Shown: in pieces, positions 1 to 56,796 of the stretch
Layout of the letters: the number at the start of each line of letters is the position of its first letter
Position numbering within the stretch: position 1 is the first letter of the stretch
IMG/VR virus record: IMGVR_UViG_3300042261_000652
Coordinates: 64,001 to 120,796 of that record
Strand: one strand, 5' to 3'
Source: a virus
Length of the DNA stretch: 56,796 nucleotides
Translations under genes and position numbers: made by a program
Notes under the pieces: generated by a model
Told to the model about the DNA's origin: nothing
The model's input: only the letters and a program-made list of their open reading frames with translations
Databases searched by the model: none

Positions 1-1
1 A

Positions 2-346
2 TTTGAGACGGACGGTAAAAATATTGTACCGTATGTGGTATACGAGCATGGGCGATGGCCAATCGAGTTAACGTCGGGATACGAGCGTTTTATTGCAAGT
101 ATAGCAATTAGGGTGGCACTGGCTAACATTTCCAATTTGCCAATGGCAAACTTCCTTGCGTTGGACGAAGGTATGGGAACATTGGATAAAGAGCATCTCG
201 CCATAATGCCTACATTTTTTTCAATATTAAAACATTCTTACGATTTCATCCTTATCATTTCACATCTTGACAATATCCGAGATGCAGTGGATAAACAGAT
301 AGAAATCCTTCACGATGGGACGACATCAAAAGTCGTATTCGAGTGA
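2..346 (+). CDS. Rad50/SbcC-like recombination ATPase, C-terminal fragment (T4 gp46-like); 5' end lies upstream of the window
   Basis: Frame continues open from nt 2. ABC signature-like 'TSGYERFIASIAIRVAL', Walker B/D-loop 'FLALDEGMGTLD' and H-loop 'IISHLD' in the correct order; stop at 344-346. Confidence 0.55.
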   Translation, partial: FETDGKNIVPYVVYEHGRWPIELTSGYERFIASIAIRVALANISNLPMANFLALDEGMGTLDKEHLAIMPTFFSILKHSYDFILIISHLDNIRDAVDKQIEILHDGTTSKVVFE

Positions 347-408
347 AGTGGACAGGTGCAGTTGGGATAAATATAATAAGTTTCAACCTTTTTTTACTAA
401 ATATGTGA

Positions 409-432
409 ATATATCCTATTTATAGGATATAT
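409..432. promoter_or_regulatory. Perfect 11-bp inverted repeat (ATATATCCTAT-tt-ATAGGATATAT) ending on the AT of the 431 start codon
   Basis: Arms 409-419 and 422-432 are exact reverse complements with a 2-nt spacer; follows a GATAAATATAATAAG box. Confidence 0.45.
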
Positions 433-2530
433 GTCATTACAATTACTTTCAGGGTTCAATAAGCGTGGAATAGATCGTGGATTATTCACGATGCAAGTGG
501 ATATAGAGGACACTGCACACTTATCAAAATACTTCGAAGTTGTCGAATTTGCCCCCGTATTTACTGCGGGGAAAAATTCTATTGCCTTTAATGGAAGCAA
601 TCTACTCAAAGACGGCGCTGAAATAAAGGTACAATGCATAGACTCTAATGGGAATAACTTATATTTAGATTATCCCCGCAGTAGTACTCAATATACAGAC
701 ATCGCCAAGTTTGTTGTTGCCATTCATGTATATAATGAAATATATAATGGGGCGGGAAAACTTGCACTCGTTGGAACGACTGCGAAAAACGAAGTTGTTC
801 GATGGATTGCCAATATTTCCATAGATAAGACTCTTAATAATGTCTCTAAGACTAGATTTCAATCCACGCCGACGATTGAGGCCAGATCTTTGCTCTACAA
901 CGTCATTTCTGGCGACATTGCTCCGCAACTAACATCTAATATCAATTTTACAGGAAGTTGTTTTGGTAACGCTATAACTCCACAGAAGGATACGATTAAA
1001 AGTTATATTAATCCTAAAAAAACGGAAACGGATTATCGTATAACGTTTAACTCTTCGAATGCTGCCGCTATTGCTCCGACAATTTATCCGACAGAATCTT
1101 TCAATTCGCAGATGGAGGGGCAGGCAATTACGTTAGTTACACAATACATTCAAGAGCCATTTTCATATAAAGAGAAATATGCATATGTTACGGCCTCTTT
1201 CAAAATAAAAAAAGTATTAAATTCCAACACACTTCAAGTTGATAGTCCGTTTTTCTTTTCTGCCGGGAAAGATCAGGGGGTAACTAATATTAATATCGCC
1301 GGATTTACATCATCATATAAATGGGTTGCATATAATACAGCACTGGACGCATATAGCAAATATACCGATTTAAATGGAAAGACTTTATATCAGCGAGAAT
1401 CATATGCTGAAATTCTATATAGAAACTTGACTACGTTTACTGGATTTGTCGCAAGACATAAATTATATCGTAAAAGTATGCTTTACCCCGGCGACTATCA
1501 ACTCATCGCCGACGAACCACTTACATTTAGGGATCTGCTCGTAGATCCGGTAACATCCAACAAAACTTATAATCTCATAGGGAATTTTTATAATCAGTGT
1601 CATATTGATAGATACTGGTTTACCAGCTCGGCTGAGATTGGACTGTCTCATTCGGTATCGCCACGCATTAATTCTATGACGATTGATATGGCGGGAACCA
1701 ATTATAAACTAATGGATGGGTCGAAGTATGTTATTGCAAAGATGGATGCGACTGCTGACTCTACCAATGATTGTATATATTACCCATATGATCAAGACGC
1801 CTTCAATAAATTATCGGGCTCTCATTATTATTCTAATTTTATAGATCTTAAATCGGGGTCATTATATGTAATTTCTACAAATCTAACAGTTGAAAAATCA
1901 AGTTATGAGACTGCCAAAATAGAATTTTATTTGACCAGCTCCATTTCGGATATTGTAAAGGAGAAGTATTATATTCCACCATATGGGTGGAAACTAGGCG
2001 AAATTCAGATTAAAGACCAAATCGACCTTAAAATTTTTGCGGATAAACAATATATTTATTTTACACCGCTATCCGATTATTATGGCACTCTGGTAATTGT
2101 GCCATACTTATGCAAACCCACATTTTCGGAATTATCCATCGGAATTTATGGGGATTATGGATTTTCTCCCGACGCATCAATAACTAAAGTTCCATTTAAA
2201 ATTAATGTTGCGAATGAGCCGTGGCAATTGAGATCGGAATTATATGACATTAATTCCACGCTTGTTTATTCAAACCTTCAGACTGTCCAGACATTTGATA
2301 TCAATGGTGAGAGTTTGTTTGGATCTACGGGAGGAGACTCCCCCAATCCTAATTATACTACTTTTAATGCAACCATCATTCCCTCATATAATATCAATAC
2401 AAATGATTATTTGAGCATTCTCACATCGGGTGGAGAGGGCAGGGCGCTCAGCGTTCGTTATATCGGGGATTTAAGCCAAGGTCGCAGAATTGAAGTGAGG
2501 CCAGATGGTACAAAATACACATATCAGTAG
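431..2530 (+). CDS. Hypothetical protein (699 aa), probably virion/tail structural; no motif recognised
   Basis: Long uninterrupted ORF in the structural gene neighbourhood; Asn/Ser/Thr/Tyr-rich composition typical of phage structural proteins. Confidence 0.5.
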   Translation: MSLQLLSGFNKRGIDRGLFTMQVDIEDTAHLSKYFEVVEFAPVFTAGKNSIAFNGSNLLKDGAEIKVQCIDSNGNNLYLDYPRSSTQYTDIAKFVVAIHVYNEIYNGAGKLALVGTTAKNEVVRWIANISIDKTLNNVSKTRFQSTPTIEARSLLYNVISGDIAPQLTSNINFTGSCFGNAITPQKDTIKSYINPKKTETDYRITFNSSNAAAIAPTIYPTESFNSQMEGQAITLVTQYIQEPFSYKEKYAYVTASFKIKKVLNSNTLQVDSPFFFSAGKDQGVTNINIAGFTSSYKWVAYNTALDAYSKYTDLNGKTLYQRESYAEILYRNLTTFTGFVARHKLYRKSMLYPGDYQLIADEPLTFRDLLVDPVTSNKTYNLIGNFYNQCHIDRYWFTSSAEIGLSHSVSPRINSMTIDMAGTNYKLMDGSKYVIAKMDATADSTNDCIYYPYDQDAFNKLSGSHYYSNFIDLKSGSLYVISTNLTVEKSSYETAKIEFYLTSSISDIVKEKYYIPPYGWKLGEIQIKDQIDLKIFADKQYIYFTPLSDYYGTLVIVPYLCKPTFSELSIGIYGDYGFSPDASITKVPFKINVANEPWQLRSELYDINSTLVYSNLQTVQTFDINGESLFGSTGGDSPNPNYTTFNATIIPSYNINTNDYLSILTSGGEGRALSVRYIGDLSQGRRIEVRPDGTKYTYQ

Positions 2531-2603
2531 AATTTTACGATTTTCCACAAATAGTTATTTGTGTCGATAAATAATTGAAAAACGTAGAGTTGAGAAGAAA
2601 GTT

Positions 2604-3251
2604 ATGCATAAAGACAAAAGCAATCTGGATATAGTACGCTCATATCTTAGCGGAGAAAGACCGTGGGTCCAAATTGGATATACGGGAAAAAAGTATACCA
2701 AACGCAATGTAGGAGATCGGTGGACGGATAATCGGGGGATAGAGTGGGAACAGAAAGTGGGCGGACCTACCAGAGTCAATAAAATGGCTGAAGCTATTCG
2801 AGAGGCCCGAGGAAAGGACGTATGCAAAAAGTGTCAAAAAGAGATGCGATGGGGAGATAAAACTGATCAACTCTTCTTCCGCAAAACAGGACTTTGCACC
2901 GATTGTCTTATAACTTATGAAACTAATTTGCGAATACTCGGAATCCATTCCGAATATGAGACCATGAAATTGGCTTCCAATGAAATGGGGTTTTTAAAAG
3001 ATGCACGAGATAAAATTTCCGAAACCCTGAATTTCTTTCAACAGGATGGTGGCGATGTTACTATGATATGCAACTCGGAGGGATTTGTAGAACGGTGGAA
3101 AAATACCAATAGAGAGCAAATCATAGAAGATGCCAAGCGAGATTTGAAATTGATCAAAAAGTACATTGCGAATCTTTCCAAACTTAAAAATAAGTGTAAA
3201 AAGATATATGTAGAAAATGCCAAAAAATACAATTTAGAAATTTATGTCTAA
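2604..3251 (+). CDS. Hypothetical Zn-ribbon protein (215 aa); positional candidate for small terminase subunit
   Basis: Lies immediately upstream of the large terminase and overlaps it by 8 nt; CxxC...CxxC ('CKKCQKE...CTDC'); no direct sequence recognition. Confidence 0.4.
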   Translation: MHKDKSNLDIVRSYLSGERPWVQIGYTGKKYTKRNVGDRWTDNRGIEWEQKVGGPTRVNKMAEAIREARGKDVCKKCQKEMRWGDKTDQLFFRKTGLCTDCLITYETNLRILGIHSEYETMKLASNEMGFLKDARDKISETLNFFQQDGGDVTMICNSEGFVERWKNTNREQIIEDAKRDLKLIKKYIANLSKLKNKCKKIYVENAKKYNLEIYV

Positions 3252-6200
3252 CAAGCCGCAGCTTTCCTATCAAGAGTTGATCAAGCAAGAATATACAAAG
3301 TGCTTGGAATCTCCGGTGTATTTTATGAAATATTACGCCAAGATTCAACATCCAGTTCGGGGAACGATTTTATTTAATTTATATAAGTTTCAAGAAGAAA
3401 CTCTTCAGGAGTTTCACGATTATAAGTTTAATATTATTTTAAAATCTCGTCAGATGGGCATTTCTACTCTTGTTGCTGTATATTCGCTGTGGCTGATGAT
3501 TTTCCATAAGGACAAGAATATTCTGCTGATTTCATTAAAACAGGATGATGCGAAGGAAGTTATCGGCAAGGTTAGATTCGCAAATGAAAATCTCCCCACG
3601 TGGCTTAAAGTAAAATGTCTTGAGGACAATAGATTATCACTCAAATTTGCAAATGGATCTCAAATTAAAGCCGCATCAACTACAAAGAAGTCTGGAGTAG
3701 GACACGCTTTAAGTTTATTAATAATAGATGAGGCGGGGCTAATCGATGAAGCGGATGAATTGTGGACTTCGGCACAGCCGACGCTATCAACCGGAGGATC
3801 GTCGATTGTATTATCTTGCGTAACCAAAGATACAATGGTAATAACATCGAAAGGAATAAAAGAAATCGGATCATTTGTAGATAAATCGAAAATTGGCGGA
3901 TATGAAATAGATAAATATAACGTGATGGGAGTCGATGGCATAAGATGTGGAAACTTATTTCACAACAACGGAAAACAGAAAACAAACATTTTAAAAACAA
4001 AGTTTTCGTCCATCGAATGCACCGATAATCATAAGGTGTGGGCGTATAAGCAAAGTACAAAAAGATATGATTGGTATGAGTCATCTCAATTGGAAGTAGG
4101 TGATTTTTTATCACTTCAATATGGGCAAAAAATGTGGGGAAATAATGATGATATATCATCATTTACGCCGTCGATATCGCCCAAGATACATTCTCCATAT
4201 CATCCAAAAAATATTAGTATAGAAATGGCGTATTTACTTGGATTGTATATTGCTGAAGGAAGTGTATACAAAGTCGTAGACAAAAATGATAACTTTGTGG
4301 GAGGAATTCTAACTATCACGTGTGGAGACAATATTTCGTGGGTATTTGATAAGCTTAATTTGACATATAGTTGTCTGGATGGATTACATTATACTATATC
4401 AAATAAAAATTTTATTGAGTTGATGGAATATTTAGGATTTGACGTATCGGTAAAGGCAAATCAAAAATATATTCCTCCTCGATTAATGGAGATGTCTGGC
4501 GACAATATTAAATGGTTATTACGTGGTATTTTTGATGGAGATGGGTGCAGCACAAAAAAAGCCGTAAAACTTACATCTACATCTTGCAAGTTAATAAAAC
4601 AAGTTCGGATGTTGCTTCATAATTTTGGTATTCTCGGAAGTATAGTATCGGAAACGAAAGACAGTTTGAATTCGAGAAATGGAAAAATAAAACATAATCA
4701 TGATTCGCACAATTTAGAAATTTGTGGACGCTATATGATTGATTTTTTCAATCGAGTTGGGTTTGGATTAGAACGAAAACAAACACTCCGGCCACCCATA
4801 GTAAAAATGAATGTTGGTCGTGCATGTAGTAAAGATGTCATTCCCGATTCATTGGAATTGGTTAAGGAAATAGTCCAGGCAACCGGAATGACGTATACCG
4901 AAATAAATAAGCGATGCAATATTCAAGTCAATGGCTACTGTAGTCCGACCAAGTATAAGAGCAATAATATATCTCGGCAAAATGTTATTACATTGTATGC
5001 TATGTTTTATGGATTATTATCAGCCGAAACACAAATTTACTGGAATAATATAATAAAATCCGACGTCGTGTGGTGTGAAATTACGTCCATCGAACATTCG
5101 GAAAATGAAACGTTTGACTTTTCTCTTCCTGAAAATAGTGATGATTTTTGGTGTCATTCTATCATTTATAATGGAATTATTGGGCACCAAACTCCAAGAG
5201 GAGTTGGTAATTGGTTTCATAGAATGTGGCAAAGTGCAGAAGAAGATAATGGCAAAAAGGTAGGAAAGAATGGATTTCACCCTATTAAATTGCCTTGGAA
5301 TTTACACCCCGAACGAACCGAGGAGTGGAGGCGAGTAGAAGGTGAAAAAATAGGAAGTTCTAAAAAAGCTGCGCAAGAATTTGACTGCGACTTTTTAGCA
5401 TCGGGTGACAACGTTGTAGAATTGTCCATCGTAGAATTCTATAAAAAGAATATACAAAAAGATCCCACGGATATTCGTGGAGCAGATCGTGGCTTATGGG
5501 TATGGCAATATCCTGATTATACCCAGACATATTTATTGTCCGCAGATACCGCTCGTGGCGATGGTAGCGATTTTTCGGCAGCACACGTTATTAATGCGAC
5601 GACATTGGAACAATGTGCCGAATATAAGGGACAGTTAGGAACCAAGGATTTTGGAAATTTGCTGGTGGCGCTTGGAACGGAATATAATAACGCATTGCTT
5701 ATTCCCGAGCGGGAAAATGTTGGATGGGCGACAATTCAGGCAATTATAGATAGAAACTATCCAAACTTGTTTTATATGACTAAGGATCTAAAATATGTAG
5801 ATCCGGACACGCAATTTTCAAACAATTACTATTCGGAAGATAAAAAGGCAGTACCGGGATTCACGACAAATATAAAAACCCGTCCCATCATTATTTCTCA
5901 GTTAGAATTATATTTCAGAGAAAAAGCAATACGAATATATTCTAAAAGAACTATCGCCGAGCTTGAAACATTTATTTGGGAAAATGGTAAAGCCCAAGCT
6001 ATGAAGGGATATAACGACGATTTAATATTATCGCTTGGGATTGGACTGTGGGTTAGAGATACCGCCCTGCGGTTACGACAAGAGGGAATAGATATAACAA
6101 AAGCATCTTTAAATCATTTGTCTATGAATAAAATGGATCAGACGCCATTTTATAAGACACAAACGGCTCAGCGTGGACGAGAACAGTGGACTATGAAGAC

Positions 6201-6258
6201 GGGAAGGCAGGGAATCGGACAACACAATACGGAAGATCTGAACTGGTTAATACGCTAA
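3244..6258 (+). CDS. Terminase large subunit (T4 gp17-like), interrupted by an intein
   Basis: Walker A 'KSRQMGIST', Walker B 'LLIIDEAG', then insertion starting 'CVTKDT'; resumes with gp17-like 'IIGHQTPRGVGNWFHRMW' (T4: TTPNGLNHFY). The 1004-aa length exceeds a normal ~600-aa terminase by the intein size. Confidence 0.85.
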   Translation: MSNKPQLSYQELIKQEYTKCLESPVYFMKYYAKIQHPVRGTILFNLYKFQEETLQEFHDYKFNIILKSRQMGISTLVAVYSLWLMIFHKDKNILLISLKQDDAKEVIGKVRFANENLPTWLKVKCLEDNRLSLKFANGSQIKAASTTKKSGVGHALSLLIIDEAGLIDEADELWTSAQPTLSTGGSSIVLSCVTKDTMVITSKGIKEIGSFVDKSKIGGYEIDKYNVMGVDGIRCGNLFHNNGKQKTNILKTKFSSIECTDNHKVWAYKQSTKRYDWYESSQLEVGDFLSLQYGQKMWGNNDDISSFTPSISPKIHSPYHPKNISIEMAYLLGLYIAEGSVYKVVDKNDNFVGGILTITCGDNISWVFDKLNLTYSCLDGLHYTISNKNFIELMEYLGFDVSVKANQKYIPPRLMEMSGDNIKWLLRGIFDGDGCSTKKAVKLTSTSCKLIKQVRMLLHNFGILGSIVSETKDSLNSRNGKIKHNHDSHNLEICGRYMIDFFNRVGFGLERKQTLRPPIVKMNVGRACSKDVIPDSLELVKEIVQATGMTYTEINKRCNIQVNGYCSPTKYKSNNISRQNVITLYAMFYGLLSAETQIYWNNIIKSDVVWCEITSIEHSENETFDFSLPENSDDFWCHSIIYNGIIGHQTPRGVGNWFHRMWQSAEEDNGKKVGKNGFHPIKLPWNLHPERTEEWRRVEGEKIGSSKKAAQEFDCDFLASGDNVVELSIVEFYKKNIQKDPTDIRGADRGLWVWQYPDYTQTYLLSADTARGDGSDFSAAHVINATTLEQCAEYKGQLGTKDFGNLLVALGTEYNNALLIPERENVGWATIQAIIDRNYPNLFYMTKDLKYVDPDTQFSNNYYSEDKKAVPGFTTNIKTRPIIISQLELYFREKAIRIYSKRTIAELETFIWENGKAQAMKGYNDDLILSLGIGLWVRDTALRLRQEGIDITKASLNHLSMNKMDQTPFYKTQTAQRGREQWTMKTGRQGIGQHNTEDLNWLIR
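3817..5172 (+). mobile_element. Intein with LAGLIDADG homing-endonuclease domain inside the terminase ATPase domain (C-terminal junction approximate)
   Basis: Begins with Cys (tgc 3817) right after Walker B. Two LAGLIDADG-type motifs 'LLGLYIAEGSV' and 'LLRGIFDGDGC'; block F/G-like 'VVWCEITSIEHSENETFDF...FWCHSIIYN' ending in Asn. Exact C-terminal splice junction could not be fixed (next residue Gly). Confidence 0.55.
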
Positions 6259-6321
6259 TAACAGGTTTTTCAAAAATATTTATATGGATGATGTGTTATA
6301 TAACACAAATAAGAACAAAAT

Positions 6322-9300
6322 ATGCCAAACCAAACACAAATTAAGCCATTTGACGATCAGATTTTAGACGTTAAAAAGCAATCGCTGTATGCGAGATTGA
6401 AGAGATTATTCTCTACCGATGTTATTGTACGTAACGTAGGCGGCAAACAGCTTAAAATAAAAGATACCGATAATATTATGTACGCAACGGATAGAAATTC
6501 GTTGCGTGACAGATTTAATCGTATTCGCTCGACTGCATATAATGCATACACACGTGATTTTGCGATGTCATATCAAGCGGCACGGATGGATTTATTTCGT
6601 GACTATGATTGTGTGGGACCAGATACCATTATTCCATTACCGGATGGATCACGACCTACCATTGCAGAACTGGCCGAGAAATATAAAAATAATCCACAGG
6701 AAAGATTCTGGGTTTTTTCCTATGATCACGAAACCGATTCCATAAAACTTGGGAAAGCATATCATCCAAGGAAAAAGAAAGGCGTCCGCCAAGGTTATAA
6801 AATAACTTTTGATAATGGACAATCTATAATCGGAAGTTTGAAACATCCATTTTTAATGCGGGATGGAAGCAAAAAACGCCTTTTCGAATTGCGTGTTGGA
6901 GATTCTGTAATGCCTTTCTACGAAAAAGAATACGGATATAATAAACATGGATTTAAACGCTATCGTAGGTTATATAACTTTTCGAGAGGATGGCAGCAAG
7001 AGCATAAAATAGTCGCCGAGCAGTTTTATAGACCACTTGAAAAAAATGAAGTGATTCATCATAAAAACTTCAACGGGTCGGATAACACGCCCGAAAATCT
7101 TGAAATAATGGATTGGAAAGAGCATAAACGATTTCATTCCGACCACAACAAAAATGTATTATGGGGCGAGAAAAACTATAAAAATCAACTCCATAAGTTG
7201 AAGTCTCATCCAAATTATGTTAACCGGGCGGTTCATCATTGGAATGGAGAACGTGTCGGGTCGAGTAATCCATTTTATGGAAAACAACATACTATTGAAT
7301 CTAATGAGAAAAGATCAAAATCCTTAAAAGAAGCATTTATTAATAAAGATCAAACAGGAAAAAAGAATCCAAACTATAGAGATGATGTTACGTTTGATAA
7401 TGTAAAACAAAAAGCATTTGAATATTATAAAGAATATTCAAAAATAAACATATGGGATTTTATTAAACACATTCATTGCGATCATTCTACCCTTCAAAAT
7501 CGACTAAAAAAAGAAGGACATAACTGGAAATCTTTTAAACGAGAAGTTGAAAACACTTTAAATCATAAAATAATATCAATCGAGAGCGTTGGAGAGGTTG
7601 AGGTTTATGACGTTACAGTTGAAAAATATGAAAATTTTGCTACGGATAGTTGTATAGTCGGAAACACGATGGACATGGACCCCATAATGTGTTCAGCATT
7701 AGATATTTACGCAGATGAATGCTTGACCTACAATGAAGTAGGTAAAATGATAACAGTCCACTCGAATAATAATAACGTAAAACGAATTCTTGAGAATTTA
7801 TTCGATGAAATCTTAAATGTTAGATTTAATCTATGGTCGTGGGTGAGAAATATGTGTAAATATGGAGATTTCTATCTTAAATTATATATTACTCCCGAGT
7901 ATGGGATTTATATGGTAGAGCCAATTTCCGCATATAATGTTGAACGGATTGAGAATTCTGACCCCTCTAATAAGCGATATGTTAAATTTCAAATTCGTCC
8001 TACAGATACAACACAATCAGAGGTTCTCGAAAATTATGAAGTGGCGCATTTTCGTCTAATTAATGATAGTAATTTCTTGCCGTACGGTAAGAGTTTAATA
8101 GAAGGAGCTAGACGAGTTTGGAAGCAACTATCTCTGATGGAAGATGCTATGCTTATCCATCGCATTATGCGTGCTCCCGAAAAGCGAATTTTTTATACTG
8201 ATATTGGAAATATTCCGCCAAATGAAGTCGATGCTTATATGCAAAAAATGATGGATAAAATGAAGAAAATTCCATACATGGATGAGCAATCGGGCGATTA
8301 TAATTTGAGATTTAATCTTCAAAATATGGTGGAGGATTATTATATTCCAGTTCGTGGCGGTGACAGCGGAACAAAGATTGATACTCTTGGTGGTATGGAA
8401 TGGACTGGAACTGAAGATATAGAATATCTTCGCAATAAATTGATGTCTGCGCTCAAAATTCCCAAAGCATTTTTAGGATATGAAGAGGGAATTAGCGGAA
8501 AGGCGACCTTGGCATCGGAAGATGTTAGGTTTGCTCGCACAATTCAACGATTACAATGTATTATTGCATCGGAATTAGGCAAAATTGCCACCGTTCATTT
8601 ATATGCTCAGGGATATAGAGACGAGTCTCTTGTGGATTTTGAATTAGAATTAACCAATCCATCAACCATATTTGAGAAAGAAAAGGTTGAAATATGGTCT
8701 GATAAGGTTGCGGTTGCTACAGATATGGTGGAAAATAAGTTTTTCTCGTATAAGTGGGCTTATAAGAACATCTTCAATATGTCGGAGGATGATATCGAGA
8801 AAGTTAGAGAAGAAATCGTCGAGGATGCCAAACAAAGGTATAGATTCGCATCTATTGAAGAAGATGGGGATGATCCTGCCAAGCCGTTTAAGAAGATTGG
8901 GGGCAAAGGTGGCGATGACGAAGATGGCGACAAAGATATCGGAGATCTCGGCGGTGGTGGAGGTCTTGGGGGTGGAATGCATAGCAGTGGCGGTCTCGGA
9001 GGTTCAGACTTGGAAGATATGGATAAATTTGGAGAAGACGGCCCGGGTTTAGACGATTTGGCGGACATAGAGGGTGGCAATGAAGAAGGAGAAGGGGATG
9101 AAGACAAGGAAACGGAAGATGAAACGGGTCCAGAAAAGTCTAAAAATATAAAAGAATATGCAGATCCGGCCAAGGACCGAGATCAAAGTGGTGAACACGA
9201 TGCTCGTAGAGATCATCCTATGGCAGAAGATCCGCTCGGACAAGATGCCATGAATGCCAATACAAAGACAAATAGTGAACGTAAAAAGAAAAGTGCAATT

Positions 9301-9501
9301 GCCCATAATTATGAGGGGGGAAGTCCATTGAGCCGATTGCATGAACGAAATAAGCCCGTAGTTGATGGGGCTATGATCAAAAGTTTATCCGAATTTTTAA
9401 ATAAAACAGGAAAGAATATAAAAACGGAGCTTTTAAATGAAATTATAAGGGACAATCCGAATAATAAATCTATGATGGATGAGTCCAACATTTTAGAATA
9501 A
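6322..9501 (+). CDS. Portal protein (T4 gp20-like) with an intein and a long acidic/Gly-rich C-terminal extension
   Basis: Extein resumes with the gp20-like 'DPIMCSALDIYADE' motif; insertion begins 'CVGPDTIIPLPDG' (Hint block A); gene sits directly after the terminase. Confidence 0.8.
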   Translation: MPNQTQIKPFDDQILDVKKQSLYARLKRLFSTDVIVRNVGGKQLKIKDTDNIMYATDRNSLRDRFNRIRSTAYNAYTRDFAMSYQAARMDLFRDYDCVGPDTIIPLPDGSRPTIAELAEKYKNNPQERFWVFSYDHETDSIKLGKAYHPRKKKGVRQGYKITFDNGQSIIGSLKHPFLMRDGSKKRLFELRVGDSVMPFYEKEYGYNKHGFKRYRRLYNFSRGWQQEHKIVAEQFYRPLEKNEVIHHKNFNGSDNTPENLEIMDWKEHKRFHSDHNKNVLWGEKNYKNQLHKLKSHPNYVNRAVHHWNGERVGSSNPFYGKQHTIESNEKRSKSLKEAFINKDQTGKKNPNYRDDVTFDNVKQKAFEYYKEYSKINIWDFIKHIHCDHSTLQNRLKKEGHNWKSFKREVENTLNHKIISIESVGEVEVYDVTVEKYENFATDSCIVGNTMDMDPIMCSALDIYADECLTYNEVGKMITVHSNNNNVKRILENLFDEILNVRFNLWSWVRNMCKYGDFYLKLYITPEYGIYMVEPISAYNVERIENSDPSNKRYVKFQIRPTDTTQSEVLENYEVAHFRLINDSNFLPYGKSLIEGARRVWKQLSLMEDAMLIHRIMRAPEKRIFYTDIGNIPPNEVDAYMQKMMDKMKKIPYMDEQSGDYNLRFNLQNMVEDYYIPVRGGDSGTKIDTLGGMEWTGTEDIEYLRNKLMSALKIPKAFLGYEEGISGKATLASEDVRFARTIQRLQCIIASELGKIATVHLYAQGYRDESLVDFELELTNPSTIFEKEKVEIWSDKVAVATDMVENKFFSYKWAYKNIFNMSEDDIEKVREEIVEDAKQRYRFASIEEDGDDPAKPFKKIGGKGGDDEDGDKDIGDLGGGGGLGGGMHSSGGLGGSDLEDMDKFGEDGPGLDDLADIEGGNEEGEGDEDKETEDETGPEKSKNIKEYADPAKDRDQSGEHDARRDHPMAEDPLGQDAMNANTKTNSERKKKSAIAHNYEGGSPLSRLHERNKPVVDGAMIKSLSEFLNKTGKNIKTELLNEIIRDNPNNKSMMDESNILE
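6610..7665 (+). mobile_element. Intein in the portal gene carrying an HNH endonuclease domain
   Basis: Starts with Cys (tgt 6610) after 'FRDYD'. HNH-like 'HHKNFNGSDNTPENLEIMDWKEHKRFHSDHN'; block F/G 'VYDVTVEKYENFATDSCIVGN' followed by Thr; the flanks rejoin to a gp20-like sequence. Confidence 0.6.
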
Positions 9502-9582
9502 GTCTTACGTATATGAATATAAACTTAGTGTTTACTTCATTATTTATATATTTATAATCAATCGAATAGCAAAGCTAATATT

Positions 9583-9708
9583 ATGCAGAATGTGGAATAT
9601 AAACGTAAGTGTCCGGAATGTGGCTGTGATATAGTATACATTTCACTTGATTCTTTCCGACACGCCAAGTCAACGTCAAAATGTCGTTGGGGGGAATCTA
9701 GCCTATGA
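9583..9708 (+). CDS. Small Zn-ribbon ORF (41 aa; MQNVEYKRKCPECGCD...KCRWGESSL), below the ORF-track length cutoff
   Basis: ATG at 9583 preceded by an ATATTTATAA box; stop overlaps the next gene's ATG as ATGA; Cys spacing CxxCxC...C. Confidence 0.3.
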   Translation: MQNVEYKRKCPECGCDIVYISLDSFRHAKSTSKCRWGESSL

Positions 9709-10595
9709 CTCAACAGAAAAAAATGCGCCATTCTAAATTCAGAAATACCGGTATTCTGTTTGAATTGCTGACAAAGCAAGTCACCGCAGATATTATTGCC
9801 GGTAAAGATATATCCGCAGCAAAAAACCTATTACATAAATACTTTCGAGAAAACACCGAGCTGGGACGAGAGTGGCAATTATATAATGCGGTGTTGGCCG
9901 AAAAAATCAAAGATGAGGCTCACGCAGAACGGTTTTTTTCGGTTGTGTTAGAAGCTCGCAAGAAACTCAATAATCGCCAACTCTCTCTTCTCAAATATGA
10001 TTTAATTAAGGAAATTAAAGATTCATATCCAATAGATGAAATGTTAAAAGCCCCCGTGCGAAATTATAGAGTATTAGCCTCCATTTATAAAATCTTTGAA
10101 GATCTCGCATCTTCGGATTGTAAGTTCGACGTAAAAGAAATATATCGGGCAAAAACTTGCATAGTGGAGCATATAGTGGATAAGCCAAAGGCCGCACATT
10201 CTGAAGATGAGCTTATCAATTATTATAAAACTCAAAGCGAGGATATACGGCTTCTTACTTATAAATTGTTATGTGAAAAATTTAATGAAAAATATGAAAG
10301 TACCTTGGACGATGATCAAAAATCAGTATTGCGAGAGTATATCTGTAATGTTGCTAATACAAATAATTTTGATGCATTTGTAAAAAAGAAAGTATCTGAA
10401 ATTAAACAAGCATTGGTTGAGCATATTGATAAAATCAAAACATCCGATGTTATGAAGATAAAGATAAAAGAAGTCATCAACCAATTGGATAAAATCAATC
10501 CCGGTAAAATTGTTAAAGATAACCACGTTATGGTGCTTATGCTTTCATATGAATTATTGAATGAGATTAAACTACAATTGAAAGAATCAAAATGA
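9705..10595 (+). CDS. Hypothetical protein (296 aa)
   Basis: ORF in the operon between portal and protease; 4-nt overlap with the next gene. Confidence 0.5.
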   Translation: MTQQKKMRHSKFRNTGILFELLTKQVTADIIAGKDISAAKNLLHKYFRENTELGREWQLYNAVLAEKIKDEAHAERFFSVVLEARKKLNNRQLSLLKYDLIKEIKDSYPIDEMLKAPVRNYRVLASIYKIFEDLASSDCKFDVKEIYRAKTCIVEHIVDKPKAAHSEDELINYYKTQSEDIRLLTYKLLCEKFNEKYESTLDDDQKSVLREYICNVANTNNFDAFVKKKVSEIKQALVEHIDKIKTSDVMKIKIKEVINQLDKINPGKIVKDNHVMVLMLSYELLNEIKLQLKESK

Positions 10596-12151
10596 ATATA
10601 GATATTAAAGTTCTCACGAAAATATATTCTACATATGGAGTAAATGCCGTCAAGAACTATCCTCAAGTTGATGCAGTGCTTTCTAACTCGAAGCCATACG
10701 TTGATGTAGCTCCTGCTGAATGTCAATCGGTTCTTAAACGGGGCGGATATCAATTTATGACATCCAAGGGGTATTTTAAACCGTCATCGACTGATAGTGA
10801 TGATGGACAGGTGATTTATTATATAAAATCCAACAATTGGTTTATATGGGTATGGGAACATATGTTTCGCATTCTTACGGGGGAAAAACAACTTTCGAAA
10901 TGGATTCTTGGAAATGAGAAATATCCCAAAAGCAAAGCCGTCTCTTTTATGGAAACGTATAAAAAAATGGTGGGGATAGATACTGCTGCTTCTGCCAAAA
11001 ATAAACCGGAAATGCCATCGGATATGGATCGTGTAGCAGGAATTTTTGACTTGGATATTAAAGGTGGGGGCGAACGCATGGTTGATTATAAGCCTACAAT
11101 AGTAGATCCCACGGATGCGCTTATTGCTAAATTAACAAAGCAGGCTGGTTCAAAGAAGACTTTACCCGCCGATACGATAATTGATGTGGGACTGAAAGCT
11201 AAGAACGAAAAGAACACCAAACTTCTTCAGTTTCTCAGTACCATTAAGCCTTTAAATGAAAATTTTATAAAAAAGGATGATCTTCAGAAACTTATTCGTG
11301 GAATAATTAAAACTGTAATGGAAGGGGTTACGAAAAAGAATGATGAAAAACTTTGTGAGGATGGAGGAGCCGCAGTCGCAGGAGATGGCGGGATGTCTAC
11401 GACCTCAGATGTGTCTCCAGTAACAGGTCCAAATGCATTTAAGAGTAAAAAGTCAATTAATAAATCATCTCGGCCCGTTACGGAAAATGAGTTTGATGGT
11501 AAAGAGATGCCTAAACACAATGCGAAATGTACGCCCGAGGAAGAAGCGGAAGCTAATCGTATAGCTAAAGAAATATGGGGATGGCAGGTTGGACCCATGA
11601 GACTGCATTCTATTGATAGACTTGGAGGGAAACATTTTTGGAGTGATGAACATTCGGTATTAAAGAGCAGACACATTATTTGTAAGCAGCGGGATGGTGC
11701 GTGGATATATGTCAAGGGAGACGGCCTGCAAGCAATGTGGGTGAAATTTGAGAATGAACCATTGGCAGAAATAACAACAACCAATTCTGTGGCCGGGTAT
11801 AATATTCCTGGTGCATTTTCTCGTGCGGGGGGTAGTGCGAGGGGAGTGGAAAGTTCTGACAAGCTTGGCTATCAATTAACTAAAATTGGCAAAGAGGATA
11901 TGAAGTTAAAGGCCGACAAGCTTTGTGAAGATGTGGTAAAAAATCTTAACAATTTAAGAAGAGCGCAGTTAGCTCACGATGATGCTGTGCCGAGCGATGA
12001 TCCGGATGCGATAGAATGTCCCGATTGTGGTGGTGATATTGAAATAACTAGCCAAGGTCAAAGTCGAGGCTGCTGGTGGACACACGGAAAGTGTCCCGAA
12101 TGTGGATATAAATATCAGAATGATAATTTCGATCAGCAATATGATTTATGA
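10592..12151 (+). CDS. Hypothetical protein (519 aa) with C-terminal Zn-ribbon
   Basis: 'ECPDCGGD...GKCPECGYKY' at the C-terminus; translationally coupled to both neighbours. Confidence 0.5.
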   Translation: MNIDIKVLTKIYSTYGVNAVKNYPQVDAVLSNSKPYVDVAPAECQSVLKRGGYQFMTSKGYFKPSSTDSDDGQVIYYIKSNNWFIWVWEHMFRILTGEKQLSKWILGNEKYPKSKAVSFMETYKKMVGIDTAASAKNKPEMPSDMDRVAGIFDLDIKGGGERMVDYKPTIVDPTDALIAKLTKQAGSKKTLPADTIIDVGLKAKNEKNTKLLQFLSTIKPLNENFIKKDDLQKLIRGIIKTVMEGVTKKNDEKLCEDGGAAVAGDGGMSTTSDVSPVTGPNAFKSKKSINKSSRPVTENEFDGKEMPKHNAKCTPEEEAEANRIAKEIWGWQVGPMRLHSIDRLGGKHFWSDEHSVLKSRHIICKQRDGAWIYVKGDGLQAMWVKFENEPLAEITTTNSVAGYNIPGAFSRAGGSARGVESSDKLGYQLTKIGKEDMKLKADKLCEDVVKNLNNLRRAQLAHDDAVPSDDPDAIECPDCGGDIEITSQGQSRGCWWTHGKCPECGYKYQNDNFDQQYDL

Positions 12152-13011
12152 TTAGTTTAAGAAGAATGGTAGAATCGTACAATGTGTCGGGTCAATATTA
12201 CGACCTTGGGAGAGATTTTGCCAATTTTCGTCGGATGATTGATGGGGCTGACCAGCAAATCCGACAACAATATGAAAAGGCAATTTCTGAGAAATTGGTG
12301 GGTAAACGAGTCCGTGCCCGTGCCTCCCGTGGATATAAACAATATGTTAAAGATTATGAATTTGACATTGCCAGAATTACACTGGACGATTATTATGATA
12401 ATTTTGTAGTTGTCGCTTATGATTCTACTACTCCCAAAGCAAAAGAATATTTTCTAAAGCCCGGATTTAAAGTGCAGATTCTCGGGTCTTCTACAGGTCA
12501 ACCATCTCCGCAAAAAGGAAATAAACCCGGGGATGCGGTTTCGCAAAAGCCGACAGTTCCTCCGCAACAACATCAGACGCAATCGGATACGATGCCGCCT
12601 CAATCTACAGTACAACCGGGATCTTCAACGAATGAAAAACCTCTCAGAGAAGCGCCTGAAAAGCAGAGTGGCCTTTATGATGCATATCCAATCGATCAAA
12701 TTGAAAAGGATATTAAACAATGGCTTCCAACAATTCTCATCAAGCCCGATATAGCAATGCGGGACTTCATACGTGGACTTGGATGGCAACGTGATTTGGG
12801 ACGAGGAACGATAGTAGCATTGTATGATTTGAAAATTCCGTCGGATTATATTAAACCTGAAATTAAAGTAGATCATATAAAAGAATTGATCACGGGACAA
12901 AATATATCGCAGACCGGCTCAGCCTCCATTCAATATGATGTATCGCAGATGAAGCTGGATGATACGAAAGACGAGTGGCAAATTCGAATAAAAAAGACGA
13001 CGACAAAGTAA
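12148..13011 (+). CDS. Hypothetical protein (287 aa); candidate prohead-core/internal protein
   Basis: N-terminus 'MISLRRMVES' resembles the MIKLKxLLxE leader of the effector family; sits where T4 has the prohead core genes gp67/gp68, between portal and protease. Confidence 0.5.
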   Translation: MISLRRMVESYNVSGQYYDLGRDFANFRRMIDGADQQIRQQYEKAISEKLVGKRVRARASRGYKQYVKDYEFDIARITLDDYYDNFVVVAYDSTTPKAKEYFLKPGFKVQILGSSTGQPSPQKGNKPGDAVSQKPTVPPQQHQTQSDTMPPQSTVQPGSSTNEKPLREAPEKQSGLYDAYPIDQIEKDIKQWLPTILIKPDIAMRDFIRGLGWQRDLGRGTIVALYDLKIPSDYIKPEIKVDHIKELITGQNISQTGSASIQYDVSQMKLDDTKDEWQIRIKKTTTK

Positions 13012-13015
13012 GTGT

Positions 13016-14749
13016 ATGAATAACGAAAATAAAAAACTTTTGATGGAATGTATTACATTCGAAGCCGATCCACGGCTGCTTAAAGAATCTAGCGATCATC
13101 CAAATCAGCCATTCCGAGTGAGTGGAATTTTACAACGCAAAGGTAAAAAAAACCAAAATGGCCGTATTTACCCCGATGAAATTCTAATGCGTGAAGCTGA
13201 AAAATATTCAAACGTTTTCATAAAAGATAGACGGGCGATGGGTGAATTAGATCATCCGGAATGTAAAAGAGTTGGAACTGAGATACTTACGAAAGATGGA
13301 TGGAAAGATTTGCGTGATGTTAAAATCGGAGATATAATTCCGACGTTAAATACCACAACAGATACGTTGGAATATAATCCAATCGAACGAGTGATCAACG
13401 AACCATATAATGGTAAAATGATATCTATCATTGGAAAAAATATAGATACATTGGTTACTCCAAACCACAGATTTATTTTAAAAGATAGAAATGGAAAATT
13501 TCTGGAAAAAACCGCACGAGAAATGTTGGATATATCGAAAATAAATAAGAATCCACATTTATCAATTCCAGTTGTAGTTAATAATTGGAATGGATTTGCA
13601 TATGATGTATATAAAATAGATGCCATTCCAACAGAAGAAATATTAAAACACGCATCTTTAGAATTTGGAATTAAACAAACCACGACATTAAATTTAGATG
13701 CATCTGCATGGTTTTCATTTTTAGGATTTTATTTGGCCGAAGGACATTGTGATAATAGAGAAACTCAAAGCGGCTATGGAGTATACATCTCTCAAAACAA
13801 AGGAGAACTCGCCGATAAATTCCGAGAAATTCTATCACAATTAAGTCCAGAATTACAGTGGCACGAAAATGATAAGGGAGAAAACGCCATCATTTTTACG
13901 ACATATGATGCTCGTTTATGGACATATTTATCTAAATTGGGAAATCAATATACAAAATATATTCCCGATGATATAAAATTGGCATCTGTAGATTTACTTC
14001 AAAATTTATATGACTGGTATTTGAATGGAGATGGAACAGTTGTAGGAGAATATGATAGATCTTCCATATGTTCCGTATCCAAACAGTTAATGGAAGACTT
14101 TTACGAAGTAATATTAAAATTGGGAATGACCGGAGTTATTAAAGAACAAGTATCAAAGGATGATTATATGTTCGCCGGAAGATTAATAGAAATTAAAAAT
14201 AAAGTTCCATTGTATAGATTGTGGATTAAAACTGCGAAAGAGGTTTATCTAGATTTTCGATTTATAAAAATTGAAGAAGTCGATTACAATGATACCGTTC
14301 ATTGTGTGACTGTAAAGAACGGAACGTTTTATTGCCGGGATAGAAATAAAGCATTCTGGACTGGAAACTCCTCGGTGGTTAATTTAAAAAATGTCTCCCA
14401 CAATGTTATAGAAATGCATTGGCAGGGAGATGACTTGGTGGGCACAGTAGAAGTTCTCACAACTCCAAATGGAAATATTTTGCGGGAATTATTCAGAAAC
14501 GGAATTAAGTTGGGCATTTCAAGTCGTGGACTTGGAAGTTTAAAGAAAATTTCAGAAAGTTCGGCCATTGTGGGCGATGACTTTGAACTTATTGCGTTTG
14601 ATTTCGTTTCAAATCCCAGCACACAGGGGGCTTTTATGGCACCCCAAGGGCAAGTGGCATTATCAGAAGGCATTATAAAAAATCCAATGACTAATAAATG
14701 GGAACGCACTGACGATATCATTAGAAATATTCTCTCAGAATTGGGTTAA
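13016..14749 (+). CDS. Prohead protease (T4 gp21-like) interrupted by an intein
   Basis: 'GELDHPE' then insertion; extein resumes 'SSVVNLKNVSHNVIEMHWQGDDLVGT...GISSRGLGSL', matching recalled gp21 'GELNHP...MWWKGNDVYG...SSRGLGS'. Extein length is ~208 aa against 212 aa for gp21. Confidence 0.75.
   Translation: MNNENKKLLMECITFEADPRLLKESSDHPNQPFRVSGILQRKGKKNQNGRIYPDEILMREAEKYSNVFIKDRRAMGELDHPECKRVGTEILTKDGWKDLRDVKIGDIIPTLNTTTDTLEYNPIERVINEPYNGKMISIIGKNIDTLVTPNHRFILKDRNGKFLEKTAREMLDISKINKNPHLSIPVVVNNWNGFAYDVYKIDAIPTEEILKHASLEFGIKQTTTLNLDASAWFSFLGFYLAEGHCDNRETQSGYGVYISQNKGELADKFREILSQLSPELQWHENDKGENAIIFTTYDARLWTYLSKLGNQYTKYIPDDIKLASVDLLQNLYDWYLNGDGTVVGEYDRSSICSVSKQLMEDFYEVILKLGMTGVIKEQVSKDDYMFAGRLIEIKNKVPLYRLWIKTAKEVYLDFRFIKIEEVDYNDTVHCVTVKNGTFYCRDRNKAFWTGNSSVVNLKNVSHNVIEMHWQGDDLVGTVEVLTTPNGNILRELFRNGIKLGISSRGLGSLKKISESSAIVGDDFELIAFDFVSNPSTQGAFMAPQGQVALSEGIIKNPMTNKWERTDDIIRNILSELG
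13262..14368 (+). mobile_element. Intein with LAGLIDADG endonuclease domain inside the prohead protease
   Basis: Starts with Cys (tgt 13262) after 'DHPE'. LAGLIDADG motifs 'FLGFYLAEGHC' and 'LYDWYLNGDGT'; block F/G 'VHCVTVKNGTFYCRD...AFWTGN' followed by Ser. Confidence 0.6.
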
Positions 14750-14802
14750 TTTGATTTGACGGCATTATACTTGTATGATAGTATGATGCAATAAAGTCAA
14801 AT

Positions 14803-16491
14803 ATGAATGATGCAATCATCAAATGGATAGCGGATAATTTGCAATATTTTCGTGGATTAATTTGCAAAAAATGCAAGCGAGAATGGTTTGAAAAGTATGG
14901 ATTCTTAGATAAATGGCAAGAAATACACGATATTACGTTATTTCTCGATGCATTAAATCCAACATTTCCTCAGCGAGTATGGCATATTGTCCATGATCAT
15001 TTGTCGACAATAAAATGCGCCAATCCTTCCTGTCAAAACTCTCCAAAATTCTGGTCTTTTAATATTGGATATTTGAGAACTTGTTCTACATCTTGTGCTC
15101 AATATGACCCACTTACTCAAGAAAAAATACAAATCACCAATCTCGATAAATATGGTTATAAATATGGGTTGCAGAATCCGGATATAATTAAGCGAAGAAT
15201 ATCTTCCATTCGAGAAAAATATGGCGTAAATAATATTTCACAAGTCGATGGCATATCGGAAAAGAAACAAGAAACGTGTTTAAAAAATTATGGAACGAAA
15301 TGGTTTTTGGAAAGAAGTGATATTGTTAGAGAATGTTTGGTGAGAAAGTACGGAGTAGAAAATGTTCAACAAGTTGACGAAATATCATCAAAAACATCTC
15401 AAACCAGAACAAATAATTTTTATGATGAATTAGTCGGGTCGGACAGATTTAAAGGAAAAGTAGTTCCATCATTTTCCAAGGAAGAATATGATGGAGTGGG
15501 AAAAGAATATAAATTTAAATGTACGTCGTGCTTTTCTGAATTCTCCTATGTTTTACGGTGGGACCGCATTCCGAGATGCCCCATTTGTTTCAAAGGATCA
15601 TCCATATTTGAACAAGAAATTACAAATTATATCAAAACGCTATTGCCTGCGACTGATATAATGGAAAATGTGAAGTCGATCTTATCCAACAATAGAGAGT
15701 TGGATATTTATATTCCATCTAAAAATTTGGCGATTGAGTGCAATGGATTATTTTGGCACGGGGAAGTTGGAGGAAATAAAAATAGAAATTATCATTTAAA
15801 TAAGACAATTGAATGTGAATCTAAAAATATCCATTTAATTCATATTTTCGAAGATGAGTGGATTTTGTCTCCGGATATTATTAAAAACAGATTGGCCCAC
15901 ATAATGGGATTACACAAAGTTGCCAAATCCATATATGCCAGAAATTGTGAAATAAAAGAAGTATCAAATAAAGATAAAAATAATTTTCTTAATGCCAATC
16001 ATATTCAAGGAACCGATAGAAGTAAAATACGATTGGGATTATTTTATAATAATGATATGGTCGCAGTTATGACATTTGGAAGTAGGCGAATATTTACCAA
16101 TTCTGTCTATATTGAAAATGAGTATGAACTTATACGATATGCCACTTCTATTCCAGTTGTGGGCGGAGGAAGTAAGCTGATGACGCATTTTATAAAAACA
16201 TATTCGCCAAAGAAAATTATCTCGTATGCGGATAGGCGATGGACTTATTATAAAAATAATTTATATGAGCGGATTGGGTTTAAAAAAGTATCAGATGGAA
16301 CACCCAACTATTGGTATTTTGGTCGTCAAGGAAATTATCGTAGATTTCATCGATTTGGATTTGCAAAACATACTTTATCTAAGCGATTGGCCTTTTTTGA
16401 TCCGAGTCTCACGGAATGGGAGAATATGAAAAATAATGGATGGGACAGGATTTGGGATTGTGGAAGTTTAAAGTATGAAATGGCATTTTAA
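14803..16491 (+). CDS. Zn-finger protein with KYGVxNxxQVD tandem repeats and a Vsr/DUF559-like PD-(D/E)xK endonuclease domain; candidate free-standing homing endonuclease
   Basis: 'CKKCKREW', 'CANPSCQN...CSTSC'. Repeats 'REKYGVNNISQVDGISEKK / LKNYGTKWFLERSD / VRKYGVENVQQVDEISSK'. Nuclease core 'ELDIYIPSKNLAIECNGLFWHGE' matches the Vsr/DUF559 pattern (VDF...AIEvDG.FWHg). Confidence 0.6.
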   Translation: MNDAIIKWIADNLQYFRGLICKKCKREWFEKYGFLDKWQEIHDITLFLDALNPTFPQRVWHIVHDHLSTIKCANPSCQNSPKFWSFNIGYLRTCSTSCAQYDPLTQEKIQITNLDKYGYKYGLQNPDIIKRRISSIREKYGVNNISQVDGISEKKQETCLKNYGTKWFLERSDIVRECLVRKYGVENVQQVDEISSKTSQTRTNNFYDELVGSDRFKGKVVPSFSKEEYDGVGKEYKFKCTSCFSEFSYVLRWDRIPRCPICFKGSSIFEQEITNYIKTLLPATDIMENVKSILSNNRELDIYIPSKNLAIECNGLFWHGEVGGNKNRNYHLNKTIECESKNIHLIHIFEDEWILSPDIIKNRLAHIMGLHKVAKSIYARNCEIKEVSNKDKNNFLNANHIQGTDRSKIRLGLFYNNDMVAVMTFGSRRIFTNSVYIENEYELIRYATSIPVVGGGSKLMTHFIKTYSPKKIISYADRRWTYYKNNLYERIGFKKVSDGTPNYWYFGRQGNYRRFHRFGFAKHTLSKRLAFFDPSLTEWENMKNNGWDRIWDCGSLKYEMAF

Positions 16492-16509
16492 TTTATATTT
16501 ATAAACAAT

Positions 16510-16824
16510 ATGTTAAACAAAAAAGAATTTAAAAAGTTGGTTAAGCAATGTATTGCTGAAGTTATAACAGAAACTTCAAACGAATCGGTATGCCAACAAT
16601 GCAATGTTCATAATCTAAAAGAAATTGCGGGTGAGGAGCCACTGTATGTGGAATTTGTTTCTCAACGCAAAGGAGAGAATCCATTTACGTGGAGGGGAAC
16701 GAAGTGGGAATATGTCAATGCCAAATATCCGGATGGAAAGATTGACATTGGAGTTTATTCTTTTGCTGATGATATGGTCATATCATATTCAACATTTCAG
16801 CGATGGGTAGGTAATGCCAAATAA
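16510..16824 (+). CDS. Small hypothetical protein (104 aa), paralog of the 16830 gene
   Basis: Shares N-terminus 'FKKLVKQCIAEVITE' with the next gene's 'LKQLIKECIVEVLTE'; ATATTTATAA box 12 nt upstream. Confidence 0.5.
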   Translation: MLNKKEFKKLVKQCIAEVITETSNESVCQQCNVHNLKEIAGEEPLYVEFVSQRKGENPFTWRGTKWEYVNAKYPDGKIDIGVYSFADDMVISYSTFQRWVGNAK

Positions 16825-16829
16825 TTTAT

Positions 16830-17240
16830 ATGACCACGACGGGACTCAAACAGTTAATTAAAGAGTGTATTGTGGAAGTCTTAACGGAAGATCTTTCCGA
16901 AGGATTTGACCCTCTATCTTGGGGGCCAAACAATCCTCAAGAAAATCCATATCCGGCGTGGAATGCTAAAATGAGAACAATGGAAGAAGATAAGTCCGAC
17001 AGTCGACCCCACACTCCACAGACGCAAGGTGATGGTTTTGACGAGTTTCGTAAAGAAATGGGAACGGATCGAGTAAACGAGTTTTTATCAAAGTTTGGGT
17101 TGGGGCCAAATTATATTCCAAAAAAACCAAAAACATATACGTGTCCAAAATGTAAAGGGCAAAATGCCACTTATGCCGAAGAAGGAGCAGATTGCGATGG
17201 AGGACAAAATGAAGTGGTTTTGAACTGTCCCGATTGTTAA
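16830..17240 (+). CDS. Small hypothetical protein (136 aa) with C-terminal CxxC...CxxC Zn-ribbon, paralog of the 16510 gene
   Basis: Conserved leader 'LKQLIKECIVEVLTE'; 'CPKCKG...NCPDC'. Confidence 0.5.
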   Translation: MTTTGLKQLIKECIVEVLTEDLSEGFDPLSWGPNNPQENPYPAWNAKMRTMEEDKSDSRPHTPQTQGDGFDEFRKEMGTDRVNEFLSKFGLGPNYIPKKPKTYTCPKCKGQNATYAEEGADCDGGQNEVVLNCPDC

Positions 17241-17279
17241 TATATCAAACTTAAAATATAATAACTTTACAATTTGCAA

Positions 17280-17312
17280 AATCTTGCATATGATATTGTC
17301 ATATGCAAGATT
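17280..17312. promoter_or_regulatory. Perfect 14-bp inverted repeat (AATCTTGCATATGA-tattg-TCATATGCAAGATT) containing the 17303 start codon
   Basis: Arms 17280-17293 and 17299-17312 are exact reverse complements; the ATG at 17303-17305 lies inside the right arm. Confidence 0.5.
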
Positions 17313-18316
17313 GTTTGTTTTCTGATACCAAATTAAATTATGCCGACATCATTCTTCGGCATAATAAATCCGCCGTCTCCACGAGAAGTGATTGTGACAT
17401 ATCATTCAAACTCGGCGATAAAATTTATGCTGCGCCCGTATGTTGCAGCAATATGAAATCCATTTTAAATCGACATATTTGTAAAATATTCGATGATCGG
17501 AATTGGTTTTATGTTTATCATCGCATAGATGGTGTGCAAGACGTTGAGCGATTCGTATGGGACGCTAATTGTCGGGAATCGTCTATGTGGAAATATGGCG
17601 GAGTTATTGATAGAAAATTTAATACAATATCAATATCCGTTGGCGTTGGCGATGAATGGTGTGATTTAATCAGTCGGCTACATATTGAAGGATTGCGAGT
17701 TGATGCTATTACCGTTGACGTGGCGCTGTCTTACAATGATAATGTGATTCCCATCATAAATCGTATCAAAGAAAAATTTCCCAAGGCTTATTTAATTGTG
17801 GGAAATGGATGTATCAAAGAATGGATTAGTTGGTTGGAAGATTTGGGAGTTAATTGTGCAAAAATCGGAATTGGAGTTTCGAGTGCCTGTAGAACTCGGC
17901 AATATACGGGATTTGGATCAACTACGGTATCATCTTTGATTGAATGTGTAGAGGCTGCCAAGACGATTGATATTATGAGTGATGGTGGGTTGACTGTAGA
18001 CGCCAATGGAGAAGTTTGGATTGGAGATATTAATAAGAGTCTGGTTTTAGGAGCCGATATTGTTATGTCGGGCGCACTATTCAAAAACTGCATAGATTCT
18101 CCATCGATTATTGAGGGCTATTATGGTAATGCGTCAGAGCACGCCAAGCAAACAAAACGTCATATAGAAGGAACTAAACTGCATGTCGAAACGAACGGCT
18201 TGACTATTAGTCAAATGTGTGATTTAATAGAGGACAGTATCAAATCAGGAATTAGTTATAGCGGAGGGAACAAAATATCGGATTTGCGAAATTGTAGATA
18301 TGAAATCGTCCACTAA
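17303..18316 (+). CDS. IMP dehydrogenase / GMP reductase family protein (catalytic TIM-barrel core, no CBS domains seen)
   Basis: 'KIGIGVSSACRTRQYTGFG' aligns with IMPDH 'GIGPGSICTTR' (catalytic Cys loop); 'IMSDGGLTVDANGEVWIGDINKSLVLGADIVMSGALF' aligns with 'IIADGGI..GDI.KALA.GA..VM.GS'. Confidence 0.6.
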   Translation: MQDCLFSDTKLNYADIILRHNKSAVSTRSDCDISFKLGDKIYAAPVCCSNMKSILNRHICKIFDDRNWFYVYHRIDGVQDVERFVWDANCRESSMWKYGGVIDRKFNTISISVGVGDEWCDLISRLHIEGLRVDAITVDVALSYNDNVIPIINRIKEKFPKAYLIVGNGCIKEWISWLEDLGVNCAKIGIGVSSACRTRQYTGFGSTTVSSLIECVEAAKTIDIMSDGGLTVDANGEVWIGDINKSLVLGADIVMSGALFKNCIDSPSIIEGYYGNASEHAKQTKRHIEGTKLHVETNGLTISQMCDLIEDSIKSGISYSGGNKISDLRNCRYEIVH

Positions 18317-18528
18317 GTCGCCCCATTCAGTGTTTCTTATTCACCACGAAGTGTTAAGAGCTATTATAGAAAACAATCTCACTTTAATAGGACGGGATGG
18401 GGAATTACGTCGCCAAGAGTGTTATTAGACATTGTAGATGGCTATGAAGTTGCAATTTATAAACCGGAAGAGGGAAGTTTCAAGTTAAATATTTCCGATA
18501 TAATTCAAAATTTATTGAATAAATTAAA

Positions 18529-18801
18529 ATGAGCCGCTTTGAACATATTAAAGAACAATTGGCCGAACTCAACGGAGATGCATATCTATTCGACGGATTT
18601 GAAGAAGGTATGGTCGGGTATACTCAACAATACGGCAGAGCTCCCGTTGCGTGTTACGATTATGATGCGTGTATAAAAATATTAGTCGAACGAGACGATA
18701 TGTCCGAAGAAGAAGCAATAGAGTTTTTTGAATTCAACACGGTAGGATGTGGAGGGTTGGGAGCGAATACACCTGCCATATTGCGGCAAGTTAAGAGTTG
18801 A
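18529..18801 (+). CDS. Small hypothetical protein (90 aa)
   Basis: ORF with an acidic core; its stop codon overlaps the -35 box of the downstream promoter. Confidence 0.45.
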   Translation: MSRFEHIKEQLAELNGDAYLFDGFEEGMVGYTQQYGRAPVACYDYDACIKILVERDDMSEEEAIEFFEFNTVGCGGLGANTPAILRQVKS

Positions 18802-18825
18802 CAATTTTCTGTCGTTCGATATAAT
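18798..18825 (+). promoter_or_regulatory. Sigma70-type promoter: TTGACA-N16-TATAAT
   Basis: Exact -35 (18798-18803) and exact -10 (18820-18825) hexamers with a 16-nt spacer, 52 nt upstream of the 18878 ATG; the only consensus match noticed in the window. Confidence 0.5.
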
Positions 18826-18877
18826 GGTTGCACGATTAGCCAAATTGGTGAAAAAATTAACAATTTAAACGATTAAC

Positions 18878-19966
18878 TTGATTATGCTCAATGCAACGCT
18901 TGTAATAGAAGATGGGATTAAAAAGTTTAGGAGTAAAGACTACTCTTATAATTTTAGGATGTCCGATGGATATTTTCAGAGATGGGGAAAAACCACAAAT
19001 GATGATCCTCAGCAATCGCCAATGCCTGAGATTTTGGACATCGAAACTTCTATTGATGGCTGCCCCAAGGGCAAAGTTTCCGGACAAATTTGTACATTCT
19101 GTTACAAAGGAAATTCGGCAGGTAAGCCGTCATATATGACCTTTGAGACTTTCAAGGCGATTATAGACAAGTTTCCTAAAGTGAATGGTATTCACGCATT
19201 GACTCAAATGGCTGCGGGAATTACCAGTTTTAATGCCAATCCCGACATCTTCAAAATTTTCGAATATGCTCGGCAGCAAACCATTATTCCAAATTTAACA
19301 ATCTCCGGACGAGATACTTTGACCGATGAACAGATTGCTAAATTGGTATCTTTGATTGGGGCGTCGGCGTTTTCCATTTATAAGGAAGATAAGGATCAAT
19401 GTTATGATTTGATCAGTCGCTTTCTCAAGGCGGGTCTTAAGCAATGCAATATTCACTATATGATCAGCGAGGAAACGCTTCCATTCTTATACGAAATACT
19501 GGACGACATCAAGAAGGATAAACGACTCGCAGGTCTGAATGCAATTGTCTTTCTTGGCTTAAAGCCAAAGGGTCGTGGTAATACATATCATGTACTTCCA
19601 TATGAGGAATATGACAAGTTGGTGTCATTTTGTTTTGCTAACAATATTCCATTTGGATTTGATTCGTGCGGCTCTCCAAAGGTGGAAAAATCAGTCGCCG
19701 AAAGTCGGACATTATCTCCTGCTGCTAAAACCACAATTCTGCAAGCTTGCGAACGATGTGAATCCAATTGCCACAGCTATTATATCAACGTGAATGGAAT
19801 ATCATTTCCGTGTAGCTTTGCAGAGGATATTGAAGTTGGAACTGATATCTTAAAAATAAATGATTTCTTGACCGAGGCGTGGAATTCGCCAATTTCGGAG
19901 AAATGGAGAGATAGGTTGCACGGATTAAATCGGCAGTGCCCCTTATATCCTGAGATTAGATTATAA
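18878..19966 (+). CDS. Cys-rich hypothetical protein (362 aa); possible non-canonical radical-SAM/SPASM-like Fe-S protein (weak)
   Basis: 'CPKGKVSGQICTFCYKG' (C-x9-C-x2-C) near the N-terminus; C-terminal cluster 'CERCESNCHSYYINVNGISFPC'. Confidence 0.45.
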   Translation: MIMLNATLVIEDGIKKFRSKDYSYNFRMSDGYFQRWGKTTNDDPQQSPMPEILDIETSIDGCPKGKVSGQICTFCYKGNSAGKPSYMTFETFKAIIDKFPKVNGIHALTQMAAGITSFNANPDIFKIFEYARQQTIIPNLTISGRDTLTDEQIAKLVSLIGASAFSIYKEDKDQCYDLISRFLKAGLKQCNIHYMISEETLPFLYEILDDIKKDKRLAGLNAIVFLGLKPKGRGNTYHVLPYEEYDKLVSFCFANNIPFGFDSCGSPKVEKSVAESRTLSPAAKTTILQACERCESNCHSYYINVNGISFPCSFAEDIEVGTDILKINDFLTEAWNSPISEKWRDRLHGLNRQCPLYPEIRL

Positions 19967-19971
19967 TACAT

Positions 19972-20295
19972 ATGAAAATTAGAAACAAATTCGTCAGTAA
20001 TAGTTCATCAAGCTCATTCGTGGTGGTGGGAATTAAAATTTCGATGGATCGATTTGAGGAATTGGGCGGCGAAAAAGTATTTGAGAAATTGGCGAAATAT
20101 AGAGATTTCCCCGAAGGTGAGGATTGTGCTATTATTGGTACTCGGATTGGAACATGGGACGATACGAGTGGGATTATTGAGACTAAATCATTTGAGACAT
20201 TACAGGATGAGGCGAACAAGTTAAAGACAACTCTCTCGCCGCTGATGGGGAACGATGTTAAAATCGACATTATTTACGGAGCAACTTACGGATAA
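19972..20295 (+). CDS. MKIRN-leader family paralog 1 (107 aa)
   Basis: N-terminus 'MKIRNKFVSNSSSSSFVVVG'. Confidence 0.6.
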   Translation: MKIRNKFVSNSSSSSFVVVGIKISMDRFEELGGEKVFEKLAKYRDFPEGEDCAIIGTRIGTWDDTSGIIETKSFETLQDEANKLKTTLSPLMGNDVKIDIIYGATYG

Positions 20296-20300
20296 AGAGT

Positions 20301-20672
20301 ATGAAGACTAGAAATGGATTCGTAAGCAATAGCAGTTCATCATCGTTCTTAGTGGCTTTAAAAAAAATAGCACCGTGCAGCCATTGTGGGCGATCCGATC
20401 CCGATTTTTTTGACGTGGTGACTAGAATGGGAAATGATGGATGGGTTGAGGAAACAAAGTTGGAAGCTCGTGGTGTTAAGGAGTGTATAGATAAATACTT
20501 CGAATATTCTAAGGAAGATCAGGGGCCGTTGCGCAATAAATTGATGGCAATGGAGGCGGATGGATATGAAGTCGGGATAGTCGATATTGCATATCACGAC
20601 CAAATCACCGATGACATTTTTCAAAATTTAAAAAATAGTGGAGCACTCACGGTGTTAGAAACGATATATTAA
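20301..20672 (+). CDS. MKIRN-leader family paralog 2 (123 aa)
   Basis: N-terminus 'MKTRNGFVSNSSSSSFLVAL'; CSHCG motif. Confidence 0.6.
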   Translation: MKTRNGFVSNSSSSSFLVALKKIAPCSHCGRSDPDFFDVVTRMGNDGWVEETKLEARGVKECIDKYFEYSKEDQGPLRNKLMAMEADGYEVGIVDIAYHDQITDDIFQNLKNSGALTVLETIY

Positions 20673-20679
20673 TAAACAT

Positions 20680-21039
20680 ATGAAAATTAGAAATGGATTT
20701 GTATCAAATAGCAGCAGTTCTTCATTCATAGTAATGGGGTATCCAGTAACAGAGGATATATTTGCACAGTTGCAGGTGAAATTTCCAATGAAAGATGGAG
20801 AAAGGGTATTGGAATGGGAAGATCGGCTGCAAATGGAAATTGGATATCCTATTAGATTGTTATACGTAAAAGGTGCGACTCAGTATATTATAGGGACGGT
20901 TATTGCCAATGCCGATGGAAACTGTCTCGAATCTGTAACATATTCGATGGATCAACTTAAAGCCTTAGCTCAGCAAACTTCTGAAAAATTGGGTATTAGC
21001 GGTGAGTGTAAATTAATGATTGGAACTCGCCCCTGGTAA
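20680..21039 (+). CDS. MKIRN-leader family paralog 3 (119 aa)
   Basis: N-terminus 'MKIRNGFVSNSSSSSFIVMG'. Confidence 0.6.
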   Translation: MKIRNGFVSNSSSSSFIVMGYPVTEDIFAQLQVKFPMKDGERVLEWEDRLQMEIGYPIRLLYVKGATQYIIGTVIANADGNCLESVTYSMDQLKALAQQTSEKLGISGECKLMIGTRPW

Positions 21040-21049
21040 AACAAATATT

Positions 21050-21556
21050 ATGAAAATCCGAACGTGTTTTGTTAGTAATAGTAGTACTTCCAGTTGTATT
21101 TGCAATTTGTGCGGCAGAGAGGCAACTGGAATGGACATGTGCGCAGGTGATGCGGGTATGTTCGTATGTGTTAACGGACATACTATTTGTCAAGATGAAG
21201 CTGCGGAAAGCTTTGAGCAATGGATGGCAGAGAGCAATGAGTCGGAAGCCCTAGATGATGGTTATGGGAGCGGATATTATTATGACGTGCCTGAAAAATA
21301 TTGCCCATTCTGTCTTATGATTGAGTTTGCTCAGCCAGATCTAAAGCAGTATCTTAAAATTAAAACGAAGATTACTGAGGATGAGGCATTCGCTACAGTA
21401 AAAGCGGCAAATAAACGACGGAAAAAGCTTTACGACGCCGAGTATGTCATGTATACTTTGACCAAGACAGGCGAAAAGATGGAAAATTTGATTGCCGAGA
21501 TTAAAGCCAAATATACAACATATAAAGAATTTAGCAAATCGCTTTATGAAAATTAG
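21050..21556 (+). CDS. MKIRN-leader family paralog 4 (168 aa), Cys-rich
   Basis: Start re-set from track ORF 21020 to the internal ATG 21050 giving 'MKIRTCFVSNSSTSSC'; 'CNLCG...CAGD...CVNGHTIC'. Confidence 0.55.
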   Translation: MKIRTCFVSNSSTSSCICNLCGREATGMDMCAGDAGMFVCVNGHTICQDEAAESFEQWMAESNESEALDDGYGSGYYYDVPEKYCPFCLMIEFAQPDLKQYLKIKTKITEDEAFATVKAANKRRKKLYDAEYVMYTLTKTGEKMENLIAEIKAKYTTYKEFSKSLYEN

Positions 21557-21995
21557 AAATAAATTTGTCAGTAATAGCAGTAGTTCCAGCTTTATTGTAA
21601 TCGACTCGTGTGCCGATGAAACGGAAGTGGAAAGATTGCGCAATCTATATGGCAATAAGGAAATTTTAACCATAGGACCGACGTTTGGTTGTAATAAGTT
21701 TGGATGGGAGTATGGCGAATATTTCGATTTTGAGGATAAATTGATGTTTGCGCTATTGCAAGCGAAGTATGTTCGTGAAACATATCCCAAATGGATGATT
21801 ATGTTGCACGGAGTTTTGAAAAATGCGCTCAATGTGAAAGAAATACAATGGACTTGTGCAGATGAAGGATATATAGATCATCAATCTGCCAGTTATGAAG
21901 GAGAAAATACGGAGATGTTTATCTCCGAGGACAAATTAAGAAGTTTCTTATTTTCTAAACAATCGCATATTGAGACAGGAAATGATAACGAATGA
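21546..21995 (+). CDS. MKIRN-leader family paralog 5 (149 aa)
   Basis: Start re-set from track ORF 21492 to the ATG at 21546 giving 'MKIRNKFVSNSSSSSFIVID'; overlaps the previous gene by 11 nt. Confidence 0.55.
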   Translation: MKIRNKFVSNSSSSSFIVIDSCADETEVERLRNLYGNKEILTIGPTFGCNKFGWEYGEYFDFEDKLMFALLQAKYVRETYPKWMIMLHGVLKNALNVKEIQWTCADEGYIDHQSASYEGENTEMFISEDKLRSFLFSKQSHIETGNDNE

Positions 21996-22477
21996 AAATT
22001 CGAACCAATTTTGTAAGTAATAGTTCTTCCAGTTCTTTTATTGTAAATCGAAGACATGAGTATAATAAAGACCGGCCACTATTATTGTCGTCAGAGCAAG
22101 AGCAATTGTTAAAAGATAATGGATTTCGTTTGGGGATATGTTATTTTCCAAATCAAATTGCCAACGATGAAGTATTTGAGTTGCCATTGAGCGCCGATGA
22201 ACTTGCAATTGCAAATTGGTGCAAGTCGGTAACATGCAATCAAGACGATGAAATTGGATTTTTACTAAGACATAGAATATCATTTATGGCCGATGTTCAC
22301 TATGAGCATAGTAGTATGTTATATGACGGCACATCCGATGTCTTGCTTATAGCCGAAAATTTCGGAAAGCAGATGCAAATGGCGGGTGAGGGCAAAATAA
22401 ACTTTGATGTTGGAGCGAATCGAGCACCAATAACAAGAACGACGGGAAAACAATATTTGGAATTAAGACATTTATGA
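21992..22477 (+). CDS. MKIRN-leader family paralog 6 (161 aa)
   Basis: 'MKIRTNFVSNSSSSSFIVNR'; ATGA overlap with the previous gene. Confidence 0.6.
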   Translation: MKIRTNFVSNSSSSSFIVNRRHEYNKDRPLLLSSEQEQLLKDNGFRLGICYFPNQIANDEVFELPLSADELAIANWCKSVTCNQDDEIGFLLRHRISFMADVHYEHSSMLYDGTSDVLLIAENFGKQMQMAGEGKINFDVGANRAPITRTTGKQYLELRHL

Positions 22478-22782
22478 AAACACGATTAGGATTTGTTAGC
22501 AACAGTTCAAGCTCCAGCTTTTGTATTCTAGGAGTCAAGATTGACACCAATGCTGAAAAAATAATAAACAGCAATCACAGAACACTACCGTCAAGAATTA
22601 GAATTCAATATTCGATTTCACACAATGGTAGTAGATATGTTGGTATAGAAGCATTCCGCATATTGGATGATGAGACGCCCCGCCAGATTAAACAAGAACT
22701 TGTGGAGTCACTTCAAAGGGTCGGCGTTGAAATAAAAATGACCGAAATAGACTGGATAGAAGATGAAGGATATAACGGATGA
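22474..22782 (+). CDS. MKIRN-leader family paralog 7 (102 aa)
   Basis: 'MKTRLGFVSNSSSSSFCILG'; ATGA overlap. Confidence 0.6.
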   Translation: MKTRLGFVSNSSSSSFCILGVKIDTNAEKIINSNHRTLPSRIRIQYSISHNGSRYVGIEAFRILDDETPRQIKQELVESLQRVGVEIKMTEIDWIEDEGYNG

Positions 22783-23027
22783 AAATACGATCAGGATTTG
22801 TTAGTAATAGTTCGAGTTCCAGCTTTTGTGTTAATCTCAATATGATTTCAGCACGAGATGTGATGGTGCTTATGGATTATCATAAATTGGATAACCATGA
22901 TTGGTGGGATATAAGTGTACAATATGATCGTGGGTTAATCGTAGGTACAACAAATATGGATAATGGTGATCTCGATGAATATCTGAGTGCAAATGGTGTT
23001 AATACGGAATTATTTAATTGGTCATGA
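22779..23027 (+). CDS. MKIRN-leader family paralog 8 (82 aa)
   Basis: 'MKIRSGFVSNSSSSSFCVNL'; ATGA overlap. Confidence 0.6.
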   Translation: MKIRSGFVSNSSSSSFCVNLNMISARDVMVLMDYHKLDNHDWWDISVQYDRGLIVGTTNMDNGDLDEYLSANGVNTELFNWS

Positions 23028-23626
23028 AAACTAGAAATGGATTTGTCAGTAATAGTAGTTCATCATCGTTTATTGTGGCATTTGACGAAAAGCCACAAAA
23101 AGATGAATTGCTGAATATATTATATCCGGTAAATATGAAAATGGGCCGTCGACCATCTGTATCCCCAGATTGGGGCGATGGCTCGGTGGACGCACGTTCG
23201 GCGACTAAGATCATATATGATCAATTAAAAGATAAAAAGCCGCTTACCAAAAAACAGATATTGGAAGAAATTTCCGGGGGGTACTTTGAAGGGTATCCGC
23301 AAATTTCGCATTCGACGGAGGACGACCCGTCGTGGAAAATTGCGTCGGAATATACTGCCGCCACCGGAAAAAATATCCACGCATGTGATGCAGACCCAGC
23401 GTGGAGAAAACGCTACGAACAAGCAAACCAACAACATTGGGATGCTCAGCGAAAATTAGTAGATGACGCCGCCAAAGCGTACTTCGATAAAGTGTATTCT
23501 ACTAAGTTCAAGGGTAAAAAATGCTACGAGATTTCTTTTTCCGACAATGATGGAGATGTATTTGCCACCTTGGAACATGGGAATACATTTGACAATATTC
23601 CGCATATTAAAATAAGTCATCATTAG
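23024..23626 (+). CDS. MKIRN-leader family paralog 9 (200 aa)
   Basis: Start re-set from 23018 to the ATG at 23024 giving 'MKTRNGFVSNSSSSSFIVAF'; ATGA overlap. Confidence 0.6.
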   Translation: MKTRNGFVSNSSSSSFIVAFDEKPQKDELLNILYPVNMKMGRRPSVSPDWGDGSVDARSATKIIYDQLKDKKPLTKKQILEEISGGYFEGYPQISHSTEDDPSWKIASEYTAATGKNIHACDADPAWRKRYEQANQQHWDAQRKLVDDAAKAYFDKVYSTKFKGKKCYEISFSDNDGDVFATLEHGNTFDNIPHIKISHH

Positions 23627-23688
23627 TATGAAACGAATAGATCGTCACAAAAAAAATGCCGCTTTAACATTGGCAAAAATTAGATCGA

Positions 23689-24216
23689 TTGCCCCGCCGC
23701 TTCATTATAGAACGGGGGTGGGACTATTTTATGTGGTTAGAATGGGATTGCTATCTTGGTAAGGATAGATGGTATGACACGTTATGGGACGAACTGCAAG
23801 CGTGGCCTCACCAACCAATTCAAGCGGGAACTCCTGTAGTATCTCTCCAAGGATTGCACGGCAATTTTTTAGCCAATGTACAACATTATGTGGGAGAATT
23901 TATAAAAACGAATAAGGTTGCTATGTCATTTATATTAAACCGACCGTTTTTTCTAACTGTTAACGGCGCTATGGCATTTTATAATGTTGATAAAATGCAT
24001 CAATATTTTCAACTTCCCAATTATCAACCATTTAAATGTTTTGATATAACAGCGGGAATGCGAATATTCGATGAAGTTGGGGAAGATATACTAAAACGCA
24101 CGGCTTGGTTGCCATCTCTATATTCGGGATGGGGCGAAGAAACCTATACAGTAAACCAGCGATTAGAAATGGTAAATGCAGGCTATAAAGTAGCTATGCA
24201 TCAATATAAAGTTTAG
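23689..24216 (+). CDS. Hypothetical protein (Trp-rich N-terminus)
   Basis: ORF only; start uncertain because the track allows alternative start codons. Confidence 0.4.
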   Translation: MPRRFIIERGWDYFMWLEWDCYLGKDRWYDTLWDELQAWPHQPIQAGTPVVSLQGLHGNFLANVQHYVGEFIKTNKVAMSFILNRPFFLTVNGAMAFYNVDKMHQYFQLPNYQPFKCFDITAGMRIFDEVGEDILKRTAWLPSLYSGWGEETYTVNQRLEMVNAGYKVAMHQYKV

Positions 24217-24884
24217 GTTGATGGATTTGCTCCATCATAAGTATCCGAATAATACTTATCTGCTGCGGTTAACTCATTTCCTAAGCATTGTGAACACCTA
24301 GAGAATTCTCCATGTGATGGCACAAATGTTCTTCCACATTTACATTTTCTCGGAGAATAATCATTTGACGTGTTATTCTCACCATTCTTTTCTAATGTTT
24401 GTCGTTTTGGTTGTGAAGCGGCGTTCGGCTGTTGGAAAGAGTCCTGCTTTAAATTGTAATACCTACCCAAAATGTGTCGCATATCTTCATATGTGACGCC
24501 CAGTTGTTGCATACGAGCATATCCCTCTTTTGCAATTTTTTGAAACTCGGTAAGTCTTTGCTTGAGCGCCTTCATATCCTTCATCACGATCTCTTGCTGA
24601 AACCAATCCCCACATTCGTGGACTGCATATGTTTCGGCCAATTCACACAATTCGGTAAGTCCCTTTGCTGAATTTAACAAGGCTTCTTCATTGCGCAGAC
24701 ATTGACCAAAGTTTTCAAACATGGATGTCATTTGCATAAGTTTGCGCTTCTGATCGGAAGTAAGCCGCTTCTTTTCCTCACCAAATCCCTTCTCAGGAAT
24801 TTTGCCAAGGTTTTCTACGATACGCTTTAGTGTAAATTTTGTGGTTTTAGGAGTATTCATACGGGTATAAATATCATTCGGCAT
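24213..24884 (-). CDS. Hypothetical protein (223 aa) with C-terminal CxC...CxxC
   Basis: ORF; 'CKCGRTF...CSQC'. Confidence 0.5.
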   Translation of the reverse strand: MPNDIYTRMNTPKTTKFTLKRIVENLGKIPEKGFGEEKKRLTSDQKRKLMQMTSMFENFGQCLRNEEALLNSAKGLTELCELAETYAVHECGDWFQQEIVMKDMKALKQRLTEFQKIAKEGYARMQQLGVTYEDMRHILGRYYNLKQDSFQQPNAASQPKRQTLEKNGENNTSNDYSPRKCKCGRTFVPSHGEFSRCSQCLGNELTAADKYYSDTYDGANPST

Positions 24885-24925
24885 AGTATTATTGCATATT
24901 TTTTAATGTCGGATATATAAAATTG

Positions 24926-25264
24926 TCATCTATCCTTATCACAGGCAGGCTGCTCATACGTGTCGAAATAATCAATAACATCATTAAAATTTCTAAATCT
25001 TTTAGTTTGGCGGTTTGGCTCTTCAAGAATAAAGAATTTTTGAATTTTTCCATCGGCGTCTTTATCTTTTTTTCTGTAAATGGTGATTTTGTTGGAACCA
25101 TCCTCAGTCGTACTTGTCTTAGTGATCATACGATAATCATCTGCCATTATGAATCCCATCGTCATAAGATGATCGACGTCGGGCCACCGCCAGTCATCGA
25201 TGGCTATTAATCCATCCTTCGTATGCTTTTCAGCAGAGTGCATCAATTCAAGTAGACTGATCAT
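24926..25264 (-). CDS. Hypothetical protein (112 aa)
   Basis: ORF on the same strand as its neighbours. Confidence 0.45.
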   Translation of the reverse strand: MISLLELMHSAEKHTKDGLIAIDDWRWPDVDHLMTMGFIMADDYRMITKTSTTEDGSNKITIYRKKDKDADGKIQKFFILEEPNRQTKRFRNFNDVIDYFDTYEQPACDKDR

Positions 25265-25290
25265 ATATATAGTTGATTAAGTTTAAAATA

Positions 25291-25995
25291 TTATATATCG
25301 AGCTTTTCCAAAAGATCTGAGAGAATATCGGCTCCTTGGATTTCATCTCTAAACGTAATAGACTTGGTAATACGTATCGAATCATTCACCGTAACTTCAG
25401 CTTGTTCAGCGTCGGCTCCTGTATTTTTCATATCAGATTCGCCACCCTCATCATTTCCCTGATCGCTAATATCTTTGGGATGCCCCTCTTCTTCTGCTCG
25501 CTCGTACTTTGTAAATGCAGTCCAACAAAAATCAGATCCTTCCCTAAGTTTTTTAATCACCGTCGTATCATTATTACCAAAATCATCGGTATTTTCATAA
25601 CGAATAGAATACGGGGTAACAGTTTGAGGCTGAACTTTTTGAAAGTTGCTAATAGCTTGTAATTCTTTGGGCGTTATTTGAATACCACGCCGTTGATCTA
25701 CATAACTATCAAAGTCGGCTTTAGTGTCAAATATTTTAGCTATGACATTTCGCTCAACTGTAGAAGGAACTCCGGTTCCCGTAAATTCATTTTCATTAAC
25801 TCCAAGATTATCAGGATTAACGATATCTGTTTCACCACCAATATTGCCTTTACATTCTTTAAGCGTATGAAGAAGTCGTCTTTTTTGATTAATAGACATA
25901 TTCTCTACCAATTGTAGACTTTTAATTCTTTTTATAAGCTTGTTAACGTTATTGGATTTCACTTCATTCATATTCGGACGATAGTTCGACTTCAT
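25291..25995 (-). CDS. Hypothetical acidic protein (234 aa)
   Basis: ORF. Confidence 0.5.
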   Translation of the reverse strand: MKSNYRPNMNEVKSNNVNKLIKRIKSLQLVENMSINQKRRLLHTLKECKGNIGGETDIVNPDNLGVNENEFTGTGVPSTVERNVIAKIFDTKADFDSYVDQRRGIQITPKELQAISNFQKVQPQTVTPYSIRYENTDDFGNNDTTVIKKLREGSDFCWTAFTKYERAEEEGHPKDISDQGNDEGGESDMKNTGADAEQAEVTVNDSIRITKSITFRDEIQGADILSDLLEKLDI

Positions 25996-26246
25996 GAGTA
26001 TAAATATGATTGCTTTATGGCAATCAACTCATTTTTATGGAATTCTATTACAATAGCTTCGTTATAACATCTACGTTTTCTTATATGATAAATATTTTTA
26101 TCTTTTTTTCACTTTTCAATTTGACTTTTATATTTATAATATAGAAATGCCACATTTATATGTTGCCAATGACCCTCTCGGGTTTCTGTTTTTAATAATC
26201 TTCATTGAAGCTTTAATAGCTTTAGAACCTATAAGGAAATTTTAAT

Positions 26247-27758
26247 ATGGATAGTAATCTTTTGAAAGAAGCTATTGCCGATGCAAAAGCAGTGCGTCAA
26301 ACGGCGCTCGCAAATGCAAAGGTTGCGCTTGAAGAAGCGTTTACTGAACGCTATCAGGCAATGTTTGCTGAAAAGCTAAAGGAAGATGCGGAGCAAGAAG
26401 TTGCCGAACCGCATGAAGAAACCGCAGGAATGAATCCCGCAGGAGATAATGTGTCAGAACAGGAAATTGATGAGCTTATTAAAGAGCTGGAAGCGGAAGT
26501 AGGTCAAGAATCGCCCACCGATGCTGACGATGCGGCTTCTATGGGTGCTGTTCCTCCCGCAATGCCCGGTGCTGTTCCTCCCGCAATGCCCGGTGCTGTT
26601 CCTCCCGCAATGCCCGGTGCTGTTCCTCCCGCAATGCCCGGCGCTGCTCCTCAATCATGCCCACCAGGATGTTCTCCTATGGGCGGAGCGCCAATGCAAG
26701 GAATGCCTCCGATGCCCGGAGCACCAGCACCCGAAATGGGTGGCGAATTTTCGCAACCGTCTGTCCCGCAAATGGGTGGAGCAGTTTCCCCACAACCCGG
26801 TGCAGGTACTCCGCCTCCGTCTGAAGTTCCTCCTGCGGAGAATGAAGCCGATGAAGATGTGGATTTGAATGAGCTTTTGGAAAGTCTTAAGCAAGAAATT
26901 GAACAGGATAACGAAGAGGAAGAAGAAGAAGAAGGCACAACCTTGGATGAAAGCACAAAACTCGCTTCGTCTGGTATTGGTGGAAATAAAGCAGGCGGCT
27001 CGGCAAATAAGAAACCGACCTCGGCTGCAAGTTCTTCTTCTAAAGTAGAATCTGGCGGACGTGATCACGAAGGTCTTCCGAAATTGGATCAGCCAAAGAC
27101 TGTTGCCAAAGAAGCAACGGAAGCATCTCGTCCAAATCAGGCTAAGAATGCAACTAAGAGTAATTTATCCACTCCTAAGATGGGAGCTGGAAATGGATCT
27201 GGTGGACAGAGTGAAGATGGTATGCCATCACTCGATCAGCCAAAAGTCACGGCCAAAGAGCCAACCACCGCATCTCGTCCAAATCAGGCCAAGAATGCAA
27301 CTAAGAGTAATTTATCCACCCCGGGTGGAGCACTGGAGGAAAATGTAATTCTCCGTAAACAACTTAATGAAGCCGAAGAGGTTATTAAGTATGTTAAAGA
27401 CCAACTTAATGAGGTTAATTTATTGAATGCTAAACTGCTTTACACGAACAAGTTGTTTAAGGAATTCAATATGAACAAAGAGCAGAAAATGCGAGTTGTT
27501 GAAATGTTTGACCTCGTAAAAAATGTTCGTGAAGTAAAGTTGACTTACGCCAACATTGCAGAGTCGCTGAATTTCGGTGGCACTGATATCAAGCGAAAAA
27601 CGAAAAATTTCGCAGTGACTCAGTCAATCACTGAAGGTCTCGCATCGGGCGCAGTCGGATCAACCAAACCTTCAAGAGAAATTATCTCAGAAGGTAAAGT
27701 AAACCAAATGGCATCGAGATTCCAAAAACTCGCAGGAATCAATTTGCCAAAAAAGTAA
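26247..27758 (+). CDS. Scaffold/prohead-core-like protein (503 aa): N-terminal coiled coil, Pro/Ala repeat, acidic tract, C-terminal coiled coil
   Basis: Lies immediately upstream of the major capsid gene (gp22 position); multiple L-x-E motifs; 'GAVPPAMP' x4; good AAGGA ribosome-binding site. Confidence 0.55.
   Translation: MDSNLLKEAIADAKAVRQTALANAKVALEEAFTERYQAMFAEKLKEDAEQEVAEPHEETAGMNPAGDNVSEQEIDELIKELEAEVGQESPTDADDAASMGAVPPAMPGAVPPAMPGAVPPAMPGAVPPAMPGAAPQSCPPGCSPMGGAPMQGMPPMPGAPAPEMGGEFSQPSVPQMGGAVSPQPGAGTPPPSEVPPAENEADEDVDLNELLESLKQEIEQDNEEEEEEEGTTLDESTKLASSGIGGNKAGGSANKKPTSAASSSSKVESGGRDHEGLPKLDQPKTVAKEATEASRPNQAKNATKSNLSTPKMGAGNGSGGQSEDGMPSLDQPKVTAKEPTTASRPNQAKNATKSNLSTPGGALEENVILRKQLNEAEEVIKYVKDQLNEVNLLNAKLLYTNKLFKEFNMNKEQKMRVVEMFDLVKNVREVKLTYANIAESLNFGGTDIKRKTKNFAVTQSITEGLASGAVGSTKPSREIISEGKVNQMASRFQKLAGINLPKK
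26544..26639 (+). repeat. 4 x 24-bp perfect tandem repeat encoding GAVPPAMP
   Basis: ggtgctgttcctcccgcaatgccc repeated four times; a fifth degenerate copy follows. Confidence 0.8.
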
Positions 27759-27790
27759 TCTGAATGCGAGATAACTGAAAGATTGTAATT

Positions 27791-29566
27791 ATGCAACAAG
27801 TAAAAGAACTATTAACTGATGCTTTGAACCCTCAAGCACGTCTCATGGCTGAGACTCGTGGACTTGTCTCCAAGTGGGATAGGACAGGATTGCTCGAAGG
27901 ATTGAAGAATGATATTGACAAGTCGAATATGTCGGTATTGCTTGAAAACCAAGCAAAACAACTGATTGAAGAATCATCCGTGACCGGAACTCAGGCTAAC
28001 TCTGAGCAATGGGCGGGTGTTGCTCTTCCATTGGTTCGCCGTGTGTTCGCCGAAATCGCTGCTAAGGAATTCGTATCCGTCCAGCCAATGAACCTTCCTG
28101 CGGGATTGGTGTTCTATCTGGACTTCAAATATGGATCAACCTCGGGCGTATTTAGTGCCGATTCATCTACTAACTACTCATCGCTGTTCGGTGGAATTAG
28201 CCAGAGTTTGAATCTTGGTGGAACTACCATCAGTGATCCAAATAACCAGTGGAAACTTGGTTCGACCAATTACCCTGCTGGTGGTCTCTATGGCCCCGGT
28301 CGCAATGCTTATACTGTAAATGATAATCTTTGTGCAACCCAGTCCGTCGCAGTTGGTACGGCATCCCTCGCCGATATTAATTTCGATACTGGCAACGCAA
28401 ATGACCCGATCAATAGCAGTATTTCCGCATCTCTCGCCGCAGGCACATTGTTCACCCTCACCACCGTTGGGTTAACAACAAACTGCAACACTCAGTTTGG
28501 ATCATATCCTGATCTCAACAACGTCCGTACGTTTATGCCCGTAACGACCCCTGCGTCGTCTTCGGCAGCATTCGTAACGTGGTTCCCGGGTTTCACCCGC
28601 TTTAGCGGAACTGAAGCCGTGTTCGTTGTGTCATCCTCAGCGGCTAATGCACAAACCTTGGCCAATGGCGCAAATCAGAGTGGTATTATCCACGTCAATT
28701 TGAGCGTCCAGCCGAAGGATACTGCTCGTGGTGACTTCGAAGATCGCCTCGGCAAGTCCACTACGGATACCGGTCTTAATAAAGATATCGGAATTCCCGA
28801 AGTTAACCTCGAGATGCGCTCCGAGCCTATCGTAGCCAAGACTCGTAAATTGAAATCAGTATGGACTCCAGAACTCGCTCAGGATCTCAACGCCTACCAC
28901 TCGGTTGACGCTGAAGCTGAGTTGACCGCTCTTCTGTCCGAATATGTGTCAATGGAAATCGATCTCGAAATCCTTGACATGCTTATCGTCAATGCCCCCA
29001 ACATCAACAAGGAGCGTTGGAGCGCACGCCTCAACCGTGAAATCCTCAAGACTGGTACCAACAGCTACCAAGTAGTGGATCAAGTAACGGCTGGCGCAGG
29101 TGGATATTACACCAAGTCAACTTGGTATCAGACTCTTGGTAACAAGATTCAGAAAGTATCCAATAAGATTCACCAATTGACCCTCCGTGGTGGTGCAAAC
29201 TTCATGGTGGTCGGTCCCGATGTGGCAACAATCCTGGAGTCAATCCCCGGATTCGTAGTCAACACCGACGGTGACTCCGCCAAATTCGCAATGGGCGTTT
29301 CTCGTGTTGGTAGCTTCGCAAGTCGCTTCCAAGTCTACAAGAACCCATATATGCAAGAGAATCTAATTCTCATGGGATTCCGTGGAAATAACTTCCTCGA
29401 AACTGGCGCAGTATATGCTCCATACATTCCACTTATCCAGACCCCATTAGTATATGATCCTGTCAATTTCACCCCAAGACGTGGTGTTATGACGAGGTAT
29501 GCTAAGAAGATAGTCAGACCCGAGTTTTATGGGCTGATCTACGTATCTGATACAAATCAGGTCTAA
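27791..29566 (+). CDS. Major capsid protein (T4 gp23-like)
   Basis: 'WAGVALPLVRRVFAEIAAKEFVSVQPMNLPAGLVFYLDFKYG' aligns with recalled gp23 'WQPVLMGMVRRAIPNLIAFDICGVQPMNSPTGQVFALRAVYG'; N-terminal propeptide with L-x-E sites (e.g. 'KQLIEE'); strong terminator downstream. Confidence 0.8.
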   Translation: MQQVKELLTDALNPQARLMAETRGLVSKWDRTGLLEGLKNDIDKSNMSVLLENQAKQLIEESSVTGTQANSEQWAGVALPLVRRVFAEIAAKEFVSVQPMNLPAGLVFYLDFKYGSTSGVFSADSSTNYSSLFGGISQSLNLGGTTISDPNNQWKLGSTNYPAGGLYGPGRNAYTVNDNLCATQSVAVGTASLADINFDTGNANDPINSSISASLAAGTLFTLTTVGLTTNCNTQFGSYPDLNNVRTFMPVTTPASSSAAFVTWFPGFTRFSGTEAVFVVSSSAANAQTLANGANQSGIIHVNLSVQPKDTARGDFEDRLGKSTTDTGLNKDIGIPEVNLEMRSEPIVAKTRKLKSVWTPELAQDLNAYHSVDAEAELTALLSEYVSMEIDLEILDMLIVNAPNINKERWSARLNREILKTGTNSYQVVDQVTAGAGGYYTKSTWYQTLGNKIQKVSNKIHQLTLRGGANFMVVGPDVATILESIPGFVVNTDGDSAKFAMGVSRVGSFASRFQVYKNPYMQENLILMGFRGNNFLETGAVYAPYIPLIQTPLVYDPVNFTPRRGVMTRYAKKIVRPEFYGLIYVSDTNQV

Positions 29567-29585
29567 TTAAATCATTGATTATCAA

Positions 29586-29613
29586 GGCGTTGGAGAAATC
29601 CAACGCCTTTTTT
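29586..29613 (+). terminator. Rho-independent terminator
   Basis: GGCGTTGGA-gaaa-TCCAACGCC stem-loop followed by TTTTTT, 20 nt after the capsid gene stop. Confidence 0.7.
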
Positions 29614-29712
29614 ATGTACATTTATAAAAAACAATCTCCAGTCTCCAAGAAGTTATGCCTCTTTCGAAAAAATTACTAGACATTTTAGAAGAGTTGGGAT
29701 ATATTTACGTGT

Positions 29713-31548
29713 ATGACGATAAATCAAAACGAAATAACCATAACTGAAGAAGAGTCTAAATGTTGCAAATTATGTAACAAGATATTTAATTCTGGAAGAT
29801 TAATGATTTGGCATGTCAAGAAAGAACATAAACTCGATTTTAAAAATTATATTTTACAAGTTTATTATGGCGGAATTAACCCAATATGTCAAAAAACTGG
29901 AAAAAATGTGACTTTTAAGGCACATAAACTCGGACCTTGGTTTAGTAATTATTCAAAAAACAATTTCCCACGTTCTCCCCATTCCGCAGAATCCAAAGAG
30001 AAAATTAGAATTGGATGTGAAAATGCCGCTCTTAAAAAATTTGGAGTAAAAAATGTATTTCAATCTGAGTGGTGCAAACTCAAGATTAAATCTACTATTA
30101 GAGAAAAATATGGAGTAGATAATCCAATGCAGGTGGATGATTTCAAAAAGAAAATGATAAATGCCTTTTTTGAAACTATAAAAAATAGACCAATTAAAGT
30201 TTATCCTTGTAAAAATATAGACCCTAATCGGCCATCAACACTAGAATTAGATTTTGCATCTAAGTTAACAAAGAATAATATTCACTTTATAACTCCATTT
30301 GTATATGATGGATATAGGTTTGATTTTTACATACCAGCTATAAATTCTATAATTGAGATAGACGGGGAAACATTTCACAAAAATAATTTGGAATCATTGA
30401 CTTTAATGACCATAAACGGAAGTAGAAATGATTACAATAAAAATATTATGATAGATGATTCGCTATATAATTTTTATAGAATTAGATATAACCCCGCCGA
30501 TTTTAATTTTGATGATATTATTTCATTAGAATCGATTATACATAACACAAAATATTATCCCAACTATGGAATTAAATACAAACAGAAAATTGTTAATAAA
30601 GAATATTTTGCGAGATATATAGCAAACAAAGGAAAGGATAAATTGCAAAAATATTCTCCATTGATTCTCAAATTCATTCGTACGTTTCAGCCAGAATTTC
30701 CATATCCCGATCTTGAGGAACAATTATTCGATGTTATTGGTAAATTACATAATACAAATATATCGAAAGTATATAATGATAATGCAAAAGAGTTTTCGAA
30801 TAATATATCAACGGCGGGCCACAATTATTTAAAACATCATTTCAAATCATATTGGAAGAGTAAATTTAAGGGAACATTATCCCCAGTCGAGGCATGGAAA
30901 GATGATAAAATAATGCAAGAAGTTATCGATTATCGAATTGGATGTAATAATAGCGGGGAAGTATTCGACTTTAGTTTACATCAATTAGTCAGAGGATTAT
31001 CAGCCCGAAGAATTGGGGTGTCATTTTTTAAACCGCTACTTGCGGCGGCAATATATAAGATCATATTGGGAAATATGCCCAATCCGGTTGTATTGGACCC
31101 TTGCTGTGGATTTGGGGGAAGATTATTGGGGTTTAAATCCATATATCCAAATGGGACATATGTTGGATGTGAGCCTAATGTAGAAACATACAATGAATTA
31201 TTACAACTAGTTAAAAATGCCGGATGGAACAATGTTGAAATACATAATTGTAAGTTCGAGAATTTCAATGATAAAAATCGGCATAAATTTGATTTAATAT
31301 TTACAAGTATTCCATATTTTGATATTGAAGAGTATAGTAATAATACAACATATCCTTCATTTGATGATTGGAAAAATACATTTATTTCTGCTATTGAAAA
31401 ACACGGAGGGACGGGCTGTTATATTAATGCTCCGTCGGAACTGTGTGAAAAATTAAAATGGGTAAACGTGGCATACACAATCAAATCAAATCGGAGTCAT
31501 TTTGATAAACGAGCCGGGACGAAAAAAGAATTGATTGTTAAGTTATAA
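29713..31548 (+). CDS. Multidomain protein: C2H2-like Zn finger, KYGVxN repeats, Vsr/DUF559-like nuclease core, C-terminal amino-DNA-methyltransferase domain
   Basis: 'CCKLCNKIFNSGRLMIWHVKKEHK'; 'LKKFGVKNVFQSEW...REKYGVDNPMQVDDFKKK'; 'YRFDFYIPAINSIIEIDGETFHKNN'; methyltransferase motif I 'VLDPCCGFGGR' and motif IV 'FTSIPYFD'. Confidence 0.6.
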   Translation: MTINQNEITITEEESKCCKLCNKIFNSGRLMIWHVKKEHKLDFKNYILQVYYGGINPICQKTGKNVTFKAHKLGPWFSNYSKNNFPRSPHSAESKEKIRIGCENAALKKFGVKNVFQSEWCKLKIKSTIREKYGVDNPMQVDDFKKKMINAFFETIKNRPIKVYPCKNIDPNRPSTLELDFASKLTKNNIHFITPFVYDGYRFDFYIPAINSIIEIDGETFHKNNLESLTLMTINGSRNDYNKNIMIDDSLYNFYRIRYNPADFNFDDIISLESIIHNTKYYPNYGIKYKQKIVNKEYFARYIANKGKDKLQKYSPLILKFIRTFQPEFPYPDLEEQLFDVIGKLHNTNISKVYNDNAKEFSNNISTAGHNYLKHHFKSYWKSKFKGTLSPVEAWKDDKIMQEVIDYRIGCNNSGEVFDFSLHQLVRGLSARRIGVSFFKPLLAAAIYKIILGNMPNPVVLDPCCGFGGRLLGFKSIYPNGTYVGCEPNVETYNELLQLVKNAGWNNVEIHNCKFENFNDKNRHKFDLIFTSIPYFDIEEYSNNTTYPSFDDWKNTFISAIEKHGGTGCYINAPSELCEKLKWVNVAYTIKSNRSHFDKRAGTKKELIVKL

Positions 31549-31613
31549 ATAGCTCCGCTCGTGAATGGGAAAATACTTGATTTCCAATTCGGAGTGTGCT
31601 ATTCTTGGGCGAT

Positions 31614-32159
31614 ATGAGAGAAATTAAATTTAGAGTTTGGTTTGATGAAAGTGGTATTCCGCCGCAGATGATTTATACTCATTTGGATGATTTTATTAGA
31701 AATGCGGACGGGTATGTGCTTGGTATTTTGGTACTGGATACGTACTTTAAGAAAGGAATGGAAATTTGTTATGATGTTGTAAATGGCAAGGAAAATTGGT
31801 TAAAAGAAGAACTTGGAGAAATGAGTGATGTCCGATATAATGCGAACAACTCTAAGTTAATGCAATACACAGGGCTTAAAGACAAGAACGGTAAAGAGAT
31901 TTATGAGGGGGATATATTAAAAGTTGCAAGATGGCATACGAAAGATATACAAACATCATTACATTCTATTAAAGTTGAATTGGTTGAAGACGAAGCTGAA
32001 ATAGGAAATGTTTTTTGGTCTGACATAAGTTGTCAATGGACGATTTCGTTTGATCACATCCGCTATGATGATCATAATGCTATGAGGGGTGGAATTTCTC
32101 ATAGATATGAGATCATTGGTAATATCTTCGAGCATCCAGAATTATTAACACGAATCTAA
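31614..32159 (+). CDS. YopX-family phage protein
   Basis: Start re-set to 'MREIKFRVW'; 'MQYTGLKDKNGKEIYEGDI' matches the recalled YopX signature. Confidence 0.55.
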   Translation: MREIKFRVWFDESGIPPQMIYTHLDDFIRNADGYVLGILVLDTYFKKGMEICYDVVNGKENWLKEELGEMSDVRYNANNSKLMQYTGLKDKNGKEIYEGDILKVARWHTKDIQTSLHSIKVELVEDEAEIGNVFWSDISCQWTISFDHIRYDDHNAMRGGISHRYEIIGNIFEHPELLTRI

Positions 32160-32325
32160 AATTAAGACCAACCTTTTGTCATGGCATCCTTATACTAAGG
32201 AGTGTGAATATGGGTGGTATCACAATAAAACATTATTAGGTGGTGGATTGTGGATGAATTTAAACATTCCGTTGCTTGGGGATTTTTCTTTGTGGAAGTA
32301 TTGTCCGTCGGTAATAAAATAAGTT

Positions 32326-32535
32326 ATGAAATTAAAACCACATTCTGTTTATAAAAAGAAAGATGCCGAGGAGTATTTAACAACTGATTTTTTAATTAAC
32401 AAGGAACTTATATGGACACATAAAGTTGAGAGGGGAAGTGCTCCTTGTGGATTCGTAAACGGTGGGGGCGGTGTAGTTCAAATTCCGGTGGCGGAATTCG
32501 AGAGAGATTATACATTTATAAGGAGTATTGAGTGA
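32326..32535 (+). CDS. Small hypothetical protein (69 aa)
   Basis: ORF with ATGA-type coupling to the next gene. Confidence 0.3.
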   Translation: MKLKPHSVYKKKDAEEYLTTDFLINKELIWTHKVERGSAPCGFVNGGGGVVQIPVAEFERDYTFIRSIE

Positions 32536-33368
32536 AGCCGACGTGGATAATTGAGAGTTTTGCCAAGGATACGAGTTTTCGAGAATTGCAGATGGCGGTT
32601 AAGGAGATGGGGTATCCTCTTATTGAGATCAACGGAGATTATTCTAAAGAAATTCTTTACTCATTGGCAGAATCGTCGAATTGTGTAATTATCAATGGGT
32701 CTATCAAGATGTGCAAATTAATATATGACGAATTGAAGGACAATTGTTTTCCAATTCGATATTGCAATTTTGAAAAATACAAGTGCTCGGCATATTATTC
32801 TCATTTTGGGGAGTATTTGTTTAATGATAAGTATGCTATTATGTCATTAAAGGAGATATGTCGCCAGAAATATGATGTATGGGGGCATTATGGGAAGGAT
32901 GCGTTGATATTTCTTCGGCCTGACAGTGGGGAGAAATTATTTCAGGCGGGGGTGGTTGATATAATTGATATTAATAAGTTATACGAAAGTAATAAAGATA
33001 TTGAACATGAACTTGGATTAGTATCTACGCCGAAGAATATTATATGGGAAGGTAGATTTATAGTTAGTAAATATAAGGACATTATAGCATATTCAACATA
33101 TCGATTTCAAGGAAATATATGTTTGATACCGAGCGTGCCGCCGGAGACATTAAAGTTTTGCAAGATGTTATTGGAAAAGATAGAGTATTATCCCGATTCG
33201 GTGTTTTGCTTTGATATATGTCAGGATAGTGATAAAGAGTGCTGGCTTCTTGAATTAACATCATTTTCATCTGCCGGATTATACGCTTCTAATAAAAATG
33301 CCATTGTTAAACGAGTATCTGAGATTGCCGAAGAAGATTGGAATAAAAATATAAGTTATAGGTATTAG
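32532..33368 (+). CDS. Hypothetical protein (278 aa)
   Basis: ORF. Confidence 0.5.
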   Translation: MKPTWIIESFAKDTSFRELQMAVKEMGYPLIEINGDYSKEILYSLAESSNCVIINGSIKMCKLIYDELKDNCFPIRYCNFEKYKCSAYYSHFGEYLFNDKYAIMSLKEICRQKYDVWGHYGKDALIFLRPDSGEKLFQAGVVDIIDINKLYESNKDIEHELGLVSTPKNIIWEGRFIVSKYKDIIAYSTYRFQGNICLIPSVPPETLKFCKMLLEKIEYYPDSVFCFDICQDSDKECWLLELTSFSSAGLYASNKNAIVKRVSEIAEEDWNKNISYRY

Positions 33369-33390
33369 TTCTTAATATTTATAACTTGAT

Positions 33391-33867
33391 ATGATCAAAT
33401 TAAAGTCATTAATTGAAGAAGAAAATGATTACGACCCCGCATGGGATTATAATATTCATAAAAATCCACCACGCAAACTAATAAAAATTGTCGATAATAT
33501 TATAAAATCCAACTCCATAATAAAATTGTTGCAAATATTAAAACTTAACTCTCCCCGAATTTCATATATAAAAGATAATAAAAAGGAAGCTCTTGCCAGA
33601 TATATCACGGGTACTGCAAATTTTCCACATATTGTTATAGATATGGACACGATACAAGCGGCAGTCAAAGCAGACCCATCTAATATAGGATATGCTATAG
33701 AGTCCACTATAGTTCACGAACTTATTCATGCATACCTTGAAACACGTGGGTTAGATCCATCGGAACACGACGAAGATGCCGTTGAGGGTGCTACACAAGA
33801 GTATATGGATTTCAGAGATCCCGCAGACATAATACATTCTTTACGGATATCATATCCATATTTATAA
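33391..33867 (+). CDS. MIKLK-leader protein with HExxH zincin-type metallopeptidase motif
   Basis: 'MIKLKSLIEEE'; 'IVHELIHAYLE...EHDED'; ATATTTATAACTTGAT box directly upstream. Confidence 0.6.
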   Translation: MIKLKSLIEEENDYDPAWDYNIHKNPPRKLIKIVDNIIKSNSIIKLLQILKLNSPRISYIKDNKKEALARYITGTANFPHIVIDMDTIQAAVKADPSNIGYAIESTIVHELIHAYLETRGLDPSEHDEDAVEGATQEYMDFRDPADIIHSLRISYPYL

Positions 33868-33873
33868 CTTGAT

Positions 33874-34218
33874 ATGATCAAGTTGAAAAAATTAATCGGC
33901 GAAGTTTTACTAAAGGGTAAAGATTTCATGGTATTAGGAAGAATAGATGATGATTGTAATATAGATTCTCTGTGGACTAAAAATACCGAGACCAATCACC
34001 ATCAAATTGTTGGAAAAACATCTCCGTTTCACTCTTATCATTGGCGGTATAATAGCATAGACAATAAAGTTGGATGGTGGATTGATGGGAAAATAGTATC
34101 ATCTGATAATACATTCAAAATATATATATATGCTGTAGATCAATTTTTATTAGATCGCTATCATATAAGCGAGCCAGAACATATATCGATATATGATACG
34201 CCGATAAGATATCGATAA
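33874..34218 (+). CDS. MIKLK-leader protein (114 aa)
   Basis: 'MIKLKKLIGE'; the same ATATTTATAACTTGATATG upstream box as the 33391 gene. Confidence 0.55.
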   Translation: MIKLKKLIGEVLLKGKDFMVLGRIDDDCNIDSLWTKNTETNHHQIVGKTSPFHSYHWRYNSIDNKVGWWIDGKIVSSDNTFKIYIYAVDQFLLDRYHISEPEHISIYDTPIRYR

Positions 34219-34231
34219 TAGGAATAATATA

Positions 34232-36058
34232 ATGATTTCATTTGCTAAAATGATGCGAGACGTTCTCTTAGAGAGAATGAGTTTTGGACAATTGTATGGT
34301 AGAAGCGAGTATGGGCGTAGAAGCCGAGGTAATTCCGACGTTTCTCCAAATTCTACACAGGTGACTGCCACGGATACGGGTGAAGCGTGGTCATTCAATT
34401 ATAAATCAAATCCCTCAACTACAGGTCAGCGGTGGCACGGGTTCATTCAATTCTTTAAAAATGACGTTTCCCGCAAAAACAGAGCAGATGAGTTGGATTG
34501 TATGATAGATTGCGATTGTCCTGATTATAGATACCGCTATGCTTATAATAATGAAAAAGCGGGTGTAGGATGGACGGGAAAGCATCCCGAGTGGAAATAT
34601 AATAATCAAAATAATGGTCAGAAATGGAAACCCAGAAGTCAGGGTGGAGTTGGAAATTATGGTGTTGGGTTGTGTAAACATTTATGTAGTTTACGGGATT
34701 ATCTTAGAACTGTGATTGAGCCTAATGCTCCAGATCCCGATGATGAGATTCCACCGGCTGTAAAGACAAAGAAAGTTCAGCGATCACAAGTTCCGGTTTC
34801 TCAGAAACCTGCTACAACAAAAGCGCCGACGCCTGACGATAGTTATTCGGACAGTCGTTCGGGTTCGGACACTCTTCAAGAAAAAATACAACCGGTTTCT
34901 TCAATATATAAATTGATGGATAAATTTGTAAAAACTCATCCGACGTTTATGATTCCGGATTATGATTCTAAATCTGTAAATGAAACCGAATCATTGCAAG
35001 AAGCTCATAGTCGGGGAGAATGGTGGATAGATGAAAGTGGAAGTACAATATTTGCCGACGGTAATGTTGGAGAGTCTAATCACGAAGCGGTGGTTATTAC
35101 ATCTATAGCACACGAGATTTTATCTCATTTTGGTATTGACGTGGACGATGCGGGAACCCTTGGGGAGTATGAAGACAACATTAAAGAAACCTTAATAGAT
35201 GATGATCGTTTAAGTGAAGATGAGATTGCTCAGTGGGATCGCAACGCTTTATCTGTTATCGTTACTAAATTAATAGAGGATAAAGCATTTGGAAATGGCG
35301 ATCTTAAACAGACCCAAGATGCCGTGCATCTCGCATATGGTAACACTTTCCACGATGCTCGGGATTATGCAATGCAATATTGGCGATGGAAAGTAATGAA
35401 AACACATGGGGGTGAAATAGAAATACAAACGTGGCATCTTACCCCCGATGATCTGGGAATTATTGTGCGTGGAGTGTGGGATATTATGGAAGAGCCTGAC
35501 GAGGATGATGATTCCGATAGCAATATTGGCGAGGATGGTTATCCCGGGCCTCGTGTTAATGTAACGGTTCAAGCATCGGGCAAGCGATTTTCCGATATTC
35601 CACTGGCAGTTCTTGAAAAGAAGATGCCACAAAATCTTCACAATTATCAGAGCGGTGTTCACGTAGGATATACAGAATCTATCACAGAAGAATTTCATCA
35701 TCTTCATAAGGAATATAGACTTTATGAAGGAAATAGACATATTATTGCATTATTTGAAGATGGAACCCGCTTGAAATTTGAAATACATTTCCGTGATAAG
35801 CATGGCCCGGACAGAGAGAAATGGCGGCATAGAGCTTTTACTACGTGGAAATCCGTTGCTAATGAAATTCGCAAAGCATCGGAAGAACTGGATGAAGTTG
35901 GGAATTCAAATCCAAAATCGTGGAGATCGTGTTTTAAAGAAGCACTCGAAGATCCTCGTATGAAGGATTATATGCGCAAAAATTCACATCGGCGGATATT
36001 TGATAATAAAGAAAATGCGCCTATATATGACCCCGTGAATTTTACACGGATGGGATAG
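34232..36058 (+). CDS. Hypothetical protein (608 aa) with CxC...CxH (SWIM-like) Cys/His cluster
   Basis: 'MISFAKMMRDVLLE' leader-like N-terminus; 'DCDCPDY...GLCKHLC'. Confidence 0.5.
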   Translation: MISFAKMMRDVLLERMSFGQLYGRSEYGRRSRGNSDVSPNSTQVTATDTGEAWSFNYKSNPSTTGQRWHGFIQFFKNDVSRKNRADELDCMIDCDCPDYRYRYAYNNEKAGVGWTGKHPEWKYNNQNNGQKWKPRSQGGVGNYGVGLCKHLCSLRDYLRTVIEPNAPDPDDEIPPAVKTKKVQRSQVPVSQKPATTKAPTPDDSYSDSRSGSDTLQEKIQPVSSIYKLMDKFVKTHPTFMIPDYDSKSVNETESLQEAHSRGEWWIDESGSTIFADGNVGESNHEAVVITSIAHEILSHFGIDVDDAGTLGEYEDNIKETLIDDDRLSEDEIAQWDRNALSVIVTKLIEDKAFGNGDLKQTQDAVHLAYGNTFHDARDYAMQYWRWKVMKTHGGEIEIQTWHLTPDDLGIIVRGVWDIMEEPDEDDDSDSNIGEDGYPGPRVNVTVQASGKRFSDIPLAVLEKKMPQNLHNYQSGVHVGYTESITEEFHHLHKEYRLYEGNRHIIALFEDGTRLKFEIHFRDKHGPDREKWRHRAFTTWKSVANEIRKASEELDEVGNSNPKSWRSCFKEALEDPRMKDYMRKNSHRRIFDNKENAPIYDPVNFTRMG

Positions 36059-36061
36059 ATA

Positions 36062-37012
36062 TTACATTGAATTGACGTGTGTCCAGAATTCGTGAAACGT
36101 GGGAATGCGACCTTCGTATTTTTTAATTTGATGGCCTTCGGGCCAATATATCAGTTCGCTATTGCCTATGTCAAATTTGTAAACAAGGAGATCGGATGAG
36201 TTTAATATGTCGGACAAGATAACGCCAAACTTGCTCCGGCGATAATCGTATGCATACTTTTTATCAAATGTAACGAAATCTCCTGGTCTAATTGTTGCGT
36301 TTGGATTATTTACTCCCCGATATACAACAACTTTATATGGAAAATTATTCGCTCGATATCCAGCATAATGGCTTAAGAATATATTATTGGTATATTCGTC
36401 TCTATGATCTTTGTTTTTTTCATCTGACGGAATTATTGTCTTTTTGATATCGCTCAATCTGGGACAATTTTTTATTGTCCCATCGCCATATATAGTTTCG
36501 CCCATCGCATTTTTATATAATCGTGTAAATATTTCGTCAGCCTCATCATCATCGACTTTTCTATTCGCCTTAAAACATCCGCCCAAAGAATTTAAATACA
36601 ATTGTCGTTTTGCCTTTTCATACGACACTCTTCTGCATATATGTTTTAATGGTTCCAGCGGGTCGTCGGACCCGATTTTCTTTTTTAATTGCTGATGATG
36701 TTCTCGCTCAAATTGCTCCAGTTTTGATGAAATCACATTGTCCAATTTATCATATTGTGCCTCGTCTCCTGGAAAAAATTTCTCGGCAAATGATTCTTTG
36801 AGTCTTTGCAATTCCATTTCATTATCCATCCACATAAATACCTCATATTCGAGATATTTTTCAGCCTGTTCGCATCCTCCCCCATCCATAAATCTCCACG
36901 TCTGTCTAATCAAATATTCGGCGGCGTCTTCGAGTTTATTTAGATCCAATCTTCTGGATTCATTTAAATTTAAAGATTTGATTTCCGATAAAAGATATTT
37001 GAGCTTGATCAT
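36062..37012 (-). CDS. MIKLK-leader protein (316 aa)
   Basis: 'MIKLKYLLSE'; contains 'VVYRGV'. Confidence 0.6.
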   Translation of the reverse strand: MIKLKYLLSEIKSLNLNESRRLDLNKLEDAAEYLIRQTWRFMDGGGCEQAEKYLEYEVFMWMDNEMELQRLKESFAEKFFPGDEAQYDKLDNVISSKLEQFEREHHQQLKKKIGSDDPLEPLKHICRRVSYEKAKRQLYLNSLGGCFKANRKVDDDEADEIFTRLYKNAMGETIYGDGTIKNCPRLSDIKKTIIPSDEKNKDHRDEYTNNIFLSHYAGYRANNFPYKVVVYRGVNNPNATIRPGDFVTFDKKYAYDYRRSKFGVILSDILNSSDLLVYKFDIGNSELIYWPEGHQIKKYEGRIPTFHEFWTHVNSM

Positions 37013-37028
37013 ATCATTGAAAGATTAT

Positions 37029-40000
37029 TTAAATATTAAATCCCGCCCGTGTCCATCTAATATAACTTCCTGTAAATATTGTAGTCGTTGTTGCGTTATT
37101 CGTGCTCGCAGCAGCGAGAGCTACCGTTGCTTGGGTGTCTGCATTAATAAGAAATATATTAAATAAATCCTCGCCGACTGTATTGGCAGAAGTATGTGTA
37201 GCGGCAGTAAGACGATTTGTGCCGGAAACCAGTAATCTTGACGTAGCGGTTGTTGCAATAGAAGATAATATCCATCCCGAAGTCATTTTAGACGTTCCTA
37301 TGGATGATGATATACACCACTTCATTCCGGCGTTATTAGAATTTGCTGCAATAATCATCCCATCCATTATTACTATTTCGTGGGGTGCTAATGAACACGT
37401 GAAATATGGAATGGCCACTGCACCTTGAAGTGTAGTCGTCCAATTGGATGCGCTAAGATAGGTTGCCTCAATGAAAGCATAACTTGCAGTTGTAGCATAT
37501 GATGCTGAAATAGATGGTGAGATGGGCGCATATGAAGCAGATAGTGTCCATGATGCTGAAATACTTTGAGAAGCAAATGATGCAGACGTAGCAATAAGTG
37601 AGCTAGAGGCATATACGGCTTGGTTGGCATTTAATGAATTCGTCGACCACAAAGATTGCGTTGCAAATATGGATTGAGTTGTGGTCAGTGATGTATTCGG
37701 TACAAAATTAATACTATATGCTATTGCCGATGCCGAAGCAAATGATGCAGATATAGCTGCGGCGGGCGTTCCAATTACGGCGGGTGAGACATAACTCGCC
37801 GTGTCTGCTGTAGTGATTTTAACTGATGCAGATACCCACGATGCACTATATGCTGTTTCGGGAACGAAATTAATCGCAAATGAAATACTAGCCGTGTCCG
37901 CCAATGTAATTTTAGTTGAAGCACTAACCCACGAAGCACTTACGGCAGCAATGGGCACAAATGTGATACTATCCGCTGCCGAGGCAGTAATTGCTTCGAA
38001 AGAACTATTCGCATACGAGGATGTGCCGAAGAATGATCCACTAAGATAAAATCCCGTTTTATCTGCATAATTTGTAGATGCGGTATTATTGAATGTAAAT
38101 CTAAGCGCATTATCTGTGAGAGTTGCCATCCACATATCTCCACCGTCGGTTTCAACATATGAATCGTTGGGTTTTACCCAAGGCCATCGAGAATCATTAT
38201 AATTGGATGATGCAATACCAACATCTATGTAATTGGTATCTTGACTTCCATTATCATTTGTTGCAACTATATCAGTAGAAGCGTTGGGTTCGGATGAAAA
38301 ATTTTGATTGTAAATTTGACTATAATTATTTACAACAGAATATGCCCCGATAGTGTTAACGGATGATGTATTGAGTTGTTTTACTAATAATGCGTCGGGG
38401 TTGCTTGGTTCGGGAAATGATCCCGAATTAATCATTATATATTGATTTTCATAAATTTGAACACTTCCTGTTAATGTTAATTGCTTATAACTATTCCAAT
38501 ATGGAATATGATATGGGGTAGCACCCAAGAACGTGGGATTGGACATCGTTGGCTGATATTGTCTAACCACAGATCCCGTTCCCGTTCCACGCCATTCATC
38601 ATATGATAAATGATAATATTGTCCGCCAATTCCACCTTGGAGTCCTGCAAGTGAGTTGTGAATTTGAACGGTAGATGGTAAAAATTGCGTATTAAATGCC
38701 GAATCTATTTCAGCAAATGTTGTAGATCCCGACTGAACGATGATTCTTCCGCAAAGAAGACCCTGAGTTGTTAAATATGACGGGAGATCACCCGGAGGTT
38801 GAGAATTGGCCCTGGCATCGGCGAGGTCGGGCCATTGTCCTTCTGCCATTATATATGCAAATTCGTCGGCTGTTCCTATTAAACGATAAATGAAAGATGC
38901 GTTATAATACGAGTCGCTAAGCGGTTGCAAGCCATTGCCATCATCCCAATATTTGTTGGTGATAGATCCCGAATTGACGATATCAAATGTATAATTGCTC
39001 CCCGAATGATAAAAGAAATAAAATTCATAGTTACCACTAATACTATCTACTTCGGGAACTGAATAATTGGTCGCTCCGAGCCATACCGATCCAGCAGTTA
39101 AATAAACACCGAGGGAGCCCGTTTCTACAATGACGAGACCATCTTGACGTTGAATTCCATAAAGATTGATATCTTTATTTTGAATTTTATTTGCTAATGC
39201 CAATCCATCGGTATCACTTTGCAAATAGTCCACATCATAATCGCTTATTCCGTCTTGCCTAGCATTAATTGTCGCAACACGGATGATGCTGGTATTGTTT
39301 GATAGATCCGATTGAGTCAAAGTATACTGCGGCAACCCGCCGTTAAAATCAATGCTAAGATAATTGGTTGCGTTAGGTTCTTCTGCCGAAGATGTATACA
39401 ACGTTAAAGTAGATTGAGCAATGGGATAAGATCGCACTCCACCAATTCCCTCGGCATTTGCAAATAGATTTGCGCTACTAGTCGAGACGGTTATAGTACC
39501 ATCGTTATTATTAGTAATTGTAGGAATTAACGTGAGCCCGGAATATACGATAGGAGGTTCGGGAATTGCCCCCGTGTTAACTATGAATGATCCAAGGGGT
39601 CCATATTCGGAACAATAGCCAACGAAGACTTGTTCGTATGGATTGCTCGGAGATATTGTCGTGAGACCGCCGGGCGTAAGATTGTCTAGCCACAATTTAG
39701 CGCCGATATACAGCGGATTTCCATTACAATCCGCATCCATCTTACTTCTATGCATAATTCCCGCTACTATGCAATATCCGTAAGAATATGGTGGAATATC
39801 ACTTCGCACAACTCCGAGAACTTCACTGCGTCGATGAGTTCCATCTGCAATTGCTAAATGGGCGTTTGGCCTATATTGTCCCGCTTCGCTAGATCCGCTG
39901 ATATATACTGCCGAAAGACGAGCCATTGTGACCGGATATGAATTGTAGATTCCAACGACAAGTTCTTTTCCGGGATGGAGTCTAAATCCAGTATCTTGCG

Positions 40001-40736
40001 TATAATAAGCATAACTGTTGTGGCGGTAATCATAAAACATTCGCCCTTCTCTATATGGAGGAACATATTCCGATCCGGAAAAACTATAATCATATGTTTC
40101 AAGATAAGCGGGAGCAATCCCGTCAGATCCCGATACAATCCACATAGAAGCTCCGGGAATTAAATGGCTGGACGAAATGGAATAAGATGCAGATATAGCA
40201 TTTAATGCAATTGAGGCTGTTTCTGCTAGAACACTGAGCGATGAAGTATTGGCGTTAATGGCAGTCGTAGCATTTCCCGCATCTGTAGCATATAATGCAT
40301 TATCCGCATTTGTAGCGTGTGCGGCTTCTAATGCATAATTTGCTCCTAGCGAATTGTCGGAGATCGAGGCCGACTCCGAGTATAAAGCAATACTAGCAGT
40401 ATTCGCTAAAAATACGGAACCATCTACATCATACCCACGAATATAAGATGCGGTATCGGCCAATGAAGCGGTAAGTGCATTTTCGGAGATCAGTGCTACG
40501 GTGGCAAGGGTGGTGGAATCGGCATATGATGCGGAAATTGAGCTAGATGCCCACGAGGCGGTATCAAATGTGGTTAAAATTTGACTTCCTATCGCATCCG
40601 ACCGAAATGAAAATAATACATTACCAGTACCATCCAAGAAGAAGCCGGACGTGCCCACGGGGGCATATCGCTGAACCACATCTTGATATGAAAGACTGAT
40701 GTATTGATTTGTGAGATCTCTCGATGAAAATTGCAT
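37029..40736 (-). CDS. Large tail-fibre/tail-spike-like protein (1235 aa) with ASYA-type Ser/Ala repeats at both ends
   Basis: 'ASWASSSISASYADSTTLATVAL...SASISDNSLGANYALEAAHATNADNALYATDAGNATTAINANTSSLSVLAETASIALNAISASYS' and C-terminal 'ISASFASASAIAYSINFVP...SISASYATTASYAF'; same repeat style as the 54385 and 56040 genes. Confidence 0.6.
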   Translation of the reverse strand: MQFSSRDLTNQYISLSYQDVVQRYAPVGTSGFFLDGTGNVLFSFRSDAIGSQILTTFDTASWASSSISASYADSTTLATVALISENALTASLADTASYIRGYDVDGSVFLANTASIALYSESASISDNSLGANYALEAAHATNADNALYATDAGNATTAINANTSSLSVLAETASIALNAISASYSISSSHLIPGASMWIVSGSDGIAPAYLETYDYSFSGSEYVPPYREGRMFYDYRHNSYAYYTQDTGFRLHPGKELVVGIYNSYPVTMARLSAVYISGSSEAGQYRPNAHLAIADGTHRRSEVLGVVRSDIPPYSYGYCIVAGIMHRSKMDADCNGNPLYIGAKLWLDNLTPGGLTTISPSNPYEQVFVGYCSEYGPLGSFIVNTGAIPEPPIVYSGLTLIPTITNNNDGTITVSTSSANLFANAEGIGGVRSYPIAQSTLTLYTSSAEEPNATNYLSIDFNGGLPQYTLTQSDLSNNTSIIRVATINARQDGISDYDVDYLQSDTDGLALANKIQNKDINLYGIQRQDGLVIVETGSLGVYLTAGSVWLGATNYSVPEVDSISGNYEFYFFYHSGSNYTFDIVNSGSITNKYWDDGNGLQPLSDSYYNASFIYRLIGTADEFAYIMAEGQWPDLADARANSQPPGDLPSYLTTQGLLCGRIIVQSGSTTFAEIDSAFNTQFLPSTVQIHNSLAGLQGGIGGQYYHLSYDEWRGTGTGSVVRQYQPTMSNPTFLGATPYHIPYWNSYKQLTLTGSVQIYENQYIMINSGSFPEPSNPDALLVKQLNTSSVNTIGAYSVVNNYSQIYNQNFSSEPNASTDIVATNDNGSQDTNYIDVGIASSNYNDSRWPWVKPNDSYVETDGGDMWMATLTDNALRFTFNNTASTNYADKTGFYLSGSFFGTSSYANSSFEAITASAADSITFVPIAAVSASWVSASTKITLADTASISFAINFVPETAYSASWVSASVKITTADTASYVSPAVIGTPAAAISASFASASAIAYSINFVPNTSLTTTQSIFATQSLWSTNSLNANQAVYASSSLIATSASFASQSISASWTLSASYAPISPSISASYATTASYAFIEATYLSASNWTTTLQGAVAIPYFTCSLAPHEIVIMDGMIIAANSNNAGMKWCISSSIGTSKMTSGWILSSIATTATSRLLVSGTNRLTAATHTSANTVGEDLFNIFLINADTQATVALAAASTNNATTTTIFTGSYIRWTRAGFNI

Positions 40737-40801
40737 ATGTATGTAACGTTATTATATTGTATCAATCGACTCCGACAATGTTGTGTTGTTATATGCCATA
40801 A

Positions 40802-41365
40802 TTATTTCAGGAAATGTCTCAAAGCGTGTAAAATACTATTTCGTTGCATAGAATATTCTTTATTTATTTGAAAATACTCGTTTACAAGTTGACGGAAATC
40901 GTGTTTTCTCGATGATAACGACGACCTCGTAATTTTGAATCTCTCACAGAGCTTGGAAATCTCATACAATGGAACAAGTGTATTATTTTTACCAAGCCTG
41001 GAAGAATTTGCTTTTGATGGGATTTTAACTTCCACCATTGGCTTGGATGGTTGTTTTTGCTCATTAACCACCACATTGATGGCAGTATGCTGTTCTACGA
41101 TAAAATCCGATTCCCACGGTTTGAAGTACGTATCCTCTACAATAATCTCCAACCCAATCTTTCCGTGCGAGGTTTCATCCAACAAGCCCTTCAGTCGTCG
41201 GATGGGAATATTACACTTTCCGTTATTTATTTTTCCATTAAAAACAAGATTTATACCCTCTGCCGACTCAACCACAAGACGTGCAACGGAATTTTTCAGC
41301 GATGCGTTTTTAACAGCAACATCGCATTCAAAATTTTCCGATTTGTCAAGATAAAGTTTATACAT
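40802..41365 (-). CDS. Hypothetical protein (187 aa)
   Basis: ORF co-directional with its neighbours. Confidence 0.45.
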   Translation of the reverse strand: MYKLYLDKSENFECDVAVKNASLKNSVARLVVESAEGINLVFNGKINNGKCNIPIRRLKGLLDETSHGKIGLEIIVEDTYFKPWESDFIVEQHTAINVVVNEQKQPSKPMVEVKIPSKANSSRLGKNNTLVPLYEISKLCERFKITRSSLSSRKHDFRQLVNEYFQINKEYSMQRNSILHALRHFLK

Positions 41366-41397
41366 ATTATTTCCATTATCGATTTCTACACATCTTA

Positions 41398-41913
41398 TTA
41401 TTCATTTAGAAATTCTAATTTTATTCCTGATACTTTTTCTACAACCATATGGATATCTCCAATGGTTACGGGAAAGTCCTTCACTTCTTTCGTCTCATCG
41501 TAAGTTTGGTCTTTCACTTTACAAATTAATTTTATCAGTCGTTTTTGTTTATCCAGAGAACTTGTTCTATATGGATTCCACGGCTCTTCTATCCACGGTG
41601 GTATTAGCATCGTGGCGTCTACGCCCGGATATATTGGAACTATTTGAACTGGCGGAATTGAACTTGTACATTCATTCCACTTCCAATCCGCCTTATTCCA
41701 CCATACGCCCGTAGTTCCCCATACCGCACAGCCAGTAGATGGCGGAACTGAGCTGGAGCACTCATTCCACTTCCAATCGGCGGTCCCCCACGGAAACTTG
41801 GTGGTACTCCACACCGAGCAAATTTCCCGGACCAATTCACACTCAGACCACGTCCAGTTGGACGCTTTCCACGTGACATTCTCACTACTCCATAAACTGC
41901 AAATGCGTGTCAT
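41398..41913 (-). CDS. Trp/Cys-rich repeat protein; start uncertain (track ORF extends to 42033 but overlaps the upstream gene)
   Basis: Three repeats of 'W..(T/K)ADWKWNEC.SS(V/I)PP' ('VTWKASNWTWSEC', 'GTADWKWNECSSSVPP', 'NKADWKWNECTSSIPP'). Confidence 0.4.
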   Translation of the reverse strand: MTRICSLWSSENVTWKASNWTWSECELVREICSVWSTTKFPWGTADWKWNECSSSVPPSTGCAVWGTTGVWWNKADWKWNECTSSIPPVQIVPIYPGVDATMLIPPWIEEPWNPYRTSSLDKQKRLIKLICKVKDQTYDETKEVKDFPVTIGDIHMVVEKVSGIKLEFLNE

Positions 41914-41962
41914 TCTATAAATATCATTATTCTCATCAATACGTATTATTTTTACAATATCA

Positions 41963-42709
41963 TTATATTTGTTTTGCGTATTGTATAGGGATAACTTCAT
42001 TGACGACAATTGTAGTTGGAGAAATACCCCCATCGGATTCTATATCATCTCGATCATTTGTAATCTCCAAAACGTGTCTGAGATACTCTCTAACAAGATA
42101 TTCTTCCACTTGAGGCTCCCACGCAAGATTTAATTCGGATTTTCCGCTGTCCTGTAAAAATCGCTGAAGATCTAATTCTAAACAAATATTTCCATATACC
42201 CCCGATGCATATTCTTCGGGGTTTATACTTGTAAAAATCCCAAATACATCCGTATTATTAATTCCGCTACCCCTGCTGCCAATAACTTTACCCGTTTGAT
42301 TGATTTTTTCAAAATTCTCTTCGGTCGTCCAATGGTAAACTTTTCCCGGGTTGGTCTTCACGTCTTTAAGGTTTGAGTCTACCCATCCATTATAAATAAG
42401 ATCTGGATCTATATATTGACAATACTCATATGAATTTAAGTCGTACAACCATTGTGAAATGTCCTTTATAAAGTCAAACGTTTCGTTGGAATCATCATAT
42501 AATAAGTATGCTTCACGCTTGTCGTCTGATAATTTAATCATTACGCCATTCATCAATCTCTCTTCACTGAGATTAAATCTATGAATTAATTTGGAAATTT
42601 CGGATTTTTCTATAGCATAACAAATATCTCGAAGATATTCATACCAATTATCATACAAATCGGAATTATCAGAATCTTCCGATTCCATCAAACGTTTCAA
42701 TTTAATCAT
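41963..42709 (-). CDS. MIKLK-leader protein (248 aa)
   Basis: 'MIKLKRLMESE'. Confidence 0.6.
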   Translation of the reverse strand: MIKLKRLMESEDSDNSDLYDNWYEYLRDICYAIEKSEISKLIHRFNLSEERLMNGVMIKLSDDKREAYLLYDDSNETFDFIKDISQWLYDLNSYEYCQYIDPDLIYNGWVDSNLKDVKTNPGKVYHWTTEENFEKINQTGKVIGSRGSGINNTDVFGIFTSINPEEYASGVYGNICLELDLQRFLQDSGKSELNLAWEPQVEEYLVREYLRHVLEITNDRDDIESDGGISPTTIVVNEVIPIQYAKQI

Positions 42710-43398
42710 AATCGAGATTCCAGTTCTTTGAGTGCCTCGGCTTTATCACTAATATCATACTCATTGCCATCTATCCATATACTATCAACCGAATCATTTA
42801 ATTTTTTTAATCCATTTCCCGCAAATGCAATTTCACTCTCATCCCGATGACCCATCGTCGTTCCTCTATTCAGGCTATTATAAACATAATCATACATAAA
42901 TCCATCCACTCCGAGGGAACTAAGATAATTATATGGGAGATATGGCGTTCGCATCCAATTGTCGGCGGGAATATTAAATTCTTCGCAGAATTTTTCAAAG
43001 TTTTCCTCGTCGTCTATTTCTGCGGATATTCCCGACCCTGGAAGTTGAGTTACAAGGTAGGTCAAAATATCATCTAATACAACAATCTTGGCATTTTGAA
43101 CTTTAAATTGAAGGCCCGTCGTCCCATCTCTTTCGGAAAACATCGAAAGCATTTCTGAATTTATAGAAGTGCTGAGCGTATCGTGTTCGGCAACTTCACC
43201 GTGCTCGGTGCCGTAGATTCCATTAACTAACATATCCCTCAATCCTACCATCGGAGTACCGTGGTATAACCAATCGGAAATTGTCACAGTCTGATTTTCT
43301 AAAATCCACGTGCCCAATTCAGGTGAGGGCATAGATTTTCCATGAGATTCTAATAAAGATTTAAGTTTTATTGTTTTTCGTGATGTTTTAGTCTTCAT
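42706..43398 (-). CDS. MIKLK-leader protein with YHGT motif (ADP-ribosyltransferase H-Y-E / Tpt1-like fold candidate)
   Basis: Start re-set to the ATG at 43398 ('MKTKTSRKTIKLKSLLESH'), which abuts the upstream stop; 'DWLYHGTPMVGLRDMLVNGIYG'. Confidence 0.55.
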   Translation of the reverse strand: MKTKTSRKTIKLKSLLESHGKSMPSPELGTWILENQTVTISDWLYHGTPMVGLRDMLVNGIYGTEHGEVAEHDTLSTSINSEMLSMFSERDGTTGLQFKVQNAKIVVLDDILTYLVTQLPGSGISAEIDDEENFEKFCEEFNIPADNWMRTPYLPYNYLSSLGVDGFMYDYVYNSLNRGTTMGHRDESEIAFAGNGLKKLNDSVDSIWIDGNEYDISDKAEALKELESRL

Positions 43399-43399
43399 T

Positions 43400-44386
43400 T
43401 CAAAATTCCTCCCACTTAAAAACTCCAAATATAGAGCTATCTCCTTTTGCAATCTGCTTAATAATATCAGGAGCATACGTACCTATTTCTTCATTTGCCA
43501 TATTGTACAATCCACTCTCCTCTTCTTCGGGATCGGGAGATTCTTTAAATGGTCGTATTAAAATATGAATAAAATCGGGACTGGTTTGATCTTCGTTAAA
43601 ATCGATTATTGCATATACGTGTCCATTGTAACTATAATAGTCCCACTGCTCGCCCGCTTTTCCATATTCATTGCCGTAAGTAAAACACCATAGAGAATTG
43701 CACCCAATAAGCTTAATTCCCGACTGTCCCGTTACATCTACCACGACAACGTTATTTTTATCATATACTATTCGTAGATCATAATCATTCTGCTTTACCA
43801 GATCGTACAGCTCTTCTTTTGTATAAGCACTCCCTCCGCTCAAAAGGTTTACTTTATCGTCTACAAAATGTAGCACCTCCTTAAAAGTAGGATGATCGCT
43901 ACTGAATATTTTATTATAGATGGAGATGCGCTGCTTTTCGGTTCTGTTTGTTAAATATCGCAAATGGACATCTATATGCTCTACTGTACCATTTAGAATA
44001 TAAAATTCATACTCGTTGCGTGGAGATCCGATATCTTTTCGCAAATTTCGCTTCGCAATTTTGGGCCATTCAGATATTGTTGTAATAATATTCGCCCTAA
44101 GTTTCATAAGTCTGGGCGTTATCATGGGACGGGTAGAATCGAAATCAAAATTTTTAATAGGAAATATATTTTTATGATAATTTCTCAACTGATCTGCCGA
44201 ATTTTGCCAGTCTTTATTACTCCATCCACGTGAGTCTTGCAATAATAAATCCGCCAACGATTTGAATGTATAATCTCGATTTGAAAGTTTGGTTAAAAAA
44301 TCAATATCGGTAGGAGTTAAAGCATCTCCATACAACTTTATCGCAAGTTGATAATTTTCTAAGATTAAATCTTGCATCTTAATCAT
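43400..44386 (-). CDS. MIKLK-leader-variant protein (328 aa)
   Basis: 'MIKMQDLILENY'. Confidence 0.55.
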   Translation of the reverse strand: MIKMQDLILENYQLAIKLYGDALTPTDIDFLTKLSNRDYTFKSLADLLLQDSRGWSNKDWQNSADQLRNYHKNIFPIKNFDFDSTRPMITPRLMKLRANIITTISEWPKIAKRNLRKDIGSPRNEYEFYILNGTVEHIDVHLRYLTNRTEKQRISIYNKIFSSDHPTFKEVLHFVDDKVNLLSGGSAYTKEELYDLVKQNDYDLRIVYDKNNVVVVDVTGQSGIKLIGCNSLWCFTYGNEYGKAGEQWDYYSYNGHVYAIIDFNEDQTSPDFIHILIRPFKESPDPEEEESGLYNMANEEIGTYAPDIIKQIAKGDSSIFGVFKWEEF

Positions 44387-44395
44387 ATATCAATG

Positions 44396-45106
44396 TTATG
44401 CCCATCTAAATTTATCTATCTTTGTAACTCCAACAGTCTTCCAATCTATTTCACTTTCTTGAGATACATCATTTATATTTATAATTCCCGTAAACATCGA
44501 TCTATCGGTATTATCCCAATGTCTACTGGAGTGTCCCCTATCGGGAGATACATATAAATTTGGCGGAAGATATCCATTAGCTTCTATCTTACGACACAAA
44601 TCTGTATTATGTAATCCATATATTCTGACCGACTTTCCACGTGGATTTGCTAATTTATTTGCTAGTTGAATAGTTTCCGTGGATGCTTCATCGTTTCCTT
44701 CGTGAATTTCCAATACATTTCCTTGATAATTAATCATTATTCCGATTTCGGCCCAATCTCCATCTGTATTTTTTGTTGCGGCTATATAAATTGGAAATGG
44801 GAAGAATTCTTCCATTTTAAATTTAAATTCCTGTTGTTCTAATAAATAGTTCTTGATTAATTTTAAATTAATGTGGGGAATATCCAAATTACCGGTGATC
44901 TGTATAACATAAGACATTACTTTATTTAAAAGATTAATATACTCTATGGCTAATTCTTTGTTTTTCTCATCTCCGTGATAAAACTGCTCTACTGTTTTTA
45001 AAAGACTAACACAATCCCGAGAACACCACTTACTATGGGCGAGCATACTTATATCATCAATTGTAATGGGGTAAGTTCCATTTATGATTTCTAAGAGTTT
45101 TATCAT
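44396..45106 (-). CDS. MIKLK-leader-variant protein (236 aa)
   Basis: 'MIKLLEIINGTY'. Confidence 0.5.
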   Translation of the reverse strand: MIKLLEIINGTYPITIDDISMLAHSKWCSRDCVSLLKTVEQFYHGDEKNKELAIEYINLLNKVMSYVIQITGNLDIPHINLKLIKNYLLEQQEFKFKMEEFFPFPIYIAATKNTDGDWAEIGIMINYQGNVLEIHEGNDEASTETIQLANKLANPRGKSVRIYGLHNTDLCRKIEANGYLPPNLYVSPDRGHSSRHWDNTDRSMFTGIININDVSQESEIDWKTVGVTKIDKFRWA

Positions 45107-45112
45107 ATGGTT

Positions 45113-46120
45113 TTAATTATGAACCGATCTTGCCGTATATACATTTACATATTGTACCGCATATCCATGTCGTTCCAAGAAATCTTTCACCATCAATTGG
45201 TCCGTACTGCTAGGCTCTTCCCAGAAATTTAAAAATTGCATATCGGGGACATATCTCCATTTATTACAAGCGGACCATTCAAATGGATGGCGGGCAGTAT
45301 CGCTCATTGCCGATTTAGCTTTTATTTCACCATCCGGTAGAATTGCTCCTAGAATTACCGCAGGAGTTGCATTAGATTCAGCGACTATTTCGTCTTCTTT
45401 TACAATATCACCCAAGTAATGGGTTATTCTTACAATTAATCCAAGTCCTTCCAAATAATCCTTCGTTTTTTGATGAATATGCTCGGGCGGTTTTCCCCAC
45501 CAGTCCAACATCTGGAGTTGTGGATAATATCTCCATCTGAAATCCGCCCTCTCCCTATCATATTCCGAGTGACGTGCATAATCATTTTTAGAATATGTAG
45601 ACTTAATTTCATCTCCGTAAACTGTTCCTAGAATACATCCGTCGGTATATTGAGTATTTTTATTTTCCGCCAAACCACGTTTCAGTCTTTCTTGTATACG
45701 AGATCCCAAATCTTTAATATCAGCATAATCGTAATATTTATCTCCAACTGTTTTCAATTTATCCCAAATGCGGGATGCTCTATCTATTCTGTGGTCTTTT
45801 CCCGATACTAATCCCCGAAATCTATGCTGTTTACAATATTTCAACGCTTCTTTATACAATAAAAATCCAAATCCTTCATTTTTAATATTAACTTCTATAA
45901 AATCTACGAATAAATATCCGGGGCGAGGTTGTATATCTCCAAGATCGGGAGTTTCCGATGATAAATTAATATATCCCAAATCATATCCATCGGCGTGCAA
46001 CATAGTGATTATAATCAGTCCGCCCGATTCGGAATATGTAAATCTAAGCTTTCCTTCTCGTTCCAATTTGAACGCTTGCTTCTCTTCGGATAATAATTTT
46101 TTTAATTTAATAATTGGCAT
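45113..46120 (-). CDS. MIKLK-leader protein (335 aa) with possible GNAT-like segment and an internal duplicated ~40-aa module
   Basis: 'MPIIKLKKLLSEE'; 'IEVNIKNEGFGFLLYKEAL'; duplicated 'RWRYYPQLQMLDWWGKPP...KDYLEGLG' and 'KWRYVPDMQFLNFWEEPS...KDFLERHG'. Confidence 0.55.
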   Translation of the reverse strand: MPIIKLKKLLSEEKQAFKLEREGKLRFTYSESGGLIIITMLHADGYDLGYINLSSETPDLGDIQPRPGYLFVDFIEVNIKNEGFGFLLYKEALKYCKQHRFRGLVSGKDHRIDRASRIWDKLKTVGDKYYDYADIKDLGSRIQERLKRGLAENKNTQYTDGCILGTVYGDEIKSTYSKNDYARHSEYDRERADFRWRYYPQLQMLDWWGKPPEHIHQKTKDYLEGLGLIVRITHYLGDIVKEDEIVAESNATPAVILGAILPDGEIKAKSAMSDTARHPFEWSACNKWRYVPDMQFLNFWEEPSSTDQLMVKDFLERHGYAVQYVNVYTARSVHN

Positions 46121-46129
46121 AGAATATAA

Positions 46130-47422
46130 TTATCTTCCGACAAATGCTATGATATATTTATCTCCGTTTACTTCTGCTTGCCGCACTCTGTGATTTCCCG
46201 AATATAGCATATATTTATCAGCGGCGGCATCATAAGCAACCTCTATCGGTTGTTTAATCGAAGTTCCTTTTACATAACTATCGGGTTCGGGCACAGGTTC
46301 TCTTCCATCTATTTTAGAAACTGGAATTTTTGCAAGTCTGGCTCGAGATAAATATCCATCAGCGCCCAACTGTATCATTTCAGATTTGGAATAGAATTTC
46401 GGCTTTCCTACATTCGGATCTGGATTATTGACATATCCCCATTCACAAATGGAGTTTCCATCATTCCACACATGAGCGCCATTTCCGGGTTCGGGCGCAC
46501 TATGTTCGCCCGCATAATGTTCTTCATTAATGGACGGTTCGTCTATCCATCCATATTTTTCAATATATTCAACTTGAATCCATTCGGGTGGGATCGCTCC
46601 AAGATATGCGACTTGAGAGAAATTTTTTAACGAATCTATCCAAGTAACGCCAAGTTGCATCAGTTGTCTCATCAAGTAATCATCGTCGGGCAATAAGCGT
46701 TTATATGCTGATGAAGGAATTGTAACTTTTAATACTACCATTTTAGTGCCTCGCTTATTATTTCTCCTGGCAACTGCAACTGCCTTTTTGGCATAGTAAT
46801 TTGCTTGGGATTTGCTGTAGGTCAAATAAACCGCATTCTCTCTATATTCCGGATGATGTTTTAATACATCCGATTTCCAAGGACGTTGTTCTATGGGCAT
46901 TGATCTGAGTCCATATTGTTTAATATCCTCAAGTCTGTCGCTACTCGTTCCGTGGTAAAATACAAGTTTTCGGGGAAGTTTACTAAAATCTCGTTCTATA
47001 ATATCTTTTGCTTTTCCAAGAAAAGTTCCCTTTAAAGAAGCCCAATTTCCGGAATATACTTTTGCCGATGGTAGAATAACACCCGCATCCACCATTATTT
47101 TCGTCCATTCTTTGGTAGTATCTGTAAAAATATTTCTGCCACCTTCCCATTTAGTGTTGCCGCCAACCCTATTTGGCAATACAAGGTTGCCAGCAGCAGT
47201 AAGAACCATCATAGAATTGTCGAAACCTGAAATTGGAGCAACATCTTCCCAGTCCCGTGTATTTCCACGCCCCCATCGAAATTTATAAATTTTTCCGCCG
47301 TGAATAGAAAGCATCGTGTTGGATTGAACCTTCTTATCATAATCATCCGCAGGAACCCACGATGGGTCTCTGAGATCCACCACTTCGTAGTTTTCCGATA
47401 ATAAGTCTTTTAATTTAATCAT
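46130..47422 (-). CDS. MIKLK-leader protein (430 aa) with Tpt1/KptA-like (H-Y-E ADP-ribosyltransferase fold) motifs and a possible C-terminal ParB/Srx-like segment
   Basis: 'MIKLKDLLSE'; 'KLVFYHGTSSDRLEDIKQYGLRSMP...ENAVYLTYS' aligns with KptA 'LYHGT...L..I...GL.PM.R.HVHLS'; C-terminus 'YMLYSGNHRVRQAEVNG'. Confidence 0.55.
   Translation of the reverse strand: MIKLKDLLSENYEVVDLRDPSWVPADDYDKKVQSNTMLSIHGGKIYKFRWGRGNTRDWEDVAPISGFDNSMMVLTAAGNLVLPNRVGGNTKWEGGRNIFTDTTKEWTKIMVDAGVILPSAKVYSGNWASLKGTFLGKAKDIIERDFSKLPRKLVFYHGTSSDRLEDIKQYGLRSMPIEQRPWKSDVLKHHPEYRENAVYLTYSKSQANYYAKKAVAVARRNNKRGTKMVVLKVTIPSSAYKRLLPDDDYLMRQLMQLGVTWIDSLKNFSQVAYLGAIPPEWIQVEYIEKYGWIDEPSINEEHYAGEHSAPEPGNGAHVWNDGNSICEWGYVNNPDPNVGKPKFYSKSEMIQLGADGYLSRARLAKIPVSKIDGREPVPEPDSYVKGTSIKQPIEVAYDAAADKYMLYSGNHRVRQAEVNGDKYIIAFVGR

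Positions 47423-56796: not shown

Follow-up and report, generated by a model that had tools for sequence, protein, structure and literature searches.

The insertion point TerL6-f, in the C-motif of the large terminase subunit (TerL), is already known in Terminase_6-type TerLs (Kelley et al. 2016, PMC5050341). A TerL6 C-motif intein spliced efficiently in E. coli, and it has been argued that without splicing of TerL6-f inteins the active site would stay incomplete and the pentamer would not assemble (PMC5050341). Inteins that end in Gln have also been described. They splice via cyclisation of this Gln; the splicing is slow in the PolII inteins of Pyrococcus abyssi (Pab) and Methanoculleus marisnigri (Mma), and in the RNR intein of Chilo iridescent virus (CIV) splicing is more efficient when the native Gln is present than when Asn replaces it (2014 review, PMC4031507). 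The TerL intein analysed here is a Gln-ended intein in the C-motif. Both features have been previously described, and the intein is a rare but known variant.

The DNA analysed, hereafter the window, is a stretch of 56,796 nucleotides (positions 64,001 to 120,796 of the IMG/VR virus record IMGVR_UViG_3300042261_000652). The open reading frame 3244-6258 on its plus strand confirms the 1004-aa terminase that had been claimed in an earlier note on this DNA. The gene is divided as follows.

3244..6258, plus strand: TerL precursor gene, T4 gp17-like, intein included; 1004 aa (ORF list, Pfam Terminase_6N)
3244..3816, plus strand: N-extein, aa 1-191, ending in Ser191, the first half of the C-motif (motifs, alignment with gp17 and intein-free orthologs)
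3442-3468, plus strand: Walker A, KSRQMGIST, in the N-extein
3715-3732, plus strand: Walker B, LLIIDE (LLIIDEAG is aa 158-165)
3817..5190, plus strand: predicted intein, Cys1 to His648-Gln649, 458 aa (aa 192-649), exactly absent from the ~550-aa orthologs and from the DNA of the empty site (L002/L003)
5191..6258, plus strand: C-extein (ortholog, gp17 and empty-site alignments)

We conclude with high confidence that a class 1 intein, in which a double-motif LAGLIDADG homing endonuclease is nested, is encoded by nt 3817-5190 and lies between Ser191 and Thr650 of the TerL C-motif. Splicing and DNA cleavage are what we infer from the sequence, the predicted fold and the conservation. The general reading of the earlier note, a gp17-like large terminase with a LAGLIDADG intein in its ATPase domain, is strongly supported by the absence of the insert from orthologs, the predicted fold and the conserved splicing blocks.

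The mature TerL after splicing is predicted to have 546 aa and an intact C-motif. The spliced sequence matches the T4 gp17 structures 3ezk/3cpe over aa 12-480 (E~1e-35), with SRQMGIST in register with SRQLGKTT, LLIIDE with MIYIDE, and LS/TP with TTTP (here and below, a slash within a sequence marks the insertion point or a junction). Walker A, Walker B with the catalytic Glu, the C-motif and the C-terminal nuclease of a Terminase_6-type TerL were all found by the gp17 alignment and Pfam Terminase_6N. TerL has 7088 homologs at E<=1e-10, most of them ~550 aa long, and the majority of TerL orthologs are intein-less, so that the host clearly has no need of the intein. A blastn search of nt 3000-6500 against deposited phages gave a single 119-bp match (73%) in an unannotated huge-phage record; there is no cultured close relative among the deposited phages.

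In the gp17 alignment, the insertion point S191/T650 falls on IITTTPNG of T4 gp17, which is the C-motif (motif III, 'TTT'). The insertion lies 28 residues past Glu163 of Walker B, inside the ATPase coupling C-motif, and not just after Walker B as had been proposed. An intein hot spot of the P-loop region, also proposed, was rejected for the TerL intein, since the same alignment maps the site to the C-motif. A P-loop-type intein does occur in Psychrobacillus phage Perkons (GFGK/C...SHN/T).

The junctions were fixed at S191/C192 and Q649/T650 by aligning TerL, as the earlier note had advised, to 17 orthologs, of which 11 are intein-free and 6 carry inteins elsewhere. The N-junction reads ...GGSSIVLS/CVTKD..., and the insert does start, as first read, with a Cys directly after '...IVLS' (Cys192, nt 3817). 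The C-junction reads ...YNGIIGHQ/TPRGVGNWFH. The insert is in frame and stop-free, and it is precisely absent from the ~550-aa orthologs (72-76% identity), which read '...TGGNAI[IV]LS/TPRG[VI]GNWFH' with nothing inserted. A related 312-kb phage contig with an identical gene order has a TerL without the intein, and both flanks of its empty-site DNA align. The intein-less TerL allele of GCA_040384425.1 (contig JAWVGW010000008.1) shows the empty site ATTATTCTTTCG/ACTCCTCGTGGT. Alleles thus differ cleanly by the presence or absence of the insert, for which 158 homologous cluster representatives were found at E<=1e-30; chance is of no concern.

The first reading had ended the intein at ...HSIIYN (nt 5172), with Gly as a non-canonical +1 residue and 'GIIGHQ' as host sequence. 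Asn643 is indeed conserved in 135 of the 139 family members, and 'YN' looks superficially like the end of an intein. Such a boundary is nevertheless hardly credible. 'GIIGHQ' is found in none of the intein-free orthologs, which have 'LS/TPRG' instead; the side chain of Gly has no nucleophile for transesterification; and splicing at YN/G would leave six extra residues within the C-motif. Moreover, each position of 'NGxxGHQ' aligns with the canonical 'NGFISHN' of block G in the allelic inteins that end in Asn, among them that of phage Mic1. The YN/G junction is effectively refuted by the ortholog alignment: it lies 18 nt, or 6 residues, before the point at which the orthologs resume ('TPRGVGNWFH'), and the extent of 3817-5172 is corrected by the ortholog and empty-site alignments to nt 3817-5190. 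The puzzle of the Gly at +1 arose because the C-junction had been placed six residues early. The other possibility raised in the earlier note, a boundary differing by a few residues, was the correct one, and block G ends with 'GIIGHQ'. At +1 stands Thr650, canonical among Cys, Ser and Thr, and the truly atypical feature is the last intein residue, Gln649 (CAA, 5188-5190), where Asn is usual.

The elements of the intein between these junctions, with their conservation among 139 full inteins extracted from relatives, are listed here.

3817..3819, plus strand: block A nucleophile Cys1 (Cys192, TGC); Cys in 139/139
4021..4032, plus strand: block B, TDNH, Thr260 and His263 (aa 260-263); His in 139/139, Thr/Ser in 137/139
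4234..4266, plus strand: first LAGLIDADG motif, LLGLYIAEGSV, aa 331-341, with catalytic Glu338; acidic residue kept in 110/139
4516..4548, plus strand: second LAGLIDADG motif, LLRGIFDGDGC, aa 425-435, with catalytic Asp433; Asp kept in 111/139
5110..5127, plus strand: block F, TFDFSL, with Asp625; Asp in 139/139
5167..5190, plus strand: block G, YNGIIGHQ, with the penultimate His648 and Gln649; set by the ortholog and empty-site junctions, aligns to '...SNGFISHN' of the relatives ending in Asn

The splicing residues of the TerL intein are intact, namely Cys1, the Thr and His of block B (T-x-x-H), the Asp and His of block F, the penultimate His and the +1 Thr. Block F is followed by a conserved His638-Ser639 ('WCHS'; His in 131/139 relatives). 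Block G ends in His648-Gln649 instead of His-Asn. This end departs from the intein consensus; since Gln is documented to replace Asn functionally in other inteins (PMC4031507), it does not speak against membership. 'FWCHS' hints at a class 3 intein, which would have no N-terminal nucleophile and an obligate Cys in block F. This class was rejected, as Cys1 never varies in the family whereas the Cys position of 'FWCHS' does (C 75, A 26, D 10, T 8, others).

Sequence-only searches for the splicing fold stayed below threshold. Pfam Intein_splicing scored 26 bits on TerL, below its cut-off of 35.8, and when the PDB was searched with the intein sequence, no solved intein and only marginal matches to I-DmoI (E~0.1) came up. 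Structure prediction was therefore needed for the fold, and the Hint assignment is based on the model, on the splicing blocks and on the presence/absence pattern of the insert. The AF2 model of the intein has a pLDDT of 88.5 and a pTM of 0.89. Its top Foldseek matches are endonuclease-bearing inteins, with 7qss first (E 1.7e-21), then 1dq3, 2cw7 and 1vde; the best PDB fold matches by name are TliVMA, PI-PfuI, PI-TkoII, PhoVMA and PI-SceI. Over ranks 1-8, E ranges from 1.7e-21 to 5e-11 and the target-normalised TM-score from 0.46 to 0.72. The predicted structure is that of a Hint fold.

It is worth noting that LAGLIDADG enzymes are found in introns too. One might thus take the insert for a free-standing endonuclease gene, or for a self-splicing group I intron, which lies in frame by chance and is removed at the RNA level, although we consider this extremely unlikely. 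No Rfam family, group I introns included, reaches threshold anywhere in the window, and the group I intron was rejected on this result. The insert reads through in frame without a stop codon, and the halves of the Hint fold, with blocks A, B, F and G, lie on both sides of the endonuclease. In essentially every relative the insert starts with Cys and Thr follows its end, the +1 residue being Thr or Ser in essentially all of them.

Both LAGLIDADG motifs named in the earlier note are present, and their acidic residues (Glu338 and Asp433) are intact. Pfam LAGLIDADG_3 matches aa 423-504 (2.8e-14, 53.6 bits against a cut-off of 22.5), and I-DmoI matches the endonuclease core, clearly in fold (E~1e-8) and weakly in sequence. 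Homing endonuclease cleavage activity of the TerL intein is plausible. The acidic residues of the endonuclease are missing in ~20% of the 139 relatives, a pattern that would be expected of an element constrained by splicing and cycling through homing.

From these features, the following pathway can be proposed. The TerL precursor would be made with a split C-motif and would presumably be inactive in packaging. Cys192 would carry out the N-S acyl shift, and the hydroxyl of Thr650 would attack the thioester to give a branched ester. Cyclisation of Gln649 in place of Asn, aided by His648, would then free the intein, and an O-N shift would form the Ser191-Thr650 peptide bond, restoring '...IVLS-TPRG...'. 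In a co-infection, the freed intein may cut an intein-less terL (target ~...TCG/ACTCC...) and be copied in by recombinational repair.

The terminal Gln was analysed in the relatives of the TerL intein. Among the 155 representatives with a readable C-junction, the C-terminal residue at the same site is Gln in 118, Asn in ~20 and Asp in 2; in the 139 extracted full inteins it is Gln in 116, Asn in 19 and Asp in 2. There are at least 116 Gln-ended clusters (50% identity level), and their intein identities range over 30-64%. In a neighbour-joining tree computed with the last two columns excluded, midpoint-rooted and without bootstraps, the Asn-ended sequences form an outgroup to a Gln clade of ~120 members, within which a switch to Asn or Asp is seen only here and there. 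On this tree and these counts, terminal Gln is the prevailing state in the TerL C-motif intein lineage. A tblastn search of the intein against deposited phages found relatives at <=25% identity only, and a search of the literature on phage inteins with a C-terminal Gln found nothing specific.

The replacement of the terminal Asn in the TerL intein, together with the slow splicing of the Gln-ended Pab and Mma PolII inteins (PMC4031507), could also indicate that the intein is decayed or impaired in splicing. In that case, the change from Asn to Gln would have crippled step 3, TerL would stay unspliced or be only cleaved, and the gene would be non-functional or in the course of being lost. We regard this as improbable. 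terL is essential, and no second terminase was identified among the window ORFs of >=150 aa, only some of which are annotated. The frame of 1004 codons is intact, the remaining splicing residues are all present, and the CIV RNR intein is better with Gln than with Asn (PMC4031507). Gln is also kept in ~118 clusters (50% identity level), and the family shows no variation in Cys1, the block B His or the block F Asp. This last pattern indicates an active site that works and is under purifying selection rather than decaying, and a working, Gln-ended intein is the reading preferred here.

Whether the Gln is adaptive and not neutral is another matter. It may be tuned to the Ser/Thr C-motif, or it may slow branch resolution, so that the terminase becomes active late or conditionally. 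The long-term retention of Gln, with scattered changes to Asn or Asp in the clade, and the CIV RNR precedent (PMC4031507) are in line with this, and gating of packaging by TerL inteins has been proposed by other authors (PMC7156551; PMC5050341). Retention could, however, reflect mutational distance, since Gln (CAA/CAG) to Asn (AAT/AAC) takes two nucleotide changes. It is explained equally well by a Gln that is 'good enough' with compensatory changes such as Gly at -2 in 116/139. The majority of intein-less orthologs also speaks against adaptation, which we hold to be doubtful. It is similarly rather unlikely that Gln was fixed in this mostly uncultured phage lineage and kept through deep divergence as a kinetic optimum, or as a slow or conditional branch-resolution step that times the activation of the terminase. 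If it was, the occasional Asn and Asp derivatives would be natural 'mutants', and to our knowledge no larger natural collection of Gln-ended inteins would be at hand for dissecting Gln cyclisation.

The TerL intein of a relative (P0138) is 60% identical to the one described here, whereas the exteins are only 42% and 30% identical. The GC content of the intein is 0.338, and that of the exteins is 0.377 and 0.401. Both the identities and the GC difference are counted as pointing to horizontal spread of the intein.

The portal and prohead protease genes in the same window also carry inteins. The three inteins, of TerL, portal and prohead protease, lie within 12 kb, and a close relative is without those of TerL and portal. 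The major capsid protein (27791-29566) was inspected for an intein, and none was seen. Such a three-intein cluster is well suited, as a natural case, to the study of how inteins home from one large phage to another during co-infection. Atypical split inteins of the AceL-TerL/GOS-TerL type sit in the same genes of relatives and are already labelling tools, and the TerL C-motif lineage may supply protein engineering with new splicing parts. For annotation, the true mature terminase follows from the boundaries as corrected here. With Gln as the norm and Asn and Asp nested within, the lineage at the C-motif site offers a comparative series for step 3 of splicing. Current understanding is not overturned by these findings.

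The large intein of the Microcystis phage Mic1 TerL (MN013189; PMC7156551) shares the insertion point (...G/C...N/TPKGYG), which lies between the residue before the C-motif Thr and 'TP.G', as in the TerL intein. It also shares Cys1, the +1 Thr and a nested homing endonuclease (tblastn E 6e-15). It differs in being only ~22% identical, with a canonical 'SHN' end, and belongs to the Asn-ended outgroup type; its host is a siphovirus TerL with a second mini-intein in the nuclease domain. The mycobacteriophage TerL6-f inteins (e.g. Chandler gp6; PMC5050341) are described as likewise lying in the C-motif of a Terminase_6-type TerL; their hosts are actinobacteriophages, and a C-terminal Gln is not mentioned in PMC5050341.

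In architecture, TliVMA (7qss), PI-PfuI (1dq3), PI-TkoII (2cw7) and PI-SceI (1vde) all have a Hint domain split by a two-motif LAGLIDADG endonuclease and an extra helical region, as in the TerL model. The comparison is with a predicted model, at an identity of 11-16%, and the hosts of the solved inteins are VMA ATPase, RNR and polymerase. In chemistry, the closest cases are the PolII inteins of P. abyssi and M. marisnigri and the RNR intein of Chilo iridescent virus, which have a Gln-ended block G and otherwise a class 1 pathway (PMC4031507). They differ from the TerL intein in host proteins, sites and lineages, and the PolII inteins are without an endonuclease. The characterised Gln inteins are isolated cases, whereas in the TerL lineage Gln is fixed across a large phage-borne group.

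The insert in the large terminase (TerL), a T4 gp17-like protein, was delimited by comparison with intein-free orthologs.

Features of the TerL ORF
3244-6258, + strand: TerL precursor ORF, 1004 codons (ORF list)
aa 158-165 of the ORF, + strand: 'LLIIDEAG', Walker B (sequence)
nt 3817, + strand: Cys192, directly after '...SIVLS' (sequence)
4234-4266, + strand: 'LLGLYIAEGSV' (sequence)
4516-4548, + strand: 'LLRGIFDGDGC' (sequence)
last nt 5172, + strand: 'IIYN' (sequence)

The motif strings and the Cys-led start of the insert cited in the earlier note were all found in this ORF. Its N-terminus matched Terminase_6N in Pfam, LAGLIDADG_3 was detected at aa 423-504 (53.6 bits, cut-off 22.5), and Intein_splicing reached 26 bits, under its threshold of 35.8. 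A search with the joined flanks (exteins) gave 7088 homologs at E<=1e-10, the best 120 of which were mostly 542-554 aa long, with identities of 70-76% and query coverage of 99-100%. The 1004-aa protein was aligned with 11 intein-free orthologs and 6 longer relatives. The intein-free orthologs read '...PTLSTGGNAI[IV]LS|TPRG[VI]GNWFHKMW...', and a single 458-aa insert, 'CVTKDTMV ... FWCHSIIYNGIIGHQ', was located in the window TerL exactly between that Ser and Thr, which fixed both junctions. In addition, the syntenic phage contig L002 (311,889 bp, GCA_040384425.1) encodes a TerL of 549 aa, and its empty-site DNA aligned on either side, the two flanks sharing 52 of 72 nucleotides with the window. 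We therefore concluded that the intein comprises aa 192-649, nt 3817-5190. The start at 3817 given in the earlier note was retained, and its end at 5172 fell 18 nt short. Gln649, encoded by CAA, is the terminal intein residue, Thr650 is the first C-extein residue (+1), and 'GIIGHQ' is intein sequence; the Gly at +1 that had been regarded as an anomaly vanished once the junction was corrected. The actual deviation from the intein consensus is the terminal Gln where Asn is expected. The residue-for-residue alignment of 'YNGIIGHQ' with 'SNGFISHN' of Asn-ended relatives lends independent support to the corrected boundary.

Comparison of the intein with the PDB by sequence alone was uninformative. 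AlphaFold2, given the intein with 10 flanking residues and an alignment of 16 relatives, produced a confident model (pLDDT 88.5, pTM 0.89). In a Foldseek search of the PDB, endonuclease-bearing inteins ranked first: TliVMA (7qss, E 1.7e-21, TM 0.66/0.72) was followed by PI-PfuI (1dq3), PI-TkoII (2cw7), PhoVMA (7qst) and PI-SceI, and then by I-DmoI, which matched the central domain. In order along the model come a Hint half rich in beta structure at the N-terminus, an alpha/beta endonuclease core with two motifs, a helical segment of some 100 residues that by analogy is probably DNA-binding, and the second Hint half at the C-terminus.

A word-indexed search found 16 intein relatives, all at the 'S|TP' site and all with a G[H/F]Q end. 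An exhaustive search with phmmer, covering 1.84 billion representatives, gave 2066 matches at E<=0.001, of which 158 reached E<=1e-30; the C-junction, located by a small HMM, was readable in 155 proteins. The terminal residue was Gln in 118 of these 155 (HQ 107, FQ 8, EQ 2, TQ 1), Asn in about 20 and Asp in 2 ('LLIYD|TP'), and the +1 residue was Thr, rarely Ser. Full inteins could be extracted in 139 cases.

Residues conserved among the 139 full inteins
Cys1: 139/139
Block B His: 139/139
Block F Asp: 139/139
Block F His: 131/139
Penultimate His: 123/139
First endonuclease acidic residue: retained in 110/139
Second endonuclease acidic residue: retained in 111/139

This pattern bears the signature of strict selection on splicing function, with the endonuclease gained and lost. 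The window intein retains both acidic residues, Glu338 and Asp433. In a neighbour-joining tree calculated without the last two alignment columns, the outgroup contained 16 sequences, 15 of them Asn-ended (type '...SNGFISHN|TP'); the 16th, P0282, is Gln-ended with its junction read one residue later. The other approximately 120 inteins formed one Gln-ended clade, inside which Asn derivatives (P0143, P0275, P0192, P0183, P0198) were scattered and Asp derivatives (P0194, P0216) were also found. Since the tree is unbootstrapped and midpoint-rooted, the polarity of the change suggested by it is provisional. P0194 and P0216, at the same TerL site, end with Tyr-Asp ('KSA[IV]YNGLLIYD|TPKG'), a C-terminal Asp without penultimate His, and Lys replaces the conserved block F His.

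The spliced TerL aligned with the T4 gp17 structures 3ezk and 3cpe at E~1e-35, placing 'SRQMGIST' on Walker A, 'LLIIDE' on Walker B and 'ivlS|Tp' on 'IITTTP'. The 'TTT' of gp17 is the ATPase coupling C-motif (motif III), so that the intein splits this motif, 28 residues beyond the Walker B Glu. The P-loop insertion proposed in the earlier note is ruled out by this alignment. A C-motif insertion point, TerL6-f, has already been listed for Terminase_6-type TerLs, and an intein of this type was demonstrated to splice (Kelley et al. 2016, PMC5050341). With its C-motif interrupted, the precursor is expected to be unable to package DNA, as the same authors argued for TerL inteins in general (PMC5050341).

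Among close TerL orthologs, intein-less alleles are the large majority. In others, unrelated inteins occupy three additional sites, after residues 182 (P0062), 256 (P0096) and 309 (P0044, P0051, P0083, P0113) of the homolog P0001, all with the canonical His-Asn end (HN|T or HN|C). One site is merely 9 residues upstream of that in the window ('PALS|C...VNHN|TGG'), and another is in the nuclease domain ('YIV|C...THN|CADVARGDG'). The intein insertion points of this TerL family thus number at least four. Between the relative P0138 and the window, intein identity is 60%, whereas that of the exteins is just 42% (N-) and 30% (C-); conservation of the intein far above that of the host gene indicates transfer between divergent terminases. 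The intein has a GC content of 0.338, lower than that of the exteins (0.377 and 0.401). The intein-less majority, the other sites, the P0138 identities and the GC content fit horizontal spread by homing.

TerLs with the allelic Gln-ended intein often stop about 20-30 residues past a '...QE|C' junction (P0122-P0125, P0127, P0129, P0130, P0132, P0133, P0135, P0136, and 6001-9422 of L004, a 301-kb contig, JGI 3300075147). In L004 the following ORF opens with an approximately 113-aa intein C-part ('...VVSHN|CDTSF') that is joined to the nuclease half of TerL. This is a split intein of the atypical GOS-TerL/AceL-TerL type, in which the N-fragment is short (PMC2677866, PMC11766414). Split and Gln-ended inteins occur together in one terL gene; the window TerL is uninterrupted at the split-intein site ('AAQEFDCDF').

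The window, taken from a 75-kb Logan contig of run SRR35144456, is a T4-like structural module with relatives on contigs of 300-380 kb, and ARAGORN found no tRNA genes in its whole 56.8 kb.

Other features of the window
6610-7665, + strand: portal intein, 352 aa (aa 97-448), in portal ORF 6322-9501 (absent from L002 portal)
13262-14368, + strand: candidate prohead protease intein, ~369 aa, in ORF 13016-14749 (boundaries read from sequence and Pfam matches)
14803-16491, + strand: ORF with DUF7487 domain, 562 aa
29713-31548, + strand: ORF sharing the DUF7487 domain, 611 aa

The intein of the gp20-like portal gene ('FRDYD|CVGPDTII...' to '...DSCIVGN|TMDMDP') has an HNH endonuclease (Pfam HNH_3) nested in it and Gly, not His, as its penultimate residue. 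The 686-aa portal of L002 lacks precisely this intein, whose GC content (0.342) is below that of the portal exteins (0.387). A third intein ('GELDHPE|CKRVGTEIL...' to '...KAFWTGN|SSVVNL') appears to be present in the prohead core protease (Peptidase_S77), with the LAGLIDADG motifs 'FLGFYLAEGH' and 'YLNGDGT'. The 3' part of the portal ORF (~8700-9300) reaches a GC content of 0.46-0.49 with strong positive GC skew and encodes a Gly/Asp/Glu-rich low-complexity tail ('GGKGGDDEDGDKDIGDLGGGGGLGGG...EGEGDEDKETEDE'), of which L002 has a shorter, divergent version. The 29713-31548 ORF also has a weak methyltransferase match, under Pfam cut-offs.

For the window intein the standard class 1 pathway would apply, and step 3 would be the cyclisation of Gln. 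Gln- and Asp-ended inteins are described as using the same pathway, with cyclisation of Gln or Asp; with Gln the PolII inteins of Pab and Mma are slow, and the native Gln of the CIV RNR intein outperforms Asn in splicing efficiency (PMC4031507). No relative above 25% identity was found in 50,697 deposited phage genomes, and our literature search found no description of a TerL intein lineage with a Gln end. In actinobacteriophages, inteins are hosted most often by TerL (PMC5050341). Group I intron-rich terL genes are reported for some other huge phages (PMC12880540); the window differs from these, no RNA family, group I introns included, being found across it at the Rfam gathering threshold. 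Gln-ended inteins have already been characterised biochemically (PMC4031507), and Gln as the lineage norm in these TerL inteins is a modest comparative addition. Microcystis phage Mic1 carries a homologous intein at the same insertion point, but that intein is Asn-ended.

Follow-up and report, generated by a model that had tools for sequence, protein, structure and literature searches.

A predicted LAGLIDADG intein beside the catalytic histidine of a T4-type phage prohead protease

Described inteins and the prohead protease locus

Known intein hosts are overwhelmingly ATPases and nucleic-acid enzymes. PI-SceI (yeast VMA1), the archaeal VMA inteins, PI-PfuI and PI-PkoII interrupt ATPases or polymerases and carry a two-motif LAGLIDADG endonuclease set within the splicing (HINT) domain, together with Cys1, a TxxH motif and a terminal Asn. 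We found the same layout inside a phage serine protease gene in a 56,796-nucleotide stretch of viral DNA (IMG/VR record IMGVR_UViG_3300042261_000652, positions 64,001 to 120,796), which is referred to here as the window. The four kinds of intein named above came closest to it in structure (Foldseek, 1e-12 to 1e-14), with sequence identities of 10–12%. The window copy differs from them in having a penultimate Gly instead of His, a Cys at F:4 and a Ser at position +1.

The chloroplast ClpP intein of Chlamydomonas eugametos, whose penultimate residue is Gly, likewise lies inside a serine protease. However, ClpP is unrelated to the S77/herpesvirus-assemblin fold, and its gene is organellar, not viral. 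Two later papers (PMC5050341, PMC4031507) cite the ClpP intein (Wang & Liu 1997), which is listed among inteins whose penultimate residue is non-canonical. Phage inteins in the genes for the large terminase subunit (TerL), portal, helicase and RNR resemble the window element in occupying conserved motifs of essential genes and in being sporadic, and mycobacteriophage inteins often have no penultimate His, with Gly at that position splicing well (Kelley et al. 2016, PMC5050341). The words "protease" and "prohead" are absent from the text of the actinobacteriophage intein survey. In MarsHill-like and AR9-like jumbo phages, prohead scaffold/protease genes have likewise been hit by a self-splicing mobile element (bioRxiv 10.1101/2020.12.14.422802). 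Those elements are group I introns, which leave RNA, whereas the window element would leave protein and had no intron RNA match.

The same insertion point, GEL[DN]HP[DS]/C...TGN/S (slashes mark the intein ends), was found in the 484-kb uncultured phage LR756508.1 and in Desulfovibrio/Nitratidesulfovibrio phage 7757/SRB7757. Their inteins belong to the same size class (365–366 aa) and have the same domain order as the window intein, and their proteins are 32–38% identical to the window protein. In total, three GenBank phage records carry a homologous intein here, in each case unannotated. One of them is the cultured lytic phage SRB7757, a plaque former in which the intein-bearing gene is the sole genome region matching this ORF; the word "intein" is absent from the paper describing it. 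A megablast search of GenBank phages with 12 kb around the gene gave no match, and the window is thus without a close relative in culture.

The literature searched, with most subscription journals and InBase lying outside it, yielded no account of an intein in any prohead or head-maturation protease, and the prohead protease is apparently an unpublished intein host protein. The sequence-only reading had called such an insertion uncommon, which is true of annotated and cultured phages and of the searched literature but not of metagenomes, where the intein family is large. With this large, diverse and apparently undescribed family, seated in the active site of the T4-type head-maturation protease, inteins gain a further class of host protein. 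To gene callers and annotators the gene would pass for a 577-aa "hypothetical protein" or for a protease of the wrong size.

The precursor reading frame and its protease exteins

The reading frame is continuous through all 577 codons (Table 1). The insert translates as CKRVGTEILT...DRNKAFWTGN, has ...GELDHPE ahead of it and SSVVNLKNVSHNVIE... behind it, and enters between Glu82 and Ser452 of the ORF. Its GC content is 32.0% (GC3 23.6%), compared with 38.9% (GC3 33.2%) in the exteins. The sequence-only reading had placed a 369-aa, Cys-initiated insert at these coordinates in a 577-aa ORF, and translation reproduced the coordinates to the base. Its extein of ~208 aa proved to be exactly 208 aa once the insert was removed, and the two LAGLIDADG motifs and the block F/G ending in AFWTGN followed by Ser were all located in the translated insert. 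The motif set and Pfam matches in this ORF are far beyond chance.

Table 1 Features of the interrupted prohead protease gene in the window.
Feature	Coordinates	Strand	Remarks
Precursor ORF, S77 (T4 gp21-like) prohead protease with predicted intein	13016..14749	+	577 aa, 66.0 kDa; stop codon included
N-extein	13016..13261	+	82 aa; C-terminal end ...GELDHPE; catalytic His80 codon 13253..13255
Predicted intein	13262..14368	+	369 aa, 42.7 kDa; Cys1...Gly368-Asn369; from translation, Pfam, AF2 model and Foldseek
Block A, CKRVGTEILTKDG	13262..13300	+	Cys1 13262..13264, predicted first nucleophile
Block B, TPNH	13457..13468	+	Thr B:7, His B:10
First LAGLIDADG motif, FLGFYLAEG	13718..13744	+	catalytic acidic Glu160 of intein (ORF residue 242)
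Endonuclease block D, TKYIP motif	13952..13966	+	Lys232 of intein, invariant
Second LAGLIDADG motif, LYDWYLNGDG	14006..14035	+	catalytic Asp257 of intein (ORF residue 339)
Block F, VHCVTVKNGTFYC	14297..14335	+	F:4 is Cys; F:13 without His
Block G, FWTGN, with Ser+1	14354..14371	+	Asn369 14366..14368; Ser+1 14369..14371; penultimate Gly, not His
C-extein	14369..14746	+	126 aa; N-terminal end SSVVNLKNVSH; catalytic Ser502 14519..14521; invariant Asp529 14600..14602

The full ORF matched Pfam Peptidase_S77 (2.5e-21) in two separate stretches. When the flanks were joined, the match became a single stretch covering aa 34–175 (1.1e-26, 94 bits against a cut-off of 27). T4 gp21 (PDB 5jbl) aligned with the joined extein across the junction (phmmer, 1.8e-15), and His80 and extein Ser133 (Ser502 of the ORF) aligned with the two residues that are Ala in this crystallisation construct, His80 with the first Ala substitution. 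Furthermore, 79 uninterrupted homologues read RA[ML]GELDHP[ED][ST]x[VI]VNL straight over the junction, with a site of the GGTGAATTAGATCATCCGGAA/TCCTCGGTGGTTAAT type. The Pfam, 5jbl and homologue comparisons all read across the junction, in agreement with the earlier proposal of a gp21-like extein whose flanks rejoin into one contiguous protease.

A His/Ser/Asp triad has been stated for gp21 (PMC5694885). His80 was conserved in 120 of 124 aligned sequences. In a set of 82 full-size intein-bearing homologues at the same site (site a; identity range 39–77%, chosen partly by Asn369 and the penultimate Gly), the His, Ser502 and Asp529 were each present in all 82, and we assign Asp529 as the putative third triad residue by conservation and alignment. 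The insertion had been described as next to the active-site region, which is correct and can be sharpened to a point two residues past the catalytic His80; in the precursor the His is parted from the catalytic Ser502 and Asp529.

TerL (3244..6258), a T4-type portal (6322..9501) and a Gp23-type capsid protein (27791..29566) provide a head-module setting in the window and all lie on one strand. No second S77 copy was present elsewhere in the window, which is part of the phage genome, and on this scope the host gene is the only S77 prohead protease gene on this contig of an uncultured T4-like phage.

The splicing domain and the endonuclease

In the full ORF, the Pfam Intein_splicing match reached 7.9e-7 and 29.4 bits, under the curated cut-off of 35.8. 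NCBIfam gave no dedicated intein model, with weak matches only to models of intein-containing archaeal PolII, RpoA'' and IF-2. Matches of the intein to PDB sequences by phmmer were marginal (KlbA intein, 0.0022; AceL NrdHF intein, 0.017; PI-PkoII, 0.079), and the fold was therefore tested by structure prediction. The AF2 model of the precursor had pLDDT values >90 throughout the insert, and its top 15 Foldseek matches in the PDB were all intein homing endonucleases, led by TliVMA (7qsu, 1.7e-14) and PI-SceI (1ef0, 3.4e-14) and followed by PhoVMA, PI-PkoII and PI-PfuI. The Hint-domain similarity on which the sequence-only reading had made its case depend is sub-threshold in the Intein_splicing match alone, and it is borne out by the resemblance of the model to intein homing endonucleases.

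The predicted splicing residues were strongly conserved. Cys1 occurred in all 122 intein-bearing homologues of the unfiltered set and in 82/82 of the site-a full-size inteins, in which Thr B:7 (81/82), His B:10 (82/82), Cys F:4 (81/82) and Ser+1 (80/82; all but one in the unfiltered 122) were also retained. In the unfiltered set, the terminal Asn was found in 122/122 and the penultimate Gly in 118/122; every one of the 118 inteins located here has this Gly, with one-codon-shifted ones counted. It replaces the penultimate His (G:6), a common intein feature, and phage inteins with a Gly there can splice efficiently (Kelley et al. 2016, PMC5050341). Since the His residues at G:6 and F:13, the usual aids of Asn cyclisation, are both absent, the third step of splicing would be aided differently. 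We also considered a class 3 intein, which would have the WCT motif (Trp B:12, Cys F:4, Thr G:5) and lack a Cys or Ser at position 1. Cys F:4 and a Thr/Ser at G:5 agree with this, but B:12 is occupied by Phe and Cys1 never varies, and the intein was therefore filed as class 1.

The endonuclease gave a clear Pfam LAGLIDADG_3 match (7.9e-10; 39.3–41.1 bits against a cut-off of 22.5), and Foldseek also matched I-SceI, I-DmoI, I-WcaI and I-Tsp061I at ~1e-5 to 1e-6. Among the site-a homologues, the acidic residue (E/D) of the first motif was conserved in 81/82, and the block D Lys and the second-motif Asp in 82/82 each. Mean identity to the window copy across 85 homologues (alignment A1) was 53% for the endonuclease, 56% for HINT and 63% for the extein. 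The endonuclease identity is near that of HINT, which argues that the endonuclease domain is not decaying.

We conclude that the insert is very probably a full-size, class-1-type splicing intein with a two-motif LAGLIDADG homing endonuclease, and an ordinary selfish homing element. The gene is read as a single 66-kDa precursor, with the His on one side of the intein and Ser502 and Asp529 on the other. The HINT domain would then excise itself by an N-S acyl shift at Cys1, trans-esterification to Ser+1, cyclisation of Asn369 and an O-N shift. The predicted products are a 23.4-kDa protease reading ...GELDHPE-SSVVNL... (junction peptide GELDHPESSVVNLK) and a free 42.7-kDa intein. The spliced product alone would take part in prohead core assembly and cleave scaffold and capsid proteins. 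We consider it sound to infer that capsid maturation depends on protein splicing. If the splicing rate limits the supply of protease, capsid maturation would be coupled to intein chemistry, although this is speculative.

During co-infection, the endonuclease of the free intein would cut intein-less alleles at the highly conserved GELDHPESSVVNL coding site, and repair of the cut allele would copy the intein in (homing). Homing into such a conserved site would leave the intein scattered among related phages. A selfish element that sits in an indispensable motif of the active site would need no benefit to the phage.

Distribution of the intein and alternative explanations

Homologous inteins at the same site were found in >100 protein clusters (90% identity), and the intein family, with roughly 200 intein-bearing sequences in all, is common to hundreds of environmental phages. 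A pattern scan of IMG/VR with the single intein sequence recovered no relatives; finding them took the alignment of the family. The family-pattern scan of IMG/VR indicated that ~6 of the best 80 S77 loci carry the intein. Of the best 80 IMG/VR relatives of the extein (61–87% identical, with the same gene order), 79 had an uninterrupted site. The nearest intein-bearing relatives showed ~76% protein identity, at which synonymous sites are expected to be saturated.

Pairwise identities of inteins and exteins were weakly correlated (Spearman 0.27) in the 82 verified same-site sequences, a set that leaves out two sequences with the intein 5 residues upstream. Discordant pairs occurred in both directions, with exteins 84% and inteins 40% identical in some and inteins 79% and exteins 59% identical in others. 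This weak correlation points to horizontal movement, but could in part come from recombination within the gene and not from homing proper. The lower GC content of the intein, its absence from most of the close relatives and the existence of mini-inteins also speak for mobility. The homologous alleles comprise full-size, mini, one-codon-shifted, neighbouring-site and double-intein forms. The mini-inteins at the same site have 151–175 aa and no endonuclease, and the double forms, present in some relatives, flank the His and bracket a 5-residue CDHPD segment. This range of alleles is a natural set for study of the homing cycle.

The mini-inteins show that endonuclease loss occurs in this family, and some homologues had no precomputed LAGLIDADG_3 match. 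The window intein might accordingly be splicing-competent with an inactive endonuclease, a vertically inherited passenger on its way to a mini-intein. We regard this as unlikely, as the window copy keeps both acidic residues and the block D Lys that are conserved in 81–82 of 82 homologues, its endonuclease domain is about as conserved as HINT and is modelled with pLDDT >90, and intein and extein similarities are discordant.

A second alternative is co-option of the intein to serve as a post-translational switch, in which slow or conditional splicing delays the active protease until late infection. The splicing rate would then act as a safety catch, with the His parted from Ser and Asp and a fixed Gly-Asn end timing the appearance of the active prohead protease. 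The insertion site does split the catalytic triad, G:6 holds a non-canonical Gly in 118/118, at a residue that tunes the splicing rate of phage inteins (PMC5050341), and in some relatives two inteins flank the His. Such a delay could prevent untimely proteolysis, or could keep the phage from being noticed by host defences that respond to prohead-protease activity; CBASS senses prohead proteases (bioRxiv 10.64898/2026.03.04.709575). If the safety catch were real, timing would matter where CBASS-like defences sense the protease, and the double-intein CDHPD relatives would be its extreme form. However, the closest relatives do without the intein, which is thus dispensable, and the intein is a minority allele. 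Selfish homing elements are also generally expected to insert into active-site motifs, the sequence has no hallmark of any known mechanism of conditional splicing, and T4 gp21 already has zymogen control of its own (PMC9958956). We therefore consider both the co-opted switch and the safety catch improbable.

It is more doubtful still that the insert does not splice at all, being a pseudogene, a tolerated extra domain or a domain that only cleaves itself, like the bacterial intein-like (BIL) domains. The penultimate and F:13 His residues are missing and Foldseek lists BIL domains too, but with much weaker E-values. Against this reading, the 577-codon frame is intact and >100 homologues, with identities as low as 39%, have kept all the splicing nucleophiles. 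The protease triad is invariant in the intein-bearing alleles, which is unexpected for pseudogenes, and it is hard to see how the gp21 fold would take up a domain of 369 aa at two residues' distance from the catalytic His. Moreover, the one S77 gene of the plaque-forming SRB7757 is built in the same way. Removal at the RNA level as a group I intron with a LAGLIDADG ORF in frame by chance has a precedent in the intron-split prohead protease genes of some jumbo phages (bioRxiv 10.1101/2020.12.14.422802), but we rejected it as scarcely credible, as no Rfam family reached threshold anywhere in the window and the insert is coding from first to last codon in a continuous frame, with HINT blocks at both ends and a HINT fold around the endonuclease.

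The TerL and portal genes of the same window also bear inteins. Spread of one intein within the genome was considered and rejected, since BLASTP among the TerL, portal and protease inteins gave no significant match (E >0.1).

The protease intein, its fold and class

The 577-aa ORF at 13016..14749 (+ strand) contains a segment, 13262..14368, that translates to 369 aa starting with CKRVGTEILT and ending with DRNKAFWTGN, flanked by GELDHPE before and SSVVNLKNVSH after it. This agrees with the sequence-only reading, which had described a Cys-initiated 369-aa insert ending in AFWTGN before a Ser. On the full ORF, Peptidase_S77, the Pfam family of the prohead protease, matched in two stretches (2.5e-21), LAGLIDADG_3 exceeded its curated cut-off (7.9e-10), and Intein_splicing scored under it (7.9e-7; 29.4 bits vs 35.8 bits). 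After removal of the insert, the joined extein of 208 aa gave one unbroken Peptidase_S77 match over aa 34–175 (1.1e-26, 94 bits; Pfam cut-off 27), and its alignment to the T4 gp21 protease (PDB 5jbl) crossed the junction (1.8e-15). The gp21-like extein proposed earlier was thus recovered, its halves rejoin along gp21, and the two predicted LAGLIDADG motifs were both located in the insert (see table).

The whole precursor was modelled with AlphaFold2 from an 86-sequence alignment; mean pLDDT was 85, with 90–98 in the insert and lower values at both junctions. When this model was searched against the PDB with Foldseek, the best 15 matches were all intein homing endonucleases, with TliVMA (7qsu, 1.7e-14) and PI-SceI (1ef0, 3.4e-14) at the top; other intein matches were PhoVMA (7qst), PI-PkoII (2cw7) and PI-PfuI (1dq3), and the free-standing LAGLIDADG enzymes I-SceI and I-DmoI ranked below the inteins. 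The segment 13262..14368 is a full-size intein, with a HINT splicing domain split by a two-motif LAGLIDADG endonuclease. A group I intron was rejected, since no Rfam family was detectable anywhere in the window.

The intein ends in Asn, with Gly instead of His as the penultimate residue, and in an alignment to the KlbA intein, position F:13, usually His, was not His and F:4 was Cys. Gly at G:6 was found in all 118 inteins at this insertion point (site a, GELDHPE/C...GN/S), including those shifted by one codon, and His at G:6 in four sequences, all of them inteins at a different site. Phage class 1 inteins often lack the penultimate His, and a phage intein with a penultimate Gly splices faster than its own G-to-H mutant (Kelley et al., PMC5050341). 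The penultimate Gly is an accepted variant and no argument against splicing. Cys at F:4 and Thr/Ser at G:5 recall two of the three residues in the 'WCT' signature of class 3. Because B:12 holds Phe and Cys1 never varies among the 82 verified same-site full-size inteins, class 3 was set aside and the intein was filed as class 1 on these residues.

Features of the protease intein and its neighbours (window coordinates)
Feature	Position	Description
TerL ORF	3244..6258	1004 aa; intein C192-Q649, about 3817..5190
T4-type portal ORF	6322..9501	1059 aa; intein C97-N448, about 6610..7665
ORF between portal and protease	10592..12151	519 aa
ORF between portal and protease	12148..13011	287 aa
Block A	13262..13264	Cys1
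Block B	13457..13468	TPNH
LAGLIDADG 1	13718..13744	FLGFYLAEG
Block D	13952..13966	TKYIP
LAGLIDADG 2	14006..14035	LYDWYLNGDG
Block F	14297..14335	VHCVTVKNGTFYC
Block G	14354..14368	FWTGN
+1 residue	14369..14371	Ser
Free-standing homing endonuclease gene	14803..16491	562 aa; phrog_3339 8e-119; Pfam DUF7487
Gp23-type major capsid gene	27791..29566	
ORF past major capsid gene	29713..31548	611 aa

Position in the active site and proposed splicing

The catalytic triad of gp21 is His-Ser-Asp (PMC5694885). The crystallised 5jbl chain has Ala at two aligned positions, one matching His80 (within ELDHP) and the other Ser502 of the precursor (Ser133 once the exteins are joined; within GISSRGLGS); this Ala pair fits a construct with inactivated catalytic His and Ser. 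Aligning 86 intein-bearing homologues showed Ser502, Ser503, Arg504 and Asp529 to be invariant and His80 almost so; in the verified same-site subset, His, Ser502 and Asp529 were each present in 82/82. The 5jbl alignment and the residue conservation place the intein two residues past the catalytic His, beside the active-site region as had been suggested, where it parts this His from the catalytic Ser502 and the conserved Asp529. No further S77-like sequence was found within the window.

Some homologues have a second insertion site (site b) 5 residues upstream of site a, reading GE/CVPAGTE...WTHN/CDHP, with the +1 Cys replacing Leu; its intein is a distant relation of the site-a intein (~34% identical). 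P0095, P0108, P0075 and P0106 have an intein at site b only. Five proteins (P0076, P0096, P0102, P0110, P0122) have both, and between the two inteins lies only the pentapeptide CDHPD, which holds the catalytic His. P0066, P0080, P0086, P0100, P0141 and P0241 have an intein displaced by one codon (GELDHPES/C...GN/SVVNL vs GELDHPE/C...GN/SSVVNL), with an identical ligated product.

The proposed mechanism builds on the continuous ORF, the presence of all nucleophiles, the split triad and the empty sites in close relatives, together with the HINT and LAGLIDADG fold of the predicted structure. Following established intein chemistry (PMC4031507), an N-S shift at Cys1 would be followed by trans-esterification onto Ser+1, cyclisation of Asn369 and finally an O-N shift, turning the 66.0-kDa precursor into a protease of 23.4 kDa and a free endonuclease of 42.7 kDa (computed masses). 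As judged from T4 biology (PMC9958956), the spliced protein alone would be able to enter the prohead core and, after activation, would break down the scaffold and trim the capsid protein. Head maturation in this phage would accordingly depend on protein splicing.

Occurrence, precedents and mobility

In a search of 5.8 billion proteins, the exact window protein was present on JGI and Logan contigs, and >100 clusters (90% identity) of 545–620 aa matched it with query coverage of 93–100% and identity of 39–77%. Most of these had the same Pfam domains, and a precomputed LAGLIDADG_3 or Intein_splicing match was absent from some more distant members. When 1.84 billion representatives at 50% identity were scanned exhaustively with HMMER, 481 proteins reached E ≤ 1e-30; the best 150 of these were mostly single-stretch, full-length matches of intein-plus-protease length. 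The full arrangement occurred in only three of 50,697 GenBank phage records, none of them annotated: LR756508.1 from a 484-kb uncultured phage (156483..158183; GELDHPD/C...WTGN/SSVVN), and PV062637.1 and OR395405.1 from Desulfovibrio/Nitratidesulfovibrio phage 7757/SRB7757 (3511..5025; GELNHPS/C...LTGN/SPSVN). SRB7757 is a cultured lytic phage of Desulfovibrio vulgaris with one single place in its genome matching this ORF, which is indirect evidence that the intein-bearing allele yields a working protease. The word 'intein' is absent from the SRB7757 paper.

The protease element would function like PI-SceI-type inteins and the known phage TerL, portal and helicase inteins; its host protein is apparently what is new. 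An intein in a prohead or head-maturation protease was described nowhere in the full-text literature searched, a body that excludes most subscription journals and InBase, and the words 'protease' and 'prohead' are both absent from a recent survey of actinobacteriophage inteins. The closest precedents are an intein in the ClpP protease of Chlamydomonas eugametos, as cited in PMC5050341 and PMC4031507, and the MarsHill/AR9-like jumbo phages, whose prohead protease genes are split by introns instead. The domain combination is already visible in JGI automatic names, a few homologues being called 'Prohead core protein serine protease/Intein splicing domain'.

Among IMG/VR sequences, the 80 best relatives of the joined extein were 61–87% identical to it and kept its neighbours (a 287-aa gene upstream, 136- and 337-aa genes downstream). 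All but one of them (79/80) were uninterrupted, reading RA[ML]GELDHP[ED][ST]x[VI]VNL, and these empty sites shared 37–50 of 60 nt with the window's joined site, with synonymous differences. A family-wide pattern scan found the intein in only ~6 of the best 80 IMG/VR S77 loci. Among the 82 verified same-site inteins, intein and extein pairwise identities were weakly correlated (Spearman 0.27), with discordant pairs in both directions (exteins 84% and inteins 40%; inteins 79% and exteins 59%). The window's nearest extein (P0005, 93%) was not that of its nearest intein (P0010, 76%; extein 71%). Mean identity to the window across 85 homologues (alignment A1) was 53% for the endonuclease domain, 56% for HINT and 63% for the extein, making the endonuclease roughly as conserved as HINT, and its catalytic Glu/Asp, Asp and Lys were retained in 81–82 of 82 same-site inteins. 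The intein had a GC content of 32.0% vs 38.9% for the host gene (GC3 23.6% vs 33.2%).

Mini-inteins of 151–175 aa, without the endonuclease domain, occupied the same site in other phages (P0070, P0078, P0087, P0088, P0090, P0094, P0111, P0118 and others). Some had termini nearly identical to those of the window's intein (CERVGTEILT...GTFYCRDRNKAFWTGN), an indication that they arose by endonuclease deletion within this lineage. Together, the empty sites, discordance, kept endonuclease, mini-inteins and AT-richness are what one expects of a homing cycle, with its invasion, fixation, loss of the endonuclease and empty sites.

Neighbouring inteins and mobile elements

The TerL intein (LAGLIDADG_3 2.8e-14) ends in His-Gln, not His-Asn, followed by Thr, and its insertion context (...SSIVLS/.../TPRGVGNWF) looks like the ATPase coupling motif. 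The portal intein had a full-length Intein_splicing match (4.8e-16) and an HNH_3 endonuclease, not LAGLIDADG, and ends in Gly-Asn, as the protease intein does, followed by Thr. With the portal intein, three consecutive head genes (TerL, portal, protease) bear inteins; pairwise comparison of the three detected no similarity.

Immediately downstream of the protease gene comes the free-standing homing endonuclease gene. Its homologues occurred at the corresponding position in LR756508, a distant relative (locus L001, 4762..6462; 44% identical), and also in some intein-less relatives (loci L013 (79%), L025, L027, L029, L033, L048). Most close relatives lack the gene at that position, so it is a second, independent mobile element at the locus. 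The 611-aa ORF just past the major capsid gene joins a DUF7487 segment, resembling the N-terminal part of this homing endonuclease, to a methyltransferase-like C-terminus, and is possibly a further gene derived from a mobile element.

Neither of the ORFs that separate portal from protease matched a Pfam or PHROG family. The 519-aa ORF has a C-terminal Cys-rich, zinc-ribbon-like segment with weak matches only. Most relatives retain the 287-aa ORF upstream of their protease, which makes it a possible scaffold or core protein. At 48.1% (GC3 48.9%), the GC content of the major capsid gene is far above the window average of 38.0% and the ~37% of TerL and portal.

Follow-up and report, generated by a model that had tools for sequence, protein, structure and literature searches.

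Probable Hef-like homing endonuclease genes with Mom-like and methyltransferase domains beside head genes of a T4-like phage

Hef-type enzymes have been placed in the Vsr-like family of nucleases (PMC3239194). Hef of phage U5 is reported to cleave nrdB (PMC2988022). The Hef-like genes of T4-like and jumbo phages are free-standing, adjoin conserved genes and occur in several copies per genome (PMC3296691). I-Bth0305I (PDB 3R3P; PMC3239194), the prototype of the EDxHD motif, is an intron-encoded enzyme of 266 aa which has two NUMOD2/HTH motifs, a DNA-binding region N-terminal to the nuclease and no C-terminal extension. E. coli Vsr (PDB 1CW0), a stand-alone protein of 156 aa, is a repair enzyme that nicks DNA at T:G mismatches; it has a Zn site of its own, and its catalytic residues are E25, D51, H69 and D97. 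Fusions of Mom with a nuclease in jumbo phages were described by Iyer et al. 2021 (PMC7824862). Mom of phage Mu itself (PDB 8BV8) is a stand-alone enzyme of 241 aa whose broad modification of the genome counters host restriction. Zn-finger (DUF723, CapR) homing nuclease genes are also described in phages, and the fingers are joined there to T5orf172 nuclease domains (PMC10448857).

The window, that is the whole stretch of 56,796 nucleotides analysed here, contains three genes that can be compared with these systems. ORF A, ORF B and ORF C were all found exactly at the coordinates given in Table 1. In our estimate there is roughly a 75% probability that ORF A and ORF B belong to the Hef-like branch of the Vsr-like (EDxHD) family as free-standing genes for homing endonucleases, and that ORF C is a decayed related copy. 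A preliminary description of this DNA had also taken them for free-standing homing endonucleases, and this agrees with the existing names of the family (PHROG 3339, 'Hef-like homing endonuclease' in GenBank, PMC3239194). PADLOC calls 'HEase', and a search of NCBIfam with all three proteins returned nothing useful. The genes are thus members of an already known family, while the methyltransferase-bearing version is so far undescribed. DNA cleavage, target location and homing are inferred. The three nuclease genes are poor in GC, ranking 1st, 2nd and 5th lowest among the 56 ORFs of the window: ORF B has 30.3% (the lowest of 56), ORF C 30.9% and ORF A 32.9%, against a window mean of 38%. The head-gene module of this T4-like phage window carries three inteins along with the three Vsr-like nuclease genes.

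Table 1. Coordinates of the three nuclease genes, their predicted domains and the neighbouring features in the window (A1 and A2, alignments of the ORF A and ORF B families)
Feature	Coordinates	Strand	Basis
ORF A, probable Hef-like homing endonuclease, 562 aa	14803..16491	+	PHROG 3339 'homing endonuclease'
ORF A N-terminal helical domain and Zn knuckle (C72/C77/C94/C98)	14803..15102	+	cysteines conserved in A1
ORF A, four DUF7487 'KYGVxN' helix-loop repeats, putative modular DNA-binding array	15109..15438	+	Pfam DUF7487
ORF A CxxC...CxxC zinc ribbon (C240, C243, C259, C262), DUF723-related module	15460..15597	+	cysteines invariant in A1
ORF A Vsr-like (EDxHD-type) nuclease domain (D301, E312, N314, H319, H331, K334, E350-D351-E352)	15598..15906	+	
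ORF A Mom-like GNAT-fold domain (R445, S457, D477, R479, Y488)	15910..16488	+	
ORF B, Hef-type N-terminus and nuclease fused to methyltransferase, 611 aa	29713..31548	+	model pLDDT 87.5
ORF B C2H2 zinc finger (C18, C21, H34, H39)	29755..29832	+	sequence reading; weak Pfam zf-C2H2 matches
ORF B, two DUF7487 repeats preceded by NUMOD3-like 'HSxExKxKI' stretch	29974..30186	+	Pfam DUF7487
ORF B Vsr-like nuclease domain, full EDxHD set (E178, D204, D217, H222, D240, K243)	30235..30552	+	A2 columns
ORF B conserved helical linker domain, residues ~290-450	30580..31062	+	high-confidence helices in model
ORF B class I SAM methyltransferase domain	31075..31545	+	motifs invariant in A2
ORF C, nuclease domain only, 137 aa	52029..52442	-	match to L003 protein at same site
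Prohead protease gene (T4 gp21 type), upstream of ORF A	13016..14749	+	Pfam Peptidase_S77
LAGLIDADG intein within prohead protease gene	13274..14368	+	Pfam LAGLIDADG_3, Intein_splicing
Inserted segment with ORF A, from protease stop to start of gene 16510..16824	14751..16508	+	comparison with L162
Major capsid protein gene, conserved, upstream of ORF B	27791..29566	+	tblastn matches annotated major capsid protein
Intrinsic terminator after capsid gene	29584..29609		
Structural gene with head-tail adaptor match	50863..52041	+	PHROG 211 E 1.3e-10

Three features are common to ORF A and ORF B: Zn-binding motifs, helical repeats of the DUF7487 "KYGVxN" type and a nuclease core of the Vsr-like kind. 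When the alignments of the two families (A1 for ORF A, A2 for ORF B) were compared by hhalign, they matched with 98.9% probability and an E value of 1.2e-17 over residues 75-356 of A and 62-259 of B, and the ORF C family matched A1 with 96% probability (E 4.3e-9). Judged from these profiles, the likeness among the three ORFs is well beyond chance. I-Bth0305I (3r3p) was the only significant match of the sequence profiles to a solved structure (E 7.5e-5 for A1 and 2.4e-3 for A2). The common Vsr-like core and the view of ORF C as a third, minimal copy, both proposed in the preliminary description, are thus borne out, and where it had held that lack of a PD-(D/E)xK fold would count against the proposal, a Vsr-type nuclease fold was found. 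As in I-Bth0305I, the putative DNA-binding region of ORFs A and B is N-terminal to the nuclease, the Zn fingers and DUF7487 repeats preceding it. In both AlphaFold models the repeats form a helix-loop array. The Cys/His zinc-finger motifs described earlier at the N-termini were seen as conserved cysteines in ORF A and as a C2H2 finger in ORF B. The two or three tandem repeats of ~20 residues, described in the same place, hold for ORF B, which has two, but not for ORF A, which has four units of ~23 aa. Unlike I-Bth0305I, both ORFs are free-standing, use Zn fingers and DUF7487 repeats, and extend into a modification domain of 190-320 aa. These C-terminal Mom-like and methyltransferase domains, a third to half of each protein, are absent from the preliminary description, and they may change how the enzymes work.

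Among the Hef and Hef-like proteins (RaK2, K64-1, CP220, LIMEstone1), ORF A finds its counterpart end to end. It matches the profile of PHROG 3339 with an E value of 8.3e-119, residues 26-560 lying on profile positions 22-533 of 536, which is a full-length match to the Hef-like family. Matches were found in 419 phage records, and 5135 homologues were collected at E<=1e-5. The homologues are annotated as 'Hef-like homing endonuclease' in RaK2 and K64-1 and as 'homing endonuclease' in CP220, and these proteins match ORF A across 80-99% of its length; the best identity to any record of the phage collection is 44% at most. The DUF7487 match of ORF A in Pfam (E 4.9e-14) covers residues 107-206, with KYG at 116/120, 139, 162 and 182 and with helices at 103-117, 126-140, 151-163, 172-183 and 192-212 in the AlphaFold model. 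The region of its zinc ribbon aligns by hhalign with a DUF723-like unit of the ORF C homologues. In the nuclease domain D301 and H319 are present. The EDxHD motif is incompletely represented, because an invariant His (H331) stands where I-Bth0305I has D222 and Vsr has D97.

The C-terminal part of ORF A, residues 370-562, repeats the nuclease plus Mom architecture of the jumbo-phage fusions (PMC7824862). Mom (8bv8) was its top Foldseek match, and its GNAT fold is nearest to that of Mu Mom, as in the Mom family (Pfam PF25680). The essential positions of Mom have their counterparts here. R111, S124, D149, R151 and Y159 map by hhalign to R445, S457, D477, R479 and Y488, all retained, in an alignment that is itself weak (probability 44%, E 2e-4). 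These residues are at least 90% conserved in A1 except S457, the counterpart of the essential S124, which is Ser in only ~60% of the A1 sequences and Gly, His, Asp or Asn in the others. The model of ORF A has helices 517-528 and 538-544 between the last strands; Mom, whose activity is the modification of dA in DNA, requires for it an HTH-like insertion at residues ~175-209, and no residue-level alignment joins the two. Apparently the Mom-like domain is catalytically intact. Unlike Mu Mom, it sits in a putative site-specific mobile nuclease.

What ORF B has in common with the Hef-like family is limited to its N-terminal and nuclease part. It matches PHROG 3339 with an E value of 2.6e-5 over residues 39-192 only, and because of this limit it is not a full member. 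At least 280 homologues were found, unnamed but for one 'very-short-patch-repair endonuclease'. C18 is the sole position of the C2H2 finger that is invariant across the family, and homologues match ROS/MucR and zf-C2H2 models. The DUF7487 match (E 3.6e-8, residues 95-156) has KYG at 109 and 132 and helices at 92-110, 119-133 and 142-158 in the model. Some homologues carry a precomputed match to NUMOD3 (PF07460), and the number of DUF7487 copies among them varies from 0 to at least 7. Like I-Bth0305I (D196, H213, D222), ORF B has the E, D, H and D of the motif in place, as E178, D204, H222 and D240, which are invariant or nearly so in A2. Its nuclease aligned by hhalign to E25/D51/H64/H69 of Vsr, and Pfam Vsr matches were found in the homologues P0029 and P0093. 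E. coli Vsr differs from both ORFs in having neither a targeting array nor mobility. The targeting arrays, the sporadic distribution and the annotation of the family led us to reject a Vsr-type repair role.

The rest of ORF B is a linker and a methyltransferase. The linker gave no match in Pfam and has many residues invariant in A2, including F321, P330, W381, W395, R408 and G410. In the methyltransferase, motif I (D462-P-C-C-G-F-G-G), the following E487 and motif IV (F530-T-S-I-P-Y535) are all invariant in A2, motif IV having an invariant Ile at the first Pro position of the canonical (D/N/S)-P-P-(Y/F/W). The domain matches PADLOC mad2, a component (Mad2) of the MADS defence system, at E 1.7e-13 and PDB 5dnk at E 3e-5. 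Foldseek returned generic class I methyltransferase folds only, which carry no substrate assignment, and the closest relative with an annotation, a Vibrio phage protein of 34% identity, is labelled 'N-4 cytosine-specific DNA methylase'. The domain looks like a SAM-dependent amino-methyltransferase, seemingly catalytically intact, whose substrate could be DNA or RNA. In most of the top matches this clade is C-terminal in proteins of 550-830 aa. The module of linker plus methyltransferase is common in metagenomes, where at least 95 clusters at 50% identity match at E<=1e-30. The architecture of nuclease and methyltransferase has no name in the databases searched, and no description of it was found in the literature searched. 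Type IIG and IIC enzymes serve in host defence and combine in a single chain a nuclease, a methyltransferase (of the gamma type in IIG) and a target-recognition domain. ORF B likewise joins a nuclease and an amino-methyltransferase in one polypeptide. It differs from them in its Vsr-like nuclease, in the Zn finger and repeats that apparently do the targeting and in being a sporadic insert beside a phage capsid gene, and no target-recognition domain of the restriction-modification type was recognised in it by Pfam or Foldseek. ORF B is not a Type IIG member, though it may work in a similar way.

The three genes adjoin protease, major capsid and adaptor genes, as expected from the earlier remark on their placement by conserved structural genes. 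Megablast searches with the loci of ORF A and of ORF B gave no match among 50,697 phage records, and relatives were therefore sought at the protein level. In the nuclease-less L162 the homology to the window stops at 14750 and restarts at 16509, only 2-3 nt lying between the two genes there, so that the ORF A segment is a clean intergenic insert of 1758 bp relative to L162. A nuclease gene was present in 8 of 67 related loci at the protease site, in 9 of 59 at the capsid site and in 7 of 28 at the adaptor site, where Hef-like genes are counted in 6 of 28. This is a presence/absence polymorphism at conserved intergenic sites, as in free-standing homing genes, and not the universal conservation that had been named earlier as an argument against mobility. 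Among the closest relatives of the protease C-extein (L161-L185, 79-91% identity) the ORF A type is found on three contigs only (L164; L177 and L178; L184). In LR756508.1, the closest large genome, ORF A and ORF B are both present, each at the same site as here. The identity of ORF B is uncoupled from that of the capsid protein (84% versus 41% in L046, 59% versus 58% in L081). At the protease site the divergence of the ORF A homologues roughly parallels that of the genes on either side (79% with 87%, 50% with 70%), a pattern which also fits long residence with repeated loss, as opposed to frequent homing. At the adaptor site the 3' end of the adaptor gene overlaps ORF C by 13 nt in convergent orientation.

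The protease gene itself is interrupted by an intein, and relatives match protease residues 1-86 and 451-577 only. Collaborative homing of ORF A with this intein was rejected as a rule, because the two occur independently: in the 67 loci the nuclease occurs alone in 6, together with the intein in 2, and neither is found in 59, and the intein only is found in L054. Sigma-70-like promoters were not clearly above expectation in the region of ORF A (8, against a shuffled mean of 11.6, sd 3.9) or of ORF B (21, against 14.2, sd 4.2), and the candidates at 14756..14784 and 29677..29705 are leads only.

How such a gene could spread can be pictured as follows. The N-terminal part, consisting of a locus-specific domain or C2H2 finger, a Zn knuckle or ribbon and a variable DUF7487 array, would bind a long DNA site. 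This site would lie near the insertion point of the gene itself, in a related phage without the gene, and the Vsr-like domain would cut at the bound site. On co-infection, recombinational repair from the nuclease-carrying genome would copy the gene and neighbouring markers into the empty site. The C-terminal base-modifying domain, a Mom-like aminoacyl/acyl transferase in ORF A and an amino-methyltransferase in ORF B, would place a mark on the phage's own DNA, at the cognate site or close to it, and by this marking the carrier genome would escape cutting. Self-protection is the most likely role of the C-terminal modification domains. It is a possible, though still doubtful, extension of this that Hef-like enzymes are self-immunising homing endonucleases in which a fused base-modifying domain marks the cognate site in the carrier genome. 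If true, it would explain how the nuclease spares its own genome when the target sits in a conserved neighbouring gene that is unchanged. In the window and its relatives a single targeting chassis would then carry, at one genomic site, either of two interchangeable chemistries: Mom-type adenine acylation in the A type and in a chimera from contig L019, and amino-methylation in the B type. When 331 nt of the protease 3' region, surrounding the conserved DFVSNPS block, were searched column by column, there was no column that separates nuclease-carrying (n=24) from empty (n=59) alleles at p<1e-5, and therefore no target or immunity polymorphism could be proposed. The lack of a distinguishing base is compatible with self-immunisation and is no proof of it.

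The same domains can be read as a weapon. ORFs A and B would then be single-chain systems resembling restriction-modification, which modify the whole genome and whose nuclease degrades unmodified DNA of the host or of a superinfecting phage. Such a role was predicted for jumbo-phage Mom domains fused to domains of the restriction-endonuclease fold (PMC7824862), and the catalytic motifs kept in both modification domains, the resemblance of the ORF B methyltransferase to Mad2 and the fact that the distant relative LR756508.1 has kept both genes at these sites are all in keeping with it. However, a genome-wide system needs no set of several paralogues tied to single intergenic sites with N-termini that follow the site, and most close relatives lack these genes. 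The Zn-finger and repeat arrays, being long and variable, point to long and rare targets and away from short restriction sites, and the family prototype Hef is reported to cut a specific gene region (PMC2988022). A weapon of this kind is thus considered unlikely. It should be noted that weapon and homing are compatible; a site-restricted version of the weapon is the self-protection step of the main explanation. It is also conceivable, and in our judgement quite improbable, that the C-terminal domains have lost modification and are mere DNA-binding or base-flipping modules which aid target recognition. Homing endonucleases often recruit unrelated DNA-binding modules (PMC3239194, PMC10448857), and the variation at S457 and the S-I-P-Y of motif IV in ORF B, in place of (D/N/S)-P-P-(Y/F), could be taken in this sense. 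Against it, R445, D477, R479 and Y488 of ORF A vary little or not at all among sequences that share only 40-50% identity, and the same holds for motif I, E487 and motif IV of ORF B. Such a pattern is expected of active enzymes rather than of binding scaffolds.

For ORF C the choice is between a remnant and a working enzyme. With 49% identity it matches residues 223-327, the last 105 residues, of the 327-aa protein that L003 has at this site. The L003 protein has three DUF723-like Zn-ribbon units, no trace of which is left in the window, and ORF C has no recognisable N-terminal DNA-binding region. DUF723-type repeats are likewise carried by other homologues of ORF C, so that the Zn fingers described in PMC10448857 with T5orf172 domains are joined in these relatives to a Vsr-like domain and are lost in ORF C. 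Its family profile had no match to solved structures, and the single sequence gave chance-level matches only. From the comparison with L003, ORF C appears to be a truncated remnant of a Zn-ribbon Vsr-like nuclease gene. On the other hand its reading frame is intact and keeps all the conserved core residues (E25, D51, E62, D66, H69, E114, D116), with E25, D51 and H69 of the EDxHD motif among them, and of the 19 homologues aligned, 9 likewise fall below 190 aa and 5 of these below 150 aa. This could point to a minimal nuclease that still works, for example in nicking or repair for the phage. Many of the short homologues, however, lie on contigs of 1-4 kb and are possibly fragments, and we regard a working ORF C as improbable beside the remnant.

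In large T4-like phages, genes of the Hef-like/EDxHD family are nothing unusual. What the present comparison adds is that two literatures have given different readings of the same proteins, as 'Hef-like homing endonucleases' in one and as Mom-nuclease fusions of jumbo phages in the other, and that a sister architecture in which a methyltransferase replaces Mom is common in metagenomes and unnamed. A Zn-finger and repeat array of this kind, if programmable, could possibly interest enzyme engineers. The N-termini of the homologues track the genomic site. The N-terminal ~100 residues of ORF A are confined to copies beside the protease gene: homologues there (n=38) align from residues 1-19 of ORF A, and homologues elsewhere (n=102) from a median residue of 104. 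The chimera L019:12855..14519 has the N-terminus of ORF B and the nuclease plus Mom body of the A type. That N-terminal modules follow the site and C-terminal effector modules are swapped gives a testable model of how free-standing homing nucleases choose their targets and protect their own genome. At the same site L019 also has a protein in which a GIY-YIG motif was read by eye.

By profile comparison, the core of the three genes (ORF A, ORF B and ORF C) is a Vsr-type nuclease. The core motif reads ELDIYIP...AIECNGLFWHGE in ORF A and RFDFYIP...IIEIDGETFH in ORF B. The sequence profiles of the ORF A and ORF B families find one solved structure at a significant level, the catalytic domain of I-Bth0305I (3r3p), with E 7.5e-5 and 2.4e-3 respectively and no other significant match. 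Homologues of ORF B score above or close to the threshold of the Pfam Vsr model. The Vsr/DUF559-type core proposed for ORFs A and B in the preliminary description is thus borne out. The motif residues are complete in ORF B (E178, D204, H222, D240), with D240 at the last position like D222 of I-Bth0305I, whereas ORF A keeps D301 and H319 and has an invariant H331 there. Profile-profile alignment of the ORF A and ORF B families spans the zinc knuckle, the repeats and the nuclease (98.9% probability, E 1.2e-17). The ORF C family also aligns to that of ORF A (96%, E 4.3e-9); ORF C is the third, minimal copy of the preliminary description.

It was found that ORF A matches PHROG 3339, 'homing endonuclease', along its whole length (E 8e-119). 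Its homologues number more than 5000. Among the 419 phage records that it matches, the matching proteins of RaK2 and K64-1 bear the annotation 'Hef-like homing endonuclease' and that of CP220 'homing endonuclease'. Phage Hef-type enzymes have been assigned to the Vsr-like EDxHD family (Taylor et al. 2011, PMC3239194), and cleavage of nrdB has been reported for Hef of phage U5 (PMC2988022). Because of this annotation and these reports, the homing-endonuclease reading coincides with published knowledge. The earlier observation was correct and its interpretation as free-standing homing endonucleases is supported, agreeing with the family naming and with a sporadic distribution; the family was previously known. 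What is added here is the recognition of modification domains, an unnamed methyltransferase variant and a modularity linked to the insertion site.

Features of the window discussed in the text
Feature	Coordinates	Strand	Detail
Large terminase gene	3244..6258		LAGLIDADG intein, residues about 191-650; relatives' matches split 8-191 + 650-1003
Portal gene	6322..9501		HNH intein, residues 104-448; relatives' matches split 12-104 + 448-856
Prohead protease gene	13016..14749		LAGLIDADG intein, residues about 87-451; relatives' matches split 1-86 + 451-577
Insert relative to L162	14751..16508		1758 bp
ORF A	14803..16491	+	directly 3' of prohead protease gene
Additional genes	16510..25995		~9 kb
Gene in this stretch	17303..18316		matches PHROG 'dehydrogenase' family
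Gene immediately upstream of capsid gene	26247..27758		ends conserved (residues 1-88, about 290-503)
Major capsid gene	27791..29566
Intrinsic terminator	29584..29609		strong, 11-bp stem, T-run
ORF B	29713..31548	+	3' of capsid gene and its terminator
Exact TATAAATA	31543..31550		overlaps ORF B stop codon, upstream of YopX-like gene
YopX-like gene	31596..32159
ORF C	52029..52442	-	convergent with 3' end of gene having head-tail adaptor match
Perfect 17-nt tandem repeat ATATGATGATATTCAAT	52523..52574		3.1 copies, in 152-nt spacer between ORF C and next gene
Next gene	52595..53062

All 56 ORFs of the window were mapped onto 240 related loci. Among loci with sufficient flank, a nuclease gene lies 3' of the prohead protease gene in 8 of 67 (Hef-like), 3' of the major capsid gene in 9 of 59 (7 of ORF B type, 2 of Mom type) and 3' of the adaptor-like gene in 7 of 28 (6 Hef-like, 1 ORF C-like). 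The comparison with relatives suggested earlier therefore shows genes that are not universally conserved. In the closest relatives by protease C-extein (L161-L185, 79-91% identity) the ORF A gene occurs on three contigs only (L164; L177 and L178; L184). The empty relative L162 has 2-3 nt between the stop codon of the protease gene and the start of the gene that follows, and the window insert contains ORF A alone. ORF B identity is uncoupled from capsid identity (84% versus 41% at L046, 59% versus 58% at L081). In GC content, ORF B ranks lowest of the 56 ORFs, ORF C second and ORF A fifth. Instead of very recent mobility, a long residence with repeated loss is also possible, because ORF A homologues at the protease site diverge roughly in parallel with their flanks and LR756508.1 has counterparts of both ORF A and ORF B at the same places as the window.

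The zinc motifs noted in the N-terminal parts were confirmed by conserved cysteines in ORF A (C72/C77/C94/C98, and a ribbon C240/C243/C259/C262 invariant in the family alignment) and by a C2H2 finger in ORF B. Of the two or three 'KYG' repeats reported, the count of two holds for ORF B; ORF A has four. The repeats belong to Pfam DUF7487 (E 4.9e-14 in ORF A, 3.6e-8 in ORF B), of which no mention was found in the literature searched, and form a helix-loop array in the predicted structures of both proteins. The N-terminal ~100 residues of ORF A are common only to copies adjoining the protease gene, 38 of which align from residues 1-19; 102 copies elsewhere align from median residue 104. The ORF B N-terminus (residues 15-145) occurs immediately 3' of the capsid gene in 12 of 13 cases. 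In two of these, a single ORF joins it to an A-type nuclease and Mom-like body (e.g. L019:12855..14519). Repeat and finger counts vary widely among ORF B homologues. This pattern fits N-terminal modules that would set the target and C-terminal effector modules that would be interchangeable, and shared descent at one site could be the source of part of it.

None of the conserved core residues has been lost from ORF C. The same site in L003 is occupied by a 327-aa protein with three DUF723-type zinc-ribbon units, and ORF C is the counterpart of its residues 223-327 only; no remnant of the zinc-ribbon units was found in the window. Phage homing nuclease genes are known to use DUF723 as a DNA-binding finger (PMC10448857). 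The best reading of ORF C is that of a copy in decay.

Residues about 455-611 of ORF B are a class I SAM methyltransferase, which the preliminary description did not mention. The family alignment shows no variation in motif I (DPCCGFGG), at E487 or in motif IV (FTSIPY). The domain matches Mad2, a component of the MADS defence system, at E 1.7e-13, and a stand-alone Vibrio phage protein with the annotation 'N-4 cytosine-specific DNA methylase' shares 34% identity with it. In the 50,697 phage records, residues 290-611 find a full-length match only in LR756508.1, and ORF B homologues are never named beyond 'hypothetical protein', save one 'very-short-patch-repair endonuclease'. The linker and methyltransferase module is frequent in metagenomes (at least 95 clusters at E<=1e-30), and most of the best matches have it as the C-terminal part of a 550-830 aa protein. 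The methyltransferase version differs from the fusions described for jumbo phages, whose Mom domains usually occur joined to restriction-fold nucleases. Those fusions were read as restriction-modification-like (Iyer et al. 2021, PMC7824862); they are the proteins that phage annotators named Hef-like homing endonucleases.

A four-step model of homing with self-protection is most likely. On family precedent and the distribution data, the zinc-finger and repeat array would most likely bind a long site close to the still empty insertion point of a co-infecting relative, the Vsr-like domain would cleave there, and recombinational repair would copy the nuclease gene into the empty site. We infer that the C-terminal domain would modify the carrier's own site, thus sparing the carrier. 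A comparison over the protease 3' region found no base that separates carrier from empty alleles; a target therefore cannot be proposed, and this region gives no sign of immunity through an altered sequence. Instead, the target might extend across the junction broken by the insert.

The head and packaging module of a distant T4-like phage makes up the window; the phage is known from metagenomes only. Its major capsid protein is 49.5% identical to that of LR756508.1, a 484-kb uncultured phage, and up to 84% to IMG/VR contigs; megablast with both loci gave no nucleotide-level relatives among the 50,697 phage records. Three head and packaging genes contain inteins (GC 32-34%) that are missing from most relatives, and across related loci the presence of the protease intein is independent of that of ORF A. 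With a terminator behind the capsid gene, there is probably no read-through from the capsid transcript into ORF B. The octamer at the end of ORF B is the T4 late-promoter consensus, and the tandem repeat beside ORF C could serve in regulation or protein binding.

The middle of the gene preceding the capsid gene is missing or unalignable in most relatives, and the gene has no family match. Relatives with ~60% capsid identity (L047-L080, L191-L193) have only ~4 kb between protease and capsid genes, compared with which the window carries the additional genes listed; its head module has been enlarged by insertions besides the nuclease genes. At L019, a 252-aa ORF (11913..12671) with a GIY-YIG motif, recognised by eye, separates the capsid gene from the chimeric Hef-like gene; therefore the post-capsid site may be a hot spot gathering nuclease genes of different families in tandem. 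In LR756508.1, which is the closest large genome and has six Hef-like places in total, a further Hef-like fragment (20584..21423 of its 154000-180000 segment; ORF A residues 270-558, 37% identity) lies between the capsid gene and the ORF B homologue.

Follow-up and report, generated by a model that had tools for sequence, protein, structure and literature searches.

A conserved start-codon hairpin overlapping a putative sigma70-type promoter at a GMP-reductase-like gene of an uncultured T4-like phage

In bacteriophage T4, the genes e, soc, 49 and I-TevI have an AUG-masking hairpin whose 5' strand is encoded by promoter DNA (PMC3014915). In long transcripts initiated upstream, the helix hides the AUG together with the Shine-Dalgarno sequence, a control that is purely cis-acting, and the internal promoter of these genes is a gp55-dependent late promoter, TATAAATA, from which a leader with a Shine-Dalgarno sequence is produced (PMC3014915). 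Translation initiation regions can also be bound by a trans-acting protein, as is the case for RegA (PMC3014915). Another related arrangement is found in the promoter-early stem-loop (PeSL) terminator/promoter cassettes of the T4-type phages RB49/phi1, PST and nt-1, which comprise an A/T-rich block with an upstream stop codon, sigma70-like -35 and -10 boxes, a stem-loop mostly located between the boxes or overlapping the -10, and a Shine-Dalgarno sequence before the ATG at the 3' end (PMC2839356, PMC4122927). The stem-loop, whose stem includes G-T pairs, terminated transcription in a reporter assay, and it is proposed that it stops or attenuates incoming transcription. PeSLs are present as multi-copy repeats in each genome, concentrated in hyperplastic regions, and have been linked to variable gene content and recombination (PMC2839356, PMC4122927).

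Here, we describe a start-codon hairpin in the head-gene region of an uncultured T4-like phage, contained in a stretch of 56,796 nt that was analysed as a whole and is referred to as the window. It encodes the large terminase, a portal protein with an HNH insertion and a gp21-type prohead protease, the latter with additional precomputed Pfam matches to an intein and LAGLIDADG, all of them upstream of the gene under study, and the major head protein downstream of it. According to the open reading frame map, all assigned genes between 35 and 24216 are on the + strand, and the last gene of the upstream same-strand unit (16830-17240, +) would send its transcripts into the hairpin. The contigs of the relatives reach 350-370 kb. 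A blastn search of the 16-20 kb region against phage GenBank did not find an annotated relative, the sole match being 68 bp in an unannotated 484-kb uncultured phage.

The gene itself (17303-18316, +) encodes a GMP-reductase-like protein of 337 aa of the IMPDH/GMPR family, with a match to Pfam PF00478 (E = 2.7e-30). The best NCBIfam matches are GMP reductase equivalogs, each of them below its curated cut-off, and 241 homologues of the product were found, most of them on phage-like contigs. The ATG at 17303 is the true start, since the relatives begin at the homologous position (MQ.. or MR..) and the IMPDH/GMPR domain extends from residue 11. The JGI gene caller begins the identical protein (P0001) at Met51 and thus misses the real start.

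The palindrome consists of a left (5') arm at 17280-17293 (+), AATCTTGCATATGA, a TATTG loop at 17294-17298 and a right (3') arm at 17299-17312, TCATATGCAAGATT, which spans gene positions -4 to +10 and includes the start codon, the ATG (17303-17305) occupying arm positions 5-7. The arms are 100% complementary, with 14/14 bp paired around the 5-nt loop, so that the 14-bp perfect palindrome over this ATG had been described correctly, in sequence and in coordinates, by the sequence-only reading. It is the longest perfect inverted repeat of the window for loops of 3-12 nt; in 40 dinucleotide-preserving shuffles of the 56.8-kb window none exceeded 12 bp, and the maximum was 9-10 bp in 29 of the 40. 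The folding energy, a check that had been suggested for this region, amounts to -20.3 kcal/mol as RNA (z = -5.35, equalled by 0/200 shuffles), with a stable stem over the AUG; as single-stranded DNA it is -14 kcal/mol (z = -5.8). The stem persists when folded inside a 171-nt read-through context. With regard to the other genes, this start is the most extreme of the 47 gene starts in the window (-20.2 kcal/mol), with a probability of 1.00 for the AUG to be paired. The genes of the window lack Shine-Dalgarno sequences, and their start regions are more weakly structured than coding controls, with means of -3.7 and -6.1 kcal/mol, respectively, in 50-nt windows. The occurrence of the palindrome by chance is excluded, and since the identical sequence is present in a second, independently assembled contig (L005; 15 kb, JGI sample 3300047491), it is not an assembly artefact. 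The dyad has no second copy in the 56.8-kb window, Rfam 15 gave 0 matches at the gathering score across the whole window, tRNA and tmRNA searches gave no matches, and the exact palindrome pattern was not found in IMG/VR.

The left arm coincides with part of a putative promoter. A consensus scan and the alignment of 13 relatives place a -35 hexamer, TTTACA, at 17266-17271 (+) and a -10 hexamer, TATGAT, at 17289-17294 (+), with 5 nt of the latter in the left arm and 1 nt in the loop; the left arm is thus built from the final 9 nt of the promoter spacer and 5 nt of the -10. In the consensus scan, TTTACA-17-TATGAT is of the sigma70 type and has 10/12 consensus matches. An A/T-rich block, TTAAAATATAATAAC (17251-17265, +), sits directly 5' of the -35, with the stop codon of the preceding gene (end at 17240) just 5' of it. 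In the register alignment of 13 loci, this block corresponds to a conserved TTAAAATAA(C/G) block of the relatives, and it may be an UP-like element. In the relative L030, this block is positioned after the upstream stop codon and is therefore non-coding. The same order of elements is found in the 13 diverged relatives: the A/T-rich block, the -35 (TTTACw or TTGAyT), a spacer of 16-18 nt, mostly 17, the -10 and, 6-12 nt further on, the ATG (8 nt in the window). The sequence of the spacer varies among these relatives and the hexamers and their spacing are kept, with -10 variants TATGAT (also in L030), TATACT, TATGCT, TACAAT and TATAAT at the same spacing. Since the window has no excess of promoter-like matches (78, compared with 67.5 +/- 8.6 after shuffling), the case for this promoter is an exclusively comparative one.

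The 6-12 nt between the -10 and the ATG leave no room for a leader. From the promoter geometry, with initiation 7-9 nt after the -10, transcription is predicted to start at 17301-17303 (+), and for the mRNA made from this promoter either no leader or a 2-nt leader is expected, with the left arm absent. When the RNA from 17301 to 17370 was folded, the AUG was unpaired.

A second promoter-like match, TTGTTA-17-TATAAT, was detected by the consensus scan at 17234-17262 (+), also with 10/12 matches. It is a candidate promoter which, if active, would give rise to transcripts with the whole hairpin, and its AATATAATAA motif recurs upstream of the gene starting at 431 (the 431 gene) and of the gene starting at 40736 (minus strand). 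An inspection of L030 by eye revealed no -35/-10 pair matching this site. Other promoter assignments were considered and set aside: AATATAATAA at 17255 was rejected as the -10 of the gene, as the alignment of the relatives puts the conserved promoter one step downstream; a Bacteroidota-type promoter (TAnnTTTG) did not fit by eye; and a promoter-only pattern scan of IMG/VR returned more than 80 single matches and was judged too unspecific.

Taken together, we consider it moderately probable that the palindrome works as a cis-acting RNA hairpin that insulates the gene and has one side built from its promoter, the other from its translation start. The sigma70-type promoter TTTACA-17-TATGAT would initiate at about 17301-17303 and yield a leaderless mRNA with a free 5' AUG; this transcript is expected to be devoid of the left arm because spacer and -10 sequence make up that arm. 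RNA arriving from same-strand genes further upstream, or initiated at the 17234-17262 site, would contain both arms and fold into the 14-bp stem with the AUG buried, and the hairpin would thus be confined to RNA begun further upstream. Burial of the AUG would matter in phage genes that lack a Shine-Dalgarno sequence and depend on open start regions. Additionally, the U-rich tract that follows the stem may attenuate or terminate the incoming transcription. The result would be a switch according to transcript origin, in which upstream RNA is silenced and RNA from the own promoter escapes, so that the GMP-reductase-like auxiliary gene would be shielded from neighbouring transcription and expressed only from its own promoter. 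The initial proposal that the hairpin would sequester the initiation codon is borne out in part: as RNA, the palindrome pairs fully, but the gene's own transcript should lack the hairpin, and sequestration would therefore apply to upstream-initiated RNA only.

The conservation of the hairpin was analysed in about 30 loci with homologues of the gene (41-78% aa identity). The stem is kept in L030 (left arm AATCTCGTATATG, 5-nt loop, right arm CATATGCGAGATT, with one U.G pair), L035 (AAATCTCGCATAT, 7 nt, ATATGCGAGATTT), L006 (AATCTCTCATATA, 11 nt, TATATGAGAGATT) and L011 (AATCTCTCATAT, 13 nt, ATATGAGAGATT), the loop varying both in sequence and in length (5-13 nt among relatives). L007 and L037 have imperfect hairpins, with 11 and 13 of the 14 pairs, respectively, two of the L037 pairs being U.G. 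In the closest relatives the stem keeps an unchanged register relative to the promoter. In an alignment of six loci (68-84% aa identity), which did not include L011 (61-67% identical to them), 90.5% of the cells are paired and both-sided changes are found in 5/14 pairs. The observed pairing or covariation score was reached by 0/500 column shuffles, and pairing drops to 24-60% in slid registers. The outer AATCT/AGATT and the inner CATAT/ATATG segments are conserved in four loci, and the T.G cells of L030 and L037 are solely in the orientation that gives a G.U pair on the sense strand. The sequence-only reading had proposed a search for covariation and had named a palindrome lost from gene-bearing relatives as one outcome that would speak against it; the closest gene-bearing relatives do keep the stem, with compensatory changes.

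More distant relatives have an equivalent layout built from stems unrelated in sequence, namely TAATACAAT/ATTGTATTA in L034, TTCATAG..CTATGAA in L038 and GTTGC-ATACTT/AAGTAT-GCAAC in L003, and L029 also has an unrelated stem, AATAGTGGC/GCTACTATT, with the ATG in the loop. In these four loci, the promoter spacer or the -10 pairs with the start region. In every case the right arm covers or abuts the AUG. Between -30 and +15, the median minimum free energy is -11.4 kcal/mol in loci that have the promoter cassette (n = 13), as opposed to -1.6 kcal/mol in loci without it (n = 10), in which the gene is preceded by another gene or by a divergent endonuclease gene and the start regions are open. This difference has a Mann-Whitney p of 4.6e-5 among loci that are phylogenetically related, and owing to this shared ancestry both the p value and the covariation counts overstate independence. 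In L001 and L014, the promoter is present and the structure is weak. A search of IMG/VR with the degenerate dyad pattern AATCTYNYATAT..ATATRNRAGATT returned 21 A/T-rich palindromes, including some in giant-virus bins; by tblastn the gene is absent from these loci, and L041, which shares the arm sequence, appears to be unrelated. The variable loops, the covariation, the G.U pairs restricted to the sense strand and the unrelated stems of distant relatives argue, at the level of sequence comparison, for pairing on the sense strand over a protein-bound DNA dyad.

Directly 3' of the stem lies a T-rich tract, TTGTTTGTTTTCT (17311-17323, +). The stem and the tract form the longest-stemmed terminator-like site in a scan of the 9-27 kb region, with 15 pairs followed by GTTTGTTTTC, and hence the stable stem-loop with an immediate U-tract that characterises intrinsic terminators is found here, though G-C poor and with an interrupted tract: the stem has just 4 G-C pairs and the T-tract is broken by G residues. 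A re-implemented TransTermHP-style formula gave tail scores of -3.5 to -4.5 for the window, where the random mean is -2.2 and the first percentile -4.2, and of -5.1 to -5.8 for the four other perfect-stem loci, all of which have TTTTTTAT. Conversely, the start-region hairpins of L007, L037, L038, L003 and L029 are not followed by a U-tract, which makes AUG masking, and not termination, the common denominator; termination is predicted to be an added property of the window's own subclade. The real start of L006 has shifted, through a 1-nt difference, to 14 nt downstream of the right-arm ATG, and in L011 a LAGLIDADG-type endonuclease gene lies between the cassette and the reductase gene; the hairpin and the T-tract are intact in both. 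At the equivalent junction, L010 carries a canonical G-C-rich terminator, and in L036 a small hairpin with a T-run may be present upstream of the promoter, as read by eye. Within the window, the major head gene ends in a textbook intrinsic terminator (29584-29609).

The gene at 17303 is not the only one with a hairpin at its start. The second, different palindrome that had been reported at the 431 gene is real: ATATATCCTAT-tt-ATAGGATATAT (409-432, +) has 11-bp arms at 409-419 and 422-432, separated by a 2-nt spacer, and with -12.5 kcal/mol it is the second strongest of the 47 start-region structures, its right arm covering only the A and T of the ATG. Homologues of the 431 gene in five of seven relatives have strong hairpins of different sequences (-10 to -26 kcal/mol), which either engulf the ATG or stop 0-3 nt short of it; a sixth, in L062, is weaker. 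Since the homologues of the 431 gene carry hairpins too, start-codon hairpins are recurrent in this phage group. ATATGTAT, conserved upstream of the hairpin in the 431 family, was considered as a general promoter motif and discarded, as it is not enriched upstream of the genes of the window.

Other explanations of the palindrome in front of the reductase gene have to be weighed against an insulating RNA hairpin. If the gene's own mRNA started upstream of 17280, for example at the 17234-17262 site, it would carry the hairpin as a classical 5'-UTR translational operator, with a stem opened by a helicase, temperature or ribosomes, or further repressed by a protein. We deem this unlikely: the AUG is wholly buried in the stem, as such an operator would have it, and the upstream site has its 10/12 matches and a motif shared with two other genes, but L030 has no visible -35/-10 pair at the corresponding place, 13 relatives retain the promoter that overlaps the left arm and have their ATG 6-12 nt past the -10, and a 14-bp stem with a U-tract would terminate such a transcript. 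Moreover, the loop is unconserved, hence without an evident protein recognition site, and Rfam has no matching family. The terminator-like score, and the persistence of the hairpin and T-tract of L011 away from the real start, would also suit a plain intrinsic terminator that overlaps the next gene. Template switching perfects quasi-palindromes (Ripley model), and such correction, instead of selection, could maintain the perfect arms of a neutral palindrome. An origin of either kind appears rather improbable to us, given the five loci whose hairpins have no U-tract, the right arm that always lies over or next to the AUG, and the open starts of promoter-less loci; a neutral palindrome, furthermore, would not recur in different sequences with an equivalent layout.

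Two further explanations are set at the level of DNA. The junction could be used as a cruciform or hairpin that serves as a recombination or homing hot-spot, or as a supercoil-sensitive promoter switch. [quoted passage not shown] Notwithstanding, a role as RNA better explains both the G.U pairs of the sense strand and the association of hairpins with start codons, and homing sites are defined by sequence, whereas these stems differ between lineages, which makes this explanation a very unlikely one. The lowest probability is assigned to a DNA operator, the dyad reading put forward initially, in which a dimeric repressor on the palindrome (about -22 to +11 of the promoter) would block RNA polymerase. 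The perfect dyad does fall precisely on the -10 and start site, which is the classical operator position, and the AATCT/AGATT and CATAT/ATATG segments are conserved in four loci. However, the half-sites at fixed spacing that a dimeric repressor calls for were not found: the centre-to-centre distance of the arms ranges from 18 to about 25 bp (loops of 5, 5, 7, 11-13 and 13 nt, 5-13 nt overall), and the non-conserved positions covary for complementarity, which a protein site does not need. The T.G cells in one orientation only, the unrelated stems with an equivalent layout in distant relatives, the single copy of the dyad in 56.8 kb and perfect arms of 14 bp, which exceed typical half-sites, disfavour it further.

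If the insulating RNA hairpin is correct, expression of the gene would depend solely on the origin of the RNA, by means of about 60 bp in which promoter, hairpin, start codon and U-tract overlap. This would offer a testable reason for the presence of a metabolic gene among head genes and would account for the JGI gene call that misses the 17303 start. The principle known from T4 e, soc and I-TevI would be widened to sigma70-type promoters, leaderless mRNAs, Shine-Dalgarno-free translation and uncultured T4-like phages, and a -10 in the 5' arm combined with an ATG in the 3' arm could serve as a signature with which to find inserted genes under independent regulation in phage genomes from metagenomes. 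As a more speculative extension, to which we attach only a limited chance, promoter-embedded start-codon hairpins might be a general insulation device for leaderless, sigma70-driven auxiliary genes in these uncultured T4-like phages and, in a PeSL-like manner, a preferred junction for homing endonucleases, recombination and gene shuffling outside the classical T4 group. If true, a general device defined by structure would let auxiliary genes sit inside heavily transcribed virion regions.

In relation to the known systems, the element resembles the T4 e, soc, 49 and I-TevI hairpins in the sequestration of the AUG in upstream-initiated RNA (P = 1.00, -20.2 kcal/mol) and in a -10 (17289-17294) within the left arm and loop, with a start that is predicted here. 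The long transcripts that cross the T4 genes have their counterpart at this locus in gene orientation only (35-24216, all on the + strand). Unlike in T4, the promoter is of the sigma70 type, with -35 and -10 boxes at a 17-nt spacing and not TATAAATA, a leaderless mRNA is predicted, a Shine-Dalgarno sequence is absent, the stem is perfect over 14 bp with a U-tract behind it, and the gene belongs to nucleotide metabolism and lies inside a head-gene region. A leaderless mRNA is also produced from lambda cI by transcription from P_RM, where the -10 lies a few nucleotides 5' of the ATG and the first transcribed nucleotide is the A of the AUG or one beside it. The -10 of the reductase gene is likewise a few nucleotides 5' of the ATG, its leaderless start being a prediction, and lambda cI is not known to have a promoter-embedded hairpin. 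With RegA and gp32, both of which depend on a trans-acting protein bound there, the locus has in common a control at the initiation region of specific phage mRNAs; however, no trans-acting protein is indicated here, where the stem covaries and the loop is unconserved. The analogy to the RegA/gp32 operators drawn from the sequence alone is thus unsupported, as neither stem nor loop is conserved between lineages, which argues against a sequence-specific site; the T4 e, soc, 49 and I-TevI hairpins and the PeSLs are the better analogues.

The likeness to PeSLs lies in the sigma70-like promoter, the A/T-rich block near the preceding stop codon and the stem-loop over the -10. With respect to termination, the scan and the tail score are terminator-like at this locus, and L007 and L037 have no U-tract. 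In contrast to PeSLs, there is one cassette, without another copy of the dyad in 56.8 kb of mostly head and virion genes, the ATG follows the -10 after 8 nt without a Shine-Dalgarno sequence, and the 3' arm crosses the start site into the coding sequence. The element would thus work like both the T4 e-type control and the PeSLs and is assigned to neither family, since promoter type, Shine-Dalgarno sequence, leader, extent of the arms and copy number differ.

The 431 gene encodes a 699-aa protein of unknown function and lies upstream of the terminase gene. At its start, on the plus strand, the window carries a hairpin (409-432, -12.5 kcal/mol) that ends at or just 5' of the ATG. Start hairpins with predicted energies between -10 and -26 kcal/mol are also found in five of the seven relatives with homologues of this gene (L060, L061, L063, L066 and L067), with stem sequences that differ between the window and these relatives, and the ATATGTAT motif, which is conserved in the 431-gene family, overlaps the 5' arm. 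In L066, the start hairpin is probably not the terminator, since a separate canonical terminator seems, from reading the sequence, to be present upstream of it.

The 431 gene is also one of three genes, together with those at 17303 and 40736 (minus strand), that are preceded by an exact AATATAATAA followed by (C/G)nTT. Copies of AATATAATAA are located at 370-379, 17255-17264, 40749-40758 (minus) and 48601-48610 (minus), with -35-like hexamers 16-17 nt 5' of the motif. AATATAATAA may mark a promoter class; the motif shows no overall enrichment within the window.

The gene at 17303 is the GMP-reductase-like gene, whose ATG lies in the right arm of a 14-bp hairpin. A second hairpin of 10 bp, of the TTATGCCGAC / GTCGGCATAA type and with an energy of about -12 kcal/mol, is found at 17337-17365, within reductase codons 12-21; by eye, no comparable complementarity is seen in the homologous sequence of the relative L030. 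In another relative, L006 (99-128), the right-arm ATG opens a 10-codon ORF, MRDFLCTIHN*, a homologue of the N-terminus found in L030 and L035. This ORF is offset by 1 nt from the reductase reading frame and adjoins a T TTT TTA heptamer, and the real reductase start is 14 nt downstream of the right-arm ATG. The arrangement could be due to a frameshift or to an error in the assembly, or the short frame could be an upstream ORF.

Two paralogous genes in the window, starting at 33391 and 33874, share TATTTATAACTTGAT-ATG-ATCAAG (33373-33390 and 33858-33892); a stem of 5-7 bp forms there, and the ATG lies in its 3-nt loop. At 41963-49578 (minus) and 19972-22782 (plus), small genes follow one another in runs whose members are nearly identical at the 5' end, one run starting with ATGATTAAATTA (MIKL..) and the other with ATGAAAATTAGA (MKIR..); the near-identity within each run suggests tandem paralogue families. 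Long coding tandem repeats that stay in frame lie at 54678-55233 and 56325-56796; their periods are 57/189 nt and 54/108 nt, and their products are probably repeat proteins or fibre-like proteins. Between the divergent genes 52029-52442 (minus) and 52595-53062 (plus), a perfect 17-bp tandem repeat, ATATGATGATATTCAAT, is present in 3.1 copies (52523-52574) and resembles an array of iterons or operators. The gene for the major head protein is immediately followed by a canonical intrinsic terminator (29584-29609), which consists of AAGGCGTTGGA-gaaa-TCCAACGCCTT and then TTTTTAT.

With regard to the junction directly upstream of the reductase gene, many relatives carry LAGLIDADG-type homing-endonuclease-like genes inserted divergently at exactly this point, all on the minus strand (L031 670-1500, L033 633-1472, L034 484-1455, L011 1652-2515, and also L009/L024 and L010). 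In L033, the left arm of the hairpin is followed at once by the insert, and the endonuclease stop codon overlaps the -10 hexamer, while in L011 and L034 the insert starts just 3' of the hairpin, leaving behind a vestigial short ORF. The junction resembles a hot-spot for insertions. In the window itself, the terminase large subunit (1004 aa, 3244-6258), the portal (1059 aa, 6322-9501, with HNH matches) and the prohead protease (577 aa, 13016-14749, with intein and LAGLIDADG matches) are all oversized, which is consistent with several core head genes carrying inteins or endonuclease insertions.

Follow-up and report, generated by a model that had tools for sequence, protein, structure and literature searches.

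Why should nine adjacent genes of a virus begin with almost the same 16 residues and then go entirely separate ways? The question is raised by a 56,796-nucleotide stretch of viral DNA (the window). On its plus strand, nine closely spaced ORFs of 82–200 aa span positions 19972–23626, and all nine open with the consensus MK[IT]RxxFVSNSS[ST]SS[FC], an almost invariant tag. A sequence-only reading had described nine consecutive plus-strand genes of these lengths with near-identical N-termini, tightly packed downstream of a consensus σ70-type promoter. Both descriptions hold: all nine ORFs were confirmed, and their lengths recur in gene calls made independently on two further public assemblies of this phage.

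Layout of the locus

The features, with their positions in the window, are as follows.

18798–18825, plus strand: σ70-type promoter consensus TTGACA-N16-TATAAT (predicted function), 58 nt upstream of the enzyme ATG
18884–19966, plus strand: radical-SAM enzyme, 360 aa; an auxiliary Fe-S (twitch/SPASM-like) domain lies at the C-terminus and a small β-sheet module at the N-terminus
19972–20295, plus strand: tagged protein 1, 107 aa, body pI 4.5, C-terminal end ...IIYGATYG; the body is a singleton cluster
20301–20672, plus strand: tagged protein 2, 123 aa, with a CxxCGRSDP motif immediately C-terminal to the tag; body orthologs in loci L003/L004, L046, L039 and L001
20680–21039, plus strand: tagged protein 3, 119 aa; body orthologs in L001/L002 and L019
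21050–21556, plus strand: tagged protein 4, 168 aa, 9 Cys, tag variant ...NSSTSSC; body cluster in 16 loci, 56% identity to the L001 copy
21546–21995, plus strand: tagged protein 5, 149 aa; 11-nt overlap with gene 4 (true ATG at 21546); body orthologs in 8 loci
21992–22477, plus strand: tagged protein 6, 161 aa; ATGA overlap; body orthologs in 12 loci
22474–22782, plus strand: tagged protein 7, 102 aa, C-terminal end ...EGYNG; ATGA overlap
22779–23027, plus strand: tagged protein 8, 82 aa, body pI 4.1; ATGA overlap
23024–23626, plus strand: tagged protein 9, 200 aa, the "canonical" member

The enzyme stop lies 5 nt upstream of tagged gene 1, and gaps or overlaps of at most 11 nt follow throughout. 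At five of the eight junctions within the array the genes overlap, four times as ATGA and once by 11 nt, and three junctions are gaps (5, 7 and 10 nt); the earlier count of seven ATGA or short overlaps was wrong. The promoter is the sole perfect TTGACA-N16-TATAAT match in the window, as had been claimed; 0.09 are expected by chance, and 9 of 100 shuffles yield one. Its distance from the array, given previously as 1 kb, is essentially correct (1.1 kb), but the intervening radical-SAM gene had been missed. The suggested early transcription by the host RNA polymerase is not supported beyond a single consensus match and a modest enrichment: among 74 related loci, 5 have a 12/12-match promoter ahead of the enzyme gene, versus a 0.5% background. 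Judging from this arrangement, the nine tagged genes may be co-transcribed with the radical-SAM gene from this promoter as one module.

One conserved peptide on unrelated bodies

Among 104 cluster representatives, tag residues M1, R4, N10, S11 and S12 are invariant, and conservation is 90% or higher at K2, G6, F7, V8, S9, S15 and F16; hydrophobic residues at positions 17–18 of the tagged proteins are also conserved. Its position is nearly constant, the motif beginning at residue 7 in 308 of 325 ORFs. A regular expression for the motif, run over the 56.8-kb window in all six reading frames, matched the nine ORF starts and nothing else; across 1.52 Mb of related loci, the opposite strand gave no match. 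A profile built from the tag alone scored 40–67 bits (E down to about 1e-13) against 1.8–5.8 billion proteins and matched about 24,000 protein clusters. It did not prove to be the start of an annotated domain: there is no match in Pfam or NCBIfam, only PHROG 7397, "unknown function". Neither the tag nor its pairing with the enzyme is described in the Pfam/NCBIfam models or the literature searched.

The sequence-only reading had placed this conservation at the protein level, with the peptide itself under selection, and the codons bear it out. The serine codons of the tag mix AGY and TCN, with synonymous variation among copies, which shows conservation of the protein. Over the first 18 codons of the tagged genes, nucleotide identity is 58% and third-position identity 43%, versus 67% for amino acids. 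The same figures speak against a DNA or RNA element, in which the repeated 5′ ends would serve as translation initiation regions or as recombination sites for cassette shuffling. Such an element would suit the tight packing with its ATGA overlaps, as well as the mosaic assortment of bodies relative to the enzyme phylogeny. However, switches between AGY and TCN need two or more substitutions, and the peptide stays unchanged between phages too divergent for their DNA to align (no megablast match). The codon data in effect refute this reading, to which we give almost no credence.

With the tag removed, the bodies fall into 110 clusters without detectable homology to one another. Profile–profile comparison between clusters revealed no similarity (best probability 22%), and the only Pfam domain among the 104 representatives is one Zn-ribbon. 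In the window, homology is undetectable beyond about residue 20; the earlier term "paralogs" therefore says too much, common descent of the bodies being undemonstrated. Nor does the array represent a lineage-specific burst of diversification, as had been suggested. Eight of the nine members belong to separate body clusters, each roughly a one-per-phage orthologous group, and seven of the nine bodies have near-collinear counterparts in a phage whose enzyme is just 47% identical. Since most members have orthologs in other phages, the array is not a recent duplication. The bodies are small and acidic (median pI 4.55), as expected for early phage effectors.

Tagged protein 9 is the sole window member that matches phrog_7397 over its full length. 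Its C-terminus is also conserved (SDNDG...LEHG...ISHH-COOH), with invariant D174, E184 and H200. This canonical member is usually single-copy per array, exactly one being present in 56 of the 73 sequences scanned. In its AF2 model (pLDDT 93.5), which has no fold match in PDB or BFVD, residues 1–6 are disordered and residues 13–20 form a core β-strand; therefore, the tag is not a simple detachable leader but is partly structural.

The model invites the explanation that the tag is the first β-strand and Ser/Asn-rich loop of one ancient small domain, the remainder of which has diverged beyond recognition. The loop would then be an intrinsic binding or catalytic site, acting in the canonical member together with the C-terminal D, E and H, and the enzyme would be a mere pathway neighbour that might produce a ligand or have the same host process as its target. 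Conservation of both termini in the canonical member, the confidently modelled core strand and the hydrophobic positions 17–18 agree with this, as do the C-terminal endings common to members of some tagged subfamilies (last residue Gly in 18% and His in 18%, versus backgrounds of 6% and 2%). However, the comparison of body profiles came back empty, and the D/E/H residues are kept only in the canonical class. A structural nucleus also gives no account of the conserved M1, K2, R4 and G6 in the model-disordered first six residues or of a motif pinned to the exact N-terminus, and it leaves tight same-strand adjacency to one enzyme family to coincidence. In our opinion, it is unlikely.

Linkage of enzyme and tagged genes across phages

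The genomic linkage of the enzyme and the tagged genes runs in both directions. Starting from the tag, the enzyme lies within 10 kb in 50 of 72 loci, always on the same strand and at a median gap of 584 bp. Starting from the enzyme, 73 of 80 loci have tagged genes within 10 kb, and 61 have two or more (median 4, maximum 13); all 308 of these tagged genes are on the enzyme's strand. The other 7 enzyme loci have no tagged gene inside 10 kb, and L061 and L067/L072 have seven tagged genes with the enzyme absent within 10 kb. In GenBank, 175 of 50,697 phage records contain the canonical tagged protein and 172 the enzyme; the two sets break down identically by genus and represent the same ~175 T4-like phages. 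Co-occurrence within this clade is phylogenetically non-independent. In the GenBank T4-like phages the enzyme and tagged genes are ~20 kb apart, e.g., p106 and p111 versus p156 of RB16. Vibrio phage D479 encodes the enzyme and five tagged proteins. The pairing, seen in phages only, recurs in hundreds of large phages, including the culturable E. coli phage RB16. No third conserved gene was found in the loci.

This gene content bears on whether the tag is a sorting or turnover signal, directing the proteins to capsid packaging for injection, to export or cleavage at a prepilin-like MKxRxG↓F site, or, as an N-terminal degron, to proteolysis. A signal of this kind would fit a tag that is fixed at the extreme N-terminus, opens with a short basic stretch ending in Gly-Phe and has its first six residues disordered in the member 9 model. 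Arrays of diverse small proteins with a common N-terminal signal are known from pilins and from the T4 internal proteins. The latter are likewise tandem, fast-evolving small proteins of T4-type genomes with only a short N-terminal peptide in common, a capsid-targeting sequence that the prohead protease removes at L/I-x-E. However, they have no radical-SAM partner, and inspection of the phage tag finds neither an L/I-x-E site nor a pilin-like hydrophobic segment after Gly-Phe. Protease, secretion and packaging genes are not conserved in the loci; no annotation marks the tagged proteins as virion components, those of the RB16 group being hypothetical rather than structural in GenBank; and the link to the enzyme would go unexplained. 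We consider a sorting role quite improbable.

The enzyme and the putative modification of the tag

The enzyme matches phrog_7293 (E 6e-74). Its Pfam matches to Radical_SAM and SPASM are weak, its Pfam and NCBIfam scores fall under the curated cut-offs, and no characterised maturase family is matched; among its homologs, many have PF04055 and some PF13186. The Fe-S cluster motif reads C60-X9-C70-X2-C73, most homologs having the canonical CX3CX2C, and four C-terminal cysteines (C262, C292, C310 and C352) are invariant. In the AF2 model (pLDDT 92.7), a small extra β-sheet module is formed by residues 5–34. Foldseek places SuiB first (E 1e-8, TM 0.67), with SkfB, BlsE and PqqE also found, and a profile search of PDB yields SkfB and BtrN. 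The enzyme is a radical-SAM protein with an auxiliary Fe-S domain and resembles peptide-modifying maturases; it is proposed here to be the maturase of the tag.

Co-encoded targets with a common motif are an established signature of rSAM-SPASM/twitch maturases (PMC10114670). As in SuiB/SuiA (streptide), SkfB/SkfA and PqqE/PqqA, whose maturases are the best structural matches, a radical-SAM barrel is joined to a C-terminal auxiliary Fe-S domain, and the enzyme gene adjoins genes with a common motif in their products. Unlike the short peptide substrates of those RiPP systems, the putative phage substrates are proteins of 61–279 aa with folded, unrelated bodies, and their conserved part is at the exact N-terminus and partly a core β-strand. 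The phage loci have no conserved leader protease or exporter, the enzyme has no recognisable RRE and just four conserved auxiliary Cys, and the system is phage-restricted, with up to 13 putative substrates per locus. A single enzyme serving many co-evolving substrates with a conserved N-terminal region and hypervariable remainders is known from ProcM and the prochlorosins; that system, however, is cyanobacterial, uses lanthionine synthetase chemistry and acts on peptides whose leader is cleaved.

Whole proteins are modified by the rSAM-SPASM enzymes anSME/AtsB/AslB, which abstract a Cβ hydrogen from Ser or Cys before folding and so create a functional residue (PMC10114670). The phage tag is Ser-rich, and JGI labels several enzyme homologs "AslB". 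However, the tag lacks a (C/S)xPxR motif and none of the tagged proteins is a sulfatase; anSME carries two auxiliary clusters and is not among the top fold matches, and the phage enzyme has no NCBIfam match. [quoted passage not shown] The invariant F7-V8-S9 recalls these motifs, Phe-containing ones being known substrates, but the resemblance is limited to a three-residue pattern; triceptide precursors are short peptides with motifs usually repeated in a C-terminal core, and no cyclophane-synthase model matches the phage enzyme.

Co-occurrence fits a docking relation or a shared pathway as well as it fits a substrate. The unmodified tag could thus be an adapter strand for the enzyme, e.g., by β-augmentation of the N-terminal four-stranded module, each body recruiting the enzyme to a host target of its own, protein or nucleic acid, as the real substrate, in the manner of F-box proteins and their shared ligase. 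The extra module, the predicted β-strand in the second half of the tag and the diversity of acidic bodies, consistent with many binding targets, agree with such docking. However, the strand is buried in the protein's own sheet in the member 9 model and would therefore not be free to dock. We know of no radical-SAM enzymes with interchangeable targeting subunits, and the closest structural relatives of this enzyme modify the co-encoded peptide itself (PMC10114670). We doubt that the tag is an adapter.

The reading that the evidence favours is one of those offered by the sequence-only reading, namely that the tag is a putative recognition site for modification. With its near-invariant residues, its start pinned at residue 7 and its synonymous codon variation, the tag has the character of a motif for recognition or modification. 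We put at about even the chances that one enzyme recognises the N-terminal tag common to a set of fast-evolving effector proteins and modifies it by radical chemistry. The enzyme, a radical-SAM barrel that carries one or more auxiliary Fe-S clusters and is structurally nearest SuiB, SkfB and PqqE, would recognise the peptide MKxRxGFVSNSS(S/T)(S/T)SF on each co-encoded protein and modify the exposed, invariant F7–S12 segment, probably before or during folding. In the candidate chemistries, hydrogen abstraction from a Ser or Asn Cβ would lead either to oxidation or to an aromatic-to-Cβ cross-link, e.g., Phe7–Ser9. The variable, acidic and mutually unrelated bodies would be the working parts, probably binding different host targets early in infection, and all of them would rely on the same modified N-terminal arm.

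The tagged array and its surroundings

Nine consecutive plus-strand open reading frames (ORFs) of the window, which encode proteins of 107, 123, 119, 168, 149, 161, 102, 82 and 200 aa (members 1–9 in gene order), each begin with MK[IT]Rxx-FVSNSS[ST]SS[FC], an N-terminal motif of about 16 residues termed the tag here. The start codon of gene 5 is the ATG at 21546. Two further public assemblies of this phage, from different sequencing runs, were gene-called independently and yield the same nine lengths. A regular expression for the tag matches only these nine ORF starts in the six frames of the window; in 1.52 Mb of DNA from related phages it has no match on the opposite strand. The array and its surroundings comprise the following features.

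13016–14749, plus strand: 577-aa ORF, the C-terminal part of which matches a head-maturation-protease PHROG, with a weak thymidylate-synthase PHROG match near the N-terminus
14803–16491, plus strand, next gene: 562-aa homing endonuclease (DUF7487)
17280–17312: 33-nt hairpin with a 15-bp stem, from a terminator scan, overlapping the start codon region of the following gene
17303–18316, plus strand: GMP-reductase/IMPDH-like gene, two genes upstream of the enzyme gene
18798–18825: TTGACA-N16-TATAAT promoter
18884–19966, plus strand: predicted radical-SAM protein of 360 aa (the enzyme), with a stop codon 5 nt ahead of the first tagged gene
19972–23626, plus strand: nine tagged genes
23024–23626, plus strand: gene 9, encoding the canonical member
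23689–24216, plus strand: final gene of the same-strand block behind the array, 161–175 aa by start choice, with no tag, family match or homolog in related loci
24213: start of convergent minus-strand genes

The sequence-only reading held that the peptide and not the DNA is conserved, and this is borne out. The Ser positions of the tag are encoded by AGY and TCN codons alike, and over the first 18 codons of the nine genes identity is 67% at the amino-acid level, 58% at the nucleotide level and 43% at third positions. A DNA- or RNA-level element at these gene starts is accordingly a very remote prospect, in effect excluded by the codon data.

Two other claims of that reading require revision. 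Overlaps are found at five of the eight junctions (four ATGA and one of 11 nt), not at seven, and the remaining gaps measure 5, 7 and 10 nt. The promoter is indeed the sole perfect TTGACA-N16-TATAAT in the window, where 0.09 would be expected by chance, but the 1.1 kb between it and the array is occupied by the enzyme gene, which had been overlooked. In related phages, the region ahead of the enzyme gene shows no more than a modest enrichment of strong σ70-type promoters.

The enzyme and its association with the tag

The enzyme matches phrog_7293 with an E value of 6e-74; PHROG 7293 and the PHROG of the tagged proteins, 7397, are both annotated "unknown function". The window enzyme scores below the Pfam cut-offs for PF04055 (19.2 bits against 29.5) and SPASM (15.9 against 21.5). 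Among its 566 database homologs many pass PF04055 and a few pass PF13186; a precomputed PF04055 match exists in many homologs 45–55% identical to the window enzyme, and several homologs are named AslB or PqqE/SkfB-type by JGI. The three-Cys radical-SAM motif, which in this superfamily binds the SAM-cleaving [4Fe-4S] cluster, is present as C60-X9-C70-X2-C73, with CX3CX2C at the matching position in most homologs (alignment of 34 sequences); C73 never varies, and conservation of C70 is 90% or more. A 6-residue insertion within residues 60–73 (window 19061–19102) gives CX9CX2C for CX3CX2C in this phage and its closest relatives, and the model confidence of the cluster loop with the insertion is low.

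The C-terminal part has four cysteines that all 34 homologs share (C262, C292, C310 and C352), and two others, C289 and C296, which flank the invariant C292, are confined to close relatives of the window enzyme. A SPASM domain requires seven to eight conserved cysteines for its two auxiliary [4Fe-4S] clusters, and only four are invariant here. Since four suffice for one auxiliary cluster, the C-terminal domain is taken to be twitch-like and not a full SPASM. A profile search returned SkfB (E 1e-3) and the auxiliary region of BtrN (E 0.04), and the sequence data fit a twitch-like C-terminal extension with one predicted auxiliary cluster. Twitch domains, as in BtrN, MoaA and SkfB, are shortened SPASM-like extensions with a single auxiliary cluster.

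The AlphaFold (AF2) model of the enzyme (pLDDT 92.7) contains a partial TIM barrel, and its top eight Foldseek matches (E ≤ 1e-3) are SuiB, SkfB, BlsE and PqqE. SuiB is the best solved-structure match (E 1e-8, TM 0.67), followed by SkfB; the next matches are NifB, viperin, biotin synthase, HemN and lipoyl synthase, mixed with non-radical-SAM TIM-barrel proteins. Ahead of the barrel, residues 5–34 form a small four-stranded β module without helices, and neither Pfam nor NCBIfam gave a match to a RiPP recognition element (RRE, a PqqD-like wHTH). In NCBIfam the enzyme has weak sub-threshold matches to the unrelated rSAM/SPASM models TIGR04317, TIGR04053 and NirJ1, and matches no model of a characterised maturase.

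Enzyme and tag are linked in the genomes of related phages. The tag-seeded set consists of 72 viral loci on contigs of 10–550 kb, or 73 sequences with the window. At least two tagged ORFs occur in 62 of the 73 sequences; a locus has nine at most, all on one strand, and the motif begins at residue 7 in 308 of 325 tagged ORFs. Of the 72 loci, 50 have the enzyme within 10 kb, always on the same strand, and its median distance to the closest tagged gene is 584 bp; the loci that have no enzyme within this distance are mostly arrays cut by contig ends, or T4-like genomes. Analogously, among the best 80 viral loci seeded with the enzyme, 73 contain at least one tagged ORF at a distance of up to 10 kb and 61 contain at least two (median 4, maximum 13), and every one of the 308 tagged ORFs shares the strand of the enzyme.

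Of 50,697 GenBank phage records, 175 contain the canonical tagged protein and 172 the enzyme, and both are divided among genera in the same way (RB16/KP15/GAP161-type phages of Klebsiella, Enterobacter, Cronobacter, Citrobacter and Escherichia). A minimal version, with a single enzyme and two tagged proteins, is present in E. coli phage RB16 and in KP15/GAP161-group phages of Klebsiella, Enterobacter and Cronobacter, and in genomes of this type the two components lie about 20 kb apart (RB16p156, the RB16 enzyme, versus the tagged proteins RB16p106 and RB16p111). In Vibrio phage D479, five tagged genes lie upstream of the enzyme gene.

A survey of 185,579 cellular species genomes gave only 14 loci, mostly on MAG contigs, of which at least two (L158 and L160) are identical to IMG/VR contigs; a cellular origin was therefore rejected. 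The only isolate genome of the species collection in which a canonical tagged protein was found is that of Flagellimonas marina CGMCC 1.15774 (locus L156; contig NZ_JBHSCL010000010.1, 178 kb). The contig may represent a prophage or a phage sequenced along with the isolate, and a marine host that can be cultured would then be indicated.

The most economical reading of the linkage, to which we give about an even chance, is that the enzyme acts on the common tag of the co-encoded proteins. Such a module would have two components, a radical-SAM maturase of the SuiB/SkfB/PqqE structural class and the many co-encoded proteins whose N-terminal motif it modifies. A docking or adapter function of the tag is in our opinion unlikely.

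No third gene (protease, exporter or chaperone) was found to be widely conserved in the loci. A signal for sorting or turnover, to which such a gene would be relevant, is highly improbable. In T4, the capsid-targeting sequence of internal proteins comprises about 10 N-terminal residues and ends in a prohead-protease site, L/I-x-E. The tag is unlike this signal, with no Glu in residues 1–18 of the nine window proteins or at positions 1–16 of the tag consensus.

Of the neighboring genes, the GMP-reductase-like gene (NCBIfam PRK05458, E 7e-62, under the curated cut-off; Pfam IMPDH in public gene calls) was rejected as a part of the module because homologs lie near arrays in only about 10 of 72 loci. 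The hairpin at its start suggests a regulatory or recombination element. An ORF of about 330 aa adjoins tagged arrays at L001, a related locus (L001:10621-11790), with homologs in 11 tag loci and none in the window; starting DVDVKG..., it looked nucleotidyltransferase-like by eye.

The tagged proteins and the canonical member

All loci pooled, there are 619 tagged ORFs (412 unique), of 61–279 aa with a median of 135. In 104 cluster representatives, M1, R4, N10, S11 and S12 of the tag are invariant, and K2, G6, F7, V8, S9, S15 and F16 are at least 90% conserved; Thr is tolerated at S13 and S14, and Ile or Val occurs at positions 17–18.

The bodies, i.e., the parts beyond about residue 20, are a different matter. 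BLAST sorts them into 110 clusters, of which 80 are singletons, and hhalign of the 13 largest clusters obtained with the first 72 loci, with the tag removed, found no profile–profile similarity, the best probability being 22% with shallow alignments of limited sensitivity. The description of the array as paralogs throughout is therefore unsupported. Among the 104 cluster representatives, Pfam recognized one Zn-ribbon and nothing else; for the nine window proteins, Pfam, NCBIfam and PHROGs gave only PHROG 7397. This family matches member 9 over its full length (E 3.5e-13) and members 1–3 and 5–8 over the first 20–36 or so positions only (E 5e-5 to 7e-3); it does not match member 4. The tagged bodies are acidic, with a median pI of 4.55, a median net charge of −10 and 95% net negative.

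The nine window bodies belong to nine different clusters, eight of which occur about once per phage, in 3–58 loci. The tagged genes are not recent duplicates. L001, with an enzyme 47% identical to that of the window, has counterparts to seven of the nine window bodies in nearly the same order, and its bodies 4–6 are 44–57% identical; in another related locus, L003, the enzyme is 81% identical and the bodies are 29–51% identical. These identities indicate that the bodies outpace the enzyme in evolution and are mosaically assorted.

At E ≤ 1e-3 a profile of the tag matches 24,357 proteins, each representing a cluster at 50% identity, a figure that may include low-complexity false positives at its weak end; at E ≤ 1e-10 the number is 841. 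Nearly all of the 150 best matches begin at residue 1. A word-indexed search with the tag-only profile returned only fragments of 28–74 aa. Megablast of 8 kb against GenBank found no close relative, and tblastn of members 4 and 6 against GenBank found no match.

Several sequence features of the tagged proteins deserve mention. In tagged protein 2, CxxCGR(S/G/K)DP, here APCSHCGRSDPDF, follows right behind the tag (window 20361–20400, residues about 21–33) and is kept in one body subfamily, including the equivalent genes of other loci; the Cys-rich subfamily of member 4 shares the motif SGWDASPS[DE]F...C. Both may be small metal-binding knuckles. Six predicted proteins from public libraries (P0324, P0325, P0327, P0328, P0331 and P0332) consist of two full tagged proteins joined head to tail, both halves beginning with MKxRxGFVSNSSSSSF; the explanation is either a stop that gene callers overran or a stop codon that is recoded in those phages.

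The class of member 9, the canonical member, is the most widespread. It occurs in 27 of 73 enzyme-seeded loci, and in exactly one copy in 56 of the 73 tag-seeded sequences. This class alone has a conserved C-terminus as well, SDNDG...LEHG...xSHH-COOH, with D174, E184 and the final His invariant. In the model of member 9 (pLDDT 93.5), residues 1–6 are disordered, residues 7–12 are non-regular, and residues 13–20 form a core β-strand beside strands 166–173 and 194–198. In this model the tag is thus partly structural, and its exposed invariant part is roughly M1–S12. That the tag is a common structural or functional nucleus, linked to the enzyme only indirectly, agrees with the core strand and has to be set against the linkage of the two genes; we consider it improbable, to the same degree as docking.

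Relation to known systems and significance

Enzymes of the rSAM-SPASM/twitch type have earlier been paired with their targets by a like genomic signature (PMC10114670). The enzyme–tag loci resemble RiPP systems in that a maturase-like gene adjoins genes sharing a conserved N-terminal motif, as a RiPP maturase gene adjoins substrate genes with a common recognition sequence. They differ in other respects. A RiPP precursor is a short leader–core peptide from which the leader is removed, whereas the tagged proteins have 61–279 aa (median 135); member 9 folds confidently in the model, with tag residues 13–20 in the core sheet; and no protease or exporter conserved in tag loci was found.

Two chemistries are candidates by analogy. 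The enzyme may abstract a Cβ-H from Ser, as does anSME (PMC10114670), or form an aromatic-to-Cβ cross-link at F7-V8-S9, as in triceptides, the 3-residue cyclophanes (PMC11499958). Such a cross-link would lower the mass of the product by 2 Da. Unlike anSME–sulfatase pairs, the tag and the nine window sequences lack the target (C/S)-x-P-x-R, and no sulfatase domain was found in the 104 representatives. F7-V8-S9, at least 90% conserved, does have the aromatic-X-X pattern of triceptides, a three-residue pattern that is weak evidence by itself, and in NCBIfam the enzyme matches no characterised cyclophane-synthase family. With folded putative substrates, no sign of leader removal, no sulfatase motif and no match to a characterised maturase, the module would work like a RiPP or anSME system but is a member of neither. 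Three further ideas are not supported: neither the spacing nor the activase class suits a glycyl-radical motif RVxG[FWY], a prepilin leader requires a hydrophobic segment that is absent, and an N-S-S glycosylation sequon has no glycosyltransferase partner here.

The pairing of an rSAM maturase with co-encoded, motif-bearing targets is a known kind of system. What is new is that this one is phage-restricted, with whole-protein putative targets tagged at the exact N-terminus, a very large repertoire and mutually unrelated bodies. No occurrence of the tag string was found in the papers searched, literature on radical SAM with phage, SPASM, RB16 or KP15 contained no account of the module, and neither Pfam nor NCBIfam has a model for the tag or module.

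Early effector proteins directed at the host would be consistent with the consensus promoter and with bodies that are acidic, evolve fast and are unrelated to each other. A broader proposal, which we advance tentatively and with somewhat less than even confidence, is that of an unrecognised phage protein-level rSAM system, in which one enzyme modifies the N-terminus (a cross-link or an oxidised Ser) via a universal 16-residue handle, or is recruited by it, on about 24,000 clusters (up to 13 per genome) of fast-turnover, unrelated acidic effectors whose anti-host activity is handle-dependent. If true, phage effectors that depend on an enzyme would form a class of their own, so far undescribed, and RiPP-type maturases would gain a new kind of substrate, namely whole proteins at their extreme N-terminus.

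RB16 and the widely used KP15/GAP161-group phages make the module directly testable. If the enzyme modifies the tag, one radical enzyme would mature a large unannotated phage family of about 24,000 clusters, and its rSAM reaction would be a new one that uses a compact and portable recognition tag of 16 residues. RiPP-type chemistry would then reach whole proteins and phage–host conflict, and a recurrent block of "hypothetical" early genes would gain its first functional handle.

Follow-up and report, generated by a model that had tools for sequence, protein, structure and literature searches.

Homing endonucleases and restriction enzymes have nuclease folds in common, and a shared evolutionary thread between them has long been proposed. 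Homing endonucleases usually avoid self-cleavage through differences in target sequence, and single-chain restriction-modification enzymes are known as Type IIG and Type IIC proteins such as MmeI, BpuSI and Eco57I. In the homing endonuclease I-Bth0305I, the EDxHD motif consists of E170, D196, N208, H213 and D222, according to PMC3239194. PMC2988022 places T4 segD, a freestanding gene for a GIY-YIG homing endonuclease, between genes 23 and 24. In MADS defence, self is marked by m6A at TCAGNNNNTCC, for which Mad2 is needed (Maestri et al., bioRxiv 10.1101/2023.03.30.534895).

Here, a single gene of a viral DNA stretch (the window, 56,796 nucleotides) was found to join a Vsr-like (EDxHD) nuclease to a C-terminal amino-methyltransferase module. 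We found no paper describing a fusion of a homing endonuclease with this kind of methyltransferase in the literature within reach, which did not extend to subscription journals and REBASE.

A fusion gene in the 3' flank of the capsid gene

The gene and its immediate surroundings comprise the following features:

27791..29566, + strand: major capsid protein gene, gp23 type (phrog_138 major head protein, E 8e-66)
29584..29609, + strand: intrinsic-terminator-like hairpin and T-run (11-bp stem with 6 GC pairs, then TTTTAT)
29677..29705, + strand: sigma-70-like promoter candidate (TAGACA, 17 nt spacer, TATATT; 10/12 consensus match)
29713..31548, + strand: fusion ORF, homing endonuclease and methyltransferase (611 aa; homologues, conservation)
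31544..31551, + strand: putative TATAAATA (T4 late-promoter consensus), read from the sequence, overlapping the stop codon and upstream of a YopX-like gene

The fusion ORF, whose bounds are exact, lies in the 3' flank of the capsid gene and is followed by the YopX-like gene, all within the phage head module; homologues of the capsid gene at related loci match Pfam Gp23. Three inteins are also found in the head module, along with a second homing endonuclease gene of the Vsr-like type. An equivalent hairpin follows the capsid gene in all relatives, with the element present or absent, and TTGAC..TATA-like elements were recognized by eye upstream of the homologues at loci L018, L050 and L015. The sigma-70-like candidate presumably serves the fusion gene.

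The 611-aa protein consists, in order, of a C2H2 zinc finger, DUF7487 helical repeats, a Vsr-like (EDxHD) nuclease and a 320-aa C-terminal methyltransferase module, and its AlphaFold model has a pLDDT of 92. The existence of at least 285 homologues with invariant motifs ruled out a chance ORF or chance motif, and an intein or intron origin was ruled out by the continuity of the ORF and its intergenic position. Full-length matches were confined to uncultured phage records, with no family member in cultured phages, and a megablast of positions 26000-34000 against cultured phages gave no match. Conservation was scored on 114 aligned homologues sharing 38-67% identity with the window protein; a separate set of 120 homologues was used for zinc-finger residues C21, H34 and H39.

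N-terminal half of the protein

29764..29829, + strand: C2H2 zinc finger (residues 18-39: C18, C21, H34, H39; conservation, weak Pfam zf-C2H2 matches, model)
29986..30186, + strand: DUF7487 helical repeats (residues about 92-158, K[FY]GVxNxxQ; Pfam DUF7487, E 3.6e-8)
30238..30552, + strand: Vsr-like / EDxHD nuclease domain (residues 176-280; E178, D204, E215, D217, H222, D240; profile, Foldseek, conservation)

The zinc-finger region forms a beta-beta-alpha element in the model, with C18 conserved in at least 90% of the 114 homologues and C21, H34 and H39 each present in at least 70% of the 120. The DUF7487 match exceeds the Pfam curated cut-off and corresponds to three modelled helices; its K[FY]GVxNxxQ repeats, presumed to be a DNA-binding module, also occur in the second homing endonuclease gene of the window. 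This modular N-terminal region is separate from the nuclease, and in relatives it is occupied by NUMOD3 or by ROS/MucR fingers, likewise predicted to bind DNA.

The nuclease domain gave a profile match to I-Bth0305I (PDB 3r3p, E 0.0024), and Foldseek with the N-terminal model returned 1cw0, 1vsr and 3r3p at probabilities of 0.97-0.99, but with E values of only about 0.02. A remote homologue in LR756508.1 passes the Pfam Vsr cut-off. The motif residues of I-Bth0305I align to E178, D204, D217 (with E215), H222 and D240 of the window protein. Among the 114 homologues, D204, E215 and H222 are invariant and E178, D217 and D240 are at least 90% conserved. The original prediction of a nuclease-like, Vsr-like core behind a zinc-finger N-terminus, fused to a C-terminal amino-methyltransferase, was thus right in its architecture, as judged from the domain matches, the invariant motifs and the modelled fold.

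C-terminal methyltransferase module

30586..31068, + strand: N-terminal helical subdomain of the methyltransferase module (residues 292-452), with motif X-like SFFKPLLAAAIY (hhalign, conservation)
31081..31542, + strand: Rossmann-fold methyltransferase core (residues 457-610, strands beta1-beta7; AlphaFold model)
31090..31134, + strand: motif I, VLDPCCGFGGRLLGF (residues 460-474; core DPCCGFGGR; conservation)
31294..31323, + strand: motif IV, LIFTSIPYFD (residues 528-537; conservation)

The 320-aa module is homologous from end to end to standalone methyltransferases of about 330 aa (hhalign 99.95%, E 8e-38), a family that comprises at least 1443 clusters, with 1392 representatives at E <=1e-30 and roughly 10,000 members at E <=1e-10. 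Its helical subdomain (residues 292-452), presumed to be the target-recognition part, aligns to residues 3-150 of that family (hhalign 99.95%) and is highly conserved, with L373, K374, S379, W381, R408, G410, G428, S437 and F439 invariant among the 114 homologues. In the model, residues 459-610 form a full Rossmann fold of seven strands, in which beta7 spans residues 603-610 and the chain stops one residue later.

In the same alignment, D462, G466, F467, G468 and R470 of motif I and the acidic residue of motif II, E487, are invariant, and DPC[CAST]GFGGR was found in 111 of 120 family members. Motif IV begins 54 residues after the end of motif I; its F530, T531, S532 and P534 are invariant and Y535 is at least 90% conserved. 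It reads S-I-P-Y where the consensus is (D/N/S)-P-P-(Y/F/W), with Ile in place of the first Pro, and this form predominates in the fusion proteins (SIPY in 100/120, SPPY in 4/120) whereas 95 of 120 standalone relatives have SPPY. The S, P and Y positions are invariant across both families. A Vibrio phage relative carries TSPPYFD in place of TSIPYFD and scores 26.9 bits against the Pfam N6_N4_Mtase cut-off of 26.7. Since SIPY aligns with the SPPY of standalone relatives that reach this threshold, it is, on sequence grounds, most probably a genuine motif IV, as had been proposed when it was picked out as a catalytic motif.

The predicted amino-methyltransferase, with motif I preceding motif IV, is thereby borne out by conserved motifs, the Rossmann model and fold matches. 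Its agreement with methyltransferase profiles is partial: the window protein matches the PADLOC mad2 model (E 1.7e-13, residues 412-546; the PADLOC library has no curated cut-off) and the standalone family, but its generic methyltransferase matches in Pfam are all below threshold and PF01555 gave none. Its relatives reach the PF01555 threshold and match Type II methyltransferase models. A sequence search of solved structures with the methyltransferase gave no match (best E 0.012). The best fold matches are RNA m2G/m6A enzymes, with HemK-type enzymes also represented, so the fold cannot decide the substrate. The Mad2 and Type II methyltransferase models, the genomic contexts and the fusions to DNA nucleases point indirectly to DNA. 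Among the standalone members, P0181 is clustered with an ATPase, two methyltransferases and an HNH nuclease, and the copy in the one cultured phage examined lies among replication and nucleotide-metabolism genes.

Distribution and mobility of the gene

The gene behaves as a mobile element. It is AT-rich (GC 0.28 at 30001-31000 versus about 0.38 across the window). Of 78 capsid-gene relatives just 15 have it, and its start always lies 59-245 nt after the capsid stop codon. At loci L006 and L007, which have the closest capsid relatives, this site is taken by a GIY-YIG+NUMOD3 homing endonuclease gene. The nuclease half is swapped among close relatives: in phages whose capsid proteins are 80-86% identical, the nuclease halves share only 25-72% identity, and the methyltransferase half retains 54-67%. 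Decayed variants occur in both directions, P0030 being without the nuclease and P0103 without the methyltransferase. The sporadic presence at one fixed site supports the homing endonuclease part of the original prediction.

Capsid and fusion-protein divergence are weakly correlated (Spearman 0.38-0.44), and part of the distribution may therefore reflect vertical inheritance with loss. In a search for co-conversion tracts, sliding nucleotide identity along the capsid gene was highest over its 3' 450 nt (80-89%) in all comparisons, whether or not the element was present. Among capsid relatives in IMG/VR and JGI metagenomes the nearest has 84% identity, and no pair of near-isogenic phages differing in the element was found there.

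Fusion of the same module to other nucleases

The methyltransferase module was found fused to five nuclease types: Vsr-like, GIY-YIG, LAGLIDADG, HNH and Endonuclease VII. The fusions are scattered to separate places on a rough neighbour-joining tree built without bootstrap support, and fusion appears to have arisen several times, with different nucleases. Of 11 fusions in an unbiased sample, 10 lie directly after a capsid gene, and these represent two unrelated capsid families; a third family comes from a separate look-up outside that sample. Altogether, capsid genes of gp23, phrog_2522 and phrog_4523 are followed by fusions, with four nuclease types represented, whereas none of 70 standalone copies has such a position. 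Placement behind three unrelated capsid families cannot be accounted for by recognition of a single conserved DNA sequence. A related-locus search with a single protein, the HNH fusion P0331, returned one locus only, a remote one.

Discussion

The best explanation, to which we assign a probability of roughly 0.4, is that the gene is a freestanding Vsr-like (EDxHD) homing endonuclease gene with a complete DNA amino-methyltransferase at its C-terminus, acting as follows. A sigma-70-like promoter of its own, lying past the capsid-gene terminator, would drive transcription of the gene, and the zinc finger and DUF7487 repeats of its product would bind DNA. The nuclease would cut the capsid-gene 3' flank of co-infecting relatives without the element, and recombinational repair would then copy the gene into the cut flank. 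With SAM, the methyltransferase would methylate the DNA of the carrier phage at an exocyclic amino group (N6-adenine or N4-cytosine). The mark would be packaged with the DNA and, in the next infection, would tell carrier from naive genomes, shielding the carrier from the element's own nuclease and possibly also from host restriction. The domain architecture, the conservation of both active sites, the sporadic presence at a fixed site, the exchange of nuclease halves and the recurrent fusion of the module form the observed basis of this reading, from which we infer cleavage of DNA, methylation of DNA and, above all, the role in self-immunity.

Against this explanation stand the Ile of motif IV at the position of the first Pro, the scores of the window protein below the Pfam methyltransferase thresholds, the confinement of the fusion family to uncultured phages and the weak correlation between capsid and fusion-protein divergence. 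Target-sequence differences normally protect carriers of homing endonucleases, so a methyltransferase is not required for immunity. Strong conservation of the subdomain presumed to recognise the target, next to nuclease and DNA-binding halves that are exchanged, is an awkward fit if both halves need one specific site. A broader and more tentative proposal is that the fusions constitute a distinct phage-borne, single-chain 'mobile restriction-modification' class of apparently several origins and at least five nuclease families, in which a methyl mark on virion DNA would denote self and the nuclease would cut unmarked co-infecting genomes beside the capsid gene, either driving the element or excluding competitors.

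It is also possible, if doubtful, that the protein is an ordinary homing endonuclease whose carrier is immune through target-sequence differences and whose methyltransferase is a beneficial passenger, methylating phage DNA so that it evades host restriction, with the fusion keeping drive and cargo together. The abundance of standalone family members, the position of the cultured-phage copy among replication and nucleotide-metabolism genes and the absence of standalone copies next to capsid genes all suit this account, as do the better conservation of the methyltransferase half, expected for a selected function, and the swapping of nuclease types around a constant methyltransferase. However, co-mobility needs only adjacency of the two genes, yet they form one polypeptide, apparently through several events and with five nuclease families; the invariance of nuclease catalytic residues across the 114 sequences also weighs against it.

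An unlikely alternative is a weapon resembling Type IIG enzymes, in which the methyltransferase finds a short sequence and positions the nuclease. Host or competitor DNA that is not methylated would be cut at many sites and the carrier genome protected by methylation, with no homing involved. Type IIG enzymes likewise have a PD-(D/E)xK-type nuclease ahead of a methyltransferase in one chain, and among relatives of the methyltransferase there is a restriction-modification-like cluster with a neighbouring HNH nuclease, as well as matches to the MADS methyltransferase model. The N-terminal halves, however, carry homing-endonuclease modules (zinc finger, NUMOD3, ROS/MucR), and a fixed insertion site with sporadic distribution is what homing predicts. 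Type IIG membership was rejected because the chain has no domain after the Rossmann fold, ending at beta7 without a C-terminal recognition domain, and because no Type IIG model matched; PADLOC gave only mad2 for the window protein, and there was no PDB sequence match to Type IIG. The suggestion of a single-chain restriction-modification protein, taken in the Type IIG sense, accordingly does not hold.

More improbable still is that the position of the gene reflects a role of the methyltransferase at the capsid, such as methylation of DNA at packaging, or a target in the capsid gene, transcript or protein. Four nuclease types behind three unrelated capsid families would be in keeping with such a role, and (N/D/S)PPY enzymes include protein-glutamine methyltransferases such as HemK. 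The model matches, however, point to DNA methyltransferases; standalone relatives are never capsid-adjacent (0/70); the gene lies behind a strong terminator with its own early-type promoter candidate; and the capsid 3' flank also receives homing endonuclease genes free of a methyltransferase, as at L006 and in T4 segD (PMC2988022). A domesticated or inactive remnant, with one or both domains non-catalytic and the protein only a DNA-binding regulator, would accommodate the deviating motif IV, the sub-threshold Pfam scores and the repressor activity that PMC2988022 reports for some homing endonucleases, but is very improbable given that the catalytic residues of both domains are invariant or nearly so across 114 diverged sequences and that S, P and Y of motif IV are invariant in the fusion and standalone families.

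If the homing endonuclease reading with methylation-based immunity is true, a methyltransferase-bearing homing endonuclease would be a concrete intermediate linking homing endonucleases and restriction-modification, and a freestanding homing endonuclease would spare its own genome by an epigenetic mark, not by a sequence difference. The fusion family is large and confined to uncultured phages, and its placement after unrelated capsid families follows a rule that is still unexplained. Compact enzymes that both cut and mark could serve as reagents.

Comparison with known systems

The EDxHD homing endonucleases (I-Bth0305I, PDB 3r3p; phage Hef; Dassa et al. 2009, Taylor et al. 2011) resemble the fusion protein in nuclease fold and in the full E-D-x-H-D set, in having an N-terminal modular DNA-binding region with the catalytic domain on the C-terminal side, and in their sporadic, site-specific distribution in phages. 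Unlike the fusion, the members described in the literature searched have no methyltransferase, and neither 'methyltransferase' nor 'methylase' occurs in the text of PMC2677866. Their DNA-binding part is NUMOD2/HTH, whereas that of the fusion is C2H2 and DUF7487, and the fusion gene differs in being freestanding, outside any intron or intein. T4 segD occupies the same niche, immediately 3' of a T4-like major capsid gene, where L006 and L007 also have a GIY-YIG gene; segD, itself uncharacterised, belongs to another nuclease family, is without a methyltransferase and lies on the opposite strand.

Type IIG and IIC enzymes share with the fusion a single polypeptide in which an amino-methyltransferase, its motif I ahead of motif IV, comes after an N-terminal PD-(D/E)xK-type nuclease and, conceptually, the pairing of cutting with protecting. 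The fusion is about 300-400 aa shorter and has no C-terminal target-recognition domain, and it is phage-encoded at a homing-type locus with homing-endonuclease DNA-binding modules. Mad2 of MADS is the best model match of the window protein, but over the core motifs only (model positions 248-371 of 492); Mad2 uses a separate specificity subunit, and the window locus has no mad operon. There is also a correspondence in motifs with the beta-class PF01555 family (M.PvuII, M.RsrI): the motif IV region of the relatives (FTSxPYFD) matches the start of PF01555 at the curated cut-off, and the motif X, I and II strings of the module (FKP..A..IY, DPxxGxGGR, YxGxEP) resemble, by eye, the C-terminal part of that family. 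The order in PF01555 is IV...X-I, whereas the module is circularly permuted, X-I-II-III-IV-V....

Domain architecture and conservation of the fusion protein

The best-supported reading of the 611-aa window protein is a freestanding homing endonuclease that bears its own DNA methyltransferase. Its ORF starts 146 nt past the stop codon of a T4-type major capsid gene, and GC content inside it drops to 0.28, against ~0.38 window-wide. The arrangement in the window is:

27791..29566, gp23-type major capsid gene (phrog_138, E 8e-66)
29584-29609, strong terminator-like hairpin between the capsid gene and the fusion ORF
29677-29705, sigma-70-like promoter candidate in the same interval
29713..31548, + strand, fusion ORF, 611 aa (exact bounds)

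The protein comprises the following elements, the last two taken from a full-length AlphaFold model (pLDDT 92.1):

Residues 18-39, C2H2 finger
Residues 92-158, three helices of K[FY]GVxNxxQ repeats
Residues 159-175, flexible linker
Residues 296-452, helical subdomain
Residues 459-610, complete seven-stranded Rossmann fold

The N-terminal half contains DUF7487 above the Pfam cut-off, and its PHROGs matches are 'homing endonuclease' families. The family profile matches I-Bth0305I (PDB 3r3p; E 0.0024), the founding EDxHD homing endonuclease, whose key residues E170, D196, N208, H213 and D222 (PMC3239194) are aligned in that comparison with E178, D204, D217, H222 and D240 of the window protein. 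A model of residues 1-290 (pLDDT 90.9) resembles both Vsr (1cw0, 1vsr) and 3r3p with a probability of 0.97-0.99, at weak E-values (~0.02). The Vsr-like nuclease proposed in the original prediction is thus supported by profile and model alike, and this half would be expected to cleave DNA.

The same prediction placed an amino-methyltransferase at the C-terminus, and this was borne out: residues 292-609 align with residues 3-326 of the standalone family, methyltransferases of ~330 aa without a nuclease (profile-profile probability 99.95%, E 8e-38), and among defence-system models the protein matches mad2 (E 1.7e-13). Mad2 is the methyltransferase on which m6A marking by the MADS system depends (bioRxiv 10.1101/2023.03.30.534895); the standalone relatives match Type II methyltransferase models. 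Since the alignment runs end to end, the C-terminal 320 aa represent a whole methyltransferase protein, and a fragment is excluded; in the model, the C-terminus falls right behind strand 7 of the Rossmann fold. Vibrio phage 2.058.O encodes a 330-aa protein that is 34% identical to the window protein and passes the Pfam N6_N4_Mtase cut-off, its motif IV region matching positions 1-65 of the model; its family of ~330-aa proteins includes at least 1443 clusters. In the alignment, its DLCFTSPPYFDCEVYS stands opposite DLIFTSIPYFDIEEYS of the window protein. SIPY, read previously as motif IV-like, therefore lies opposite the SPPY-type motif of relatives, with S, P and Y invariant in both families (fusions: SIPY in 100 and SPPY in 4 of 120; standalone proteins: SPPY in 95 of 120). 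Sequence comparison matched the module to no solved structure. DNA is the probable substrate, on indirect evidence from the Mad2 and Type II methyltransferase matches, genomic contexts and the fusions to DNA nucleases.

A word-index search retrieved 285 homologues, mostly full length (570-830 aa) and including an identical copy on a 120.8-kb JGI contig; all but one were unnamed or annotated as 'hypothetical protein'. Among the positions without variation across 114 aligned homologues are D204, E215 and H222 of the nuclease and D462, G466, F467, G468, R470, E487, F530, T531, S532 and P534 of the C-terminal half; C18, E178, D217, D240, I533 and Y535 reach at least 90% conservation. Both catalytic centres are thereby conserved, including motif I (VLDPCCGFGGRLLGF, residues 460-474) and the motif IV-like LIFTSIPYFD (residues 528-537), so these motifs are under selection and a chance origin is ruled out.

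Standalone members occur in other settings. The Vibrio phage copy sits amid genes for dCMP deaminase, DHFR and thymidylate synthase. At locus L177 (3394..7975), on contigs of 250-420 kb, the standalone methyltransferase P0181 is grouped with a HATPase_c_3 protein, a further N6_N4 methyltransferase and an HNH nuclease, with DpdF-like and Type IV-like PADLOC matches; the group resembles a restriction-modification type of defence cluster that appears to be undescribed.

Recurrent fusion of the methyltransferase module

Searching the methyltransferase profile against 1.84 billion representatives yielded 1392 proteins at E <=1e-30 and 10,124 at E <=1e-10; of the best 150 matches, 74 were Vsr-methyltransferase fusions and 58 were standalone. 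The same module is also fused to HTH+LAGLIDADG (P0337, P0348, P0373, P0350), HNH (P0331), GIY-YIG with NUMOD1/3 (P0287, P0296) and Endonuclease VII (P0330). In a rough neighbour-joining tree without bootstrap, the GIY-YIG fusions nest inside the Vsr clade, and the LAGLIDADG, HNH and Endonuclease VII fusions are dispersed among standalone proteins. These scattered positions suggest several independent fusion events with nucleases.

Position behind capsid genes

Like the window copy, seven of eight further Vsr fusions with examined contexts (38-67% identical, three kinds of N-terminus) lie directly behind Gp23, P0104 being the sole exception, and in the 484-kb phage LR756508.1 a remote copy is found two genes past it. 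The GIY-YIG fusion P0287 starts 88 nt past a Gp23 gene that is only 26% identical to the window's. The LAGLIDADG fusion P0337 is found downstream of a 292-aa phrog_2522 major head protein, with a second LAGLIDADG-methyltransferase gene intervening, and the Endonuclease VII fusion P0330 just past where a phrog_4523 head-protease protein ends. At locus L183, tandem HTH-LAGLIDADG-methyltransferase genes (2521..5001, 826 aa, CPPY; 5001..7355, 784 aa) directly follow the 292-aa phrog_2522 protein; at L205, a homologous capsid ORF appears split, with a LAGLIDADG-containing ORF ahead.

An unselected sample of 81 IMG/VR loci was fetched by methyltransferase profile alone, with no capsid criterion. All five Vsr fusions directly followed gp23, and all five LAGLIDADG or unclassified fusions lay 77-198 nt past a phrog_2522-type capsid gene; a further fusion (L255) had no gp23 or phrog_2522-type gene detected upstream. 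The eleven fusions represent about three or four independent lineages. None of 70 standalone copies had a capsid gene of these types directly upstream, a control that is partial because two capsid families alone were searched locally. Recognition of one DNA sequence is ruled out as the cause, as the capsid families are unrelated. The consistent placement of methyltransferase-bearing genes behind the capsid gene may have a simple origin, in that homing endonuclease genes might generally favour sites beside the most conserved late gene.

Mobility of the element

The fusion gene has the distribution of a mobile element. Of 78 distinct relatives of the capsid gene whose sequence extends 3 kb or more downstream, 15 carry it, and in complete cases it starts 59-245 nt past the capsid stop codon. 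The closest relatives, L006 and L007 (84% capsid identity), lack it at this site and carry there a 255-aa GIY-YIG+NUMOD3 homing endonuclease gene (L006, 7867..8634), comparable to T4 segD, which is located between genes 23 and 24 (PMC2988022). In L013, the capsid gene is directly joined to an ATP-grasp gene that in the window lies 3 kb downstream. Phages with 80-86% capsid-protein identity to this one have methyltransferase halves that are 54-67% and nuclease halves that are 25-72% identical, showing exchange of the nuclease half, and capsid and fusion-protein divergence correlate only weakly (Spearman 0.38-0.44). Decayed forms lack residues 116-263 (P0030) or the methyltransferase (P0103).

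The head module is crowded with mobile elements, comprising three inteins and another homing endonuclease gene besides the fusion:

3244..6258, + strand, large terminase (1004 aa): Terminase_6N at residues 64-189, Intein_splicing at 235-632 with LAGLIDADG_3 endonuclease, C-terminal part from 672
6322..9501, + strand, T4-type portal protein (1059 aa): Intein_splicing at residues 104-448, HNH endonuclease (HNH_3, 228-269), Portal_T4 from 449
13016..14749, + strand, prohead protease (Peptidase_S77, 577 aa): Intein_splicing at residues 109-435, LAGLIDADG_3 domain
14803..16491, + strand, a further Vsr-like homing endonuclease gene (562 aa), also freestanding, just past the protease gene

The 562-aa protein (phrog_3339 'homing endonuclease', E 8e-119; DUF7487, E 5e-14; weak MTES_1575 nuclease match) has its KYGVxN repeats and nuclease motif in common with the fusion protein and lacks a methyltransferase.

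Several neighbouring genes were also observed. Upstream of the window's capsid gene, a scaffold-like protein (26247..27758, + strand; no PHROG match) contains an extended region of low complexity, made up in part of four PPAMPGAV repeats, a degenerate fifth and acidic runs. The T4 late-promoter consensus TATAAATA (31544..31551, + strand) overlaps the fusion-gene stop codon upstream of a YopX-like gene (31596..32159), a position from which the element may supply its neighbour's promoter. In locus L001 of a related phage, the gene that follows the fusion gene (7807..10719) encodes a 970-aa NUDIX/thymidylate kinase protein with an intein (Intein_splicing, weak Hom_end_hint match); upstream of the scaffold gene there, the other strand encodes another homing-endonuclease-like protein with DUF7487 (557 aa). 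In L002-L004, whose fusion homologue is P0050 (662 aa), a DNA-modification gene of the Mom family (PF25680) is encoded on the other strand a short way downstream of the fusion gene (~8100-9200).

Possible role of the methyltransferase

The C-terminal half presumably methylates DNA, and we favour self-marking of carrier genomes as its role. The methyl mark would be inherited via packaged DNA, so that carrier genomes would reach the next cell protected and naive genomes unprotected; this would explain why both activities share one polypeptide across many apparently separate fusions. Almost as likely, the methyltransferase is plain anti-restriction cargo.

No description of a homing endonuclease-methyltransferase fusion was found in the open-access literature, nor was the fusion found in any cultured phage.
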